A stretch of 64,000 bases of DNA, taken from Macrostomum hystrix (lineage: Eukaryota > Animalia > Platyhelminthes). The translations under genes and the position numbers were made by a program. This document shows, piece after piece, positions 1-64,000 of the stretch. How positions within the stretch are numbered: the first letter of the stretch is position 1; every line of letters begins with the position of its first letter. The stretch lies in contig CATNEN010000008.1 in the NCBI GenBank assembly GCA_950097015.1, forward strand, positions 2,790,001 to 2,854,000. The letters run 5' to 3'. The notes under the pieces were generated by a model, which did no database searches, was not told where the DNA came from, and worked only from the letters and a program-made list of their open reading frames with translations.

Positions 1-777
1 GTCATGATGGTTACCAACTCTGGGGATCTGGTCATGATGGTTACCAACTCTGGGGATCTGGTCATGATGGGTATCAACTCTGGGGATCTGGTCATGATGG
101 TTATCAACTCTGGGGATCTGGTCATGATGAGCATCGAGTCTGGGGATCTGGTCATGATGGTTATCAACTCTGGGGATCTGGTCATGATGGGTATCAACTC
201 TGGGGATCTGGTCATGATGAGCATCGAGTCTGGGGATCTGGTCATGATGGTTATCAACTCTGGGGATCTGGTCATGATGGGTATCAACTCTGGGGATCTG
301 GTCATGATGGGTATCAACTCTGGGGATCTGGTCATGATGGTTATCAACTCTGGGGATCTGGTCATGATGAGCATCGAGTCTGGGGATCTGGTCATGATGG
401 TTATCAACTCTGGGGATCTGGTCATGATGGTTACCAACTCTGGGGATCTGGTCATGATGGGTATCAACTCTGGGGATCTGGTCATGATGAGCATCGAGTC
501 TGGGGATCTGGTCATGATGGTTATCAACTCTGGGGATCTGGTCATGATGAGCATCGAGTCTGGGGATCTGGTCATGATGGGTATCAACTCTGGGGATCTG
601 GTCATGATGGGGATCGAGTCTGGGGATCTGGTCATGATGGGGATCGAGTCTGGAGATCTGGTCATGATGGTTACCAACTCTGGGGATCTGGTCATGATGG
701 GTATCAACTCTGGGGATCTGGTCATGATGGGTATCAACTCTGGGGATCTGGTCATAATGGGGATTGAGTCTGGGGAT
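1..777. repeat. 30-bp minisatellite (GTCATGATGG[TTAC/GTAT]CAACTCTGGGGATCTG), ~26 copies, runs off the window start
   Basis: Exact 30-nt periodicity. ORF 4..822 is only the repeat translated (MMVTNSGDLV)n. Confidence 0.97.
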
Positions 778-1391
778 GTTATTTCTATCAATCAATTTTC
801 AAACAAACAAGTTAATACGTGACCAGTTATTTCAATTCAATTCAATCTAATAATCTTCTCATTAGATGTCCGTCAAACAACTCAAACGTAGACCCTACTC
901 ACAATGCAAATGTATACTTTTTAGAAACAAACTACCTAAGCTGAGCTGCAAAACAGCTGTTAGCTGCAGTGGGTTCTGTTCTTCTCTCCCCTCCGCTGCT
1001 GCCCGCAAAGAAAAAAAATTGCTCAACTAAGCAGAAGGCAAAAGTGAGGCTTGACATCAGGGCTGTGTGATTTGGAGCCTGAAGTAGAGCTCTTGCTTTG
1101 TTGCCTACTAAAAGAAGAAACGAATGAGGTTGGGCCATTGTTGATGCCTAGACTGGCGCACTTCCCAATGACTAGCCAGAATGTCCGCTACCTACTGGCA
1201 GCAGACGGTGCCTCGGGTCTTTGAACCGTGGCAGTGCTAGCAGCCTATTGAAGGCTTTCAATCAGCATACTGATGTTTTTGTTCAAGCATAGAATAACAA
1301 TGATACGTAAAGGTGGTCTTTAATCTAAATAAATATTACCTAGGGGATTAAACTACTCACAGTTTGTAACACGCAGTGCTAAAAAAATTGC

Positions 1392-2660
1392 ATCTGAGGA
1401 TCTGGAGATAATGGGTGTTGAGTCTGAGGATCTGGAGATGATGGGTGTTGAGTCTGAGGATCTGGACATAATAGGTGTTGAGTCTGAGGATCTGGAGATG
1501 ATGGGTGTTGAGTCTGAGGATCTGGACATAATAGGTGTTGAGTCTGAGGATCTGGAGATGATGGGTGTTGAGTCTGAGGATCTGGACATGATGGGTGCTG
1601 AGTCTGAGGATCTGGAGATGATGGGTGTTGAGTCTGAGGATCTTGAGATAATAGGTGTTGAGTCTGAGGATCTGGAGATGATAGGTGTTGAGTCTGAGGA
1701 TCAGGAGATAATAGGTGTTAAGTCTGAGGATCTGGAGATGATGGGTGTTGAGTCTGAGGATCTGGAGATGATATGTGTTGAGTCTGAGGATCAGGAGATA
1801 ATAGGTGTTGAGTCTGAGGATCTGGAGATGATGGGTGTTGAGTCTGAGGATCTGGAGATGATATGTGTTGAGTCTGAGGATCTGGAGATGATGGGTGTTG
1901 AGTCTGAGGATCTGGACATGATGGGTGCTGAGTCTGAGGATCTGGAGATGATGGGTGTTGAGTCTGAGGATCTTGAGATAATAGGTGTTGAGTCTGAGGA
2001 TCTGGAGATGATAGGTGTTGAGTCTGAGGATCAGGAGATAATAGGTGTTAAGTCTGAGGATCTGGAGATGATGGGTGTTGAGTCTGAGGATCTGGAGATG
2101 ATGGGTGTTAAGTCTGAGGATCTGGAGATGATGGGTGTTGAGTCTGAGGATCTGGAGATGATATGTGTTGAGTCTGAGGATCAGGAGATAATAGGTGTTG
2201 AGTCTGAGGATCTGGAGATGATGGGTGTTGAGTCTGAGGATCTGGAGATGATGGGTGTTGAGTCTGAGGATCTGGAGATAATAGGTGTTGAGTCTGAGGA
2301 TCAGGAGATAATAGGTGTTGAGTCTGAGGATCTGGAGATGATGGGTGTTGAGTCTGAGGATCTGGAGATGATGGTGTTGAGTCTGAGGATCTGGAGATGA
2401 TGGGTGTTGAGTCTGAGGATCTGGAGATGATGGGTGTTGAGTCTGAGGATCTGGAGATGATGGGTGTTGAGTCTGAGGATCAGGAGATGATAGGTGTTGA
2501 GTCTGAGGATCTGGAGATGATGGGTATCGAGTCTGGGGATCGGGATATGAGGATCTGGTGGGGATCGAGTCTGGGATCTTGATTTAAGGATCTGGTTGCG
2601 GGGATCGAGTCTGGGGATCTGGATATGATGATCTGGTGGGGATTGAGTCTGAGGATCTAG
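1392..2660. repeat. 30-bp minisatellite (ATGGGTGTTGAGTCTGAGGATCTGGAGATG), ~40 copies, degenerate at the right end; sister family of the 1-777 array
   Basis: 30-nt periodicity. Shares the TCTG(A/G)GGATCTGG..ATGATGG frame with the first array. Confidence 0.96.
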
Positions 2661-2895
2661 AGATCGTGTCCAATAAAATTTAGAAAATATTTTCTTAAAG
2701 CAACTTTTAAGAAGCTAAAATATCTTCCCTAGTGTTGGTAATTTGACCGCACCAAACGAATCCTCATTTCACAAGTGGCCGCTCGCCTTTAACTCATCAG
2801 AAAACTCTTGCTTTCTCTATATTTCTTAGAACCCTCTTCAGAAGACTTTCTCCTCCAGAAAATTACGTATGCTAATTTCTGCTCGAACTTCTCAC

Positions 2896-5315
2896 CCTCT
2901 ACATGACGACCGATTAGGCTCAAAATACCAAGTTCCACCAGCTCCTTGGATGAGTCCCGAGATGACCTGGCTATGACCCGTTGGCTGCGACTGGCAAAGT
3001 TCAATGTCTACACTGACACTCCACTGTCTACCTGACACTCCACTGTCTACTCTGACACTCCACTGTCTACTCTGACACTCCACTGTTTACTCTGACACTC
3101 CACTGTCTACTCTGACACTCCACTGTCTACCTGACACTCCACTGTCTACTCTGACACTCCACTGTCTACTCTGACACTCCACTGTCTACTCTGACACTCC
3201 ACTGTCTACCTGACACTCCACTGTCTACTCTGACACTCCACTGTCTACTCTGACACTCCACTGTTTACTCTGACACTCCACTGTCTACTCTGACACTCCA
3301 CTGTCTACTCTGACACTCCACTGTTTACTCTGACACTCCACTGTCTACTCTGACACTCCACTGTCTACCTGACACTCCACTGTCTACTCTGACACTCCAC
3401 TGTCTACTCTGACACTCCACTGTCTACTCTGACACTCCACTGTCTACTCTGACACTCCACTGTCTACTCTGACACTCCACTGTCTACTCTGACACTCCAC
3501 TGTCTACTCTGACACTCCACTGTCTACTCTGACACTCCACTGTCTACTCTGACACTCCACTGTCTACCTGACACTCCACTGTCTACTCTGACCTCATCAT
3601 TTGAAGTGGTCCATGAAATTCTTTAAAAACAGACGTGACATCAATCAAAGACAGTCCTTTATAAAAGCAAGTGAGAAAATCATTCTCAGAGCTATCGTCT
3701 ATCACTGCTCAAGGCTCCTAGATAGCGCTGATCAGTTGGGAATATTGTTTAACCCACTGACATCATTTTCAAAGCCTCCCTGTTTGGCGATCCCTTTGAC
3801 TCAGAAGCGACTCAGAGGTTTTGGCGTCGACGACGGAGGTCAAAGGGTCGGCTGAACCCCGCGCCTTCAGTTAGGCACGCGCTCAAACATGACCGTCAGA
3901 TGCTTATCCGCCCCGGCTGTGTTTGCACAGAGCGGGCAATGCTTAAGAAATCCCGAAGCAGTTGTACCACCATACTTTCCCCTCTAGTCTGCATGCAGCT
4001 TCCATGGGAGAATGCCTACCAGCCCTTCATTTTCTCTCGTTCGCTGGTCTCTCTCTCTCCTGTCTGGCTGTCCGTCTCTCTGTCTGTCTGTCTGGCATTG
4101 CCTTTGTTTGTTGGAGTCTGGATGCTGTTGAGTTCAGTTCTTAATCTTTCATATAAAGCCTCACTATGGCCTGCATCACTGTTGTATTGTTTTTCATAAT
4201 ATTCATTTTACTCATATCTCCGTCACTCTCATATCTGTCACTCTCATCTCTGTCACTCTCATCTCTGTCACTCTCATCTCTGTCACTCCCATCTCTGTCA
4301 CTCTCATCTCTGTCACTCTCATCTCTGTCACTCTTATCTCTGTCACTCTTATATCTGTCACTCTCATCTCTGTCACTCTCATCTCTGTCACTCTCATCTC
4401 TGTCACTCTCATCTCTGTCACTCTCATCTCTGTCACTCTCATCTCTGTCACTCTCATCTCTGTCACTCTCATCTCTGTCACTCTCATCTCTGTCACTCTC
4501 ATCTCAAACTTCCCACAATTATCCTAGCGGCACTGAAATCCCTCAACCTGTAATAACAAATTCTCCCATCTCCTCTTGTAGGCTACCTTTAAATAAGCGG
4601 AACAATGTCCCAACAGCCGCACCTGTCACTCCAATCCCTGACTCACTCTTTAATCCACACTTTTTTCTCAACATCCCTGCTCTCCAGTCCCCCTGTGTAA
4701 TGATCCCATCATCCCCCATCATCCACACAGCCTCCTAAAGAGCTTTCCTTTGTTCAATAAAGAGGTGAAGTAATGGTGGCATTGTGTGAGGCTTGAACGG
4801 CTATTAAAGAAATAAGCGATTGAGTTCTCGATACTGTTGAATTAAGAAGGAAAATATTTTTCAGTGTGTGGCCGGGTAGAAGAGAAGCAGATCGCGCTAA
4901 ACTTGATGAGGAATGAAATCTGTACTGGGGATAGATTAAACTTTTGGATTGTTGCATATTGGATTTCTATCCCACTGACCCCAATGACCCGGATAAAAAG
5001 GATTTTACCGCTTCTAAAAAATATTAACAATGTGGGGCAGTAAATCATAGCTGTACCAATCAAATACCAGCTTGCGCATCGGCTAGAGCTGTTTATAATG
5101 CTGAACTCCGCTTCTGAATTCGTACTGCGAGCACAAGGAGAGACGACTTCTGGAAAGTGTGGGACATTGCGACTTGCTCCAAACATATTTCCATAATCTT
5201 ACCAATCAGATCTGCGGATTAACAGCAAGGGATGAGAAAAGTGAGCAGCTTGGGGCGATAAAACGTTTATGATGGTCAGCTCTTCAATAATATCTGCCGC
5301 GACCAATGTCCTTAT
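2896..5315 (-). CDS. Putative exons of an unidentified multi-exon gene (candidate exons 5203-5315, from 5124, 3593-3704, 2896-3012); ends not determined
   Basis: GT/AG-bounded segments that splice in frame without stops. 3593-3704 + 2896-3012 gives IDDSSENDFLTCFYKGLSLIDVTSVFKEFHGPLQMMSVDIELCQSQPTGHSQVISGLIQGAGGTWYFEPNRSSCR(G)|GTGAG. 5203-5315 gives IRTLVAADIIEELTIINVLSPQAAHFSHPLLLIRRSD|GTAAG. No family recognised. Confidence 0.42.
3013..3592. repeat. 19/20-bp minisatellite (CTGACACTCCACTGTCTACT), ~29 copies; coincides exactly with a predicted intron
   Basis: Direct periodicity. On the minus strand it begins GTCAGAG and ends GTGTCAG. Confidence 0.96.
4213..4505. repeat. 15-bp minisatellite (ATCTCTGTCACTCTC), ~19 copies
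   Basis: Direct periodicity; source of the (MRVTE)n and (SLSSL)n ORFs. Confidence 0.96.
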
Positions 5316-6310
5316 CTGAGTCTTCCATTGTCAATCTCCTTATCTCTCATTATCAATATCCTTATCTCTCATTATCAATATCCTTATCTCTCATTATCAA
5401 TATCCTTATCTCTCATTATCAATATCCTTATCTCTCATTATCAATATCCTTATCTCTCATTATCAATATCCTTATCTCTCATTATCAATATCCTTATCTC
5501 TCATTATCAATATCCTTATCTCTCATTATCAATATCCTTATCTCTCATTATCAATATCCTTATCTCTCATTATCAATATCCTTATCTCTCATTATCAATA
5601 TCCTTATCTCTCATTATCAATATCCTTATCTCTCATTATCAATATCCTTATCTCTCATTATCAATATCCTTATCTCTCATTATCAATATCCTTATCTCTC
5701 ATTATCAATATCCTTATCTCTCATTATCAATATCCTTATCTCTCATTATCAATATCTTTAACTCTCATTATCAATATCCTTAAATCTCATTTTCAATATC
5801 CTTTATCTGAGTCTCTCATTATCAATCTCCTTATCTAAGTGACTCATAATCAATCTCCTTAAAGGAGTCTCTCATTATCAATATCCTTATCTCTCATTAT
5901 CAATATCCTTAACTCGCATTATCAATATCCTTATCTGAGTCTCTCATTATCAATCTCCTTATCTGAGTCTCTCATTATCAATCTACTTATCCGAGTCTCT
6001 CATTATCAATATCCTTATCGGAGACTCTCATTATCAATCTCCTTATCTGAGTCTCTCATTATCAATCTACTTATCCGAGTCTCTCATTATCAATCTCCTT
6101 ATCCGAGTCTCTCATTATCAATCTCCTTATCCGAGTCTCTCATTATCAATCTACTTATCGGAGTCTCTCATTATCAATATCCTTATCGGAGACTCTCATT
6201 ATCAATCTCCTTATCTGAGTCTCTCATTATCAATCTCCTTATCTGAGTCTCTCATTATCAATCTCCTTATCCGAGTCTCTCATTATCAATCTCCTTATCC
6301 GAGTCTCTCA
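5316..6310. repeat. Compound 22-bp (TCTCTCATTATCAATATCCTTA) to 28-bp (adds TC[T/C]GAG) minisatellite
   Basis: 22-nt period to about 5780, then 28-nt units. Confidence 0.95.
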
Positions 6311-7489
6311 TAAGAAATCTGCAGCATTCGTGTGGACACAGCTGCACATTTGTATTTGGGATATAGTTTTCTGCACCCTCTACATACACAAATAGGGGTA
6401 CTTTTCCTAGCCATCATGAGATAGCAGTACTCAACATTTCTGCTCACTTATATGGAAGAATTTTTAGCTTTTACTTATTCATGCCGCTGCCGACAGGGAA
6501 TTCAGTACCCGGGCTGTTCTGGTTGAGATTTGACTTGTGATCCACCAGTCCATCTATCTACTAGTCCATCCCTCTTTAGTGTGACTAGAAAAGCCTTTTA
6601 GAAATCAGCTAAATGTCCTTTTAACAAAGTTTCGTTTCTAGTTTCCTTACTTCCAAATAATAGTGTGCAATGGGTGAATGAGGTTAGACCATAGACAATA
6701 GACATCAAATTTTTAATGACTTTACAGTATGTCGTCTCTCTTAATGTGTAGCTGTATGTTTCTAACATGGACTTCTATGGCAAGCACCTGCGTGCCAGCT
6801 ATAGAAGTCCATGATTGTTTGGGAATAAAGAAAACGACGAAAAACCCTTGTGCTGCGGTGAATTTTAAGCAAAACTCAACCTAAAAATCTAATTGGCCAA
6901 GACCTGTCACGTGCTTGTGCTGAGGATGACGAAATAAAGGGCTACCCCACGGGACTTTCTAAAAATAGAATTAAGCTGGCCTTCACTAACCAATCAATTT
7001 TTTCAGTTTTTTTTCAGAGACAGACTATTATAATTTTGATTTCAGATTTTTCTACGATAAGTGAAGATTTGAGCATAAAAGTTTAGTAATTGAGGAAGGC
7101 GTGTGATTTCAGAAAAAAATTACAACGCAAATTTCCAAGAATCCCTCAGCGTGACCTCCGCTCAGTTTGGCTAATAAAAAATGTTTTTTATTAACCAGAA
7201 AAATCCTTGAGCAGTTTTTTTGGGAATTACGATTACGCAACGCCTCATAAGAATGACCGCGCTCTTAATCCGACTGCTCAGCATCCAATGCTCCGAGTGG
7301 ATCGCCGCTGAGCACTTCTCAACAAGATTTGGCCCCCGGTTAAAAATTCTCATGAGATGAGATCGATGATCCCTCCTGGCTGCCTTGTTACACAGATTTC
7401 CCATATTGCTCCATGTTGAGTTGCATTATAGGTTCTGCAGTGATTCCTGTCATGAGTCTAGGATATGGATTTGAGATCATGTAATGTGA

Positions 7490-8093
7490 GGGAGATAAGA
7501 TGAGATAAGATGAGATTATATGAGATTAAAAGATATGAGATAAGATTAGATGAGATTTGGTTAGAAGATGTGAGATAAGATTAGATGAGATGAGATTAGA
7601 AGATATGAGATAAGATTAGATGAGATGAGATTAGAAAATGTGAGGTGAGATTAGATGAGATGTGGTTAGAAGATGTGAGATGAGATTAGATGAGATGTGG
7701 TTAGAAGATGTGAGATAAGATTTGATGAGATGTGGTTAGAAGATGTGAGATGAGATTAGATGAGATGAGATTAGAAGATATGAGATGAGATTAGATGAGA
7801 TGAGATTAGAAGATATGAGATGAGATTAGATGAGATGTGGTTAGAAGATGTGAGATGAGATTAGATGAGATGAGATTAGAAGATATTGGATAAGATTAGA
7901 TGAGATGTGGTTAGAAGATGTGAGATGAGATTAGATGAGATGAGATTAGAAGATATTGGATAAGATTAGATGAGATGTGGTTAGAAGATGTGAGATAAGA
8001 TTTGATGAGATGTGGTTAGAAGATGTGAGATAAGATAAGATTTGATGAGATGTGGTTAGAAGATGTGAGATAAGATTAGATGAGATAAGATAA
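7490..8093. repeat. Degenerate ~30-bp purine-rich minisatellite built from GAGAT/TTAGA pentamers
   Basis: Recurrent GAGATTAGATGAGATGTGGTTAGAAGATGT units. Confidence 0.9.
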
Positions 8094-8664
8094 TGCAAAA
8101 GCTTATATTTACGAGTTGAGCTTATGATACTGAGTGAGTTATGATGACATTGAATAACTTAATCTGAATTTACTATTGAAATGAAACCATTTGAACTAAA
8201 GGAGAAAAAATTTGTTGGAAGCGACGGAAAATTGATAAGATCAGCTGCCGGCTCTTCATTTTTGTCTCTGATGCAGTGCACGCAACAGAGAGATTGCTTT
8301 GACTGATACAAAGGCAGAAGAAAACAAAGACGGAGGCTTCGCTGCAGACTTTAATTGTCAATTTCGCCGGTCGAAGCCGATCGCTTCTTCTGTCTTTTTT
8401 ACCGGGCCTTCAAGTTGCGGGCAGCAGCTGTGCTGGGCGAATCGCAGTTACACTTGCCCACTGGAAGAATCCGTCTCCTTGGATGGATCCTTAGCGGGTT
8501 GGAGCCGCTTTTGAATAAGGAACCTGTCATCTGTTCCTTATTCGTCAGGGGAAAGAAGCGAACCAAATCCGCTAAAGAAGCCGCTGGTTGCTAGGGGCCT
8601 GGTTTCATAAACCTACTCCCCGGCTATTCCCCTGGATTTCTTAGTAATTTAATATAGGGGAGTA

Positions 8665-8860
8665 GGAGATCAGAGACAAGAGAGAATGGAGAAGAGAGAG
8701 AGGAGGAGGGGGAGAGGAGAGAGAGAAGAGGAAGGAGAGAGAAGGGAGAGAGGAGGAAAGAGAAAGCATGAGGGGGAGAGGAGGAGGGGGGAGAGGAAGG
8801 GGGAGGAGGAGAGGAAGGGGGAGGAGGAGAGGATGGAGAGGACTAGAGTGGAGAGTTCAG
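8665..8860. repeat. GA-rich low-complexity tract
   Basis: Almost exclusively G/A. Confidence 0.85.
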
Positions 8861-9247
8861 ATAGGAGAGAAATCTACCATTCGGAATTCCCAGTAACGCA
8901 GGACCCAAGGTTTGCACTGTTAGATCCCAGATGTTGATGGATACTGTACATACCCACGCTTGCAAACATGGGAAAAGTTCAAGTCAATGTTGCTACAAAG
9001 TGCGAGTATCGAGTTTTTTAAGGCCCATGATGCTAGCATATGCTTTAGCCTATAACTAGCGGTGCACAACTAGCATTTGATTTCATGTCGATGCTGTTTA
9101 TTCACCTGCAGCTGACCAGAATACACACTGGTCATTGGGAACCCAGCCAACCAATGCTGATGGGTAGAGAGGGCTTTGGCTTCAGTTACCGATTCTTAGT
9201 CGATTTAAATTTCTCTGCGTATTAGTAATACATTCGCCTTGTGTTTG

Positions 9248-9883
9248 GCTGCTGCTGCTGCTTCTTCTTCTTCTTCTTGCCAGCGCCCTCAACGCTGCTG
9301 CTGCTGCTTCTTCTTCTTCTTCTTGCCAGCGCCCTCAACGCTGCTGCTGCAGCTGGGGGCCGCATGGCACGCAGGATCTTGACGGCCGCAGCCGGGTGGG
9401 TGAGCACATCGGCCATCACGTCCGGGTCCAGCTGAGATCTGACGGTGTCGGCGCGGGGGCACTCGTAAAGGATATGTTGCTCGCTGTCCACGGCCCCGCA
9501 GTCGTGGCAGCGCGGGTCGGCTGCAGCGCCGATACGGTGACGGGTGGCTGCGGCCAGCATGGAGGCTCCAGCCCGCAGCTGGTTGATAGCGACCGCCTCT
9601 TTCCTGTTGAAGTTATTCGGGATGGGGGGCCAGGGGTCTCTCCCGAAGAAGTTTCGGTCCTTGAGGCGTCGGTCCCGCCTGATAGCCGCCTTGGCGGCCT
9701 GGAGCGAGATCGGTGTTGCGCTGTTGTTGTTAAGTTCCTTGGCTCTGTTAGCGGCTCTGTCCGCGGCCTCGTTGCCAGCGATGCCGCAGTGGGCTGGGAC
9801 CCAGATCAGCTCGAAGGAGCGGTGGCTGTTGGCGATTTCGGCCCAGCAGTCGGTTCCAAGCTGTTGCTGCTGCTGCTGCTGCT
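9248..9883 (-). mobile_element. 5'-truncated non-LTR retrotransposon 3' end (RNase H C-terminal half plus CCHC knuckle; I/Nimb/Loa-type architecture) between CAG tracts, with (AAG)6 tail
   Basis: ORF 9222-9890 contains FELIWVPAHCGIAGNEAADRAA (RNase H W.P.H.GI.GNE.AD motif) followed by CHDCGAVDSEQHILYEC. No RT present. (CAG)n flanks both ends. Confidence 0.85.
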
Positions 9884-10072
9884 TAGGCACTAATTTACAA
9901 TGGCTACACGTTCAAGGGAATATGTAGATAAGATATAATAAGATTTCAGCATTATTTATGGGAGCTTCTGACTAGACGGTCGGCAGTTCGAATCTTTAGT
10001 CTATAAGAAACAAATTGTGCCATTTAACAGTAGAGAGACCACGATATTTTTCCCCCTTATATTGCTCTGTTC

Positions 10073-10250
10073 AGAAAGTCAGGGCAGATGTACACACCTG
10101 TGTGAGTGTGTGCCTGCGTACAGTATCTGTGTGCGTGTGTGCTCAGGAGTCAGCGGAATGGGCAGAATTGCCTCCTCGCCGGCTGCGGGTCTAGTGTCAC
10201 CATTGTGATGTGCCATTGCCTGCAGCCCTCCTGCAATTATTATTATTATT
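10073..10250 (+). mobile_element. tRNA-derived SINE, 5'-truncated copy with (ATT)n tail
   Basis: Body GGCAGATGTACACACCTGTGTGAGTGTGTGCC...GCCTCCTCGC..CAGCCCTCCTGCAATTATTATT is shared with four other copies in the window. Confidence 0.85.
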
Positions 10251-10690
10251 GGACACAAAATATCACCAATTATTAGATAGGAGAGATAAGTTAACATGGA
10301 CTCAAAAGCTGGGAGGCTTCTCATTGGACTTATTAAAACTAACGATTTAAAAAGTGCAATCCTGAAAAAACTATTCCAATGGATTTCATCCAAAAAACTT
10401 CAAGCAATGTCAATCTCCCAATTAAATTGTGGGAAATCAACTTAAAAAAACATCAGTTTTACTCTGACAAGCACCTGTCAATCACTCTGATTTAGTTTAC
10501 TCGCATTGCTAGTTATCTGCAGCTGAAATTCTGCCAATCCTACTCTCCAGGCGAGGCATTGTTTAGTGACATTGGTGTCCATTTTTGAAAACTCGCAGAG
10601 GTTTAAGGCAGTTCAATTGGAATAATTATTGTTTACATTTTTATCTTTAGGCTTTAAAAAATATTCTGCAACAATGTACTGCTCATCTAA

Positions 10691-10962
10691 CGGATGGCAG
10701 TGAGTCTATCTCGCACCAAGGTCCCTAAGTTCGATTCCTCGGCGAGGCCACATTCATTTGGGTCGCAGCCGCGGAGAGAAGGCTTGGTGGCTTGTCGTGT
10801 CCAAGGCACAGTGAGAGTGTACACTGACGGCAGATGTACACACACCTGTGTGAGAGTGTGCCTGTGTACGGTATCTGTGTGCGTGTGTGCTCAGGAGTCA
10901 GCGAAATGGGCAGAATTGCCTCCTCGCTGACTGCGGGTCTGGTGTCACCAAATGATGTGCCA
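10691..10962 (+). mobile_element. tRNA-derived SINE, near full length, tail missing
   Basis: B-box GTTCGATTCC at about 10729-10738; same body as the other copies. Confidence 0.85.
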
Positions 10963-11516
10963 GTCAGTACTTGTAGCAACTTTTTTAAGGGAGGCCAGAC
11001 ATGAAATATAAGAGCTAATTGCTAATTGAATGCAATCTTCAAATGATCAAAGTTCACCATTCCTCCAGAAAAGTGGATTCATAAATTCTTCGCTCGTAAA
11101 ACTTTTTTTATTCCGGAAAAATTGTCCATGGCCATGAATTCAAGAAATTACGACCATTTCCAGGAAGCAGACCCGCGTCTTGAAGCAATAATTAGAATTG
11201 CGAAAATGCATGAATTGTCCGACCGGGCCAGGCAATAAAGATGGCTAGAATGATGGCCAGATTGATGAGATTCAGCTTAAATACTTTCTGGGATTTGCCA
11301 AAGAAATCCATTCTGAATCAATTGGAGTGTCCCAGAGTAGCAGCTCTGTGGACTTCTATTCTGAAGATTTCTAAACTCTACTATCGCTACCGAACAAAAA
11401 ACTATTAGTTTTCGGACACTTTCAATCGTCAATTGCCTGCAGTCTTTTAATCTCAACTTTTAACCAGTCTTTTATTTCTTGGACTTTCTTGGGAATGTTA
11501 TAAAAAAACTTAATCA

Positions 11517-12628
11517 CGCAGACAGACACAGAGACACAAAGGATAGACACCTAGGACAGACACCTAGGACAAACAGACAGTTAGGACAGACAGACAGCTA
11601 GGACAGACAGACACCTAGGACAGACACCGAGGACAGCCAGACACCTAGGACAGACAGACACCTAGGACAGACAGACAGCTATGAGAGGCAGACAGCTAGG
11701 ACAGACAGACAGCTAGGACAGACACCTAGGACAGACACCGAGGACAGACAGACACCTAGGACAGACAGACAGCTAGGAGAGACAGACAGCTAGGACAGAC
11801 ACCTAGGACAGACAGCTAGGAGAGACAGACACCTAGGACAGACAGACAGCTAGGAGAGACAGACAGCTAGGACAGACACCTAGGACAGACAGCTAGGAGA
11901 GACAGACACCTAGGACAGACAGACAGCTAGGAGAGACAGACAGCTAGGACAGACAGACAGCTAGGACAGACAGACAGCTAGGACAGACAGACAGCTAGGA
12001 CAGACAGACAGCTAGGACAGACAGACAGCTAGGACAGACAGACAACTAGGACAGACAGACACCTAGGACAGACAGACAGCTAGGAGAGACAGACAGCTAG
12101 GACAGACAGACAGCTAGGACAGACAGACAGCTAGGACAGACACCTAGAACAGACACCTAGGACAGACAGACAGCTAGGAGAGACAGACAGCTAGGACAGA
12201 CAGACAGCTAGGACAGACAGACAGCTAGGAAAGACAGACGGCTAGGAGAAACAGACAGCTAGGACAGACAGACAGCTAGGACAGACAGACAGCTAGGACA
12301 GACACCTAGAACAGACACCTAGGACAGACAGACAGCTAGGAGAGACAGACAGCTAGGACAGACAGACAGCTAGGACAGACAGACAGCTAGGAAAGACAGA
12401 CGGCTAGGAGAAACAGACAGCTAGGACAGACAGACAGCTAGGACAGACAGACAGCTAGGAGAGACAGACACCTAGGACAGACACCTAGGACAGACAGACA
12501 CCTAGGACAGACACCTAGGACAGACACCTAGGACAGACAGCTAGGAGAGACAGACAGACAGCTAGGACAGACAGACACCTAGGACAGATAGACACACAGG
12601 ACAGACAGTCGCCAAGGACAGACAGACA
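11517..12628. repeat. (GACA)n-derived ~15-19-bp minisatellite (GACAGACAGACAGCTAGGA)
   Basis: Direct periodicity with variable GACA number. Confidence 0.93.
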
Positions 12629-13200
12629 GTCTGGAGCAGCAGTGAATCCGACTTCTGAAACACTCCCTGATCCCCAGAAGCCACCGAGCATTCAGAGGCA
12701 CAAGTGGCAGTTCTCTTGCGAATTCGCTAACTAGAGATTTTATGAAATTTCTAAAATTTCTTTCTTCGACTCTTCTATATCCCAAGCGGTTCATCTGTCA
12801 GACATAAATTTCGGGGTATTTCGAGTGGTCTCACAGCTGCCTGGCTCTCAAGCAGCCTTCTCCGCCCCATTGACAATCTCGCACCTACCCTGATCCCTAT
12901 TGATTCCATTGCCAGCTACTTAGCATAATAACTCGGCAAAGTGGTCTTGCAAAATTGATTCGGAGTGGCCAAGTTTTGTTAATAAAATGAGACTGAGAAT
13001 TAAATGGCGATAATTAAATTTTCACCCTGCAGAAGTGAAGAGCGAACACTCGGAACCGATTCGCTACTCACCCACTCTCGTCTTGACACCCATTCTTCCC
13101 GCCTTGCCAGTCACTGGCCGCCCGAGATTTCCGAGTTTTCAATCTGTTGTCACTCCAATTCTGGAGATTCAGGCGATGGGGCTAGGATAAAATAATATTA

Positions 13201-16200
13201 GGGATAACTGTGATACGATATGGGATCTGGAAGTGGGATGATTCTACAAAATATGGGATTTAGGAAGCAGAGATAACTGTGATACGATATGGGATCTGGA
13301 AGTGGGATAACTGTGATATGATATGGAATCTAGGAAGTAGGGATAACTGTGAGACAATATGGGATCTGAGAAGTAGGGATAACTGTGAGACAATATGGGA
13401 TCTGAGAAGTAGGGATAACTGTGAGACAATATGGGATCTGAGAAGTAGGGATAACTGTGAGACAATATGGGATCTGAGAAGTAGGGATAACTGTGAGACA
13501 ATATGGGGTCTGAGGAGTAGGGATAACTGTGAGACAATATGGGATCTGAGAAGTAGGGATAACTGTGAGACAATATGGGATCTGGAAGTGGGATAACTGT
13601 GATATGATATGGAATCTAGGAAGTAGGGATAACTGTGAGACAATATGGGATCTGAGAAGTAGGGATAACTGTGAGACAATATGGGGTCTGAGGAGTAGGG
13701 ATAACTGTGAGACAATATGGGATCTGAGAAGTAGGGATAACTGTGAGACAATATGGGATCTGAGAAGTAGGGATAACTGTGAGACAATATGGGATCTGAG
13801 AAGTAGGGATAACTGTGAGACAATATGGGGTCTGAGGAGTAGGGATAACTGTGAGACAATATGGGATCTGAGAAGTAGGGATAACTGTGAGACAATATGG
13901 GATCTGAGAAGTAGGGATAACTGTGAGACAATATGGGATCTGAGAAGTAGGGATAACTGTGAGACAATATGGGATCTGAGAAGTAGGGATAACTGTGAGA
14001 CAATATGGGGTCTGAGGAGTAGGGATAACTGTGAGACAATATGGGATCTGAGAAGTAGGGATAACTGTGAGACAATATGGGATCTGAGAAGTAGGGATAA
14101 CTGTGAGACAATATGGGATCTGAGAAGTAGGGATAACTGTGAGACAATATGGGGTCTGAGGAGTAGGGATAACTGTGAGACAATATGGGATCTGAGAAGT
14201 AGGGATAACTGTGAGACAATATGGGATCTGAGAAGTAGGGATAACTGTGAGACAATATGGGATCTGAGAAGTAGGGATAACTGTGAGACAATATGGGGTC
14301 TGAGGAGTAGGGATAACTGTGAGACAATATGGGATCTGAGAAGTAGGGATAACTGTGAGACAATATGGGATCTGGAAGTGGGATAACTGTGATATGATAT
14401 GGAATCTAGGAAGTAGGGATAACTGTGAGACAATATGGGATCTGAGAAGTAGGGATAACTGTGAGACAATATGGGGTCTGAGGAGTAGGGATAACTGTGA
14501 GACAATATGGGATCTGAGAAGTAGGGATAACTGTGAGACAATATGGGATCTGGAAGTGGGATAACTGTGATATGATATGGAATCTAGGAAGTAGGGATAA
14601 CTGTGAGACAATATGGGATCTGAGAAGTAGGGATAACTGTGAGACAATATGGGATCTGAGAAGTAGGGATAACTGTGAGACAATATGGGATCTGAGAAGT
14701 AGGGATAACTGTGAGACAATATGGGATCTGAGAAGTAGGGATAACTGTGAGACAATATGGGATCTGAGAAGTAGGGATAACTGTGAGACAATATGGGGTC
14801 TGAGGAGTAGGGATAACTGTGAGACAATATGGGATCTGAGAAGTAGGGATAACTGTGAGACAATATGGGATCTGGAAGTGGGATAACTGTGATATGATAT
14901 GGAATCTAGGAAGTAGGGATAACTGTGAGACAATATGGGATCTGAGAAGTAGGGATAACTGTGAGACAATATGGGGTCTGAGGAGTAGGGATAACTGTGA
15001 GACAATATGGGATCTGAGAAGTAGGGATAACTGTGAGACAATATGGGATCTGGAAGTGGGATAACTGTGATATGATATGGAATCTAGGAAGTAGGGATAA
15101 CTGTGAGACAATATGGGATCTGAGAAGTAGGGATAACTGTGAGACAATATGGGATCTGAGAAGTAGGGATAACTGTGAGACAATATGGGGTCTGAGGAGT
15201 AGGGATAACTGTGAGACAATATGGGATCTGAGAAGTAGGGATAACTGTGAGACAATATGGGATCTGAGAAGTAGGGATAACTGTGAGACAATATGGGATC
15301 TGAGAAGTAGGGATAAACGTGAGACAATATGGGATCTGAGAAGTAGGGATAACTGTGAGACAATATGGGATCTGAGAAGTAGGGATAACTGTGAGACAAT
15401 ATGGGATCTGAGAAGTAGGGATAACTGTGAGACAATATGGGGTCTGAGGAGTAGGGATAACTGTGAGACAATATGGGATCTGAGAAGTAGGGATAACTGT
15501 GAGACAATATGGGATCTGAGAAGTAGGGATAACTGTGATATGATATGGAATCTAGGAAGTAGGGATAACTGTGAGACAATATGGGATCTGAGAAGTAGGG
15601 ATAACTGTGAGACAATATGGGATCTGGAAGTGGGATAACTGTGATATGATATGGAATCTAGGAAGTAGGGATAACTGTGAGACAATATGGGATCTGAGAA
15701 GTAGGGATAACTGTGAGACAATATGGGGTCTGAGGAGTAGGGATAACTGTGAGACAATATGGGATCTGAGAAGTAGGGATAACTGTGAGACAATATGGGA
15801 TCTGGAAGTGGGATAACTGTGATATGATATGGAATCTAGGAAGTAGGGATAACTGTGAGACAATATGGGATCTGAGAAGTAGGGATAACTGTGAGACAAT
15901 ATGGGATCTGAGAAGTAGGGATAACTGTGAGACAATATGGGGTCTGAGGAGTAGGGATAACTGTGAGACAATATGGGATCTGAGAAGTAGGGATAACTGT
16001 GAGACAATATGGGGTCTGAGGAGTAGGGATAACTGTGAGACAATATGGGATCTGAGAAGTAGGGATAACTGTGAGACAATATGGGATCTGGGAAGTTGGG
16101 ATAACAGTGATATGATATGGAATCTAGGAAGTAGGGATAACTGTGAGACAATATGGGATCTGAGAAGTAGGGATAACTGTGAGACAATATGGGGTCTGAG

Positions 16201-16688
16201 GAGTAGGGATAACTGTGAGACAATATGGGATCTGAGAAGTAGGGATAACTGTGAGACAATATGGGATCTGGAAGTGGGATAACTGTGATATGATATGGAA
16301 TCTAGGAAGTATAGGGATAACTGTGAGACAATATGGGATCTGAGAAGTAGGGATAACTGTGAGACAATATGGGATCTGAGAAGTAGGGATAACTGTGAGA
16401 CAATATGGGGTCTGAGGAGTAGGGATAACTGTGAGACAATATGGGATCTGAGAAGTAGGGATAACTGTGAGACAATATGGGGTCTGAGGAGTAGGGATAA
16501 CTGTGAGACAATATGGGATCTGAGAAGTAGGGATAAACGTGAGACAATATGGGATCTGAGAAGTAGGGATAACTGTGAGACAATATGGGGTCTGAGGAGT
16601 AGGGATAACTGTGAGACAATATGGGATCTGAGAAGTAGGGATAACTGTGAGACAATATGGGATCTGAGTAGTGGGGATAACTGTGAGA
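13201..16688. repeat. 36-bp minisatellite (GGGATAACTGTGAGACAATATGGGATCTGAGAAGTA), ~97 copies, with higher-order structure
   Basis: 36-nt period with 34-nt variants. All ORFs here are repeat translations. Confidence 0.97.
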
Positions 16689-17098
16689 TTAGAGAGCGAG
16701 GATCAGGGACTCAGTCTCTCATGGCAGCTCTCCTAAAATTTCTCAAGTACGAGCTAGTGTGGGCTCGAACCTGGGCTTTCCGTCACCCTTGAATATTCGC
16801 GGTGTCCTTGTGAATCCGTGTTCTCTAAATAAATTTGATGATCAGATCGCTGGAAGAATTTCAGCCTGTCAACTCGACAAGAATGCCAATCGTCAGTGCC
16901 CCAGGGTCCCATTATTGAGCCTGATTAGTATGCTAATAGTATTTAGCTGCTGAGAGTTCGAAAAGATGGGAGACAAATTGCCAGCATTCTGCGGCCTTTA
17001 GCGTTAAAACATGAAATGACAAGATGATCATTTATAAATTGTCAAACTGAAGATTCACCTACCAGATTTGACAGTTGCAAGTGACTGTTACAGTTCTG

Positions 17099-18180
17099 AC
17101 ACTCGAGTGACAGCTGAGACACTGGAGTGACATGTGTGACACTGGGGTGACAGTTGAGACAATAGATTCACAGCTGAGACACTGGAGTGACAGAGGAGAC
17201 ACTGGAGTGACTGAGGAGAAACTGGAGTGACAGAGGAGACACTGGAGTGACAGAGGAGACACTGGAGGGACAGAGGAGACACAGGAGTGACAGCTGAGAC
17301 ACTGCAGTGACTGAGGAGAAACTGGAGTGACAGAGGAGACACTGCAGTGACTGAGGAGAAACTGGAGTGACAGAGGAGACACTGGAGTGACAGAGGAGAC
17401 ACTGGAGTGACAGAGGAGACACTGGAGTGACAGAGGAGATACTGTAGTGACAGCAGAGACACTGTAGTGACAGCTGAGAAAATGGAGTGACAGCTAAGAC
17501 ACTGGAGTGACATGTGAGACACTGGAGTGACAGCTGAGACACTGTAGTGACAGGTGAGACACAGGAGTAACAGCTGAGACACTGGAGTGACATGTGAGAC
17601 ACTGGAGTGACAGCTGAGACACTGTAGTGACAGGTGAGACACAGGAGTAACAGCTGAGACACTGGAGTGACATGTGAGACACTGGAGTGACAGCTGAGAC
17701 ACTGTAGTGTCAGGTGAGACACAGGAGTAACAGCTGAGACACTGTAGTGACTGCTGAGACACTGTAGTGACAGGTGAGACACAGGAGTAACAGCTGAGAC
17801 ACAGGAGTAACAGCTGAGACACAGGAGTAACAGCTGAGACACAGGAGTAACAGGTGAGACACAGGAGTGACAGCTGAGACACAGGAGTAACAGCTGAGAC
17901 ACAGGAGTAACAGCTGAGACACAGGAGTGACAGCTGAGACACAGGAGTGACAGCTGAGACACTGTAGTGACAGAGGAGACACTGTAGTGACAGAGGAGAC
18001 ACTGTAGTGACAGAGGAGACACTGTAGTGACAGCTGAGACACTGGAGTGACAGAGGAGACACTGTAGTGACAGAGGAGACACTGTAGTGACAGAGGAGAC
18101 ACTGTAGTGACAGCACAGACACTGTAGTGACAGCTGAGACACTGTAGTGACAGCACAGACACTGGAGTGACAACTGAGAC
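17099..18180. repeat. 20-bp minisatellite (ACTGGAGTGACAGAGGAGAC and variants), ~54 copies
   Basis: 20-nt periodicity. Confidence 0.96.
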
Positions 18181-19059
18181 AAATTAGGATATGAAGCAAC
18201 CACCGCAGCTTTCCGCAATCAGAAGTGAGCTTTCAAAGTCTAGGAAACTGTAAGAAGAATTCATTTAGAAAATTTTCATATCCCATTGTATGGCGCCTCA
18301 AAATTAGTCTCCTAGCTTCGTGAGCTCAAATTTTTGCCTGAAAGCAAACTAAGACAAAAAATCCAGAGTTTTCGCTCGATATGAAAAAATATGGTAAAAA
18401 CATTCTGGCAGAATACTTTCTTTCATCGCTCGTAGAAGATTCTCTGATTGCACTTTTATTACTGTTGCTATGTTCTCGCTCTGTGCGAGGGTCCTGTGGG
18501 ATGTGTGCAGTTGCTAATTAACATTGCTTAGAGAAGCTATTCGGAGTCCTGACCCGAGCATTGCAAAACCTCCCCCTATTATTATTGCTCTGTGTTCCGT
18601 CTACAATTTTTATGAGACAACAGTTGAAATTTCGCCAATCAGGACGCTTTTTCCAAAGTTTTTCCATCTTTATTTCTTAAAAGCCATTGTTATTCTAGGA
18701 ATAAATCGTTGAATTCTGCAATCGCTCACACTTTATCAATAAATCATTTTTTCCGCGTCACAAACGCCGCCAATAATATCTTCGATAATAAATACTTGGC
18801 CAAAGTTGACTGACAGGTTGCGAACTGTTAATCCTAAAAATTGCAGGCATGCGGATTAAGGGCAAGAGAGGGATGGCTTAACTATCACAACAGTTGGTTT
18901 GTTGGTTCTGACCAATTCATATGGTGGGATCTTCATCGCGTTATTAATCCCAGGATTATCTATTCACATACTAGGTTGTCGCTCACCTCCTATTGACTTT
19001 CAGTAGTTCAAATTTCGAGATTTTTATTCGCTGGACTGCATCCAGCGATTATAAAATCC

Positions 19060-19360
19060 TCAAATCCCATTACCCTCAAATCCCATAACCCTCAAATCCC
19101 ACAACCCTCAAATCCCATAACCCTCAAATCCCATAACCCTCAAATCCGATTACCCCCAAATTCCAGAATCCTCAAATCCCATAACCCTCAAATCCCATTA
19201 CCACTAAATCCTATAATCCTCAAATCTTATAATCCTCAAACCCCATAACCCTCAAATCCCATTACCCCCAAATCCTATAATCCTCAAATCTTATAATCCT
19301 CAAACCCCATAACCCTCGAATCCCATTACCCTCAAATCCCATAACCCTCAAATCCCATAA
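19060..19360. repeat. 16-bp minisatellite (TCCCATAACCCTCAAA)
   Basis: Units start at 19081, 19097, 19113, 19129 and continue. Confidence 0.92.
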
Positions 19361-19468
19361 ACCACGATCAACCGAATCCCCACAAACAATGGACTCCCAA
19401 AATACTTTCAAATCCCACAACCCATCGAACCGTACAGACTAATCTCTCCTCATCCTCCTCTTCCTCAG

Positions 19469-22400
19469 CTCTAATCCCATTTGTTCGGGCCAACTCAGTG
19501 GTGGTGGAAGGACCGAACGACCAGACGCTGCTGGAGCGCGAGTCCGTCATCCTGCCGTGTCGGACCGAAGTTGGCTCCTCGGTTCGCGTCTTCTGGCACC
19601 GGGACGGAGTCATCGTGGCGACCCGGGATGTGCTGCTGACTGACAAACGGTATCAGTACCTGAGCGTGCCAGAGAAGGGTGAGTTTGCGAGGGGAAGGGT
19701 GAGATTCTGAAGAATGAGATTCTGAAGAGTGAGATTCTGAAAGGGTGAGATTCTGAAGGTTGAGATTCTGAAAGGGTGAGATTCTGAAGGTTGAGATTCT
19801 GAAAGGGTGAGATTCTGAAGGGTGAGATTCTGAAGGGTGAGATTCTGAAGGGTGAGATTCTGAAGGGTGAGATTCTGAAAGGGTGAGATTCTGAAGGGTG
19901 AGATTCTGAAGGGTGAGATTCTGAAGGGTGAGATTTTGAAAGGGTGGGATTCTGAAGGGTGAGATTCTGAAGGGTGAGATTCTGAAGGGTGAGATTCTGA
20001 AAGGGTGAGATTCTGAAAGGGTGAGATTCTGAAGGGTGAGATTCTGAAAGGGTGAGATTCTGAAGGGTGAGATTCTGAAGGGTGAGATTCTGAAAGGGTG
20101 AGATTCTGAAGGGTGAGATTGCGATTGGGAGGGTAAATGTGTTGGAAGGCCACAGTTATCAGGCAGGTTTTGTGCAAATCAAACCTGAATTCAAACTTCG
20201 ATTCTCATGTTATCTTTACCTCAAAGCTTCTTCTATCGATAAAGAGAAAAGAAAAACGCAAAAATCTGGAGAACTTCCAATCCGCGATGGCTGCCTCCGG
20301 GCTGAAAATCGCGATTCGCCCCCCTAGGAGCGGTGGAGACCGGACGAAAGCTTGGAATGTTTTCCAGCAGCAGCGGTGAAAGTTTCTGGTCCAAAAAAAC
20401 TTAGCCCAGTCTGGTTGAATGAAAGTCCGAGTTTCATTGAGTGACGCTGACAACTGGCCCTTTCAGGCCGCTGTCCTTCAAACCAGCCACAGGTAGTGCC
20501 AGGATAAAAACGACCCTGGAATATAGAACCAGCCCTAGCCCAGCTTCTCTTAGAAATCGTGGAAACAAAAATTACTGAAAAGTGTTGCATTTAGTGCCAC
20601 AAAATTCACACTGCGTGTGTGTGCGTGTCAGGGGTTTTAACGTGGCAGGCGTTGCGGCTGTTTCAAATTAGCCAACTTTTATTTTTACATTGATCCGTTA
20701 GCGATTGGGTAATTACGGTTGCGGGGAATTCATTTGCGCCAAATCCGATTGGAAATGAAACACAGATGTGAGCTGAAAATCAACTCGGAAAAATCTAACT
20801 ACCAGCTAGCTCAACTGCACAAGTAGTTTGCAGTGGCGCAACCAGATTTTGCCTTAGGGGGGCGGTCTTTGCGTACATTGCCCTTTGCGTGCATTGCCCT
20901 TTGCGTACATTGCCCTTTGCGTACATTGCCCTTTGCGTACATTGCCCTTTGCGTACATTGCCCTTTGCGTACATTGCCCTTTGCGTACATTGCCCTTTGC
21001 GTACATTGCCCTTTGCGTACATTGCCCTTTGCGTACATTGCCCTTTGCGTACATTGCCCCGCGGGGTCGAAGGGGGGCGGCCGCCAGGTAGAGCGCGCTC
21101 TGTTTCGCGGTTTTCGCCCACCATTCCTGGGCCAATTTCAAGGGCCGGTAGGGTAGGGCCCAGACGATTTAAAAGGTTTAAAAAATCAGAACGCACGCAG
21201 GATTATAATGAAAGCTTGAAAATTAATAAATGACCAATGGTCTTGGACTTGCTCTTTGGTCTATGTACGTTGGACTTGGGGGACAGGGAATGAGATAAGC
21301 TAATAAATTAAGAAGCGTCTTGGCTTGCCCTTTGCGTACATTGCCCCCGCGGGCCGAAGGGGGGGGCGGCCGCCACCCCCGCCCCCCCCTGGTTGCGCCA
21401 CTGGTAGTTTGTTACTTTTATCAGAAAAAATCTGACCTTGTAACATAATAATAAAAATTTTAATCGCAGGAGGGCTGCGGGCAATGGCACATCATTTGTG
21501 TGGTGACACTAGACCTGCAGCCAGCGAGGAGGCAATTCTGCCCATTTAGCGGGATCTCTTGAGTACACACGCACACAGATACTGTACAAGGCACATGCTC
21601 ACACAGGTGCGTACATCTGCTCAACTCACCCGCCACCCAAAGACCACTAGCATTATATCTAGATATAATGTTATAATGATTCTATGATTCTAAAGATATA
21701 AAGATATAATGATATAATGAAAGATATAATGATTCTAAATTAAACGATTTTAATTAGCCATCATTATCTATAAAAAATGCGACCCGGACTCGTCACAAAA
21801 TTAACCACTCTCTTACACCGACAAGCCTCACAAAGTTTCTAATTGGATACACAAATTCCTAATCCAGGAAAAAATGGCAGGTGGAAGCGGACCGTCTCCC
21901 AACCGATTGCTTTTTCCGATCGGTAATGAAATCAAGCGGATAATCTTTCCTAAGTGGTTGGCACACAGTTCATATAATTTTGGAGTATCTATTGGCTAAA
22001 ATGTATTTACTCAGTGCGTGATGTCACTGCATGCATGCTTTAGGCTAAAGAGCAATAAATGCCTGCCATTCTCTAAAACAGAAATCATTGAGGCATGAAC
22101 TAGCTTGTAATAATTGATACAAAACTATAGTTAAGACAAATAATAACTTGTTTCGCGTAAGCAAACTTTTAATGTTATGTCAATTATAAACGCCGTTTAA
22201 CTCACATTCTAACCATAGACTATGATGAATTAAACGGCATTTACCATATATGAAATTCGATTGCTTATTCTTCTGGGGCATCCCATCTGATTGATAGACA
22301 AATAGCGGTTTAGACCATTTGATTCCGACCATAGACAAAAAATAAATTTCTCACAAAGATACAGTCACGAAGCAGCCAGTCAGTCAGTGGTGGCAAAACG

Positions 22401-25160
22401 TAAAAGCCGAATTGAAAGTTCACTTCAATGTTCCATATAATGCTCCTAATTTCGAGGAGATTATATGATATAATATCCTGGTTTTTGTCAAATAATCTCA
22501 CCAAAAATTACCATAGACAACACATTCCCGGCTCAGAATAGTACAATTTTTTAACGATTAAATAAGCAATCGTATTTTATTTAAAAATAAAACGGGCATA
22601 TAAACCTAAGTTCATGCTTTGCAGATTTCACGACAAAATAGAATAATTTAAATGTATTATTTTTTTCAATATTATCACGAGTAAATATAGTTTTTAATTG
22701 GGTCGTAAATTCCGAAAAATCGAAACGCAGAAATTGTTAAGAACGTAAAAACAATCAGCAGAAAAAATTGATCCTATAGTTTTTAGAAAAAATAAAAGTA
22801 CTTGTATTGATTTTATTAAAAAAATGCTAACAGAAGTTTTTAATTCAAAAGCATGAGCCGAAATAAAAAAAACTTCATTTTAGATAATTATGGTTAATAT
22901 AAGTGTGGAACATAAGTGATTACATAAGTGATCAGAAAACAATAAAAGTAAAAACACTGAAGCTGAAAATGTTATACTTATAAGCTACAATAGAGCAGAG
23001 AGTTATAAACAGCAAATAAAAAAATTAACCGTTCAAACTAGCAATTAGACAAATATTTTCAACAAATTGAACATTAAAATCTTTTTGACTGAATACCTGC
23101 ACTACCGTAAACACACGCTAGGCCCTTAAAGACAGCATTCAATTGTAAGTATAAATATATTGATCTAAAAATATAGCATTTATATCCTCGCATCAGTTGA
23201 ATCCTGTTCGCTTTGCTTGGGCAAGCGTTTTGGCCTGCTCAAAATATCTTCTTCTTTGTGTAGACTTATTTATTATCCGAAATGTTAGGGAATACAAAAG
23301 CTGGCTCTGGTACGGAGGAAGAAATGATTACCTGGACGATTTCTGTCCAATGCTAATCGATGCGTCGGGAATATGCAGGACAAAAAAATAAATAAATCCC
23401 ATTGTGTACGCAGCTAAGCGCCAAGCAAAATGAATCCCATTGAGCAATGCCCTCCGAACTCAATATCTGGCAAAATGATGTGGTCTATTGATTCAGCGAA
23501 ACTAGCTCCCCAAGACTAAATCCCGAATTCTTTGACTAGCGACTGCACTTTTACGGCTCTTTTCGATTGCCGGTCCGAAATGGGAATTCTTTCGGAGTGG
23601 CGTCTGCCGTCAATTTAGTTATACTGTCTACTTCCAATCTGAAGTACTGTCTACTTCCAATCTGAAGTAGTGTCTACTTCCAATCTGAAGTACTGTCTAC
23701 TTCCAATCTGAAGTACTGTCTACTTCCAATCTGAAGTACTGTCTACTTCCAATCTGAAGTACTGTCTACTTCCAATCTGAAGTACTGTCTACTTCCAATC
23801 TGAAGTACTGTCTACTTCCAATCTGAAGTACTGTCTACTTCCAATCTGAAGTACTGTCTACTTCCAATCTGAAGTACTGTCTACTTCCAATCTGAAGTAC
23901 TGTCTACTTCCAATCTGAAGTACTGTCTACTTCCAATCTGAAGTACTGTCTACTTCCAATCTGAAGTACTGTCTACTCTCCATCTGAAGTACTGTCTACT
24001 CTCTTTCTGAAGTACTGTCTACTCTCTATCTGAAGTACTGTCTACTTCCAATCTGAAGTACTGTCTACTCTCCATCTGAAGTACTGTCTACTTCCAATCT
24101 GAAGTACTGTCTACTCTCTTTCTGAAGTATTGTCTACTCTCCATCTGAAGTATTGTCTACTATCCATCTGAAGTACTGTCTACTTCCAATCTGAAGTATT
24201 GTCTACTCTCCATCTGAAGTATTGTCTACTCTCCATCTGAAGTATTGTCTACTATCCATCTGAAGTACTGTCTACTTCCAATCTGAAGTATTGTCTACTC
24301 TCTTTCTGAAGTATTGTCTACTATCCATCTGAAGTACTGTCTACTCTCCATCTGAAGTACTGTCTACTTCCAATCTGAAGTACTGTCTACTCTCTTTCTG
24401 AAGTACTGTCTACTCTCCATCTGAAGTACTGTCTACTCTCCATCTGAAGTACTGTCGTCTACTTCCAATCTGAAGTACTGTCTACTTCCAATCTGAAGTA
24501 CTGTCTACTCTCTTTCTGAAGTATTGTCTACTCTCCATCTGAAGTACTGTCTACTCTCTTTCTGAAGTACTGTCTACTCTCCATCTGAAGTACTGTCTAC
24601 TTCCAATCTGAAGTACTGTCTACTCTCCATCTGAAGTACTGTCTACTTCCAATCTGAAGTACTGTCTACTCTCTTTCTGAAGTAGTGTCTACTCTCCATC
24701 TGAAGTACTGTCTACTCTCTTTCTGAAGTAGTGTCTACTATCCATCTGAAGTACTGTCTACTCTCCATCTGAAGTACTGTCTACTTCCAATCTGAAGTAC
24801 TGTCTACTCTCTTTCTGAAGTACTGTCTACTCTCCATCTGAAGTACTGTCTACTCTCCATCTGACAGATTGGCAGATTTTTTCTTCCAAAATGACAATCC
24901 GATGGCATTCATAAATCACCAAATTTCATTGAGCCACAAACAACTTGGTGACAATCGAAATTCCAAGGCCGAAGCGATTTGTTTAAACAAAAAAACGAAA
25001 AGAATTCAAGTAGATTTCCTTGTAGGCTTGCACTTTCAGCGAGCTTGGTAGCTACTGCCACCGCGTCGGCGTCTCGCCTTCTCGCCGACTTAATTGACCG
25101 CTGACTTATTGCTGACCAGGACAAGAAACTTAATAGAATACCGACCAAGGTAGCTTTTTC

Positions 25161-25208
<48 letters not shown>

Positions 25209-28200
25209 GCAAAAGGATGCAGAAACAGCTGCGCGATACTGTTGCGTCCCAACCTAGCCAGCGAGCCATTTCTTTGTCAGCTGCCACTGCGTGTCACACC
25301 AGGTCGGAACAGCTTCTTAGAGTCTGGAACCACCTTCTCATTTTCCTGAGGTATTTTTGTGCCAAATGTATTGTTAGCCTCACTGCCGCTTTTGCTAGAT
25401 CTTGCCTTCAAACTTCTCGGTTTCAGATAAAATTATCCAACTCCAATCTACTTTCTCTCCTTCTCCTACTCTACCTCTCCTCTCTCTCCTTCTCTCACTC
25501 GCCCTCTCCTCTCTCCTTCTCTCACTCTCCCTCTCGTCTCCTCTCTCTCCTTCTCTCACTCTCCCTCTCCTCTCTCTCCTTCTCTCCCTCTCCCTCTCCT
25601 CTCTCCTTCTCTCACTCTCCCTCTCCTCTCTCCTCTCACTCTCCCTCTCGTCTCCTCTCTCCCTTTCTCTCACTCTCCCTCTCCTCTCCCCCCTTCTCCT
25701 ACTCTACCTCTCCTCTCTCTCCTTCTCTCACTCTCCCTCTCCTCTCTCTCCTTCTCTCCCTCTCCTCTCTCCTTCTCTCACTTTCCCTCTCCTCTCTCTC
25801 CTTCTCTCCCTCTCCCTCTCCTCTCTCCTTCTCTCACTCTCCCTCTCCTCTCTCTCCTTCTCTCCCTCTCCCTCTCCTCTCTCCTTCTCTCACTCTCCCT
25901 CTCCTCTCTCCTCTCACTCTCCCTCTCGTCTCCTCTCTCCCTTTCTCTCACTCTCCCTCTCCTCTCCCCCCTTCTCTCACTCTCCCTCTCCTCTCTCCCT
26001 TTCTCTCACTCTCCCTCTCCTCTCTCTCCTTCTCTCACTCTCCCTCTCCTCTGTCCTCTCACTCTCCCTCTCGTCTCCTCTCTCCCTTTCTCTCACTCTC
26101 CCTCTCCTCTCCCTCCTTCTCTCACTCTCCCTCTCCTCTCTCCCTTTCTCTCACTCTCCCTCTCCTCTCCCTCCTTCTCTCACTCTCCCTCTCCTCTCTC
26201 CCTTTCTCGCACTCTCCCTCTCCTCTCTCTCCTTCTATCACTCTTCCTCTCGTCTCCTCTCTCTCCTTCTCTCACTCTCCCTCTCCTTCCTTTTCTACCC
26301 AGTCCGACTCTCACACCCGTGTTTTCTCCTCTCCTTCATTTTTCATTTTTGTTTTAGTTCGCTTGGATTTTCTTGACAGTGGATTTTCGTTCCAGCAGCG
26401 TCCAGTTCAGGCCTCCACTAAACTGCAGCTTTGGATCATTAAGAAAAAAACAATTTTTCTACCAATTAAAAATCGAATTCTTCATCTGTTCGCCCCTGTC
26501 CTCCATATTTCTGCGGCTTGGCCCGGGAAATGCCAAAACAGAAGAAGTCCAAAAGACGGAAATCGTAGAAGCAGCAGCAGCGGCGGCAGCAAAAATCGGA
26601 AGAAAGGGTGTCCAGTCCGTGTCGAGTCCCCGTGACAGATGGGCTCAGGTGTCCGAGCTGCTTGTTCCGCTGCCAAGAACGGCTGAGAGTTTCTAGAAAT
26701 TTCTTTTCGGCTTTGTTGTCAGCGCCGGGGGTGGCACTCGGAGTTGGGGTGGGTGACCGAGTGCAAAAGGGGAGACAAAACTATTTCCGTTAATTGGGAA
26801 ACGAATGGCAGGAGGCGCGGAGGTGGCGCCTGTGTTGACGGAACAAATAATTGCACCAGTTTCGCGTCATACTACTGAAGGGCATAATTGTCAGTAGAAA
26901 TATATGAGTTTTGCAATCTGAAAGCAGCAACTAATGCAAAAATGACTGATGATGCAATCTAATAATCGATTGGAATCTTAATCGAAAGATGAAGATGTGA
27001 TAACAGAGATATTGAGATCAGTTAACAGGTGACATTGAGATCAGTTAACAGGTGACATTGAGATCAGTTAACAGGTGACATTGAGATCAGTTTACAGGTG
27101 ACATTGAGATCAGTTAACAGGTGACATTGAGATCCGTTAACAGGTGACATTGAGATCAGTTTACAGGTGACATTGAGATCCGTTAACAGGTGACATTGAG
27201 ATCAGTTAACAGGTGACATTGAGATCAGTTAACAGGTGACATTGAGATCAGTTTACAGGTGACATTGAGATCAGTTAACAGGTGACATTGAGATCAGTTA
27301 ACAGGTGACATTGAGATCCGTTAACAGGTGACATTGAGATCCGTTAACAGGTGACATTGAGATCCGTTAACAGGTGACATTGAGATCAGTTAACAGGTGA
27401 CATTGAGATCAGTTAACAGGTGACATTGAGATCAGTTTACAGGTGACATTGAGATCAGTTAACAGGTGACATTGAGATCCGTTAACAGGTGACATTGAGA
27501 TCAGTTTACAGGTGACATTGAGATCCGTTAACAGGTGACATTGAGATCAGTTAACAGGTGACATTGAGATCAGTTAACAGGTGACATTGAGATCAGTTTA
27601 CAGGTGACATTGAGATCAGTTAACAGGTGACATTGAGATCCGTTAACAGGTGACATTGAGATCAGTTAACAGGTGACATTGAGATCCGTTAACAGGTGAC
27701 ATTGAGATCAGTTTACAGGTGACATTGAGATCCGTTAACAGGTGACATTGAGATCAGTTAACAGGTGACATTGAGATCAGTTAACACGTGACATTGAGAT
27801 CAGTTTACAGGTGACATTGAGATCAGTTAACAGGTGACATTGAGATCAGTTAACAGGTGACATTGAGATCCGTTAACAGGTGACATTGAGATCAGTTAAC
27901 AGGTGACATTGAGATCCGTTAACAGGTGACATTGAGATCCGTTAACAGGTGACATTGAGATCAGTTAACAGGTGACATTAAGATCAGTTAACAGGTGACA
28001 TTGAGATCCGTTAACAGGTGACATTGAGATCAGTTTACAGGTGACATTGAGATCCGTTAACAGGTGACATTGAGATCAGTTAACAGGTGACATTGAGATC
28101 AGTTAACACGTGACATTGAGATCAGTTTACAGGTGACATTGAGATCAGTTAACAGGTGACATTGAGATCAGTTAACAGGTGACATTGAGATCCGTTAACA

Positions 28201-31200
28201 GGTGACATTGAGATCAGTTAACAGGTGACATTGAGATCCGTTAACAGGTGACATTGAGATCAGTTAACAGGTGACATTGAGATCAGTTAACAGGTGACAT
28301 TGAGATCAGTTTACAGGTGACATTGAGATCAGTTAACAGGTGACATTGAGATCCGTTAACAGGTGACATTGAGATCAGTTTACAGGTGACATTGAGATCC
28401 GTTAACAGGTGACATTGAGATCAGTTAACAGGTGACATTGAGATCAGTTAACAGGTGACATTGAGATCAGTTTACAGGTGACATTGAGATCAGTTAACAG
28501 GTGACATTGAGATCCGTTAACAGGTGACATTGAGATCAGTTAACAGGTGACATTGAGATCCGTTAACAGGTGACATTGAGATCAGTTTACAGGTGACATT
28601 GAGATCCGTTAACAGGTGACATTGAGATCAGTTAACAGGTGACATTGAGATCAGTTAACAGGTGACATTGAGATCAGTTTACAGGTGACATTGAGATCAG
28701 TTAACAGGTGACATTGAGATCAGTTAACAGGTGACATTGAGATCCGTTAACAGGTGACATTGAGATCAGTTAACAGGTGACATTGAGATCCGTTAACAGG
28801 TGACATTGAGATCCGTTAACAGGTGACATTGAGATCAGTTAACAGGTGACATTAAGATCAGTTAACAGGTGACATTGAGATCCGTTAACAGGTGACATTG
28901 AGATCAGTTAACAGGTGACATTGAGATCAGTTAACAGGTGACATTGAGATCAGTTAACAGGTGACATTGAGATCAGTTAACAGGTGACATTGAGATCCGT
29001 TAACAGGTGACATTGAGATCAGTTTACAGGTGACATTGAGATCAGTTTACAGGTGACATTGAGATCAGTTAACAGGTGACATTGAGATCAGTTTACAGGT
29101 GACATTGAGATCAGTTAACAGGTGACATTGAGATCAGTTTACAGGTGACATTGAGATCAGTTAACAGGTGACATTGAGATCAGTTAACAGGTGACATTGA
29201 GATCAGTTTACAGGTGACATTGAGATCAGTTTACAGGTGACATTGAGATCAGTTAACATGTGACATTGAGATCAGTTAACAGGTGACATTGAGATCAGTT
29301 AACAGGTGACATTGAGATCAGTTAACAGGTGACATTGAGATCAGTTAACAGGTGACATTGAGATCAGTTTACAGGTGACATTGAGATCAGTTAACAGGTG
29401 ACATTGAGATCAGTTAACAGGTGACATTGAGATCAGTTAACAGGTGACATTGAGATCCGTTAACAGGTGACATTGAGATCAGTTAACAGGTGACATTGAG
29501 ATCAGTTAACAGGTGACATTGAGATCCGTTAACAGGTGACATTGAGATCAGTTAACCGTCGAAGACTCAATGCAAGCATATTGTTTGCAAATTCGACTCT
29601 CAGGCATCCACGACCTGAAGATCGAGGACCTGCAAATCGACGACCAGGGCGAATACACCTGCCAGGTGTCCAAGGTCGGGCCAGGCGGCAGCGGCCGGCC
29701 GGCTGCCACCGTGAAGGCATTCCTGCGAGTGCTGAAGAATCTGAACCGGTTGGAGCTGATGCAGCGAGTGAACGCCACCTCGGCGAAGCTGGAGGCCCGC
29801 AGTTTGACGCAGCCGTTTCGGCTGCCAGCTGGCCAGTCCGGGGAGCTCGTCTGTGTGGCCGCGGGTTCGAATCCGGCCGCCTCAGTCAGCTGGTCATTCA
29901 GTGGAGGCGTGGTGGTGCCAGTGCCAGCTTATTCAAAGCAGCAAGAGAAGCGCAGCTTTGATCGCCCAGTCAAAGGCACCACCTGGATGGAGAAGCTGGA
30001 GCTCAAGAACAAGCTGTGAGCATAACTTCGATCAATTTAAATTAGATGGTACCTAGTGATTGGATTTTTTCACTCTCTCTCCCGCAGTACAACAGTGCAG
30101 TCGGTTCTCAAACTGGATGGCCAATCGGTGACCGACGCCAAGCAAAACTTGCTAATTGAATGCCACGCCCAGGTGTCTAGCTATGAGCTAAAGCCATTTT
30201 CAATTTCCACGCGTCTCTACGTGACAGTGCCGCCAACTGTTAGTCTGGCTATCGAACCGCAAAGGCCGCATAATGAGTATCACGAGCACGACACTGTGAC
30301 AGCGGTGTGCACTGCTACTGGCCGGCCGGACAACTTTGTGTACACGTAAATAAAAAATTTAATAGGCTCATGACTAAAAATAGAACATTAAAGAGGAATC
30401 TCGGATGACAGAGGGTGGGCCGGGTGCAGTATCTAAAAATAGAACATTAAAGAGGAATCTCGGATGACAGAGGGCGGGCCGGGTGCAGTATCTAAAAATA
30501 GAACATTAACGAGGAATCTCGGATGACAGAGGGCGGGCCGGGTGCGGTATCTAAAAATAGAACATTAACGAGGAATCTCGGATGACAGAGGGCGGGCCGG
30601 GTGCAGTATCTAAAAATAGAACATTAACGAGGAATCTCGGATGACAGAGGGCGGGCCGGGTGCAGTATCTAAAAATAGAACATTAACGAGGAATCTCGGA
30701 TGACAGAGGGCGGGCCGGGTGCAGTATCTAAAAATAGAACATTAACGAGGAATCTCGGATGACAGAGGGCGGGCCGGGTGCAGTATCTAAAAATAGAACA
30801 TTAACGAGGAATCTCGGATGACAGAGGGCGGGCCGGGTGCAGTATCTAAAAATAGAACATTAACGAGGAATCTCGGATGACAGAGGGCGGGCCGGGTGCA
30901 GTATCTAAAAATAGAACATTAACGAGGAATCTCGGATGACAGAGGGCGGGCCGGGTGCAGTATCTAAAAATAGAACATTAACGCGGAGGTTGGGTGGGGA
31001 GACAAAATCTGAGGGTGAGGGGGGTGAAAAACGTTCAGTATCTAAAAATATAACAGTTTTTATACGTTTGTTCATCAAGAGGGTGAGAAGTCTGAGGGAG
31101 AGATTTTTTGCCAGCCAATAAGTAGCTGGAGGGAGTGGGTAGGCTGAACTTTCATGACCTTAGATGACAGCCAATCAGAAAGCAAAAGTAGATGGCGAAG

Positions 31201-34200
31201 ATTACTTAAGTTTATGAAGCACGTATAAAATGTCTGCATAACTCGGTCCCAAACAGTTGGTCGATTGACTCGAACGGAGCCGTTCTTCCGCCTTCGGCGC
31301 CGACAGCGTCCCGTCTGACCCTGACGCTGAATCGCAAGCATCACGGCCGCACCCTTCGCTGCACGGTGGCTAATCACGCCAAATCGAATGCGACGGCACA
31401 GCTGCGCGTCCGCTACGGTCCGAAATTCGCGCCCTCGCTTCCGGCTCTCTACGCGGCCAGGGTCGGCGGTCTGGCGGATTTGTCGTGCGCCGCCGACGCA
31501 AATCCGGAGCCGATCTACGCGTGGAGGAGAGCGCCCGCCGCTGTTGCAGCCGGCCTAATCGGCATGGACAGCGGCCCGGTGGTCGGTCAGATGTCACACA
31601 TGCGCATGACTAATCTTAAACCTGACGATTTCGGCGAGTACATCTGCACAGTCAGCGGGGCTGAGTTCTCGTCAATCTCTAGGCGAGTTCTTCTAGCCCA
31701 GATGGCGCGCCCGAGATGCGAGTCAGCTAGCCAGCAATTCGCCAGAATTGGACGGAACTTTAGGCTGGAGTGCCGGGTAGTGTCCGTGCCTGGACCCAGC
31801 AGCGATGGAGGCCTGCTCTGGTATCGCAACGGACGCAAGCTGGAGTCTGGGAACCGGTGAGTCTGGGAACTGGGAACCGGTGAGTCTAGGAACTGGGAAC
31901 CGGTGAGTCTGGGAACCGGTGAGACTGGGAACTGGGAACCGGTGAGTCTGGGAACCGGTGAGACTGGGAACCGGTGAGTCTGGGAACTGGGAACCGGTGA
32001 GTCTGGGAACTGGGAACCGGTGAGTCTGGGAACTGGGAACCGGTTAGTCTGGGAACTGGGAACCGGTTAGTCTGGGAACTGGGAACCGGTGAGTCTGGGA
32101 ACCGGTGAGTCTGGGAACCGGTGAGTCTGGGAACTGGGAACCGGTGAGTCTGGGAACTGGGAACCGGTGAGTCTGGGAACTGGGAACCGGTGAGTCTGGG
32201 AACTGGGAACCGGTGAGTCTGGGAACTGGGAACCGGTGAGTCTGGGAACTGGGAACCGGTGAGTCTGGGAACTGGGAACCGGTGAGTCTGGGAACTGGGA
32301 ACCGGTGAGTCTGGGAACTGGGAACCGGTGAGTCTGGGAACTGGGAACCGGTGAGTCTGGGAACTGGGAACCGGTGAGTCTGGGAACTGGGAACCGGTGA
32401 GTCTGGGAACTGGGAACCGGTGAGTCTGGGAACTGGGAACCGGTGAGTCTGGGAACTGGGAACCGGTGAGTCTGGGAACTGGGAACCGGTGAGTCTGGGA
32501 ACTGGGAACCGGTGAGTCTGGGAACTGGGAACCGGTGAGTCTGGGAACTGGGAACCGGTGAGTCTGGGAACTGGGAACCGGTGAGTCTGGGAACTGGGAA
32601 CCGGTGAGTCTGGGAACTGGGAACCGGTGAGTCTGGGAACTGGGAACCGGTGAGTCTGGGAACTGGGAACCGGTGAGTCTGGGAACTGGGAACCGGTGAG
32701 TCTGGGAACTGGGAACCGGTGAGTCTGGGAACCGGTGAGTCTGGGAACTGGGAACCGGTGGGTCTGGGAACTGGGAACCGGTTAGTCTGGGAACTGGGAA
32801 CCGGTGAGTCTGGGAACTGGGAACCGGTGAGTCTGGGAACTGGGAACCGGTGAGTCTGGGAACTGGGAACCGGTGAGTCTGGGAACCGGTGAGTCTGGGA
32901 ACCGGTGAGTCTGGGAACCGGTGAGTCTGGGAACCGGTGAGTCTGGGAACCGGTGAGTCTGGGAACTGGGAACCGGTGAGTCTGGGAACTGGGAACCGGT
33001 GAGTCTGGGAACTGGGAACCGGTGAGTCTGGGAACTGGGAACCGGTGAGTCTGGGAACTGGGAACCGGTGAGTCTGGGAACTGGGAACCGGTGAGTCTGG
33101 GAACTGTGAACTGTGAATATTAGAAACACGCGAGTCATTCAAAGCCCTTGAAGCCATTACAAAGATCCAGCGCAGTGCAGCAGTTTTGCCTCTACTCACT
33201 CATTCAGGCTTCGGGTCTACCAAGAGGACTTCCTTGGCGGCACAACTGCCTACGTCCACTTTGAGGAAGTTGCGTCTGACGATTTCGGAATTTACAACTG
33301 CACCGCCAAGAATGAAATGGGAAGCGACAGCCTGCTAATTAGCCTCACTATCGAAGGTGAGGCTGGAAAAGTTTTTGCACAAAATGAAAACAAAACACAG
33401 AAGCGACTGAAAGTAGAGTAGAAAGCGCATTATATTTTCTACAAAAAGCTTTGAAATTTTATCCATGTGAGAGCGATTCGACCCAAATTGATCCCTCAGA
33501 CAATATCCCGGTTGCCTTTATCGCTGGCGCCTCAACAGCCCTAGTGATGGTGCTGGTGTTCATGCTGGTGCTGCTCTGCGTCTGCCGCAAGGGCTACTGG
33601 GACAGTCGGGCAGCCGCCGATCAGCGCAACATGAGTGAGTGGGGATTGGCTTCAAACAACTGTGTCTAACAGGTGAACAGTGGTGTCTAACAGGTGAACA
33701 GTGGTGTCTAACAGGTGAACAGTGGTGTCTAACAGGTGAAAAACGGTGTCTAACAGGTGAACAGTGGTGTCTAACAGGTGAACAGAGGTGTCTAACAGGT
33801 GAACAGTGGTGTCTAACAGGTGAACAGTGGTGTCTAACAGGTGAACAGTGGTGTCTAACAGGAGTACAATTGTGTCTAACAGGTGAACAGTGATGTCTAA
33901 CAGGTGAACAGTGGTGTCTAACAGGTGAACAGTGGTGTCTAACAGGTGAACAGTGGTGTCTAACAGGAGTACAATTGTGTCTAACAGGTAAAAGTTGAAA
34001 AGCGGTGTCTAACAGGAGAACCGTGGTGTCTAACAGTAGAACAGTGGTTTCTAACAGGTGAACAGTGGTGCCTAACAGGTGAACTGTGGTATCGAACAGG
34101 TGAACAGTGGTGTCTAACAGGAGTACAGTTGTGTCTAACAGGTAAAAGTTGAAAAGCGGTGTCTAACAGGAGAACCGTGGTGTCTAACAGTAGAACAGTG

Positions 34201-35555
34201 GTTTCTAACAGGTGAACAGTGGTGCCTAACAGGTGAACTGTGGTATCGAACAGGTGAGATTCCAGCATTTAGTCGATCATCGTCAACCTTTAACCCACAT
34301 CTCAGAGAAGCAGCAGTCAAGTCGGCTGCCGCCTGATCATCTGGATGTTGAACCTCCTGACTCCGATGATGACAACAATGGCATCAGTGGAGGCCAGATT
34401 AGCAACGGTTGTCGGCGCCCTCGACTTCAGCATCAGCATCAGCAGCAGCAGCCAGCGGCCTCCTCGCTGCGAAGACGCTACGGTGATCCATGCGGCGATG
34501 ACGCACTAACCGTCGAGGTCGCGCCAAGCGACATCGGCCTGGCCGGGGGCGGCGGCGGCGGCTACCCGGCGTTCGTCGGCTGCGCCGTCCACGGCAGTCT
34601 GGGCCGGCAGCCGCTCTCACCGCCGCAGCTGCCTGCCGCCAGCCTTGCCGGGCCTCATCAGAGGGGGTATCAGCGACCGGCGTCGGCTTATCCCGGCATC
34701 GACTTGTCCGACCTGACGCCGAGTCAGCAGAACTGCCTGGGCCAGGTTCTGTCGCCAGCGAGACGATCGCAGCCGCAGCAGCTTCAGCAGGCCGCGGCGG
34801 CGGCGGAGGAGCCGGCTGAGGAGGCCGGGCAGGAGGAGTGAGCGATTGGGATTCTTGATTGTGTTAGGGATCTCTAAATGGGAAGAGAGATATTCCCATT
34901 TAACAGAAAGAAAATGGTCGGCTAGATGATCATTACCAATGTGATTACGAAATCGACGTCAATTCCAAGTGAGAATTAGGTGCAGTTATGATGATTGCCA
35001 AGATCCCCACCGTCGGGATAATGATTGTTAATATCCCCACCTCCGTCGGGATGATGATTGCCTAGCATCCCCACCCTCGGGATGATGATTGCCAAGATCC
35101 CCACCGTCGGAAGGATGATTGCTAATATCCCTACTTCCGTCGGGATGATGATTGCCAGCATGGCCTTCGCTTCCTCAACTATGGCGCCAATGCCCCCCAC
35201 CCGTTGCAGCAGCGTCAGGAGCTGCGACTCAGGCTACGGCGGCGCTCAGGCGGCAGCACAGCTGGGCCATCACCCGGCCAACCAGCTGGGCTCCTCCGAT
35301 TCCAGCGTCGACTCGAAGCTCAGCGGCGGACATCAGCATCATGTGACCTTTCATCCGACTCCGTGCGTCATTCACCACTACCCCGGTGCCTCGCTGCCGA
35401 AAACCGGCTGCCCGATTCACAGCATTCCGCACGGACTAGCCGCTGCCGCGGCCGGGGGCACCGTCGGGATGATGATGGGCGGCGCCGGCGCCGGTGGGGG
35501 CATTATTCGAAGGCAGCCAACTATCGATGAAGACCAGCCCACAACTGAGGTGTAG
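19469..35555 (+). CDS. KIRREL: KIRREL/NEPH1 (Kirre/Rst/SYG-1)-like cell-adhesion protein: 5 Ig domains, TM helix, long cytoplasmic tail ending in class I PDZ motif TTEV; signal-peptide exon not located
   Basis: Exons 19469-19678, 29604-30015, 30088-30345, 31257-31856, 33208-33356, 33500-33634, 34306(or 34273)-34837, 35210(or 35159/35066)-35555. All are GT-AG and phase-consistent. Ig signatures: LPC..VFWHRDG..DLKI..DDQGEYTCQV; ELVCVAAGSNPAASVSW; TLRCTVAN; DDFGEYICTV; DDFGIYNCTAKNEMGSD. TM: IPVAFIAGASTALVMVLVFMLVLLCVC. Five Ig domains and no FN3 argue for NEPH/KIRREL rather than nephrin. Confidence 0.85.
19695..20118. repeat. 15/16-bp minisatellite (GGGTGAGATTCTGAA[A]) starting just after the 19678 donor
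   Basis: Direct periodicity; the unit resembles the junction AAGG|GTGAG. Confidence 0.95.
20831..21403. mobile_element. hAT-type MITE (573 bp) with internal 16-bp tandem array
   Basis: Perfect 15-bp TIR CAGTGGCGCAACCAG (20831-20845) / CTGGTTGCGCCACTG (21389-21403). 8-bp TSD GTAGTTTG (20823-20830 and 21404-21411). (CCCTTTGCGTACATTG)n at about 20870-21058. No coding capacity. Confidence 0.93.
21445..21621 (-). mobile_element. tRNA-derived SINE, 5'-truncated copy
   Basis: Reverse complement of the 10073-10250 body, including the tail. Confidence 0.82.
23622..24864. repeat. 23-bp minisatellite (TCTGAAGTACTGTCTACTTCCAA and variants), ~54 copies
   Basis: 23-nt periodicity; homogeneous on the left, mixed variants on the right. 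Confidence 0.96.
25450..26295. repeat. CT-rich low-complexity tract
   Basis: Almost exclusively C/T; gives stop-free Leu/Ser/Pro ORFs. Confidence 0.92.
27011..29556. repeat. 23-bp minisatellite (ATTGAGATCAGTTAACAGGTGAC), ~110 copies, ending 47 nt before the 29604 exon
   Basis: 23-nt periodicity; each unit carries AACAG|GTGA. Confidence 0.97.
30373..30983. repeat. 59-bp minisatellite, ~10 copies, intronic
   Basis: TCTAAAAATAGAAC at 30432, 30491, 30550 and onward. Confidence 0.96.
31843..33105. repeat. 16/23-bp minisatellite (GAGTCTGGGAACCGGT / GAGTCTGGGAACTGGGAACCGGT) beginning inside the exon and repeating its donor site
   Basis: The last 14 exonic nt plus GT form one 16-mer unit. Confidence 0.97.
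33664..34256. repeat. 21-bp minisatellite (TCTAACAGGTGAACAGTGGTG), ~28 copies, intronic
   Basis: 21-nt periodicity. Confidence 0.95.
34988..35158. repeat. Short degenerate 30/33-bp repeat (ATGATGATTGCCAAGATCCCCACCGTCGGG), ~5 copies, at the last intron/exon boundary
   Basis: Repeated ATGATTG..ATCCCCAC..CGTCGGG units. Confidence 0.85.
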
Positions 35556-35565
35556 CTGACAAAAC

Positions 35566-35666
35566 GGATTGCTAGTCTATCCCATGGGTGAAGGAACAGA
35601 ATGGATTGCTAGTCTATCCCATGGGTGAAGGAACAGAATGGATTGCTAGTCTATCCCATAGGTGAA
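35566..35666 (+). repeat. 37-bp repeat (GGATTGCTAGTCTATCCCATGGGTGAAGGAACAGAAT), ~2.7 copies, 10 nt after the KIRREL stop
   Basis: Units start at 35566, 35603 and 35640. Confidence 0.93.
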
Positions 35667-36399
35667 CACAGCCCACAATAGCTCCTACCTGTACATGCGC
35701 AATAATAGGTACAATGGCATCCTCAAGCACTGTGTTTGCAGCATATTTGAGTTTTTGACTCAAGCTTGTAGAGCAGGCTTCACAATTTTAGCATTCTTTT
35801 TTATAACTCAAAAACCTTGTTCTGTACAGATAAACTGCCACTTGTACATGTTAGCAGACAGTTCTATTGCATTAATACGCGTGTCGTTCGATTACCTAGA
35901 AGCCCACTCGCGCACATAGCTACTTAGATTTGATGTAGTCAGTAGTGAAGCATGCAGTCTAGTTCACAAATTCACTTGCTTGGAATACGAAAAAAATCAC
36001 ACTCCGCACTTCCACGTTAGATATGGCGGACTCGAGCATATCCTTTTGCTGCTACTGGTGAGTAGTGCAGCACGCATATTATACTTTTTAAGCCCAGATG
36101 TCTATTGCAGTTCAATTTTTTAAAATATGAAATCCTGGTTGATAAAAATGCTCCTCTGCCTTGCAATTATTTTTCTGTTCTCATTTCTTTCCGAGCTCAC
36201 TGATCCTGTGATGCACTTTTATTCGAATGTACCGATGCAAGGATCAGACAGATTGTACATGTTTTAACTAAGAATTTGCAAAGCAGATGTTGATCGCATG
36301 TGATTAAAAGAAATATAAAAAATGTAACTTTAAGTACCATAAAGACTGACAACTAATGGATTTTTATTTCTAATGTGCTTTCTACATGCTTCTCCCTCC

Positions 36400-36735
36400 G
36401 CCTCCCCGCATCTCTTCCATCCCTCACCCTCCCCCAGCCCTGTCTCTCTTCCCTCCCTCACCCACCCCCAGCCCTGTCTCTCTTCCCTCCCTCACCCTCC
36501 CCCAGCCCTGTCTCTCTTGCCTCCCTCACCCACCCCTGTCTCTCTTCCCTCCCTCACCCTCCCCTAGCCCTGTCTCTCTTGCCTCCCTCACCCACCCCCT
36601 ATCCCTGTCTCTCTTGCCTCCCTCACCCACCCCCTATCCCTGTCTCTCTTGCCTCCCTCACCCACCCCCTATCCATGTCTCTCTTGCCTCCCTCACCCAC
36701 CCCCTATCCCTGTCTCTCTTGCCTCCCTCTCTGTC
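36400..36735. repeat. C/T-rich degenerate minisatellite (CCCTGTCTCTCTTGCCTCCCTCACCCACCCCC...)
   Basis: Recurrent units. Confidence 0.85.
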
Positions 36736-37380
36736 TGTCTGGGCAAATGAACAAAAAAAGAGCAGAAAAGCGAATTCAAAGTTGCATACAGAGGCGCAGA
36801 ACAAACATTGTACGCGGAAGATCACACAGATTCAGCGCCAACCGCGTGTGTACACTCTGTATTGTGCAATAACTTTTGTTACCCTCGAAAAAACTTCAGC
36901 AAATATTTGGTGAAGTCAGGTTTTAAAGTCAGGTTGAAATAATACAGATTGACAGCTAAATATTTGGAAGACTATATATATTTATATGTAAAAAAAGATG
37001 GCAAAAATAGATATTATCTTGCTGGCACACAAGTTTGGATATCAGGAAAAAAAGAAAAGTGAAAGATTAGCCTAGCTGGTTTGAAAGCAACAGAAAAAAA
37101 TACTTTTCATTAACGATGAATATATATATAATATATATTTCATGAAACACTAAAAACTTCGACGTAGCAATAATGCGCAATAAAGGAATCCAATTAAATC
37201 CATGAAAAAACCGCATGAAACTAAAAAACAAATGAAAACAACTCTTTATAAGGCAACAAAATACAGAAAACTGATCAGACAACAAAAAGCTGGAAAACAA
37301 AAAAATAATTTACACATCAAATAATTTGGGATTTTTAGTTTTCCCAAAACTGTCATCCCCAGAGATCTCAAAAAAATGAC

Positions 37381-37762
37381 TCTCAGATATCCCACAACTG
37401 TGATAATCAGATATCCCACAGCAGTGATCCTCAGATATCCCACAACTGTGATAATCAGATATCCCACAACTGTGATCCTCAGATATCCCACAACTGTGAT
37501 AATCAGATATCCCACAACTGTGATAATCAGATACCCCACAACTGTGATCCTCAGATATCCCACAACTGTGATAATCAGATATCCCACAACTGTGATCCTC
37601 AGATATCCCACAACTGTGATCCTCAGATATCCCACAACTGTGATCCTCAGATATCCCACAACTGTGATCCTCAGATATCCCACAACTGTGATAATCAGAT
37701 ATCCCACAACTGTGATCCTCAGATATCCCACAACTGTGATAATCAGATATCCCACAACTGTC
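37381..37762. repeat. 24-bp minisatellite (TCAGATATCCCACAACTGTGAT[AA/CC]), ~16 copies
   Basis: 24-nt periodicity. Confidence 0.95.
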
Positions 37763-38159
37763 ATCTTCAGAGGTCCTAAATGTGAGATCCTTAAACGTTT
37801 ATTTTTTTGCATTGCCCAAATAATGCGGCTTAAAAAGTTCCAAATGGATGTTTTTAGAGATCCAAAATGTAAATTTTTGTGTGATAAAAGCATAAGTGTG
37901 ATTTTGAGATGGTTCTGTGATGGAATTAGACTAGGTTCGGTTAACTGGCAAAAAATCCCAAGGGCAACGAGATAATTTTTTTTCTCCCACTTTTTACACG
38001 TTTTACAATATTTGAGGAAAGTGACAGTTAATATCTAATGAAAAAACATTTAAGATACAATCCAAACTTTTTATATGGTGAAATCTTATCTAAAAGCTGT
38101 TCTTGGAAGCATATTTCGAGATCTGGCATTTCGATCGCTAGATGTCGAAGACTAGTCAC

Positions 38160-38590
38160 AAGATCTGGTAGTTCAGTCTCTAGATCTGGAAATCCAGTGT
38201 CTAGATTTGATACTTAAGTCTCTTGATTTGGAAGCCCCTGAGTCTTTAGTTCTGGCAGTTCAGTCTCTAGATGTGGAAGATCAGTCTCTAGATGTGGAAG
38301 ATCAGTCTCTAGAACTGGAAGACCAGTCACTAGATCTGGCAGTTCAGTTGCTAGATCTGGCAGTTCAGTTCTTAGATCTGGAAGTTCAGTCTCTAGATCT
38401 GGCTGTTCAGTCTCTAGATCTGGCTGTTCAGTCTCTAGATCTGGCAGTTCAGTTCTTAGACCTGGAAGTTCAGTCTCTAGATCTGGCAGTTCAGTCTCTA
38501 GATCTGGAAGTTCAGTCTCTAGATCTGGCTGTTCAGTCTCTAGATCTGGCTGTTCAGCTCTCTCTGGCAGCAGAGCCTCTAGATCTAGTT
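38160..38590. repeat. 21-bp minisatellite (AGATCTGGCAGTTCAGTCTCT), ~20 copies
   Basis: 21-nt periodicity. Confidence 0.93.
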
Positions 38591-38812
38591 CTTTTCCGGC
38601 TTAGTTTCTGACAAAAAAGAAAAACTATATCCTAAAAACACAGACGAAAACTTGTGCGTTCTGCTCATGAAAGGTAAATGGTTTTGCGCTGTAAAGTCCT
38701 GAGAATAAAAAAACAAATATAGGAATGAGAAAATGAAACAAGGAAAATGAGAACTCTTTATTTAAATGTGACGAGAAGACCAGTGAATAACGCGCAGCTT
38801 ACAGAAGTGCTC

Positions 38813-41800
38813 TCAGCAGGTACCGCAGCCGCCGCCGCCGCCCCCTCCTCCTGGATGGCCCACGCTGGCTCTTTTGCTGCGCTTAATCGGCAGCTGACTC
38901 TTGTCCATAGACAGCTCAATGCGCAGCATCACCAGGTCCAACAGCTTGTCAATGGCCGGCTTAACATTCTCACCTGTGCAGGCGCTAGTCTCCAGGTAGG
39001 GCATGCTTGATGAATCAGTTGAGAGATGAATGCGGGTTAAGGATTAAATCCTTAGGGCGATTTAGTTAAGATTCCTAAACGTGATCTAGAGATCCCTAAA
39101 AAAGATCTACAGAACCGAAATTTGATCTAGAGATCCCTAAATAAAAGTGATCTAGAGATCCCTAAATAAAAGTGATCTAGAGATCCCTAAATAAAAGTGA
39201 TCTAGAGATTCCTAAATAAAAGTGATCTAGAGATCCCTAAATAAAAGTGATCTAGAGATCCCTAAAAGTGATCTACAGATCCCTATATAAACGTGATCTA
39301 GAGATCCCTAAAAAAGATCTACAGAACCGAAATTTGATCTAGAGATCCCTAAATAAAAGTGATCTAGAGATTCCTAAAAAAAAGTGATCTAGAGATCCCT
39401 AAAAGTGATCTACAGATCCCTATATAAACGTGATCTAGAGATCCCTATATAAACGTGATCTAGAGATCCCTAAAAAAGAGATCTAAAGATTCCTAAAAGT
39501 AAAGATTTCAAGTGAATTTAGGTTTTCCTACAAATATTGATCCTGAGATACTTTTAACTGATCGATGTGTTTTGTGCAGATCAATAAACTCAAACTTTCG
39601 ATATCCTTAAATTGATATCTAGGGATCGATATATTGTATCCATCTTAAGATCCCTAAAAAGCTCACTTGAGATCGTCAGCCAGTCGCTGGGCCCGCTCGC
39701 AGGTGACGGCCCGCTGGTCGGTCAGATCTTTCTTGTTGCCAACCAGCACAATGTCCGGCCTGTCACAATAGGCATTGGTCTGGAGCAGGCTGAGCCAGTT
39801 TCGAATGTCCAGAAAACTCTGCTCAGAAGTCAGGTCAAACACAAGTAGGAAGCCCATGGCGTCGCGAAAGAAGGCCGTGCTCAGCGAACGGAAGCGCTCC
39901 TGGCCCGCAGTGTCCCTGGGAGCGAATTCGCATGGGATTTCTAGACTAAACACATGGGAGAAGCAATCCCACACACCTGAGAAGCCATCTCACACACCTG
40001 AGAAGCCATCTCACACACCTGAGAAGCCATCTCACACACCTGAGAAGACATCTCACACACCTGAGAAGCCATCTCACACACCTGAGAAGCCATCTCACAC
40101 ACCTGAGAAGCCATCTCACACACCTGAGAAGCCATCTCACACACCTGAGAAGCCATCTGTGACGTTAACTTTTCTTTGTACCACCCCATGGGGTCGGTGC
40201 TATAAATAGATGTGCGTAGTGCTGAGAGGCCGTGCGTTTTTTGGACCTCCGTGGCTCAACCTGGAGCTTGTGAATCGTGTCCCTCATTCTTACTTGATTA
40301 AAAGAATGCTACATGGTGGCAGCGGTGCGGGCTCTAACCACCCGTACAACTTGCGCTCTAAAGACGGAGCGCCTGGTGAAGACTCTGAAGACACTACTGA
40401 AGAAGCCAGCGGAGTGCCGGAGCCGGTTTCACTGGAGGGCGCGAATCTAATGGAAACCATGAAGGTGCTTCTGACGCCCCAGAGTCGGCAACTTCAGGAA
40501 TTGACTCGCGCGCAAGAGAGACAGTCAGCGTTCTACATGGATCAACTGGCGCGTCAGCAGGCGGAGTTCACGAGGCTGCTTGCCGAAGCCAAGCCACGGC
40601 CTCCAGCGGCGGAACCCAAGCTATTTAAGCTGACGGACTCTGATGAAATCGAAGCATTCCTGATGACCTTCGAGAGGACTGCCGCATCGTGTGGATGGCA
40701 AAAGTCGGAGTGGACGATCCGGCTGGCACCGCTCTTGACAGGCGTCGCGCAGAGTGCATTCCACAGTCTGACGACAGCTGCGAGCGCGGACTACGACCTG
40801 GCGAAGGCGACTATCCTAGCGAGGTACAACATCGGCGAGGAGACCTACCGACAGCGATTCCGGTCTCTGCGGAAGTCACCCGAAGAGACCTTCCAGGCGT
40901 TTGCAACGAAGCTGGAAGACCTGTTTGACCGGTGGATGACAGCTGGACTGGACGAGGACCAAAGAGAGGCGCTGTTAGGAGATGACCCCATCGTCAAGCA
41001 GAAAGTGCTCCTGGAGCAGTTTACAGAGTCTGTGACAAGGGGACTGCAAGTGTGGATGCGAGAGAGAAAGCCGAAGAACATCAAATAGGCTGCGAGTCTG
41101 GCCGATGACTATGCAATGGCAAGGAACAACGACAAGACCGGTGGAACACCAGGACACCCGAACCAGGAGACTGCGGAAGGGGCTACTGTACCCAATGCTA
41201 TCGCCCGACAAAGGACAGTTCAACGACCGCAAAGTCTCAAGCCTCCGATCAGCTGCTTCAATTGTGGAGGCCCCCACAAGAAGTTTCAGTGTCCCAACAA
41301 GCCTTCTAATGTCCACCTGGCCTCAGAAGCAAGAGCTATGGAGGGGGCCTCGGACAGGTTCATCACCGGACAGGCAGACGGCATGGAATTGCGATTCCTG
41401 TTGGACACAGGAGCAGATCGAACCACGATCCGACGCAGCTGCCTGCCTGAGCACATCAATTGGACAGGACACCACGCACTATTGCGCTGCTTTGGGGGCG
41501 ACCTACACCGCCTTCCTATCGCTAAAGTGGAACTGCACCTAAACGGCTACACAGGAACTACCGAAGTCTGCGTGTCCGACTCACTCCCAGTAAGCGCTTT
41601 GGCTGGACTGGATGTGATTAGCCGACTCCAGCCAGGGGTTGGAGGCACCCCTAGCACAGGAGCCGGAGGAGAGGCGCGCGAGGGGGCTAAAGGCCTACCC
41701 CTCCCAGCCAATGAGAGAGAGGGGGTGGGTGCGCCACACCACCCAAAACCCCAGTTAAAGGGGGACGAGAGACTTCACGTGGAAGGCATTGTGGCCAGCG

Positions 41801-44800
41801 GCCTAAACCAGATCGATCCGGAACCGGCTAATAAAGCAAAACCGAGAATGACTAGAGCGCAGGTGCGTAAACATCAGCGAGAGTACAACAAGGCTAAACA
41901 GGAAACAGCAGTGCGCCCCGTGGCATTAGATTACCAGGCAGCCCTACTAGACGACAGTGAGCTTTAGGCGGCAGTACAAACCGGCGCATTGATAGCAGAA
42001 AGCAACGGCAGATTGTATCGACGTCAAGCAGTCGGCGAGGACCAACTGGTGCTTCCGAGAGCTCTGCATGCTACGGCGCTGTCTCAGGCCCATGAGAGTG
42101 CGTTCGCTGGGCACCTGGGAAGAAAAAAAACCTATCAACGATTGGAACAGCGATTCTGGTGGCCGACAATGACCAAGGACGTGAAGGACTTCGTAGCAAC
42201 GTGCGACAAGTGCCAGAAGACGGCCCGAATCCCGAGCAACCACCGGGTGAAGCTTGTGCAAGTGCCTGGAGTGGAGGAGGTCTTTACTAAAGTTGTCATC
42301 GACATCAGCGGGCCGTATCCAAGGACGGCGAGCGGTCACCAGTACATCCTGTCGGTTATCGATGCGGCTACTCGGTTTCCAGAAGGATTCCCACTGCGCA
42401 AGATCGACGCGGAGTCTGTGGCCAAGGCATTGATGGACTGCTTCGTGAGGACCGGCTTCCCGAAGGAGATCCAGAGCGACAGAGGCACTAACTTCTCCTC
42501 GGCACTGTTGCAAGCCCTGTACCGGTGCACCGGAGTTGAAGGCATCCAGTCGACACCGTACCACCCGCAAAGCCAGGCGCTGGTGGAGAGGTTCCACGGC
42601 ACGCTCAAGACTATGTTGAGGCGGCTGCCAGCTCGCGAGAAAAAGAGGTGGGACCAGTACCTGCCTTATTTACTGTTTGCCATCCGAGAGGTGCCTAACG
42701 AGACAACTGGTTTCTCCCCTTTCGAACTGTTGTATGGACAGACCGTACGAGGACCGCTAGACTTGCTGCGACAGACCTGGGACGAGCAACTCACCGAAGA
42801 GAAGAAAGACATCATCTCCTTCGTGCTGGCCCAGAGAGATCGGCTGCGTGCCGGTCAGGAAGCAGCACGAGGCAACGAAGACGTAGCCCGAAAGCGCCAA
42901 AAGCTCTGGTACGACCGGAAGTCGCGGGAACGAGAGCTGAAGCCCGGGGATCAGGTGCTGCTGCTGTTGCCATCGACGGCCAAGAAGCTCCACGCTGAAT
43001 GGCGCGGCCCCTATGAAGTACTGGAGAAGTGCGGCGACGTGAACTACCGGATCCGGATTGGCACGGCAACCAACACGTTCCACATCAATCTGCTCAAGAA
43101 ATACAACGAGCGAGAGTCGATTCTGATGCAGCTGTCAGCAGTAACGCCGGTTGCTCCTGCGCTCTCCGACCGTCTGAGCCCGGACGAGAGGGACCGTCTC
43201 CAGCAACTGGTGCAGGGCTTCGCGAACGTCTTCAGTGAGATGCCGGGTAGGACCGACCTGGTGGAGCACCGAATCCGGACGACATCTGACCGTGTTGTGC
43301 GCATCCGGCCGCGACGGGAGCCGCAGGCACATCGACAGGTGCTCCAAGAGGAGATCCAACGCATGCTGGATCTCGGAGTGATCGAACCGTCGGACAGTGA
43401 CTACTGCTCCCCGGTTTGTCTAGTGGCCAAGAAGGACGGCTCGGTCCGATTCACGGTCAACTTCAAGGCGTTGAATGAGCTGGTGGCTTTCGATTCCTAC
43501 CCAATGAAGAACATCGAGGATCTGCTGGAGCGAGTCGCCAAGGCCAAGTTCATATCCAAGCTAGATTGCTGCAAGGGCTACTGGCAGATTCCTCTGTCCG
43601 AGAACTCGAAGCGGCTGACGGCATTCGCGGCCGGTGGCAAGCTCTACCAATTCACCGTAATGCCCATGGGCTTAAACTGCAGCAGCGCAACGTACCAGAG
43701 GCTCATGGACAAGATGTTCCAAGGACTGGGCAACGCAGACTCATACGTCGACGACATCGCCGTGTTCAGCGAGACCTACGAGCAGCACGTCCACGACCTG
43801 AGGGAGGTGTTAGGACGCCTCCAGGCTGCCGGTCTGACGGTGCAGCCACGCAAATGCTACCTGGGCGGCAACTCGGCGGACTACCTCGGCTTCAAGCTCG
43901 GCGGAGGCCAGATCGGCACGAGCGAGGATCGAGTGCGGACTATCACGGCACTGGCTCGACCCCAGACCAAGGCCCAGCTGCGATCAGTGCTCGGAGTGCT
44001 CAATCACTACCGTCGGTTCGTGCCCGGCTACTCCGACAAGGTGGCAGCCCTGACTGACCTCACGAAGAAGTCGGCGCCCGAGGACCTAAGAGCGGCCTGG
44101 GGAGATCAACAGACTCGAGCCTTCGAGACAGTAAAGTCTCTGCTGGCGAGCGAGCCGGTACTACGCGCGCCGGATTACAGTCGGCCATTCATTCTGGAGA
44201 CGGACAGCTCGGAGACCGGTATCGGTGCGGTGTTAACGCAAGAGTTCGAGGACGGCCACCATCCGGTGCTATTCGTATCGCGGCGTCTGACTTCGGCGGA
44301 GCGGAGCTATGCGACGATCGAGAAGGAGTGCCTCGCGGTGCGCTGGGCGGTCGAGAAACTGCGCCACTACCTGCTCGGCCGCCGGTTCGTTATCAAGTCC
44401 GACCACAAGCCACTGCAGTACCTGCAGATGGACCACACCAACCCGCGGCTCCAACGTTGGGCCTTCTATCTGTCTGGCTACGACTACGAGATCCGGTACC
44501 AGCCAGGCAGAAGCAATGCGGTGGCCGACGGTCTCAGCCGCATCTGGACTGATTGATTGACCAAATGATTTACTGACTGACTCAGGATTGAGTGACTGTC
44601 CACGTGATTTATTGTACCAGACGGCTCAGTAACTGATTTTGCATTGCTGCTGGTTTAATCGATTTTGCAGTGCCGTAGGATCGATTGATTTGTAGTGTCG
44701 TAGTTTACGCGATTTTGCGTTGCCGATTTAAATTTAAGTTTTGCTGTTTCCTGCGATTCAATTCTGACCTGAAATTTGATCCGGCTTCGTTCTTGTGGTG

Positions 44801-45430
44801 GAGGATGTGACGTTAACTTTTCTTTGTACCACCCCATGGGGTCGGTGCTATAAATAGATGTGCGTAGTGCTGAGAGGCCGTGCGTTTTTTGGACCTCCGT
44901 GGCTCAACCTGGAGCTTGTGAATCGTGTCCCTCATTCTTACTTGATTAAAAGAATGCTACACCATCTCACACTCCTGAGAAGCCATCTCACACACCTGAG
45001 AAGCCATCTCACACTCCTGAGAAGCCATCCCACACACCTGAGAAGCCATCTCACACACCTGAGAAGCCATCTCACACACCTGAGAAGCCATCTCACACCC
45101 CTGAGAAGCCATCTCACACACCTGAGAAGCCATCTCACACTCCTGAGAAGCCATCTTACACCTAATAAGCAGCTCCCCCGCTCACCAGAGCTGCAGATGC
45201 ACCCGCTGGGTCTCGCCCGCCTGCCCATTGGCAGCCGAAGTTGATCGATGAATTAATCGCTTCTGCCGAAAGTCGATACCAACGGTGCTGACAAACCTGG
45301 AGTGAAATACGCCGTCGGTGTACTGATAAAGGATGGAAGTCTTGCCAACGCCCGAGTTGCCCAAAGTCAAAAGTTTGATCAGGTAGTCATAGTCGTCAGA
45401 ATATTTGCCGACCAAGGAGCTGTTGAAAGC
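38813..45430 (-). CDS. RAB27: Rab27 small GTPase; exons 45186-45430, 39667-39915, 38813-39005; initiator ATG not encoded locally
   Basis: [38 protein letters not shown]|[40 protein letters not shown]. These are diagnostic Rab27 motifs. Introns are GT-AG with consistent phases (2,2). AATAAA at 38757-38762. Confidence 0.95.
39069..39500. repeat. ~24-26-bp minisatellite (TGATCTAGAGATCCCTAAATAAAAG) in Rab27 intron 2
   Basis: Recurrent units. Confidence 0.9.
39958..40157. repeat. 21-bp minisatellite (GAGAAGCCATCTCACACACCT), left half of an array split by the LTR element
   Basis: 21-nt periodicity; resumes at 44962. Confidence 0.95.
40158..40313 (+). repeat. 5' LTR
   Basis: TGTGACG...GCTACA; TATAAATA at 40201; ATTAAA near the 3' end. 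Confidence 0.96.
40306..41088 (+). CDS. gag: Gag (capsid with SCAN-related C-terminal region), interrupted by TAG at 41086-41088
   Basis: [58 protein letters not shown], and the frame continues AASLADDY after the stop. Confidence 0.8.
   Translation: MLHGGSGAGSNHPYNLRSKDGAPGEDSEDTTEEASGVPEPVSLEGANLMETMKVLLTPQSRQLQELTRAQERQSAFYMDQLARQQAEFTRLLAEAKPRPPAAEPKLFKLTDSDEIEAFLMTFERTAASCGWQKSEWTIRLAPLLTGVAQSAFHSLTTAASADYDLAKATILARYNIGEETYRQRFRSLRKSPEETFQAFATKLEDLFDRWMTAGLDEDQREALLGDDPIVKQKVLLEQFTESVTRGLQVWMRERKPKNIK
40314..40327 (+). promoter_or_regulatory. Primer-binding site, probably tRNA-Leu
   Basis: TGGTGGCAGCGGTG directly after the LTR is complementary to the ...CACCGCTGCCACCA 3' end typical of eukaryotic tRNA-Leu (assigned from memory, not searched). 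Confidence 0.75.
41089..41967 (+). CDS. Gag C-terminus, zinc knuckle and aspartic protease, ending at in-frame TAG 41965-41967
   Basis: [13 protein letters not shown] knuckle; [12 protein letters not shown] protease motif. Confidence 0.85.
   Translation, partial: AASLADDYAMARNNDKTGGTPGHPNQETAEGATVPNAIARQRTVQRPQSLKPPISCFNCGGPHKKFQCPNKPSNVHLASEARAMEGASDRFITGQADGMELRFLLDTGADRTTIRRSCLPEHINWTGHHALLRCFGGDLHRLPIAKVELHLNGYTGTTEVCVSDSLPVSALAGLDVISRLQPGVGGTPSTGAGGEAREGAKGLPLPANEREGVGAPHHPKPQLKGDERLHVEGIVASGLNQIDPEPANKAKPRMTRAQVRKHQREYNKAKQETAVRPVALDYQAALLDDSEL
41968..44556 (+). CDS. pol: Pol: integrase, then reverse transcriptase, then RNase H
   Basis: INT: [49 protein letters not shown]: [34 protein letters not shown]: [30 protein letters not shown]. 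Confidence 0.95.
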   Translation, partial: AAVQTGALIAESNGRLYRRQAVGEDQLVLPRALHATALSQAHESAFAGHLGRKKTYQRLEQRFWWPTMTKDVKDFVATCDKCQKTARIPSNHRVKLVQVPGVEEVFTKVVIDISGPYPRTASGHQYILSVIDAATRFPEGFPLRKIDAESVAKALMDCFVRTGFPKEIQSDRGTNFSSALLQALYRCTGVEGIQSTPYHPQSQALVERFHGTLKTMLRRLPAREKKRWDQYLPYLLFAIREVPNETTGFSPFELLYGQTVRGPLDLLRQTWDEQLTEEKKDIISFVLAQRDRLRAGQEAARGNEDVARKRQKLWYDRKSRERELKPGDQVLLLLPSTAKKLHAEWRGPYEVLEKCGDVNYRIRIGTATNTFHINLLKKYNERESILMQLSAVTPVAPALSDRLSPDERDRLQQLVQGFANVFSEMPGRTDLVEHRIRTTSDRVVRIRPRREPQAHRQVLQEEIQRMLDLGVIEPSDSDYCSPVCLVAKKDGSVRFTVNFKALNELVAFDSYPMKNIEDLLERVAKAKFISKLDCCKGYWQIPLSENSKRLTAFAAGGKLYQFTVMPMGLNCSSATYQRLMDKMFQGLGNADSYVDDIAVFSETYEQHVHDLREVLGRLQAAGLTVQPRKCYLGGNSADYLGFKLGGGQIGTSEDRVRTITALARPQTKAQLRSVLGVLNHYRRFVPGYSDKVAALTDLTKKSAPEDLRAAWGDQQTRAFETVKSLLASEPVLRAPDYSRPFILETDSSETGIGAVLTQEFEDGHHPVLFVSRRLTSAERSYATIEKECLAVRWAVEKLRHYLLGRRFVIKSDHKPLQYLQMDHTNPRLQRWAFYLSGYDYEIRYQPGRSNAVADGLSRIWTD
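44806..44961 (+). repeat. 3' LTR, preceded by the polypurine tract GTGGTGGAGGA
   Basis: Reads identical to the 5' LTR. Confidence 0.96.
44962..45165. repeat. 21-bp minisatellite, right half of the split array
   Basis: Same unit as 39958-40157. Confidence 0.95.
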
Positions 45431-45500
45431 CTGCAATTAATGAGAAACTTTTCTACTTTAAGTAGTATATAGTGAGTTGTTTGCTTGTATTATTGTACCC

Positions 45501-46843
45501 AGACAATAGTCTGGTGTGACAGACAAGGGTCCTGTGTGACAGACAATGGTCCTGTGTGACAGGCAAGGGTCCTGTGTGACAGACAAGGGTCCTGTGTGAC
45601 AGACAATGGTCCTGTGTGACAGGCAAGGGTCCTGTGTGACAGACAAGGGTCCTGTGTGACAGACAATGGTCCTGTGTGACAGACAAGGGTCCTGTGTGAC
45701 AGGCAAGGGTAATGTGTGACAGACAAGGGTCCTGTGTGACAGACAAGGGTCCTGTGTGACAGACAATGGTCCTGTGTGACAGACAAGGGTCCTGTGTGAC
45801 AGACAAGGGTCCTGTGTGACAGACAAGGGTCCTGTGTGACAGACAAGGGTCCTGTGTGACAGACAAGGGTCCTGTGTGACAGACAAGGGTCCTGTGTGAC
45901 AGACAAGGGTCCTGTGTGACAGACAAGGGTCCTGTGTGACAGACAAGGGTCCTGTGTGACAGACAAGGGTCCTGTGTGACAGACAAGGGTCCTGTGTGAC
46001 AGACAAGGGTCCTGTGTGACAGACAAGGGTCCTGTGTGACAGACAAGGGTCTTGTGTGCCAGACAATGGTCTTGTGTGTCAGACAATAGTCTGGTGTGTC
46101 AGACAATGGTCTTGTGTGTCAGACAATGGTCTTGTGTGTCAGACAATGGTCTTGTGTGTCAGACAATGGTCTTGTGTGTCAGACAATAGTCTGGTGTGTC
46201 AGACAATGGTCTTGTGTGTCAGACAATGATCTGTGTGTCAGACAATGGTCTTGTGTGTCAGACAATGGTCTTGTGTGTCAGACAATGGTCTTGTGTGTCA
46301 GACAATAGTCTGGTGTGTCAGACAATGGTCTTGTGTGTCAGACAATGGTCTTGTGTGTCAGACAATAGTCTGGTGTGTCAGACAATGGTCTTGTGTGTCA
46401 GACAATGGTCTGTGTGTCAGACAATGGTCTTGTGTGTCAGACAATGGTCTTGTGTGTCAGACAATGGTCTTGTGTGTCAGACAATAGTCTGGTGTGTCAG
46501 ACAATGGTCTTGTGTGCCAGACAATGGTCTTGTGTGTCAGACAATAGTCTGGTGTGTCAGACAATGGTCTTGTGTGCCAGACAATGGTCTTGTGTGTCAG
46601 ACAATAGTTTGGTGTGTCAGACAATGGTCTTGTGTGTCAGACAATGGTCTTGTGTGTCAGACAATAGTCTGGTGTGTCAGACAATGGTCTTGTGTGTCGA
46701 ACAATGGTCTTGTGTGTCAGACAATGGTCTTGTGTGTCAGACAATGGTCTTGTGTGTCAGACAATGGTCTTGTGTGTCAGACAATGGTCTTGTGTGTCAG
46801 ACAATAGTCTGGTGTGTCAGACAATGGTCTTGTGTGCCAGACA
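45501..46843. repeat. 20-bp minisatellite, ~67 copies, in two domains (CCTGTGTGACAGACAAGGGT then CTTGTGTGTCAGACAATGGT)
   Basis: 20-nt periodicity with a variant switch near 46050. Confidence 0.96.
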
Positions 46844-47228
46844 AATGCCTTTTTATATATTTTACTCCTCTTGACTGCAAAATACCGTTATGCCTTAAAA
46901 ACGAAGTAAAAAACACCAAGCCAAAAAAAATCAACAGAAAAAAATTCTTTCCGAAGTTATAGAACATTCTTTAAAATTTTATAACAGTAATTGCCACAAT
47001 AAAGTTAACAGACGCTATCATATACAGATGAGTATATATGCAATTTGAGATTGAACAAAAACATAATTAAAAAACACTGAAAGCTCAACAGAAAAATGCT
47101 CCAATGTTTTCGTAGAGTGAAACATTGCGATTAAGGATTAACTTATTTAGAAAAAATTAATTTTAATTGTAAACATAGAAATGCAGCATACAGCACTTCT
47201 GTTCAAATGTAACAATATAAAAGCAACA

Positions 47229-47409
47229 CATGGGATAGACTAGTAATCCATTCGGTTACTTCACCCATTGCATAGACTAGCAATCCATTATGTTCCTTCA
47301 CCCATTGCATAGACCAGCAATTCATTCTGTTCCTTCACCCATGGGATAGACTAGCAATCCATTCGGTTACTTCACCCATGGGATAGACTAGCAATCCATT
47401 ATGTTCCTT
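47229..47409 (-). repeat. 37-bp repeat of the same family as 35566-35666, ~4.8 copies, 3 nt after the Bora stop
   Basis: Reverse complement of GGATTGCTAGTCTATCCCATGGGTGAAG(G/T)AAC..AAT. Confidence 0.93.
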
Positions 47410-47412
47410 ATG

Positions 47413-50023
47413 TCAGGTGGGAGTCTGCATGGGATCATCGACGATCATCTCGGAGGTCAGTGGGGTTCCATCGGCTGCAGCTCCGGCCGCGGTCGGCGTG
47501 GCTGCCAGATCGCAGGCCGAGCCGGAAGATGCAGTCAGAAAGCTGCTGACGTCGCCGCAGCTGGAGGTGCACAGCTGCTGCTGCTGCTGATGCTGCTGCT
47601 GGAGTTGAAGTGATAGGCTGGCCTGCTGAGAGTCTGATGTTGTGTCCATGCTGCAGTAGCTGGGCGTTGGGAGAACAGATGGAGATGAGGTTGATCAATA
47701 AGATAACAATACGAAGTCATTAATCAGTTAGCAATATTTATAAAAAATCAATAGCAAAATTAAACCAATCACTGCGAAGCCTTTGGTTCTTAAATCAGGT
47801 TTTTAGTCTAAAATAATAAACTTGGTTACCCCGACAACCCGGTTAATAAGCGACCGGATCAGTGGATACAACACCCAGATCCCAGCACACAATGCCCAGA
47901 TCCCAGCACACAATACGCAGATCCCCAGCACACAATGCCTAGATCCCAGCACACAATACGCAGATCCCCAGCATACAATGCCCAGATCCCAGCACACAAT
48001 ACCCAGATCCCAGCACACAATGCCCAGATCCCCAGCACACAATGCCCAGATCACAGCACACAATGCCCAGATCACAGCACACAATACCCAGATCCCAGCA
48101 CACAATGCCCAGATCCCAGCACACAATACGCAGATCCCCAGCATACAATGCCTAGATCCCAGCACACAATGCCCAGATCCCAGTGCCCAGTACTCAGATC
48201 CCTTATTCAGATACGCTTACGATCGCTCCCTGATGACTTCCATTGGCTGAAATTTGGGAAACAGTCTGGGACGCGACTGTTGGCCAAGCTGCGGGCTGCC
48301 GGTGCTCGGCAGCACCTGAAACGCCTTGACAACGCGTTCCGGCGTTACTGGCAACAGAGCGGAAGGCGGAGGAGACGGCCGTACGGGACTGGACTCCGCG
48401 GCGCCCCTGCTGGCGCTCTCTTCGCCGAAGCAGCCGCCGCAGCAGTTATTCACGTCCTCGTCGTCATCAGATATGATGGCGGCGAGATCAAAGAAGGCCG
48501 GAATCGATAGGATGGTCTGGGTGGACACTGTAATGGATATCGTTGAATTAATATTGATGGTTTCTACACTATCTACACTTTCTTTCATGTAAAACAAATG
48601 ATGCTTCTAGAATGAGTGTACACTGTGTGTTGGAGATTTTAGGGATAATAATATAATTGCAGGAGGGCTGCAGGCAATGGCGCATCATTTCGTGACGCTA
48701 TGACCCACAGCCAGCGAGGAGGCACACAGATACTGTACGCAGGCATACGCTCACACTGGTGTGTACATCTGCCCCGACTTTCTCATCTTCAGGCAATGTA
48801 CACTCTCACTGTGCATTGGAGGTTGGCCTTAAGGGCGTAAATTGCAAGCCACCAAGTCTTCACTCCGCGGCTGCGCCCCAAATGAAAGTGGCCTCGCCGC
48901 GGAATCGAGCTCAGAAACCTTCGTGCGAGAGGCAAACGCGTTAACGGCTCTGCCACTCACCCCCGGGGTGTTTCCGGGAACTGTGTGCACATTGTGGGTT
49001 GGAGTGTTTCCGGGAACTGTGTGTACATTGTGGGTTGGAGTGTTTCCGGGAACTGTGTGTACATTGTGGGTTGGAGTGTTTCCGGGAACTGTGTGTACAT
49101 TGTGGGTTGGAGTGTTTCCGGGAACTGTGTGTACATTGTGGGTTGGGATGTTTCTGGGTATTGTGTGTACATTGTGGGCTGGGGTGTTTCCGGGAACTGC
49201 GTTTGCAATTATCACAGGGGATTTTCAGGGAACAGGGCGTACATTGTGCCCCCAGGTCACTAGGACTGTGTGTGCATTGCGGGTGAGCATGTTACTGGGA
49301 ACTGAGAGTACATTGGGGCGGGGATATTACTGGACCGATGTGTCATGTCACTCGCAGGTGGGTTCCAAACAGGCGCTAACCATTCCATTTGGGTGCCGAG
49401 GAAGTCTCCTGGCAGTCTCCGTGCGGCTCCGAGAAGCCGCCGTAGCCACCGAAGCCGGAGGGCGACGGTGCGATAATCTGCGACTTGAAATAGGCCTCTA
49501 TGGCGTCCTGCACGCAGAACTGCGAGTCCCAGTGCGCGGTCAGGCGGGCACTGTAGGCCTCCTGCTTCAGAGCGGTCTCCTCCGAGCTGTCGATGATGTC
49601 AGGACAAACTCGAGCTTTGGCATCTGGCGACAGTGCGACCGCGGCGGCGGCTACAGCTGCAACAGCTGCCGCTGTGACAGCGGCGGAACCCGCTGAAGGC
49701 GGCGTTGTGGCGAAGACGCCCGGACTCATGACCAGGCCGCCGTGACCACCCCAGCAGCCGTTAGGGTCCCAGCGCAGGAAGGGATTATAATAGCGGGCAC
49801 CGCTAGGCGTGCGCAAGCTGACGTCCATTGCGCCACCGGGGCCATGATTCCACAGAAGCTCGTAGCCACAGCTGGACGACTGCGGCTGCTGCTCCTGCTG
49901 CTGCTGCTGCTGCTTGGTTGGCGTGCTAGAGCTGAATAAATGAATGCGAGTAGGAGGGGCATCTGGAAGATCGCTTTCTAAGAAGGATAATAAGACATCC
50001 AGACAGCCAGACAGACAGATAAG

Positions 50024-50069
<46 letters not shown>

Positions 50070-50329
50070 TAAGGGCAGATAGACAGACAGGACAGACAGA
50101 CAGACAGGACAGACAGACAGACAGGACAGACAGACAGGACAGATAGACAGGACAGATAGACAGACAGGACAGATAGACAGACAGACAGGACAGACAGACA
50201 GACAGACAGGACAGACAGACAGACAGACAGACAGGACAGACAGACAGGACAGATAGACAGACAGGACAGATAGACAGACAGGACAGACAGGACATGACAG
50301 ATAGACAGACAGGACAGATAGACAGACAG

Positions 50330-50365
<36 letters not shown>

Positions 50366-50667
50366 GGACAGACAGATAGACAGGACAGACAGATAGACAG
50401 GACAGACAGACAGGACAGACAGATAGACAGGACAGACAGATAGACAGGACAGACAGATAGACAGGACAGACAGACAGGACAGACAGACAGGCAAGATGAA
50501 CATCCAGCCGAAGCGAAGGCAAATGCCAACCTGAATTTGCTAGGCGACAAGCTGCTAGCAGGAGCTTCGCCGGAGCCGCTGTCGGCGGCAGTCGGAGGCG
50601 GATGCGGGCAGTCGCTGCCAGTCAGAGACTCCATGCGGAAGTCAGAGTCGGTCAGCGAGGATTCCAT
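47413..50667 (-). CDS. BORA: Bora (aurora borealis; Aurora-A/Plk1 activator), ~413 aa; exons 50531-50667, 49381-49931, 48221-48527, 47413-47659
   Basis: Phase-consistent GT-AG splicing. Motifs in Bora order: [23 protein letters not shown] (cf. WSIDQLAVINPVEID), [17 protein letters not shown] (cf. QKAIEEFFTKDVIVPSP), [18 protein letters not shown] (cf. CQTLLSLPVDFNLENIL), and a later SSP. Vertebrate comparisons are from memory. Confidence 0.82.
47870..48200. repeat. 21/22-bp minisatellite (CAGATCCCAGCACACAATGCC) in Bora intron 3
   Basis: Direct periodicity. Confidence 0.93.
48645..48964 (-). mobile_element. tRNA-derived SINE, near full length, in Bora intron 2
   Basis: Head (minus strand) GGGGGTGAGTGGCAGAGCCGTTAACGCG...GAGCTCGATTCC gives A-box and B-box; ATT-rich tail. 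Confidence 0.88.
48965..49330. repeat. 36-bp minisatellite (GTTTCCGGGAACTGTGTGTACATTGTGGGTTGGAGT), degenerate at the right end
   Basis: 36-nt periodicity. Confidence 0.9.
50001..50491. repeat. (GACA)n-derived low-complexity array in Bora intron 1
   Basis: AGAC/GGAC/AGAT tetramers. Confidence 0.93.
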
Positions 50668-51894
50668 CCGGATCTGCAAGTGAGTCATAGGCGCTTTCAA
50701 TACCCGCAATCGAATTATAGTAATTAAGGGATTCTGAAGTTCAGCCTCACCTTACAAAACGCCACACCCTGCCAAAATTCTACCCCAGCAAATGCTGGTA
50801 CCCTTTTACACATGGGTGAACTGAAGCTGAGAATCGAACCACTAACCTCTCTGTCGGAAGTCCTAAGCTCTAACAGCACAGCATCCACAAGCATCTCTAC
50901 AAGTTCTCTACAAGTTTGCTACTTGCTACAACGGAAAAACGCAAGCACATGAAACTCAAGAACACGGGCCAACGCTTTGTTGCGCATCTTCTGAAACAAT
51001 AATCAAGTCGCCAGCTCTCAAGACCGTCGAGATATTCAATGTTTCTGGCCGAAGGTGCGCCTCAGTGCGGCCTTGCCAGGCCTTCAAAATTTATCAGCCT
51101 GTCACCCGAATATGCCTGCATCATCTCCGTCTTCGGCGGTGGTCACCTACCTTATCTAGACGGATTTGCTGGACCTTCAAGGGCTACAACAGGTGGAAGT
51201 AGGCCACTATGGACACCCTGACGCGAATTCCTCCAATTTCGCTGATCAAGCCAAAATATTAGGCGCAGCTCAACCACAGGACACCATCGTCTAGTCTGTC
51301 AACCAATCAGTCACCAGTCAACGCTGTTAGCATTCAGGCGCTGCCAAGATGACTTTCAGGGGGAATACCCCATTGGTTTAAAAACGGGCGGCAAAATGGC
51401 TTGGTAGTCCTACTGTTAATTAATTAGGCTAAAGCTAAGAACGAACTCAAAAGAAACAAAACAAAATCTCAATCAACATGTGCTTGAACAACAAGATGTA
51501 ACTTTGCCACATGGAATTTGTATTGCGTTGTATCGGACTATGGGACTAAACTATGGAATTAAATCGAACTAAATGGACACACAATTAGGTATTTAACAGA
51601 AAATTAAATGCTGTTTTAACTTCGAATGCGACAAGGTGACGAAGTATGTCTGTTAGGCGAACAGACAAATGTACTTTACTGAAAAGTTGTAACAAAAATA
51701 ATTAGAATATTTTTGTTTATTACTTTTATTAATTAGGTAAACCTAATTTGAAATGCAGAGATTGAACTAATTATAATTGTCTTGTGAAATTTTTCAATAA
51801 ATAATAATAACGAAACTGCGCACACTAGCCTACTGACAAGTGGCAGCAAGTAGCAAGTTTAGCGCATGATTAAAAATAACTGCGACAGCATTCG

Positions 51895-52428
51895 CTACTG
51901 CATGCCGGTGCTGCCGTAGCCACCGGAGCCGCGCTCGGTCGAGTCGAGCTCGGCCACTTCAACAACAGGCGGCGTGGCCACCACCTCCAGCAGCAGCTGG
52001 GCGATGCGGTCGCCGGCTCGCACCGGGAAATCCTCGGTGGCGTGGTTGAACAGCACCACACCGAGGTTGCCGCGGTAATCGGGATCGATCACCCCGGCAC
52101 CGACGTCGATGAAATTCTTGGCAGCCAGGCCGGAACGAGGCGCAACGCGTCCATAGCAACCGCTTGGTATGGCAACAGCCAGGTCGGTTGGCACAATAGC
52201 CTTGCCGCGGCTGGGAATCACAGTGTCCACCGCCGAACAGAGATCGTACCCGACTGCGCCGGCCGAGCTGCGAACCGGAGGTCGGGCGCGCTCCGAGAGA
52301 CGCTTGAAGAGCAGCGGCTGCTGCTGCTGCTGCTTAACCGGAGCCAGTTTCACATTGTCAATGTCGGATAGGGCGCGCTTTGCTGGCGGAATGGGCGAAG
52401 CGGCACTATTGCTGACGGAATTCTCCAT
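51895..52428 (-). CDS. DUT: Trimeric dUTPase, intronless, 177 aa, with an N-terminal basic (NLS-like) PPAKRA segment
   Basis: All five motifs present: [56 protein letters not shown] at about 51725-51730. Confidence 0.97.
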
Positions 52429-53505
52429 GACTGGCTGCTAATAGACACTGTCCAATGACCAATTGATGCAAATTGAGGTATTTCGCTTGTCAACCGCTGA
52501 AACAGCTGAAGCAGGAGTTTTTTCATTAAAAAATATTAGGAGTAGTAGTAGAAATATTAACCCGTGCCCACCATTCAAGGTCTCAACGAGCAAAAACATC
52601 ATCCAAATGATGAAAGACATTCTCAATTCTGATGTCAAAAAAAGAAGATTCCAGTGTTCAGTTTGTATCTGTGTACTTTTGAATTGGTGCATTCCAAGAA
52701 GGGCAAATAGACAAGATTTGTGTGACACAAGATTGTTCATTTTAAACTGTTAAAACTGACAAATTTTAAGACGGAACAATCAGAATGACAAAGGACTGGC
52801 GCTCTATATAATATGAACCAATGAAATAGTACTGGCCTTCAAAAGACAAGTCAGCTTATTAAATAATGTGTGACTGGACTTCATTATGATTACGGTAAAT
52901 GGTAACAAAAGACACAGAACACAGAAATTGAAAAAGCAACTAAAATATGAATCGACTCGAGAAGGACAGTTACAAGCGCAAAGCAGAGCCACATAGTGGA
53001 GGCCACGGTCTGGGGTGGGGGGTATATTTCAGTACTCAATTAAACAGCTGTCAAGCAGGTGGACTGTACTACAAGTTTATTTGGAATGCGCCAACGCTAT
53101 GCAAAATATTAATTAGAAAAACAAACAAACAAAAAATCAATCACAGACTTTTGAAAACGGCTAAAAAACTACATTTAGATTTAGCAGGACAGTTCACAAA
53201 AAAACAAAAGAATTTATTTTTCGAACGAATTAATTCAACAATTAACTTATAAACACTTAAAAAACTGACAGCTAAGAATAAAAATAATACAAAATAACTT
53301 CCTACAAAAATAAGAATATAAAATTTGATTTCTTCAAATTTAGCAAAGCAAGAAGCAGGCAATTGGGAGAAGATGAAGCTATATGCACTTTAAGCATATC
53401 AGAAGTTAGGTTCCAACGCTGCAATGCGAGGCATGGCGCTGTGAAATCAGAAAGAGAGACAAAACAGACAACACTAGAGCGGGAAAGAGTGACAGTCGGT
53501 TGACA

Positions 53506-55467
53506 TCAAGGCGGCGGTTCTGCGGACTGCGGCGCGGCGCCAGCAGCCGCCACCGCAGCAGCAGCAGCAGCGGCAGCCACGCCGGTGGTTGCCTCGTCGC
53601 TCAGACTGGCGCATCGTCTCAATGAGGCCGCCGATGAGCCTCCGGCGACGCTGCCTCCGCCGCTGCCGCCGCTGCGCCCGCCTACAACGCCGCCGCCGCT
53701 AGGATATGCAGAGTGCACAGGCGAGGCCTCGTTGCTGCTGGCCGCAGTCGTGGAAGCCGCAGCCGACGCTGATTCCTGCCTCGGTTGAATTGACAAGCGC
53801 CAATCGGCTAGGATGCCCCGAACTATGCTCAAAATGAGTCTGTGCTCGTCTTCAACGTCTAGCGGCTGCGACGGCGGAGGCGGTGGCGGCGGCGAAGAGG
53901 CCTCAAAAGAGGCGGCTGCGCCATTATCTGGCTCTTCAACAGACGCCGCCGAGGACGGATCAACGTCGAGCTCCTGGTCAGCTAGCTGGGTTGGCACGGA
54001 CAAGTCGGCGGTTTGCCAATCGGCGAATAGCCAGTCTCTGTACACTATGATGGACTTGGTGAGGCCGATTAAATGGGCAGAATCCGACACTAGGGTCTCC
54101 TGGGCTCGCTGGCCAAAGAGCGACGGGGCAAACACCATGGCCAGGTTGTAGACCCTCATTCTATTGCTGGCGCTTAATTTTGCCACCTTGGCCAGGTGTC
54201 CAACTAGGTACTGCAAGGTGCGCCTGTGACACTTGTGCTGGGGATGCTCAGAGTGCTCCTCCATCATGCTTAGCAGGCGGTGCAATTTGAGCATACGGCC
54301 GCTGTGCTCGTGCAGTTGCTGGGCGGAGACAAAGTCGTTATAGTACACTGCTGGAATCAGGGGATCTGGTAACTGGAGTAGAAAACGTTTGAGCACATTT
54401 GCAACTACATTGTGCTCCAGCCAGAGCTCGCAGGCCGGATCCATTTCGCCAGGCGGCTTGGACAGCTCTGCCTCGAGAGCGTCAATGTTGCGCGCGTTGC
54501 CGCTAACCCGATAGAGGCCTTCGCGCCTGAGGCCGGTAGCTTCGAGAACCCGGCAGCACAGCTGCACCAGCAGGGGCACACCATCCGTGCCCATGGGGCA
54601 AAGGTGCAGCGGAATGCCGTAGGATCCGACTTTATTAGAGGCTGTCGCCACCGTCGCCGCTGCGGCCGCAGCTGACGCGCCCGAGGATGCTGTGGCCGAC
54701 CGACCGGGCGGCGGAGGCGAGCCTGGCCATAGACGATTTGTGCGCAAGTTGCGCAGCAGGCCCAGTTTGAAGGGCCGGGGAGAGCCGCCACCTCCGCCAC
54801 CGCCAGAACCGCCGCCACTTCCGCCAGTCTCATCCACACTGGCACTATTAAGCATTCTCTGTTGTTGCAGGCGAGATCGACGGGTAAAGTGCTGCTGTTG
54901 CTGCTGATGATGGTGATGAGCTCTCGATGGCGTCAGCGGCGTTGGAAACGCTGCCAGACGCTCCTGCAGCGCCCGCAGATAGCGATCCTCGTCGTGACGA
55001 AATACCAGCTGCCAGTCGGGTGTCGTTAAACGCAGCTTTCGCCGCTTGTAGCTGGTGCCGCACTCTCGGCCAATGGCAATGGTCAGCTGCTGCTGCTGCT
55101 GCTGCGGACTACTGCCGTAATTATCAGAGACTGGCAATATAGTCAAACTAGCATCGCGATCAATGCGAATCCACGCTTCAATTGTATAGGCGCCGGCTGT
55201 ACCAGAAGAGGCCGGTGTGGTCGGGGCCGAAGGCGCAGCCTGGAGGCAAGCACGTGGAATGAAAGAGGAGTAAGGCAGTGAGGATGGGGTTGAGGCTGGA
55301 TCAACTAAAAAAAGGGCGGGTCGCAGAGTTAAAAGAGAGCGTCGTGCCGCCGCGTGGCCATGCGCGAGCACAGAAGAGACAGGAGGAGGATACGGAAGGA
55401 TAGAGAGAAATTTTGGAGAAGCAGAAATGAGAGTTTTGAAGAAGACGAGAGTCGAAATCGAAACAGC

Positions 55468-55498
<31 letters not shown>

Positions 55499-58400
55499 GG
55501 GAGCAGACGAGTTTGAGCGGGGCTGCGCGGTAAGTCCAATGGCAGAGGGTGGCAGACAGCTAGTGGGAGAGGAGGAGACGACTGGATCCGAGCCGTGGTA
55601 CGAAGGATAGAAGGGTGGAGAGGAGGGCGGGCAGAGAGTGAGTTGGAGAGAGAGCGACAGAGACTAGTCAGAAAAAACGGTGGAAGAGGGCTAGGGGGGG
55701 TAGATGGGAGGGAAAGCGTTTCGGCTCCTGGGAGGTGGGCTATGCGCGGGCAGCAAACGAGACACGGGGGGAGGTTAGACAGACCGAGTGCTGGGAGCCC
55801 GGAGGGTAAAGGGAGGGGAAATATTTGCACTGCCATAGTAGAAATGAATTTTCCCTCCTCGGTTCGCTCTCTCTCCAACCCCATAGCGTTAGCCGCAGTC
55901 AGGCCGCAGAAAATCTAGCCAACCCCGGCTAACTCCCAGCATCCGTCGATTCCCAATCCAAGCAAACCAGAAGAAGGAGAGATCGGAACAACCCGGGGAG
56001 CGGGGGGACCCAAAATCTCGCCCCCCTCACTCGGCAGCATACACACCAACCCCGATATCACTCCGCTCCTCCCAAACTAACCGCGCTAAGCTCCCTCCCT
56101 TCTAAAAAAATCCAATCTCCTTTCTTTTTCCGCTTAAATCTCTTTCTCTCTCCTCGCTGATGCTTCAAAGCAGACGCTGGCTAGTGGACAGACATAGTAG
56201 GTGGCATTGGTGGCACAACACTGGCATAGAATGAGGAAGAGAAGGAGAGAGCGGGTAAAAAAGGTTTCAGAGGGTCCGAGAAGGGGGAGAGACTCAGCAG
56301 CGGGAATCGAGCATCGCGCGGCAGCGACGCAGCGAAAGGCGGCAAGCAAAAAGGCAGGAGCATATCCAGCCTGTGAGAGAAAAACGGGGAAGGAGGGAGA
56401 GAAAACTGAAGAGGAGTGCACAGAAGAGAGGGGCTTCTAAGCACGACCGCCCCACGCTATCCGCTTCTGCTACTGCGGAGACGAAGAGAAACAGACAGAG
56501 ACCAAGCGGCAAGTCAAATTGGACAAGTGGGAGGTCTCGATCCAGCAGCCGCCCCAGTCCTGCCGAACTCGTTTCTCCAACCCATTCAACTACTGCCTAC
56601 CCAAGTCGGTACTTGTCCTTTAAAATTACATCCCAATCCTGCTCCCTTCTCTTCCAATCGTTATTTTATTCGCTCCTAAAAAGGAGCATACAAACCTGAA
56701 ACAAAAAATTAAAATTTAGCTGCTGATCATTATCACACTTTCTAACTTGGTGGCAGCGGTGGGGTTGACGCTGATCATTATCACACTTTCTAACTTGGCG
56801 GCAGCGGTGGGGTTGCCGCTGATCATTATCACACTTTATAACTTGGTGGCAGCGGTGGGGTTGACGCTGATCATTATCACACTTTCTAACTTGGTGGCAG
56901 CGGTGGGGTTGCCGCTGATGATTATCACACTTTTTAACTTGGTGGCAGCGGTGGGGTTGCCGCTGATGATTATCACACTTTCTAACTTGGTGGCAGCGGT
57001 GGGGTTGCCGCTGATCATTATCACACTTTCTAACTTGGTGGCAGCGGTGGGGTTGTCGCTGATGATTATCACACTTTCTAACTTGGTGGCAGCGGTGGGG
57101 TTGCCGCTGATCATTATCACACTTTCTAACTTGGTGGCAGCGGTGGGGTTGCCGCTGATCATTATCACACTTTCTAACTTGGTGGCAGCGGTGGGGTTGC
57201 CGCAAATCATTATCACACTTTCTAACTTGGTGGCAGCGGTGGGGTTGACGCTGATGATTATCACACTTTCTAACTTGGTGGCAGCGGTGGGGTTGCCGCT
57301 GATCATTATCACACTTTCTAACTTGGTGGCAGCGGTGGGGTTGCCGCTGATCATTATCACACTTTCTAACTTGGTGGCAGTGGTGGGATGTAGTCAGAAC
57401 AGACTTTGGTAACTCCAAGCCACAGTAATCTTTAGGCTTATTCCTAACGATACTTACATGACCAGCTACATTATTGTCAGATTTAAATTTGGACCGATTG
57501 GGATTAAAAATCCATTGACATAACCCAAACCCTAATATCAATCAATTCTCCGCGTGTTTAATATCCACTTAAAATTAGGCGGCAGCGGCAGCAGCAGCAG
57601 AAAAAGCAATCACAGCGTAGAGGCGGTTTTGCACCAGCAACGGCAGCAGCAGAACAGTGGCAGAATTGGCATTAACGTCAATAGATTGCGCTTCCCTTCT
57701 TCCTTCCCTCCTCCATCCAGCACCCGTTAGAAAAGGAAGTGAGTAGTGGAAAGAGACGCGGGGAAAGGAGATGAGGCGGAGGCGGCAGCGGCGGCGAAGG
57801 AAAGGAGGGGATCTAGGGTGGATTGTGGGAGGAAGAGCTGAAAGAGAGAGAGAGGAAAAAGTATGGGGTTAGAGACGAGACGAGATGGAAGGCTGAAGGC
57901 ATGTGTATACTGGTATATTAGTGTGTGCTGACAGCGCGCGTGAGAAGCAAGAGTAAGGACCGAGCTTAGGCACATAGGGTTAGGGTTTAGGAATCGGGGA
58001 TGAGGTAAGGGGCGTGTGAGAAAACTGCATCGAGAGACGGATAGGAAAAGTGCCTGATGGGAAAAAGCGGAGATGGGATCGAGGATTGGTGATGGGGGAG
58101 TCTGCGGGAATTATAGTCAGGATCAAAAGGAGTGAGCGGATGAGAGTTCTGGGGATACTATAGATCCATTTTAGGGGGATTTAGGGCTGCGACAGAAAAA
58201 AACGGAGAAGCGCTTGCAATTCTACTCATTTACATTTCATGATGCGATACCACTGGGAATGACAATGTGACAGCGATTGCTATTTTAATAAAAAATCAAA
58301 ATGCAGCTGTGAAATAAGTTTCTTTTTTATAAATAAAATAGCTGCAAATACAAAGGCAAGCCTAGTCTCACCTTAGCATTAGCCGTCTCGCCACAATTCG

Positions 58401-58686
58401 CCAAACGTTCCACAGTTACAGTGAACACGGCCGACTCCAAGTCCAACGAGCTGGCTGTGGACAATTTACCTGGCGTCAGCGAGACTGGGGGCGAAGCGCT
58501 GCCGACAACGGCGGCGCCGACACCGCTTCCACCGCCGCTTCCTGGTGGCGTTGCTGGACCATCTAGGGCGTCAACAGAGTGGGCGCGTCTGCTACCACCG
58601 CCGACAATGCCGAGGCTGCAGGCGGCGCGTGAGAGCCGGCCAGGCCTGTGGCTGCTTTCGCCTCCGCCGCCACCTCGGGAAGGACT
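53506..58686 (-). CDS. ARHGAP21/23-like PH-RhoGAP protein; exons 58372-58686 and 53506-55239; 5' exons not located
   Basis: RhoGAP: YGIPL..C..VPLLVQLCCRVLE..GL..EGLYRVSGN (arginine finger), VANVLKRFLLQLPDPL, NRM...NLAMVFAPSLF, DWLF. PH-like: SYKRRKLRLTTPDWQLVFRHDE. Good acceptor CTTGCCTCCAG| at 55240. The upstream 315-nt phase 0-0 exon is open and bounded by CAG|...|GTGAG. Confidence 0.85.
56722..57387. repeat. 48-bp minisatellite, ~14 copies, in the RhoGAP intron
   Basis: 16-codon periodic translation (AAVGLPLIIITLSNLV)n. Confidence 0.95.
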
Positions 58687-59829
58687 CTGGGAAAATTATG
58701 AAAAATACTTATTAGTAAAGTCACTGACCTAAAATAAAATTGTACAGAGTGTCTGCATCATAGCATCAAACAAAACGGTACATTAGCTATTAGAGGTTAA
58801 AGCTATGCACGTCAATTTGCAAAACACATTTGGCCAACATATAAAGCTGACTTGATGAGGCTGCCTCATCAAACACTAAATATAATTATTTAATTTTATA
58901 GAACTATGATAAACAATTATTTAATTGAAACAATGCATGCCAGATTGCGCATCCATTCAAATATAACGCATAGCTGACAATTCGACAACAAATCGAAAGC
59001 AGATGGGCCCGATTTCGCACTACAGTGACCGCATTCTCTGCGTGATCCGATCCGGAAGAGGCAAATGAGTGGACTGGGAGGAATGGAATGGTGCGATGCT
59101 GGGAATTCCCAAATCAGGCCTCTTCCCTAATCCTAGCCACACTGAAAGCGATTTACCATCGTACAAATTCCCCTCATAGTCGCACAGCACAAAATCTAGT
59201 TTCAGGCTAAGCGAAAAAAATGCTCACTCGCCCGGAACCCAACGCCCGGGCGCATTCTAATACTTGTCGATGCGCGGGGTTGTAGAGAAGCTGGGAGAGC
59301 TGGGAGAATGCAGACTGATGACGGCTACTTATGCCGCGATGACTTATAGGATTTAGCATGACGAATTATTCTCAACCCTTTCCCACATGGAAGCTTTTAT
59401 CATTAAATTGTCAGCCAAGACGGAACTCTTGAGTGTCTTTAGCATCAACGGAATCGAATTTTCAACCAAAACCTTGCAGCTTTACAGCATTTTACAGTTT
59501 CAAATAAAATACTTAGCTCTGGATCTCGCAAGGAAATTCTTTACAATGTATCTGGCCCGTATTTCGTCATAAAAAGAAATAGCAACTACGGCTTTTTGGC
59601 TGATTTTAAAGACAAAATTCAAATTTTGAAGTCCTTCAGATAATTATAAAAACTTCGAAGTCGTTTTTTAGTAATTTCGCAAAATATCGGTTTTTAATCC
59701 AATTTCTCTAAAAAGCAAATTAACTTGTATAGAGAGAATAAAAAAAGACAAAGGTAATTTTTTTGCAAAAAATTATTTATGCAGGGTTGTAAAAAAACTG
59801 CGTAAGAAGAATCAGCTATCCTGATTCGT

Positions 59830-60582
59830 CTGCAGCATCATCAAATCCTTAATTCAAGATGGACATTAGTCTGCAGCATCATCAAATCCTAAATGCAAGA
59901 TGGACATTAGTCTGCAGCATCATCAAATCCTTAATGCAAGATGGACATTAGTCTGCAGCATCATCAAATCCTTAATGCAAGATGGACATTAGTCTGCAGC
60001 ATCATCAAATCCTAAATGCAAGATGGACATTAGTCTGCAGCATCATCAAATCCTTAATGCAAGATGGACATTAGTCTGCAGCATCATCAAATCCTTAATT
60101 CAAGATGGACATTAGTCTGCAGCATCATCAAATCCTTAATTCAAGATGGACATTAGTCTGCAGCATCATCAAATCCTTAATTCAAGATGGACATTAGTCT
60201 GCAGCATCATCAAATCCTTAATGCAAGATGGACATTAGTCTCCAGCATCATCAAATCCTAAATGCAAGATGGACATTAGTCTGCAGCATCATCAAATCCT
60301 AAATGCAAGATGGACATTAGTCTCCAGCATCATCAAATCCTAAATGCAAGATGGACATTAGTCTGCAGCATCAACAAATCCTTAATGCAAGATGGACATT
60401 AGTCTGCAGCATCATCAAATCCTTAATTCAAGATGGACATTAGTCTGCAGCATCATCAAATCCTTAATGCAAGATGGACATTAGTCTGCAGCATCATCAA
60501 ATCCTTAATGCAAGATGGACATTAGTCTGCAGCATCATCAAATCCTTAATGCAAGATGAACATTAGTCTGCAGCATCATCAA
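59830..60582. repeat. 41-bp minisatellite (GCAGCATCATCAAATCCTTAATGCAAGATGGACATTAGTCT), ~18 copies
   Basis: 41-nt periodicity. Confidence 0.96.
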
Positions 60583-62552
60583 ATTTCTAACTGAAGATAG
60601 ACTCAATCCAGAAAACGAAAAGTTTTATTCAGATCTGTGAGCTGATTCCTTCGTCTTTGCTTCCTATACTATCGAAACGGGAGCAAAAAGTGCTTGCTGA
60701 CTTGCACAGCCTTTTTTACATGCCTCCACATTAGTACAGTAAATCTGGACCCTGCTGTCTGTCCTTCTCGTTATCCATTACCATTAGGCGCCTATATACA
60801 ACTTATCTTTATTACAGCCATACGGAACCAACAGGAATGAGAGGCAGCAGAACAAGTCTAAGTGGATATAGCACGTGCTGTACAGCAAAGGAATTTTTGG
60901 GACACTGGTAATTTAAATGGTCGATTTACTTTTGTTCGGAAACAAGCTAATGGATGCACTATATAATTGAAAAAATGTCAAGTTTTTATTATTACTAAAT
61001 CCACAGAGTACATTGTAAAGTGGACAAGCGAATGTCGACAAAGTGGAATCAGAAGCAGAACAATGTCCACCCGTGCCACGAACCAAGATTCATTACACAA
61101 GAAAGCGTGGGCAGGGCAGGAGGACACTTTCGTTGCAAATCGGGATAAAGAAATGTGGCCTGCAAGAGGGGGTTGGAGAGAGCGAAAGGGTGAAAGGGCA
61201 AGCAGTTGGTAACCAGATGAGGATAAATTATTCCCCACATCTTCATTTCATATATTTCACATTTTCCTTTTCTTAATTTCCTCCCATCCATTTAAGTGCT
61301 TTTATGGGTGGAAATAACAAAGCTTAGGGAATCGGATATTTCCCAGCAATATAGCCGCGAAAGTTTATCCGGCAATCTGGTTGCATCTATCCTACTTAGA
61401 CGAGTAGCAACATTGGTAGCACACACATCAATGCGATCAGTTTAACACAGTAAACACGCCTTTACTACTTGCCTAGCGGTAGTAGTATGGCCTGACTAAA
61501 ATATTGATACAAATGGAAATGATCGGCACGCGAACCAATCCAGGAAGCTGAGCCGGAAGCTTCATCTCACCATCTACTCAACCGAATCACTTATATATAA
61601 AAGTGTTTCCTGGCTCCATTCAGGTGTAACAATGAATCGAAAAATATTGACTGCAAGACTAGGAATATTTTCTAGCTGATTGTTCATGTTCGCGAAACTC
61701 GGAACTGGCTGACTTTGAGTCGATAGATCGTGTCTTAGATCGCCTGCTGCTCCAGTCTCTCTCTCTCTCTTTCTAGTGAAATATTAATGCAACAAGACAG
61801 GCAATGGGTCCCCCTCCTCAGCCAGTCATCGGACGGCCTTGAAAGAAGAAAAAAAATAGTCGAATACTAGGAATCGAGCGAACGGCTACAGAGACTATGG
61901 ACAGAAAGCCGCCGCTTACCCTGCTGAAGCCGCTAGGCGGAACGAATATTAAATTAAATTAATAATTTAACAAGCGCCGACTCAGTAGATCGCCGATGTT
62001 GCGGCAGGAGAGAGATAGAGAGAGCCAACAAGGCTTTGAGCACACATATCAATCATTTCGATGCAGCTTTACGCACAGGACCGATCAAATTTTGAGTCAG
62101 AGCGGGAGACACTCAATTGGTAGCGAGTAGTGGGCACTGGCTAGTGCGAAATGAGCGATGGACAAATTGTGCTACTTGTGGAAGTCCAGTATATGAATGT
62201 AGTATATTTAAGCAGACTAGAACTAATTAAGATTATTAAGATTAATAGGTAAAGATAGGAAATTTGTCAGATAGACTTAGACAATAGAGATGGGACAGTT
62301 TAGAGTAATAAGTGAGTGAAATAATGTGAAATAGCAGGAAATGAGTGAAGAAGTGAAGAGTGAAGAAAGTGAAATAAATTTCATCGTAGAGTTTAGACTC
62401 AAAATAGGAGACGATATGTATCGAAAAAGTAATAACTAGAGAAATGGTTTTATGAAAATTTCAGAGTCTTATATAAATTTTGGGTAGGAAAGAGGATATG
62501 AAAAAGTCACTGTTAAGTCCCATTTTTGTATGTCCGAATTCTGTAGTTAGGC

Positions 62553-62790
62553 TACACACGCACACAGATACCGTACGCAGGCACACACTCACACAGGTTT
62601 TCTCATCGTCTGGCAGTGTACACTCTCACTGTGCCTTGGAGGTTGGCCCTCATGGGCGTAAATTGCACGACAAGCCCCCAAGCCTTTTTATCGCGGCTGC
62701 GCCCCAAATAATTGTGGCCTGGCCGCGGAATCGAGCTCAGGGACCATGGCGCGAGAGGCAAACGCGTTAACCGCTCTGCCACCGATTCCC
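62553..62790 (-). mobile_element. tRNA-derived SINE, head plus partial body
   Basis: Minus-strand A-box TGGCAGAGCGG and B-box-like GAGCTCGATTCC; body matches the 48645-48964 copy. Confidence 0.87.
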
Positions 62791-63683
62791 ATGTGGATGG
62801 ATAGAATGGATAGAATGGATAGAATGGATAGAAATAATCATTGTCGGGCCAAATAAACAGCTAGTGACAAAGCCGCAGCTATTTATTCATAAATTAATGG
62901 ACATTAACAGGATTTAATAAAAAATATTCAGATCTCACCGATGAGAACATTGTCGATCTGGTATCAAATAGAATACCGAAAATAAATCTATATTTATTGC
63001 TAGTCTGGGTTAAATACTAAATTTCAAACAGTCGGTTGTCCACAGACAAGAGTCTGTAAAGTATAATATAAAGCTGCAGTTGGACGGGCTGTGAATAGGA
63101 AACTGGAGGCTGTGGACAATGCAAGGAATAGGTAGAGAGGGTAACAGAACTGACGTGGCCCAGCCAATCACCAATGATAGGTCAAATCTATCGGCTATTG
63201 GCTGCCGTTTTGTACTTTAAAACATTCATTCTCATGCACGAAATTCCCCTCCATTCTCTGGGATTATTTTATGTCGACAAAAATGACGCGAACGGATATT
63301 GAGGCGTCAATGAGTTCGAGCTAATGGGAGATTAATGGGATTTTGCGAGTTAGCTAGCGAGTGGAGCCGGTGTCAAATAATCCCAACAGGGTCTCAGTAG
63401 AGGCCAGGCGAGGCCACTAGAAGCTTGAGTGCAACAATCTGGGACATCCACCTGCGTAAGCAACCAACTGAAATATTGCAACGGAAGAAAGCTAGATTAA
63501 AAGAACATATCGGATTTTGGTGAAAGCTTGTTGTGCCAATGCAGAATTGACACACAGGTGGTTGTGCATCTTAACAATTTAAACATTTAAACATGTATAA
63601 AAGTGAACAAAATGACTTTGTTTTGATAAAGTTATACACGTTAATCGTTAAAAATAGTGAGAAACACAACAGGAACACTAACA

Positions 63684-64000
63684 CACAGGTTAGTAGGGAT
63701 CACAGGATAGTAGGGATCACAGGATAGTAGGGATCACAGGATAGTAGGGATCACAGGATAGTAGGGATCACAGGATAGTAGGGATCACAGGTTAGTAGGG
63801 ATCACAGGATAGTAGGGATCACAGGTTAGTAGGGATCACAGGATAGTAGGGATCACAGGATAGTAGGGATCACAGGTTAGTAGGGATCACAGGTTAGTAG
63901 GGATCACAGGATAGTAGGGATCACAGGTTAGTAGGGATCACAGGTTAGTAGGGATCACAGGTTAGTAGGGATCACAGGTTAGTAGGGATCACAGGATAGT
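63684..64000. repeat. 17-bp minisatellite (AGTAGGGATCACAGG[A/T]T), runs off the window end
   Basis: 17-nt periodicity. Confidence 0.96.

What the first reader, a model, noticed from the sequence alone, without database searches (positions are those of the whole stretch)
31843..33105. Exon end and donor site amplified into about 55-60 tandem consensus 5' splice sites
Seen: the last 14 coding nt of the Ig4/5 exon (GAGTCTGGGAACCG, codons E-S-G-N-R) plus GT are exactly one repeat unit, and nearly every unit has the strong donor CCG|GTGAGT. Only the first donor gives the in-frame join to the Ig5 exon. Any later donor reads CGG-TGA and stops before the TM helix. Inference: this is either a natural test of proximal donor selection, or a repeat-length-tunable switch yielding NMD substrates or a secreted KIRREL ectodomain. 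It is the clearest case of a pattern seen at several junctions in this window (3013-3592, 5316, 19695, 35158): minisatellites seeded from splice junctions.
Basis: partly seen in the sequence, partly recalled or inferred. Interest (0 to 1): 0.78.

Follow-up and report, generated by a model that had tools for sequence, protein, structure and literature searches.

The report
Splice-donor minisatellite in flatworm intron
A 1.26-kb tandem repeat inside an intron of a flatworm cell-adhesion gene began by copying the exon's last 14 bases plus its splice donor, leaving 58 near-identical donors in a row; assembled transcripts use only the first, as in a few known human genes (F7, IFI6, CBS), so it is a striking but not new kind of feature.

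Summary
At 31847-33111 there are 57 head-to-tail units: 46 of 23 nt and 11 of 16 nt. They give 58 CCG|GT sites, 52 of them perfect CCG|GTGAGT. The first site is the real donor of an Ig-domain exon, and that exon's last 14 nt equal the 16-nt unit. Reading past it gives AAC-CGG-TGA, a stop.

Spliced RNA contigs from two samples run through the exon to 31856/7 and continue directly into the exon at 33208. That join is exactly colinear with the closest orthologue (Macrostomum lignano, ETGDR|VRIY against ESGNR|LRVY). The exon end is therefore ancestral coding sequence and the repeat was seeded from it.

No assembled transcript uses a later donor, although contigs cannot show rare forms. A length-tunable switch or a secreted isoform has no support; the truncated product would end in the middle of Ig5.

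This kind of feature is published. The human F7 IVS7, IFI6, CBS, LMNB2 and PDGFA minisatellites span an exon-intron boundary, and only or mostly the most upstream site is used (PMC1557585).

In this window every intron over 150 nt carries a private minisatellite, which fills most of it in three of the five short ones. First readers of this scan noted similar arrays elsewhere in this genome.

The parts
31257..31856 (+). Exon encoding Ig4 and the first half of Ig5 of a Kirrel/Neph-like IgSF protein. It ends ...NGRKLESGN + CG, the first two bases of a split Arg codon.
   Evidence: RNA joint 30345^31257 and contigs up to 31857; Pfam Ig_3/I-set; 69% identity to M. lignano P0002 residues 262-421
31843..31856 (+). 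The last 14 exonic nt (GAGTCTGGGAACCG), identical to the matching part of the 16-nt repeat unit. This is the progenitor copy of the array.
   Evidence: 18-nt exact match of the junction to the unit; the best match to any other array in the window is 7
31854..31862 (+). Authentic 5' splice site CCG|GTGAGT, cut at 31856|31857. It is the first of 58 reiterated sites.
   Evidence: Contigs of runs X1 and X2 leave the window at 31857 and continue with the first 30 nt of the exon at 33209
31858..31860 (+). In-frame TGA, read if the first donor is skipped. Any use of a later donor gives a premature stop.
   Evidence: The ORF 31366-31860 ends here; sequence
31847..33111 (+). Minisatellite of 57 units (46 x 23 nt, 11 x 16 nt). 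It holds 57 downstream pseudo-donors, 51 of them perfect CCG|GTGAGT.
   Evidence: 53-nt cyclic contigs of the 23-nt repeat are present in RNA runs X1-X3
33091..33096 (+). The last GTGAGT copy. Splicing from here would give a 117-nt intron, the size of the array-free introns in this gene.
   Evidence: array-free introns of 72 nt and 143 nt
33112..33207 (+). Unique 96-nt intron tail with the acceptor ...TCATTCAG|. The array decays here into CTGTGAA heptamers.
33208..33356 (+). Exon for the second half of Ig5 (G completes the Arg codon, then LRVYQEDF...YNCTAKNEMGS...LTIE).
   Evidence: Pfam I-set positions 55-90; translation; 82% identity to P0002 residues 423-471; loose-end letters of the RNA contigs
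33500..33634 (+). Transmembrane exon (DNIPVAFIAGASTALVMVLVFMLVLLCVCRKG...), downstream of the premature stop.
   Evidence: tblastn match to P0002 residues 472-515, 93% identity; sequence
19694..20120 (+). A second junction-derived array in the same gene. Its 15-nt unit GAAGGGTGAGATTCT (~28 copies) starts 16 nt after the RNA-supported donor 19678|19679 and shares the exact 10-mer GAAGGGTGAG with that junction.
   Evidence: loose end before 29603; the best match to any other array is 8

Best explanation
This is a neutral or slightly costly intronic minisatellite born from the exon-intron junction itself. The ancestral sequence read GAGT-CTGGGAACCG|GT-GAGT, so the 4-nt GAGT stood 16 nt apart on either side of the cut site. 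Slippage or unequal exchange between these copies duplicated the 16-mer made of the exon's last 14 nt plus GT (inferred). A later internal duplication of CTGGGAA produced a 23-nt unit that spread and homogenised, giving 57 units and turning an intron of about 117-130 nt into one of 1351 nt (inferred). Because each duplicate lies downstream of the original donor, the coding sequence is untouched as long as the spliceosome uses the first site. Assembled mRNA shows that it does (shown at contig level). The choice cannot come from the site or its near context, since the sites are identical for 10-14 nt upstream and for everything downstream. It must therefore come from position: the first site is the one next to the exon and is transcribed first. 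This matches the 5'-to-3' 'most upstream site wins' behaviour shown experimentally for the human F7 IVS7 minisatellite. Any transcript spliced from a later donor carries the in-frame TGA at 31858-31860 and would be a nonsense-mediated-decay substrate (inferred). The array is one instance of a habit visible across this window: minimal introns inflated by private minisatellites.
For: Array anatomy is. Searches show that the first-donor join is gap-free and colinear with the M. lignano orthologue: N159 aligns to residue 421, the split CG|G codon is R422, and L1 of the next exon aligns to residue 423. Paralogues keep the same spacing, so the exon end predates the array. In one search, spliced contigs of runs X1 (281 nt) and X2 (218 nt) run from the exon to 31857 and continue with CTTCGGGTCTACCAAGAGG..., the exon at 33209. 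Other GT..AG joints in the same runs show that they are RNA. These contigs carry SNPs against the window, so they come from other individuals or alleles and are independent of the assembly. One search shows arrays covering 39.6% of the window. From: all six introns over 150 nt hold arrays; the first array starts -10, +16, +22, +28 and +29 nt from the donor in five of them, and the last array ends 45-48 nt before the acceptor in four. The two array-free introns are 72 and 143 nt, and the last donor copy would give 117 nt. A rough count of viable 16-nt seeds in such an intron puts about one in four across the donor, close to the 2 (perhaps 3) of 6 seen. The published precedent with mutational proof is PMC1557585.
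Against: Contigs show the dominant form only, so minor use of donors 2, 3 and onward, as happens in human IFI6 and CBS, would be invisible, more so if NMD removes the products. Both junction-bridging contigs come from a haplotype that differs from the window at 4-5 positions in the last 116 nt of the exon; that this haplotype carries the array is likely, since repeat contigs are present in the same runs, but not shown. The reference-like haplotype (X3) has no contig across the junction. Repeat contigs are present in the RNA runs; they are most simply intronic RNA, because the purely intronic array at 27011-29556 shows the same, but this is not proven. In-vitro and HeLa work with two strong identical sites finds the opposite rule, that the intron-proximal site wins at 45 nt or more apart (PMC3413131), so first-site use is not a foregone conclusion. 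Six of the seven substitution-bearing units are hit in the donor hexamer, a hint that later donors are not entirely free of cost.
Confidence: 0.8

Rival explanations
1. The array is a regulated or length-tunable alternative 5' splice-site switch. A fraction of transcripts uses later donors and yields NMD substrates, lowering expression in proportion to copy number, or a truncated secreted ectodomain.
For: There are 51 perfect downstream donors. An in-frame TGA follows immediately. Repeat-derived contigs are present in RNA runs. In human IFI6 and CBS the two pseudo-sites nearest the authentic donor are used. The excess of donor-killing substitutions among variant units suggests that later sites are sometimes seen by the spliceosome.
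Against: No contig joins a later donor to 33208, and the bridging contigs pass the branch point unbroken. The truncated protein would end in the middle of Ig5 without the second cysteine, so it would not be a well-formed ectodomain. The same kind of array is found in unrelated introns of this window, which speaks for a mutational habit rather than gene-specific regulation. An intronic array with no donor role gives the same RNA signal.
Confidence: 0.08
2. The array works as a platform of U1 snRNP binding sites. It would reinforce the authentic donor, protect the lengthened intron from premature cleavage and polyadenylation, or hold the pre-mRNA at chromatin. Donor-like units would then be favoured by selection.
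For: There are 52 near-consensus U1 sites at 16-23 nt spacing. Four of the nine intronic arrays of this gene carry G|GTGA-type motifs on the sense strand. Units can pair through the ACCGGU palindrome, and the first 290 nt fold with z = -3.3.
Against: There is no direct evidence. Most arrays in the window have no strong donor: only this one has many sites matching 7 of 8 consensus positions. Sense-strand donor motifs are expected anyway if units are copied from junction-proximal sequence. The fold z-score is what a repeat with a palindromic core gives.
Confidence: 0.07
3. The array, or its length, is an assembly artefact.
For: Highly homogeneous arrays are hard to assemble, and I could not lay reads across this one.
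Against: Independent RNA runs contain 53-nt cyclic contigs of the 23-nt period at this place. The array has ordered internal variants and two unit lengths. The flanks are unique and carry the correct splice sites.
Confidence: 0.03

Closest known systems
Human F7 intron 7 (IVS7) 37-bp VNTR (Borensztajn et al. 2006, PMC1557585)
   Same: An intronic minisatellite whose first monomer spans the exon-intron boundary, so the authentic donor is followed by identical pseudo-donors. Only the most upstream site is used, and later sites are functional but silent.
   Different: F7 has 5-9 copies of 37 bp that include only 4 exonic nt, with a weak site (UGG|gugggu). Here there are 57 units of 16 or 23 nt that include 14 exonic nt (10 in the 23-nt form), with a near-consensus site CCG|GUGAGU. 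That is the class of strong site that did begin to compete in the F7 constructs. The host is a flatworm, and no mutational test has been done.
Human IFI6 (6-16) intron 2, CBS intron 13, LMNB2 and PDGFA intron 4 minisatellites (as listed in PMC1557585)
   Same: The splice donor is reiterated by a junction-spanning minisatellite: 25 pseudo-sites in IFI6, 15-20 repeats in CBS.
   Different: The copy number here is about twice the largest of these.
Duplicated strong 5' splice sites in model pre-mRNAs (Eperon laboratory; Hodson et al. 2012, PMC3413131)
   Same: Identical strong U1-binding sites compete for a single 3' splice site.
   Different: In those constructs the intron-proximal (downstream) site wins almost completely at separations of 45 nt or more, and preferences are mixed below about 30 nt. 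Here the spacing is 16-23 nt and the intron-distal (first) site is the one found in mRNA.

Membership tests
Junction-spanning intronic minisatellite with reiterated 5' pseudo-splice sites (F7 IVS7 / IFI6 / CBS type) | A tandem array of 10-100-nt units lying in an intron | tested here: met
   TRF period 23, 54 copies, 31847-33111; it lies within intron 31857-33207, which is defined by RNA contigs
Junction-spanning intronic minisatellite with reiterated 5' pseudo-splice sites (F7 IVS7 / IFI6 / CBS type) | The first monomer spans the exon-intron boundary | tested here: met
   Exon nt 31843-56 plus GT equal the 16-nt unit
Junction-spanning intronic minisatellite with reiterated 5' pseudo-splice sites (F7 IVS7 / IFI6 / CBS type) | The authentic donor sequence is repeated identically downstream | tested here: met
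   51 further perfect CCG|GTGAGT sites and 6 degenerate ones
Junction-spanning intronic minisatellite with reiterated 5' pseudo-splice sites (F7 IVS7 / IFI6 / CBS type) | The most upstream site is the one used in mature mRNA | tested here: met
   Contigs of two RNA runs join 31856 to 33208, and the join is colinear with the orthologue. This is contig-level evidence only, so minor forms are not excluded.
Junction-spanning intronic minisatellite with reiterated 5' pseudo-splice sites (F7 IVS7 / IFI6 / CBS type) | Copy-number polymorphism (VNTR) | not testable with these tools
Regulated alternative 5' splice site coupled to NMD | Detectable transcripts from the alternative donor(s) | tested here: not met
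The test is weak, because contigs drop rare forms.
Kirrel / Neph / IrreC-type IgSF adhesion protein (the host gene) | Five extracellular Ig domains, one TM helix and a cytoplasmic tail ending in a PDZ-binding motif | tested here: inconclusive
   Ig and C2-set_2 hits are spread over the exons. There is a hydrophobic TM exon, and the last exon ends TTEV. The closest proteins carry automatic UniRef names: Nephrin and KIRREL1 (and Dscam2 for one longer member) in P0002's cluster, Dscam2-like and 'Ig-like domain-containing' for P0038 and P0091. The exon's PDB hits are generic IgSF proteins, none of them KIRREL.

The most novel reading that the evidence does not exclude
In this flatworm, minisatellites may be nucleated at 5' splice sites genome-wide by a process tied to splicing or transcription, rather than merely tolerated there. 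The resulting banks of consensus U1 sites would then be used: later donors would fire at a low rate that depends on array length, giving heritable, fast-mutating tuning of mRNA output through NMD. The genome would then hold hundreds of natural constructs for working out the rule of 5' splice-site choice.
Probability: 0.1. Interest if true: 0.75.

Novelty: new member of a known kind. Interest (0 to 1): 0.42.

Why it matters
How the spliceosome picks one of several equally good 5' splice sites is still argued. Model substrates favour the site nearest the 3' splice site, whereas the F7 minisatellite favours the first. Here nature has placed 58 near-consensus sites 16-23 nt apart, and the first is the one found in mRNA. 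This extends the 'most upstream wins' behaviour to a lophotrochozoan, to strong sites, and to twice the copy number known before. If such arrays are as common in this genome as the scan's unchecked notes suggest, they offer many replicates for a rule that has so far been tested on a handful of human genes. For annotation the practical point is that gene predictors must take the first donor and must not read the repeats as coding. One M. lignano model already ends in a translated minisatellite.

Tried and rejected
I therefore laid the left part only, as the tool suggested, so joints across the array appear as loose ends rather than as joints.
- The four runs offered are kept as contigs, which gives no quantification. 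The tool warns against using depth, so I give no usage percentages.
- Orthologous genomic DNA could not be had. The look-up of encoding contigs has no record for the M. lignano proteins P0002, P0151 or P0091, so I could not ask whether relatives carry an array at this junction.
- The PDB sequence search with the exon gives only generic IgSF hits, so it does not settle the Kirrel assignment.
- The 437-aa minus-strand ORF at 31886-33199 is a stop-free translation of the repeat, not a gene.
The homologue's ...EEAGQE-D-SVRSCDSGYGG places the intron at 34838-35209, and the array at 34988-35161 lies inside it.
- The arrays at 3005-3592 and 5326 onward have no exon evidence nearby.
- RNA folding of the start of the array shows pairing between units, but nothing that sets the first donor apart.
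- Full-text searches found no paper on donor-anchored minisatellites in flatworms.
Exons were handled one by one, by reference.

Full report
**What is there.** The stretch 31847-33111 is a clean minisatellite (period 23, 54 copies). Parsing it at every CCGGT gives 58 sites, with donor G positions from 31857 to 33091. These bound 57 units: 46 of 23 nt (GTGAGT-CTGGGAA-CTGGGAA-CCG) and 11 of 16 nt (GTGAGT-CTGGGAA-CCG). Forty of the 23-mers and ten of the 16-mers are identical. Fifty-two sites read CCG|GTGAGT, and these are the only copies of that 9-mer in the 64-kb window. Six are degenerate: GTTAGT three times, GTGAGA twice, GTGGGT once. Because the exon copy is of that form, it is the older one, and the 23-nt form arose by an internal 7-nt duplication and then took over (inference). 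The 3' end decays into CTGTGAA heptamers, followed by 96 nt of unique intron and the acceptor.

**The gene.** Exons were examined one at a time by reference. I did not build or search a joined (spliced) protein.
- Exon 31257-31856 carries Ig_3/I-set signatures, and 33208-33356 matches the C-terminal half of I-set.
- The best single-stretch matches in the 1.8-billion-protein library are Macrostomum lignano proteins. P0002 and a shorter member of its cluster carry the automatic UniRef names Nephrin and KIRREL1; P0038 and P0091 are named Dscam2-like and "Ig-like domain-containing". P0002 is 69% identical over the first exon and 82% over the second. The window is therefore from a macrostomid-like flatworm.
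- tblastn, RNA joints and homology give this model on the + strand: about 19469-19678, 29604-30015, 30088-30345, 31257-31856, 33208-33356, 33500-33634 (TM), 34306-34837 and 35210-35552, ending TTEV.
- The PDB search returns only generic IgSF hits, so "Kirrel-like" rests on architecture and on those names.

**Which came first.** The exon's last full codon (N159) aligns with residue 421 of P0002, and the next exon's first residue aligns with residue 423. The split codon CG|G supplies R422: ESGNR|LRVY against ETGDR|VRIY, with no gap. More distant paralogues keep the same spacing. The exon end is therefore ancestral coding sequence, and the array copied it rather than the reverse. The junction reads GAGT...(12 nt)...GAGT, a 4-nt direct repeat at exactly the 16-nt period, which is the obvious substrate for the first slippage (inference).

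**Which donor is used.** Only four runs were offered, from one study and kept as contigs.
- The runs are RNA: they show GT..AG joints at 30015^30088 and 30345^31257.
- In X1 a 281-nt contig, and in X2 a 218-nt contig, follow the exon to 31857. They then continue for 165 and 148 letters beginning CTTCGGGTCTACCAAGAGGACTTCC, which is the exon at 33209. The G at 31857 equals the G at 33208, so the cut is 31856|31857 joined to 33208. The first of the 58 donors is the one in assembled mRNA.
- These contigs differ from the window at 31761, 31764, 31793 and 31802 (two synonymous changes, plus G>A and S>N in a variable loop), whereas about 1 kb upstream is identical. They therefore come from another haplotype and are independent of the assembly. 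It follows that the array's presence on that haplotype is inferred, from repeat contigs in the same runs, and not shown.
- 53-nt cyclic contigs of the 23-nt repeat occur in X1-X3. The purely intronic array at 27011-29556 gives the same kind of contig, so intronic RNA is the simplest source.
- Contigs cannot exclude rare use of later donors.

**Consequence of later donors.** Reading through the first site gives AAC CGG TGA. The stop lies upstream of three further exon junctions, so such transcripts are expected to be NMD targets (inference from the general rule). The protein would end after the C' strand of Ig5, lacking the YNC cysteine encoded in the next exon. A functional secreted ectodomain is therefore unlikely.

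**Context in the window.** Arrays cover 39.6% of the window. Among the eight introns I could define (seven in this gene, plus the Rab27 intron on the minus strand), the two without arrays are 72 and 143 nt.

| Donor | Nearest array starts (nt from cut site) | Last array ends before acceptor (nt) |
|---|---|---|
| 19678 (9.9-kb intron, seven arrays) | +16 | 47 |
| 30345 | +29 | 269 |
| 31856 | -10 | 96 |
| 33634 | +28 | 48 |
| 34837 | +151 | 48 |
| Rab27, 45186 (minus strand) | about +22 (array split by an LTR element) | about 45 |

The last donor copy here would give a 117-nt intron. The picture is of minimal introns whose free space, between the donor and the last ~45 nt that holds the branch site and pyrimidine tract, has been blown up by a private minisatellite. 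Under that view, a 16-nt seed in an intron of about 120 nt spans the donor in roughly one case in four (rough estimate). Observed: 2 clear cases of 6. The second is 19694-20120, whose unit shares the exact 10-mer GAAGGGTGAG with the RNA-supported junction, while the best match of that junction to any other array is 8. The Rab27 array is a possible third: CTCTGG|GTGAGC against the unit's CTCAGG(TGT)GTGAG. No special nucleating mechanism is needed, though none is excluded.

The M. lignano homologue P0091 reads ...EEAGQE-D-SVRSCDSGYGG, which places the intron at 34838-35209 with the array inside it. For 3005-3592 and 5326 I found no exon evidence.

**Comparison with what is known.** Borensztajn et al. 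2006 (PMC1557585) describe exactly this arrangement in human F7 intron 7: a 37-bp unit in 5-9 copies, whose first monomer spans the boundary. With 50 constructs they show that the pseudo-sites are functional but that only the most upstream site is chosen. They also list IFI6 (25 pseudo-sites, the two nearest also used), CBS, LMNB2 and PDGFA. In contrast, model substrates with two strong identical sites use the intron-proximal site almost exclusively at 45 nt or more apart, with mixed use below about 30 nt (PMC3413131). The present array has 16-23-nt spacing, near-consensus sites and 58 copies, with the first one used. It is a new and extreme member of the F7 kind, in a flatworm. M. lignano is reported to be 15% simple and tandem repeats (PMC5730564). 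I found no paper on donor-anchored minisatellites in flatworms.

**Earlier notes of this scan.** On other pieces of this genome, first readers repeatedly noted donor-anchored minisatellites. One follow-up called them common in this flatworm genome. These are unchecked AI notes. They agree with what I see in this window but are not independent evidence.

**Verdict.** Seeding from the junction is supported, and the first donor is the one used in assembled mRNA. A regulatory switch is unsupported. The feature is a new member of a known kind and of moderate interest, mainly as a natural experiment on 5' splice-site choice.

Noticed in passing
window 39913-45186 (minus strand): The Rab27 intron between ...HLQLW and DTAGQERF holds a 21-nt minisatellite (44962-45161 and 39958-40158). 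It has been split by a 4.8-kb insertion with identical 156-nt terminal direct repeats (40158-40313 and 44806-44961), i.e. an LTR element that landed inside the array.
   Followed up: partly
window 45130-45190 (minus strand): The Rab27 donor CTCTGG|GTGAGC is followed after about 21 nt by units CTTCTCAGGTGTGTGAGATGG. These resemble the junction if a 3-nt gap is allowed, so this may be a third junction-derived array.
   Followed up: partly
window 31880-32803: Of the seven array units that carry a substitution, six are hit within the 6-nt donor hexamer (GTTAGT x3, GTGAGA x2, GTGGGT x1), where 26% would be expected by length. Counted by units the binomial P is 0.002; counted as 3 of 4 events it is 0.06, because neighbouring units may share one event. 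This is a hint of weak selection against later donors.
   Followed up: partly
window 31761-31802: RNA contigs of two samples carry four SNPs within 42 nt just upstream of the array (two of them non-synonymous), while about 1 kb of upstream exons is identical to the window. Diversity appears locally raised next to the minisatellite.
   Followed up: no
window 35559-35666 and 47229-47400: Two 37-nt-unit arrays are reverse complements of each other, 11.6 kb apart. They bracket the end of the Kirrel-like gene's neighbourhood, the LTR element and the Rab27 exons. This could be an inverted duplication or the ends of a large element.
   Followed up: no
window 27011-29556 and 33662-34257: Two arrays in different introns of the same gene share the 10-mer TAACAGGTGA, a donor-like CAG|GTGA. 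A common origin or convergence was not examined.
   Followed up: no
protein P0091 (M. lignano), residues ~1085-1165: The predicted protein ends in about eight tandem copies of SGVPNRRLYL. This looks like a gene model that ran into an intronic or 3' minisatellite, the kind of annotation error such arrays cause.
   Followed up: no
window 19058-19483: The 16-nt array CCTCAAATCCCATAAC lies upstream of the exon that starts at about 19469. It resembles that exon's first 12 nt (CTCTAATCCCAT, 11 of 12 matches), with a degenerate copy at about 19409 in between. It may be an acceptor-side counterpart, but the evidence is weak.
   Followed up: partly

Follow-up and report, generated by a model that had tools for sequence, protein, structure and literature searches.

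Introduction

Schistosoma mansoni has mRNAs that need the 3'-terminal AUG of the spliced leader as their initiator codon (Cheng et al. 2006, pmid 16230357, as recounted in PMC9851317 and PMC12582326). In Macrostomum lignano, a flatworm that is free-living, the leader is CGGTCTCTTACTGCGAAGACTCAATTTATTGCATG, which is 35 nt long and ends in ...TTGCATG, and [T/C]TNCAG is the top motif enriched at its trans-splice acceptors (PMC8629364). The leaders of M. hystrix and M. cliftonense are strongly conserved with that of M. lignano, and the final ATG is probably part of them (PMC10468722).

Here we describe a Rab27 gene of M. hystrix that appears to lack its own start codon and very probably initiates at an AUG supplied by the leader, trans-spliced at position 45430 of the window (the whole stretch of DNA analysed, 64 kb). 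As in the S. mansoni cases, an AUG-ending flatworm leader would be placed in frame onto an exon without its own start. The case differs from those in that the animal is a free-living macrostomid of another order, the gene is another gene, and the junction and its translation are deduced here rather than taken from cDNA or a reporter. This mechanism was already known in 2006, and Rab27 would be one more ordinary case of it.

Results

The locus comprises the following features, listed from the upstream gene through Rab27.

47413..47649, minus strand: final coding ORF of the Bora-like gene upstream, on the same strand as Rab27 (ORF; M. lignano has a collinear gene upstream)
46845..47412, minus strand: spacer of AT-rich DNA with the 37-bp repeat, downstream of the neighbour's stop (sequence and repeat scan)
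45431..46966, minus strand: candidate outron of 1,536 nt, ATG-free on the coding strand
45500..46844, no strand assigned: 20-bp minisatellite of 67 copies (repeat scan)
45437..45439, minus strand: in-frame TAA closing the frame upstream of the acceptor (frame read upstream)
45431..45436, minus strand: 3' splice acceptor TTGCAG, the candidate leader joining site (read from sequence)
45186..45430, minus strand: Rab27 coding exon 1, GCT (Ala) first, 81 codons plus 2 bases
45184..45185, minus strand: exon 1 donor GT (TG/GTGAG; sequence)
39916..45183, minus strand: Rab27 intron 1, with an LTR retroelement inside it on the opposite strand
39667..39915, minus strand: Rab27 exon 2 (DTAGQERF ... GNKKD; ORF and homology)
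38813..39005, minus strand: third Rab27 exon, stop codon included (ETSAC ...; ORF and homology)

In word and profile searches of the protein collection, where the three exons were entered as separate rows and never as one joined protein, the top matches of exon 1 were all Rab27A/B (64 to 72% identity). Pfam detected Ras and Roc, and GTPase motifs G1 to G5 are present, ETSA included. All three exons are open and have consensus splice sites. The C terminus, ...GGCGTC, is of the form C-x-x-C, whereas the usual double-cysteine prenylation motif of Rab27 is CXC. Intron 1 holds a retroelement of ~5 kb, with gag/pol ORFs at about 40210-44556 and repeated LTR starts at 40210 and 44858. The word search and two profile searches of the protein collection returned no protein or transcript of this gene from M. 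hystrix itself. The Rab27A/B and Pfam matches confirm a Rab27-type GTPase gene; it lies on the minus strand and is intact, with three exons.

Across the acceptor, the minus strand reads ...ttctcattaattgcag/GCT TTC AAC AGC TCC, with 45430 as the first exon base. The initial annotation had the Rab27 frame opening at this base with GCT TTC AAC and a TAA close upstream, and our re-reading agrees. Translated upstream in frame, the region gives (stop)SRKVSH(stop)LQ/AFNSS; the TAA lies three codons upstream of exon 1. This exon encodes the P-loop and switch I and contains no Met. Translation of exons 1 and 2 also bears out the claim that no Met occurs until after G3, the earliest being in exon 2 after DTAGQERF. 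The exon 1 donor is consensus, and a Trp codon is split between exons 1 and 2. The TTGCAG acceptor matches the M. lignano trans-splice motif [T/C]TNCAG (PMC8629364). An ATG joined to GCT here would be in phase 0, and the leader AUG would be the sole AUG ahead of the essential motifs.

From 46966 to 45431, the minus strand contains no ATG. This 1,536-nt gap is mostly due to the 20-bp array; by a rough estimate, chance would leave the 191 bases outside the array without an ATG ~5% of the time. Farther upstream, the neighbouring gene's stop codon is at 47413-47415, a 37-bp array spans 47229-47400, and the only poly(A)-like signal in the 46845..47412 spacer is ATTAAA at 47167. The upstream DNA had been described as holding only a 20-bp array and U-rich sequence from the 3' end of a Bora gene. 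The array and the AT-rich DNA are there, together with the 37-bp array. The name Bora is tentative: an earlier exon of the upstream gene gives a below-cutoff match to BORA_N (E=0.047), which at best hints at such an identity.

The M. lignano orthologues of this gene are PAA92372.1, PAA80025.1, and PAA92437.1 (Mlig016730.g1, Mlig016845.g1, and Mlig033567.g2). All three are annotated as 5'-partial proteins without a Met, of which two start right at the homologous phase-0 acceptor (TTTCAG/GCT). At loci L005 and L006 of M. lignano, the homologue of TTGCAG at 45431..45436 is TTTCAG, and homology between M. lignano and the window ends exactly at the acceptor. The order of dUTPase, the Bora-like gene, and Rab27 is collinear in the two species, and the M. 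lignano proteins have a poly-Gly C terminus ending in CG(T/A)C, as in M. hystrix. This collinear order and the shared unusual C terminus support orthology.

Exon 1 is 80% identical in amino acids between the species, with a dN/dS of about 0.04 (first 62 codons), and exon 2 is 95% identical, with a dN/dS of 0.033; dS is 0.8 or more. With dN/dS at 0.03-0.04, the gene is therefore functional. The GKYSDDYDY block is conserved. In M. hystrix and in two of the M. lignano orthologues, 11 residues precede DDYDY (in DDYDYLIK), and both the frame and the length of the N terminus are conserved. The earlier claim was that a leader AUG plus GCT would yield an N terminus of normal length. Residues 2-8 differ (AASGSWG in M. 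lignano versus AFNSSLV in M. hystrix), as does the outron repeat, which is (CTGT)n in M. lignano and the 20-mer in M. hystrix.

The third M. lignano copy (L005, PAA92437.1) is annotated as starting 9 nt downstream of TTTCAG/, beside a conserved AG; if GCCAG/C there served as an alternative acceptor, it would put the leader AUG out of frame. In another copy (L004, on NIVC01000055.1), GCATG, with which the leader ends, stands directly before GCT in place of TTCAG. The M. lignano annotation placed the 5' ends of genes by reads that contain the leader, and the assembly was Pilon-polished with RNA-seq (PMC5730564). We infer that GCATG may be an imprint of the leader left by polishing, that is, an assembly artefact. 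Because it sits in an assembly polished with RNA-seq, M. lignano RNA in which the leader is joined to GCT would then exist.

A profile search headed by a Rab27 fragment from a bird, together with exons 1 and 2, was dominated by vertebrates but also brought up P0184 and P0186, which represent a second Rab27 paralogue of Macrostomum (contigs L001-L003). A profile search led by P0184 reached the M. lignano orthologue cluster. This paralogue is also trans-spliced to the same leader, as its transcript contig L002 begins ATTTATTGCATG, and contig L001 carries the unspliced acceptor, tttcag/CTAATCC. The initial annotation had relied on an AUG-terminated leader in the host, and both L002 and the published Macrostomum leaders, which end in ATG (PMC8629364, PMC10468722), uphold that premise. 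No SL RNA gene was found within the 64-kb window.

The second paralogue differs from the gene studied here in how the leader meets its reading frame. Its own ATG lies in the same exon as the leader site, 74 nt downstream of it, and the leader AUG is out of frame, opening a uORF of 38 codons that overlaps this start. Its C terminus is the usual CXC (GCAC) rather than C-x-x-C. It is conceivable, if rather unlikely, that the two paralogues use the leader AUG oppositely, with trans-splicing tuning their translation in opposite directions, and that this has been kept since before the species split. At the N terminus, P0184 and P0186 also extend beyond the aligned position by eight residues, MGDSMIQQ. 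We considered MGDSMIQQ as a sign of a missed upstream exon in our gene. We rejected it because P0184 and P0186 are a different paralogue, with another C terminus and an M. lignano counterpart of their own (P0290), and because no frame of the window encodes a peptide within 2 substitutions of MGDSMIQQ.

RNA from M. hystrix was compared with the region around the acceptor (45162-45499). One 156-nt contig from run X1 covers 45286-45429, inside exon 1 and adjoining the acceptor; it has six unaligned letters at each end, which may be an effect of trimming. No contig from runs X2-X4 was placed on 45162-45499, although all sampled words of the exon are indexed for these runs. Across runs X1-X4, with this single X1 contig placed, a junction between the leader and 45430 was not seen. 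The end of the contig at 45429 weakly favours leader joining.

Discussion

We propose that the Rab27 pre-mRNA may be transcribed either alone or jointly with the Bora-like gene that precedes it. The leader would be trans-spliced onto the acceptor TTGCAG/G, its end (...TTATTGCATG) being joined to the exon start (GCTTTCAAC) at 45430, the first exon base. The leader's terminal AUG would stand in frame directly before GCT, and translation from it would give a Rab27 of 229 residues. The obligate dependence on the leader AUG that had been suggested for this gene is supported by the phase-0 acceptor, the upstream stop, the want of a usable Met, the 1.5 kb of ATG-free sequence, and the M. lignano orthologues. 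The context of the leader AUG is weak at -3 (T), which counts against the proposal.

A small cis-spliced exon at least 1.5 kb upstream, in or beyond the neighbour's 3' UTR, could instead supply the ATG. Between 47649 and 46803, there are 30 candidates for a phase-0 mini-exon of the form ATG...GT, and the extra MGDSMIQQ of the second paralogue could be taken to point the same way. However, a GT[G/A]AG donor is missing from all 30, most of which fall within the 37-bp repeat or the AT-rich spacer. Together with the ATG-free 1,536 nt, this agrees with the earlier statement that there is no convincing ATG-bearing cis exon upstream. The extra residues belong to a paralogue whose own ATG is in the leader-site exon, and nothing resembling them is found in the window. 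Furthermore, the M. lignano orthologues, which were annotated from the transcriptome, also begin at the acceptor without a Met. We consider a cis-spliced exon improbable.

The missing genomic ATG and the 5-kb retroelement in intron 1 might also be expected of a decaying or untranslated copy, or of a gene whose translation begins at a codon other than AUG or at the internal Met that follows G3. Decay is difficult to square with three open exons, consensus splice sites, and the low dN/dS at the dS observed against M. lignano. The conserved N-terminal length and GKYSDDYDY block speak against both decay and another start, and initiation at the internal Met would lose the P-loop, switch I, and G3. 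This explanation is therefore very improbable. We give equally little credence to the leader being joined mostly at another AG, such as AACAG/C 11 nt into the exon, with the in-frame form minor. The annotated start of L005 beside a conserved AG lends this some plausibility, but CAACAG does not match [T/C]TNCAG, and two of the three M. lignano copies begin at the in-frame site. Out-of-frame joining would also yield an 8-codon ORF and no Rab27, which is hard to reconcile with strong purifying selection.

Initiation at a leader AUG joined to 45430, the reading that we prefer, leaves the known mechanism itself unchanged. Its consequences are mainly for annotation. Gene finders that demand a genomic ATG would truncate this Rab27, mis-start it, or call it partial, as in the GenBank entries for M. 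lignano. The case would bring a conserved membrane-traffic GTPase into the set of flatworm genes that depend on trans-splicing for their translation, and dependence on the leader for a start codon would be common to two distant Macrostomum species.

The Rab27 reading frame opens at a splice acceptor

The Rab27 gene lies on the minus strand, where its acceptor TTGCAG immediately precedes 45430 and the sequence reads ...ttctcattaattgcag|GCT TTC AAC AGC TCC TTG GTC GGC AAA TAT TCT GAC GAC TAT GAC TAC CTG ATC AAA.... Translation from 45430, the first base of exon 1, runs on to ...RVHLQL. The same frame read upstream gives *SRKVSH*LQ, and a TAA at 45439-45437 shuts it three codons 5' of the acceptor. 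There is no Met in translated exon 1 (45430-45186), and the earliest Met of the gene is past the G3 motif. Therefore, a protein begun there would be missing the P-loop, switch I, and G3. The minus-strand read and translation thus confirmed the initial annotation, which had the frame opening at acceptor|GCT below a TAA and without Met until past G3. All three exon boundaries fall cleanly in an alignment with full-length relatives.

Exons of Rab27
45430-45186, minus strand: exon 1, with its 3' end at donor TG|GTGAG
39915-39667, minus strand: exon 2, which completes the split Trp codon; DTAGQERF...GNKKD
39005-38813, minus strand: exon 3, ETSAC... through the stop

Intron 1 (5.3 kb) contains an LTR retroelement on the opposite strand. 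It has an identical ORF start at both ends (40210 and 44858), each adjoining a 21-bp array with a common unit (39958-40158 and 44962-45161); such an array seems to belong to each LTR or to be attached to it. The C terminus (38816-38860, minus strand) is a poly-Gly run followed by CGTC, a C-x-x-C ending as opposed to the usual Rab27 CXC. This ending is kept in both species (CGTC here, CGTC or CGAC in the M. lignano proteins P0322-P0324).

M. lignano orthologues are conserved from the acceptor onward

Protein searches revealed two Rab27 paralogues in Macrostomum. The window's gene is the second, and its M. lignano orthologues fall into a single cluster. PAA92372.1 and PAA80025.1 (230 aa) and PAA92437.1 (228 aa), all "partial" in GenBank and lacking Met, have in common a poly-Gly tail ending CGTC or CGAC. 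Identity to the window is 80%, 95%, and 81-92% for the three exons, and collinear dUTPase and Bora-like matches upstream support orthology. In comparison with M. lignano, dN/dS is 0.033 over exon 2 and 0.04 over the first 62 codons of exon 1 (dS of 0.8 or more), which marks Rab27 as a gene under strong purifying selection rather than a copy in decay.

Similarity between the window and the M. lignano loci starts exactly at GCT, with none upstream. The distance from acceptor to DDYDY is eleven residues in both species, and two of the three M. lignano proteins begin at residues coded directly after gaatttcag| (genomic loci L005 and L006). In the M. lignano annotation, the leader was trimmed off reads, and peaks of leader reads define gene 5' ends (PMC5730564). 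A 5'-partial CDS starting directly behind an AG is the expected look of a leader-initiated ORF in that annotation.

The annotated start of PAA92437.1 (L005:5992-6003) is 9 nt past the acceptor, next to another AG (GCCAG|C), and the window has an AG at the matching place (AACAG|C, 45420-45430). A leader joined at this further AG would have its AUG out of frame, which is a minor caveat on the in-frame reading.

One M. lignano copy has the letters of the leader's tail

A third orthologous locus, L004 (NIVC01000055.1), has GCATG before GCT at 5996-6000, where L005 (5987-5991) and L006 (5996-6000) have TTCAG. GCATG is the last five letters of the spliced leader; it removes the AG and makes ATG|GCT. 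Four adjacent changes are unlikely to spell the leader's tail by chance. The Mlig_3_7 assembly was Pilon polished with STAR-mapped RNA-seq reads (PMC5730564), and the simplest explanation is that polishing imposed reads beginning in the leader's last few letters on the genome, replacing the acceptor. An alternative is gene conversion from cDNA. Under either, we infer that M. lignano must have RNA in which the leader is joined to GCTGCC here.

Origin of the Rab27 start codon

The initial annotation proposed that Rab27 has no start codon of its own and takes an AUG donated by a spliced leader at a phase-0 acceptor. TTGCAG conforms to [T/C]TNCAG, which ranks first among motifs at M. lignano trans-splice acceptors (PMC8629364). 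The Macrostomum leader sequences have ATG at their 3' end, and those of M. hystrix and M. cliftonense are reported to be highly conserved with that of M. lignano (PMC10468722). We consider it very probable that trans-splicing joins the leader at 45430 and that the leader's AUG would initiate a 229-residue Rab27, MAFNSS.... Gene anatomy, orthology, selection, and the condition of the M. lignano orthologues are direct observations, from which both the junction in this species and ribosomal use of this AUG are inferred.

The main rival, a small cis exon that lies unseen far upstream, is improbable. The region 5' of the acceptor, in order away from it, is as follows.

Region upstream of Rab27
Directly 5' of the acceptor, minus strand: unique sequence, 69 nt
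45500-46844, 5' of the unique stretch: 20-bp minisatellite, 67 copies
Between the minisatellite and the 37-bp repeat: AT-rich DNA
47229-47400, 5' of the AT-rich DNA: 37-bp repeat
47413-47415, minus strand: stop codon of the same-strand upstream gene

The coding strand has no ATG from 46966 down to 45431. Most of this stretch is the 20-bp array, and by our estimate its 191 non-array bases would be ATG free by chance about 1 time in 20, so the absence is helpful but not striking. Such an exon could formally be one of 30 "ATG ... GT in phase 0" mini-exons between 47649 and 46803. Most of these are within the 37-bp repeat or the AT-rich spacer, and none of the 30 has the GT[G/A]AG donor typical of Macrostomum. 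The earlier description of this region as a 20-bp array with no convincing ATG exon stands; its Bora label is weak (Pfam BORA_N E value of 0.047, below the cutoff).

The Bora-like gene is collinear with the gene preceding Rab27 in M. lignano, and the order dUTPase, Bora-like gene, Rab27 is kept in both species. From its stop to the acceptor is ~465 nt after removal of the two tandem arrays. Since this is less than the repeat-adjusted operon threshold of 1,000 bp in M. lignano (PMC8629364), the two genes may share one precursor. The gap holds tandem repeats of unrelated units in the two species, the 20-mer here (45500-46844) and (CTGT)n at ~5270-5920 of L004-L006.

RNA and protein data from M. 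hystrix

Five indexed runs contain words of exon 1, and four small runs of one study contain the full set of these words. One of the four, X1, yielded a 156-nt contig placed at 45286-45429, within exon 1 and with an end adjoining the acceptor. It has six unaligned letters at each end, which are not displayed. The contig end fits an RNA discontinuity at the acceptor but does not reveal the joined partner. No contig from the other three runs was placed on the exon 1 region, by a placement filter that can lose contigs by chance. Protein searches with the exons as separate queries or alignment rows found no M. hystrix Rab27 product of any length class.

The other Rab27 paralogue is trans-spliced to the leader

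Proteins P0184 and P0186 of the other paralogue (transcript contigs L001-L003) start MGDSMIQQ... and end GCAC. We examined L002:1-135, L001:200-300, and L003:1-60. At its 5' end, L002 (ATTTATTGCATG|CTAATCC...) carries the tail of the Macrostomum leader, and L001 has the acceptor unspliced (tttcag|CTAATCC). This paralogue is trans-spliced to the leader. Its own ATG is 74 nt downstream of the leader site; the leader's AUG is not in frame with it and starts a uORF of 38 codons overlapping the real start. The MGDSMI start also occurs in a rotifer Rab27 (P0172).

Significance

Cheng et al. 2006 (pmid 16230357) established that flatworm leaders end in AUG and that some mRNAs use this AUG as their initiator, as related in PMC9851317 and also PMC12582326. 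By the account in PMC9851317, they observed an in-frame leader AUG for 28% of trans-spliced S. mansoni transcripts, with >40 cDNAs requiring it. Rab27 is most likely a further instance of this known mode of initiation, and its value is for gene annotation. Because Mlig_3_7 was polished with RNA-seq reads, leader tails may be written in at other strongly expressed trans-splice sites, where they would make false ATGs and erase acceptors.
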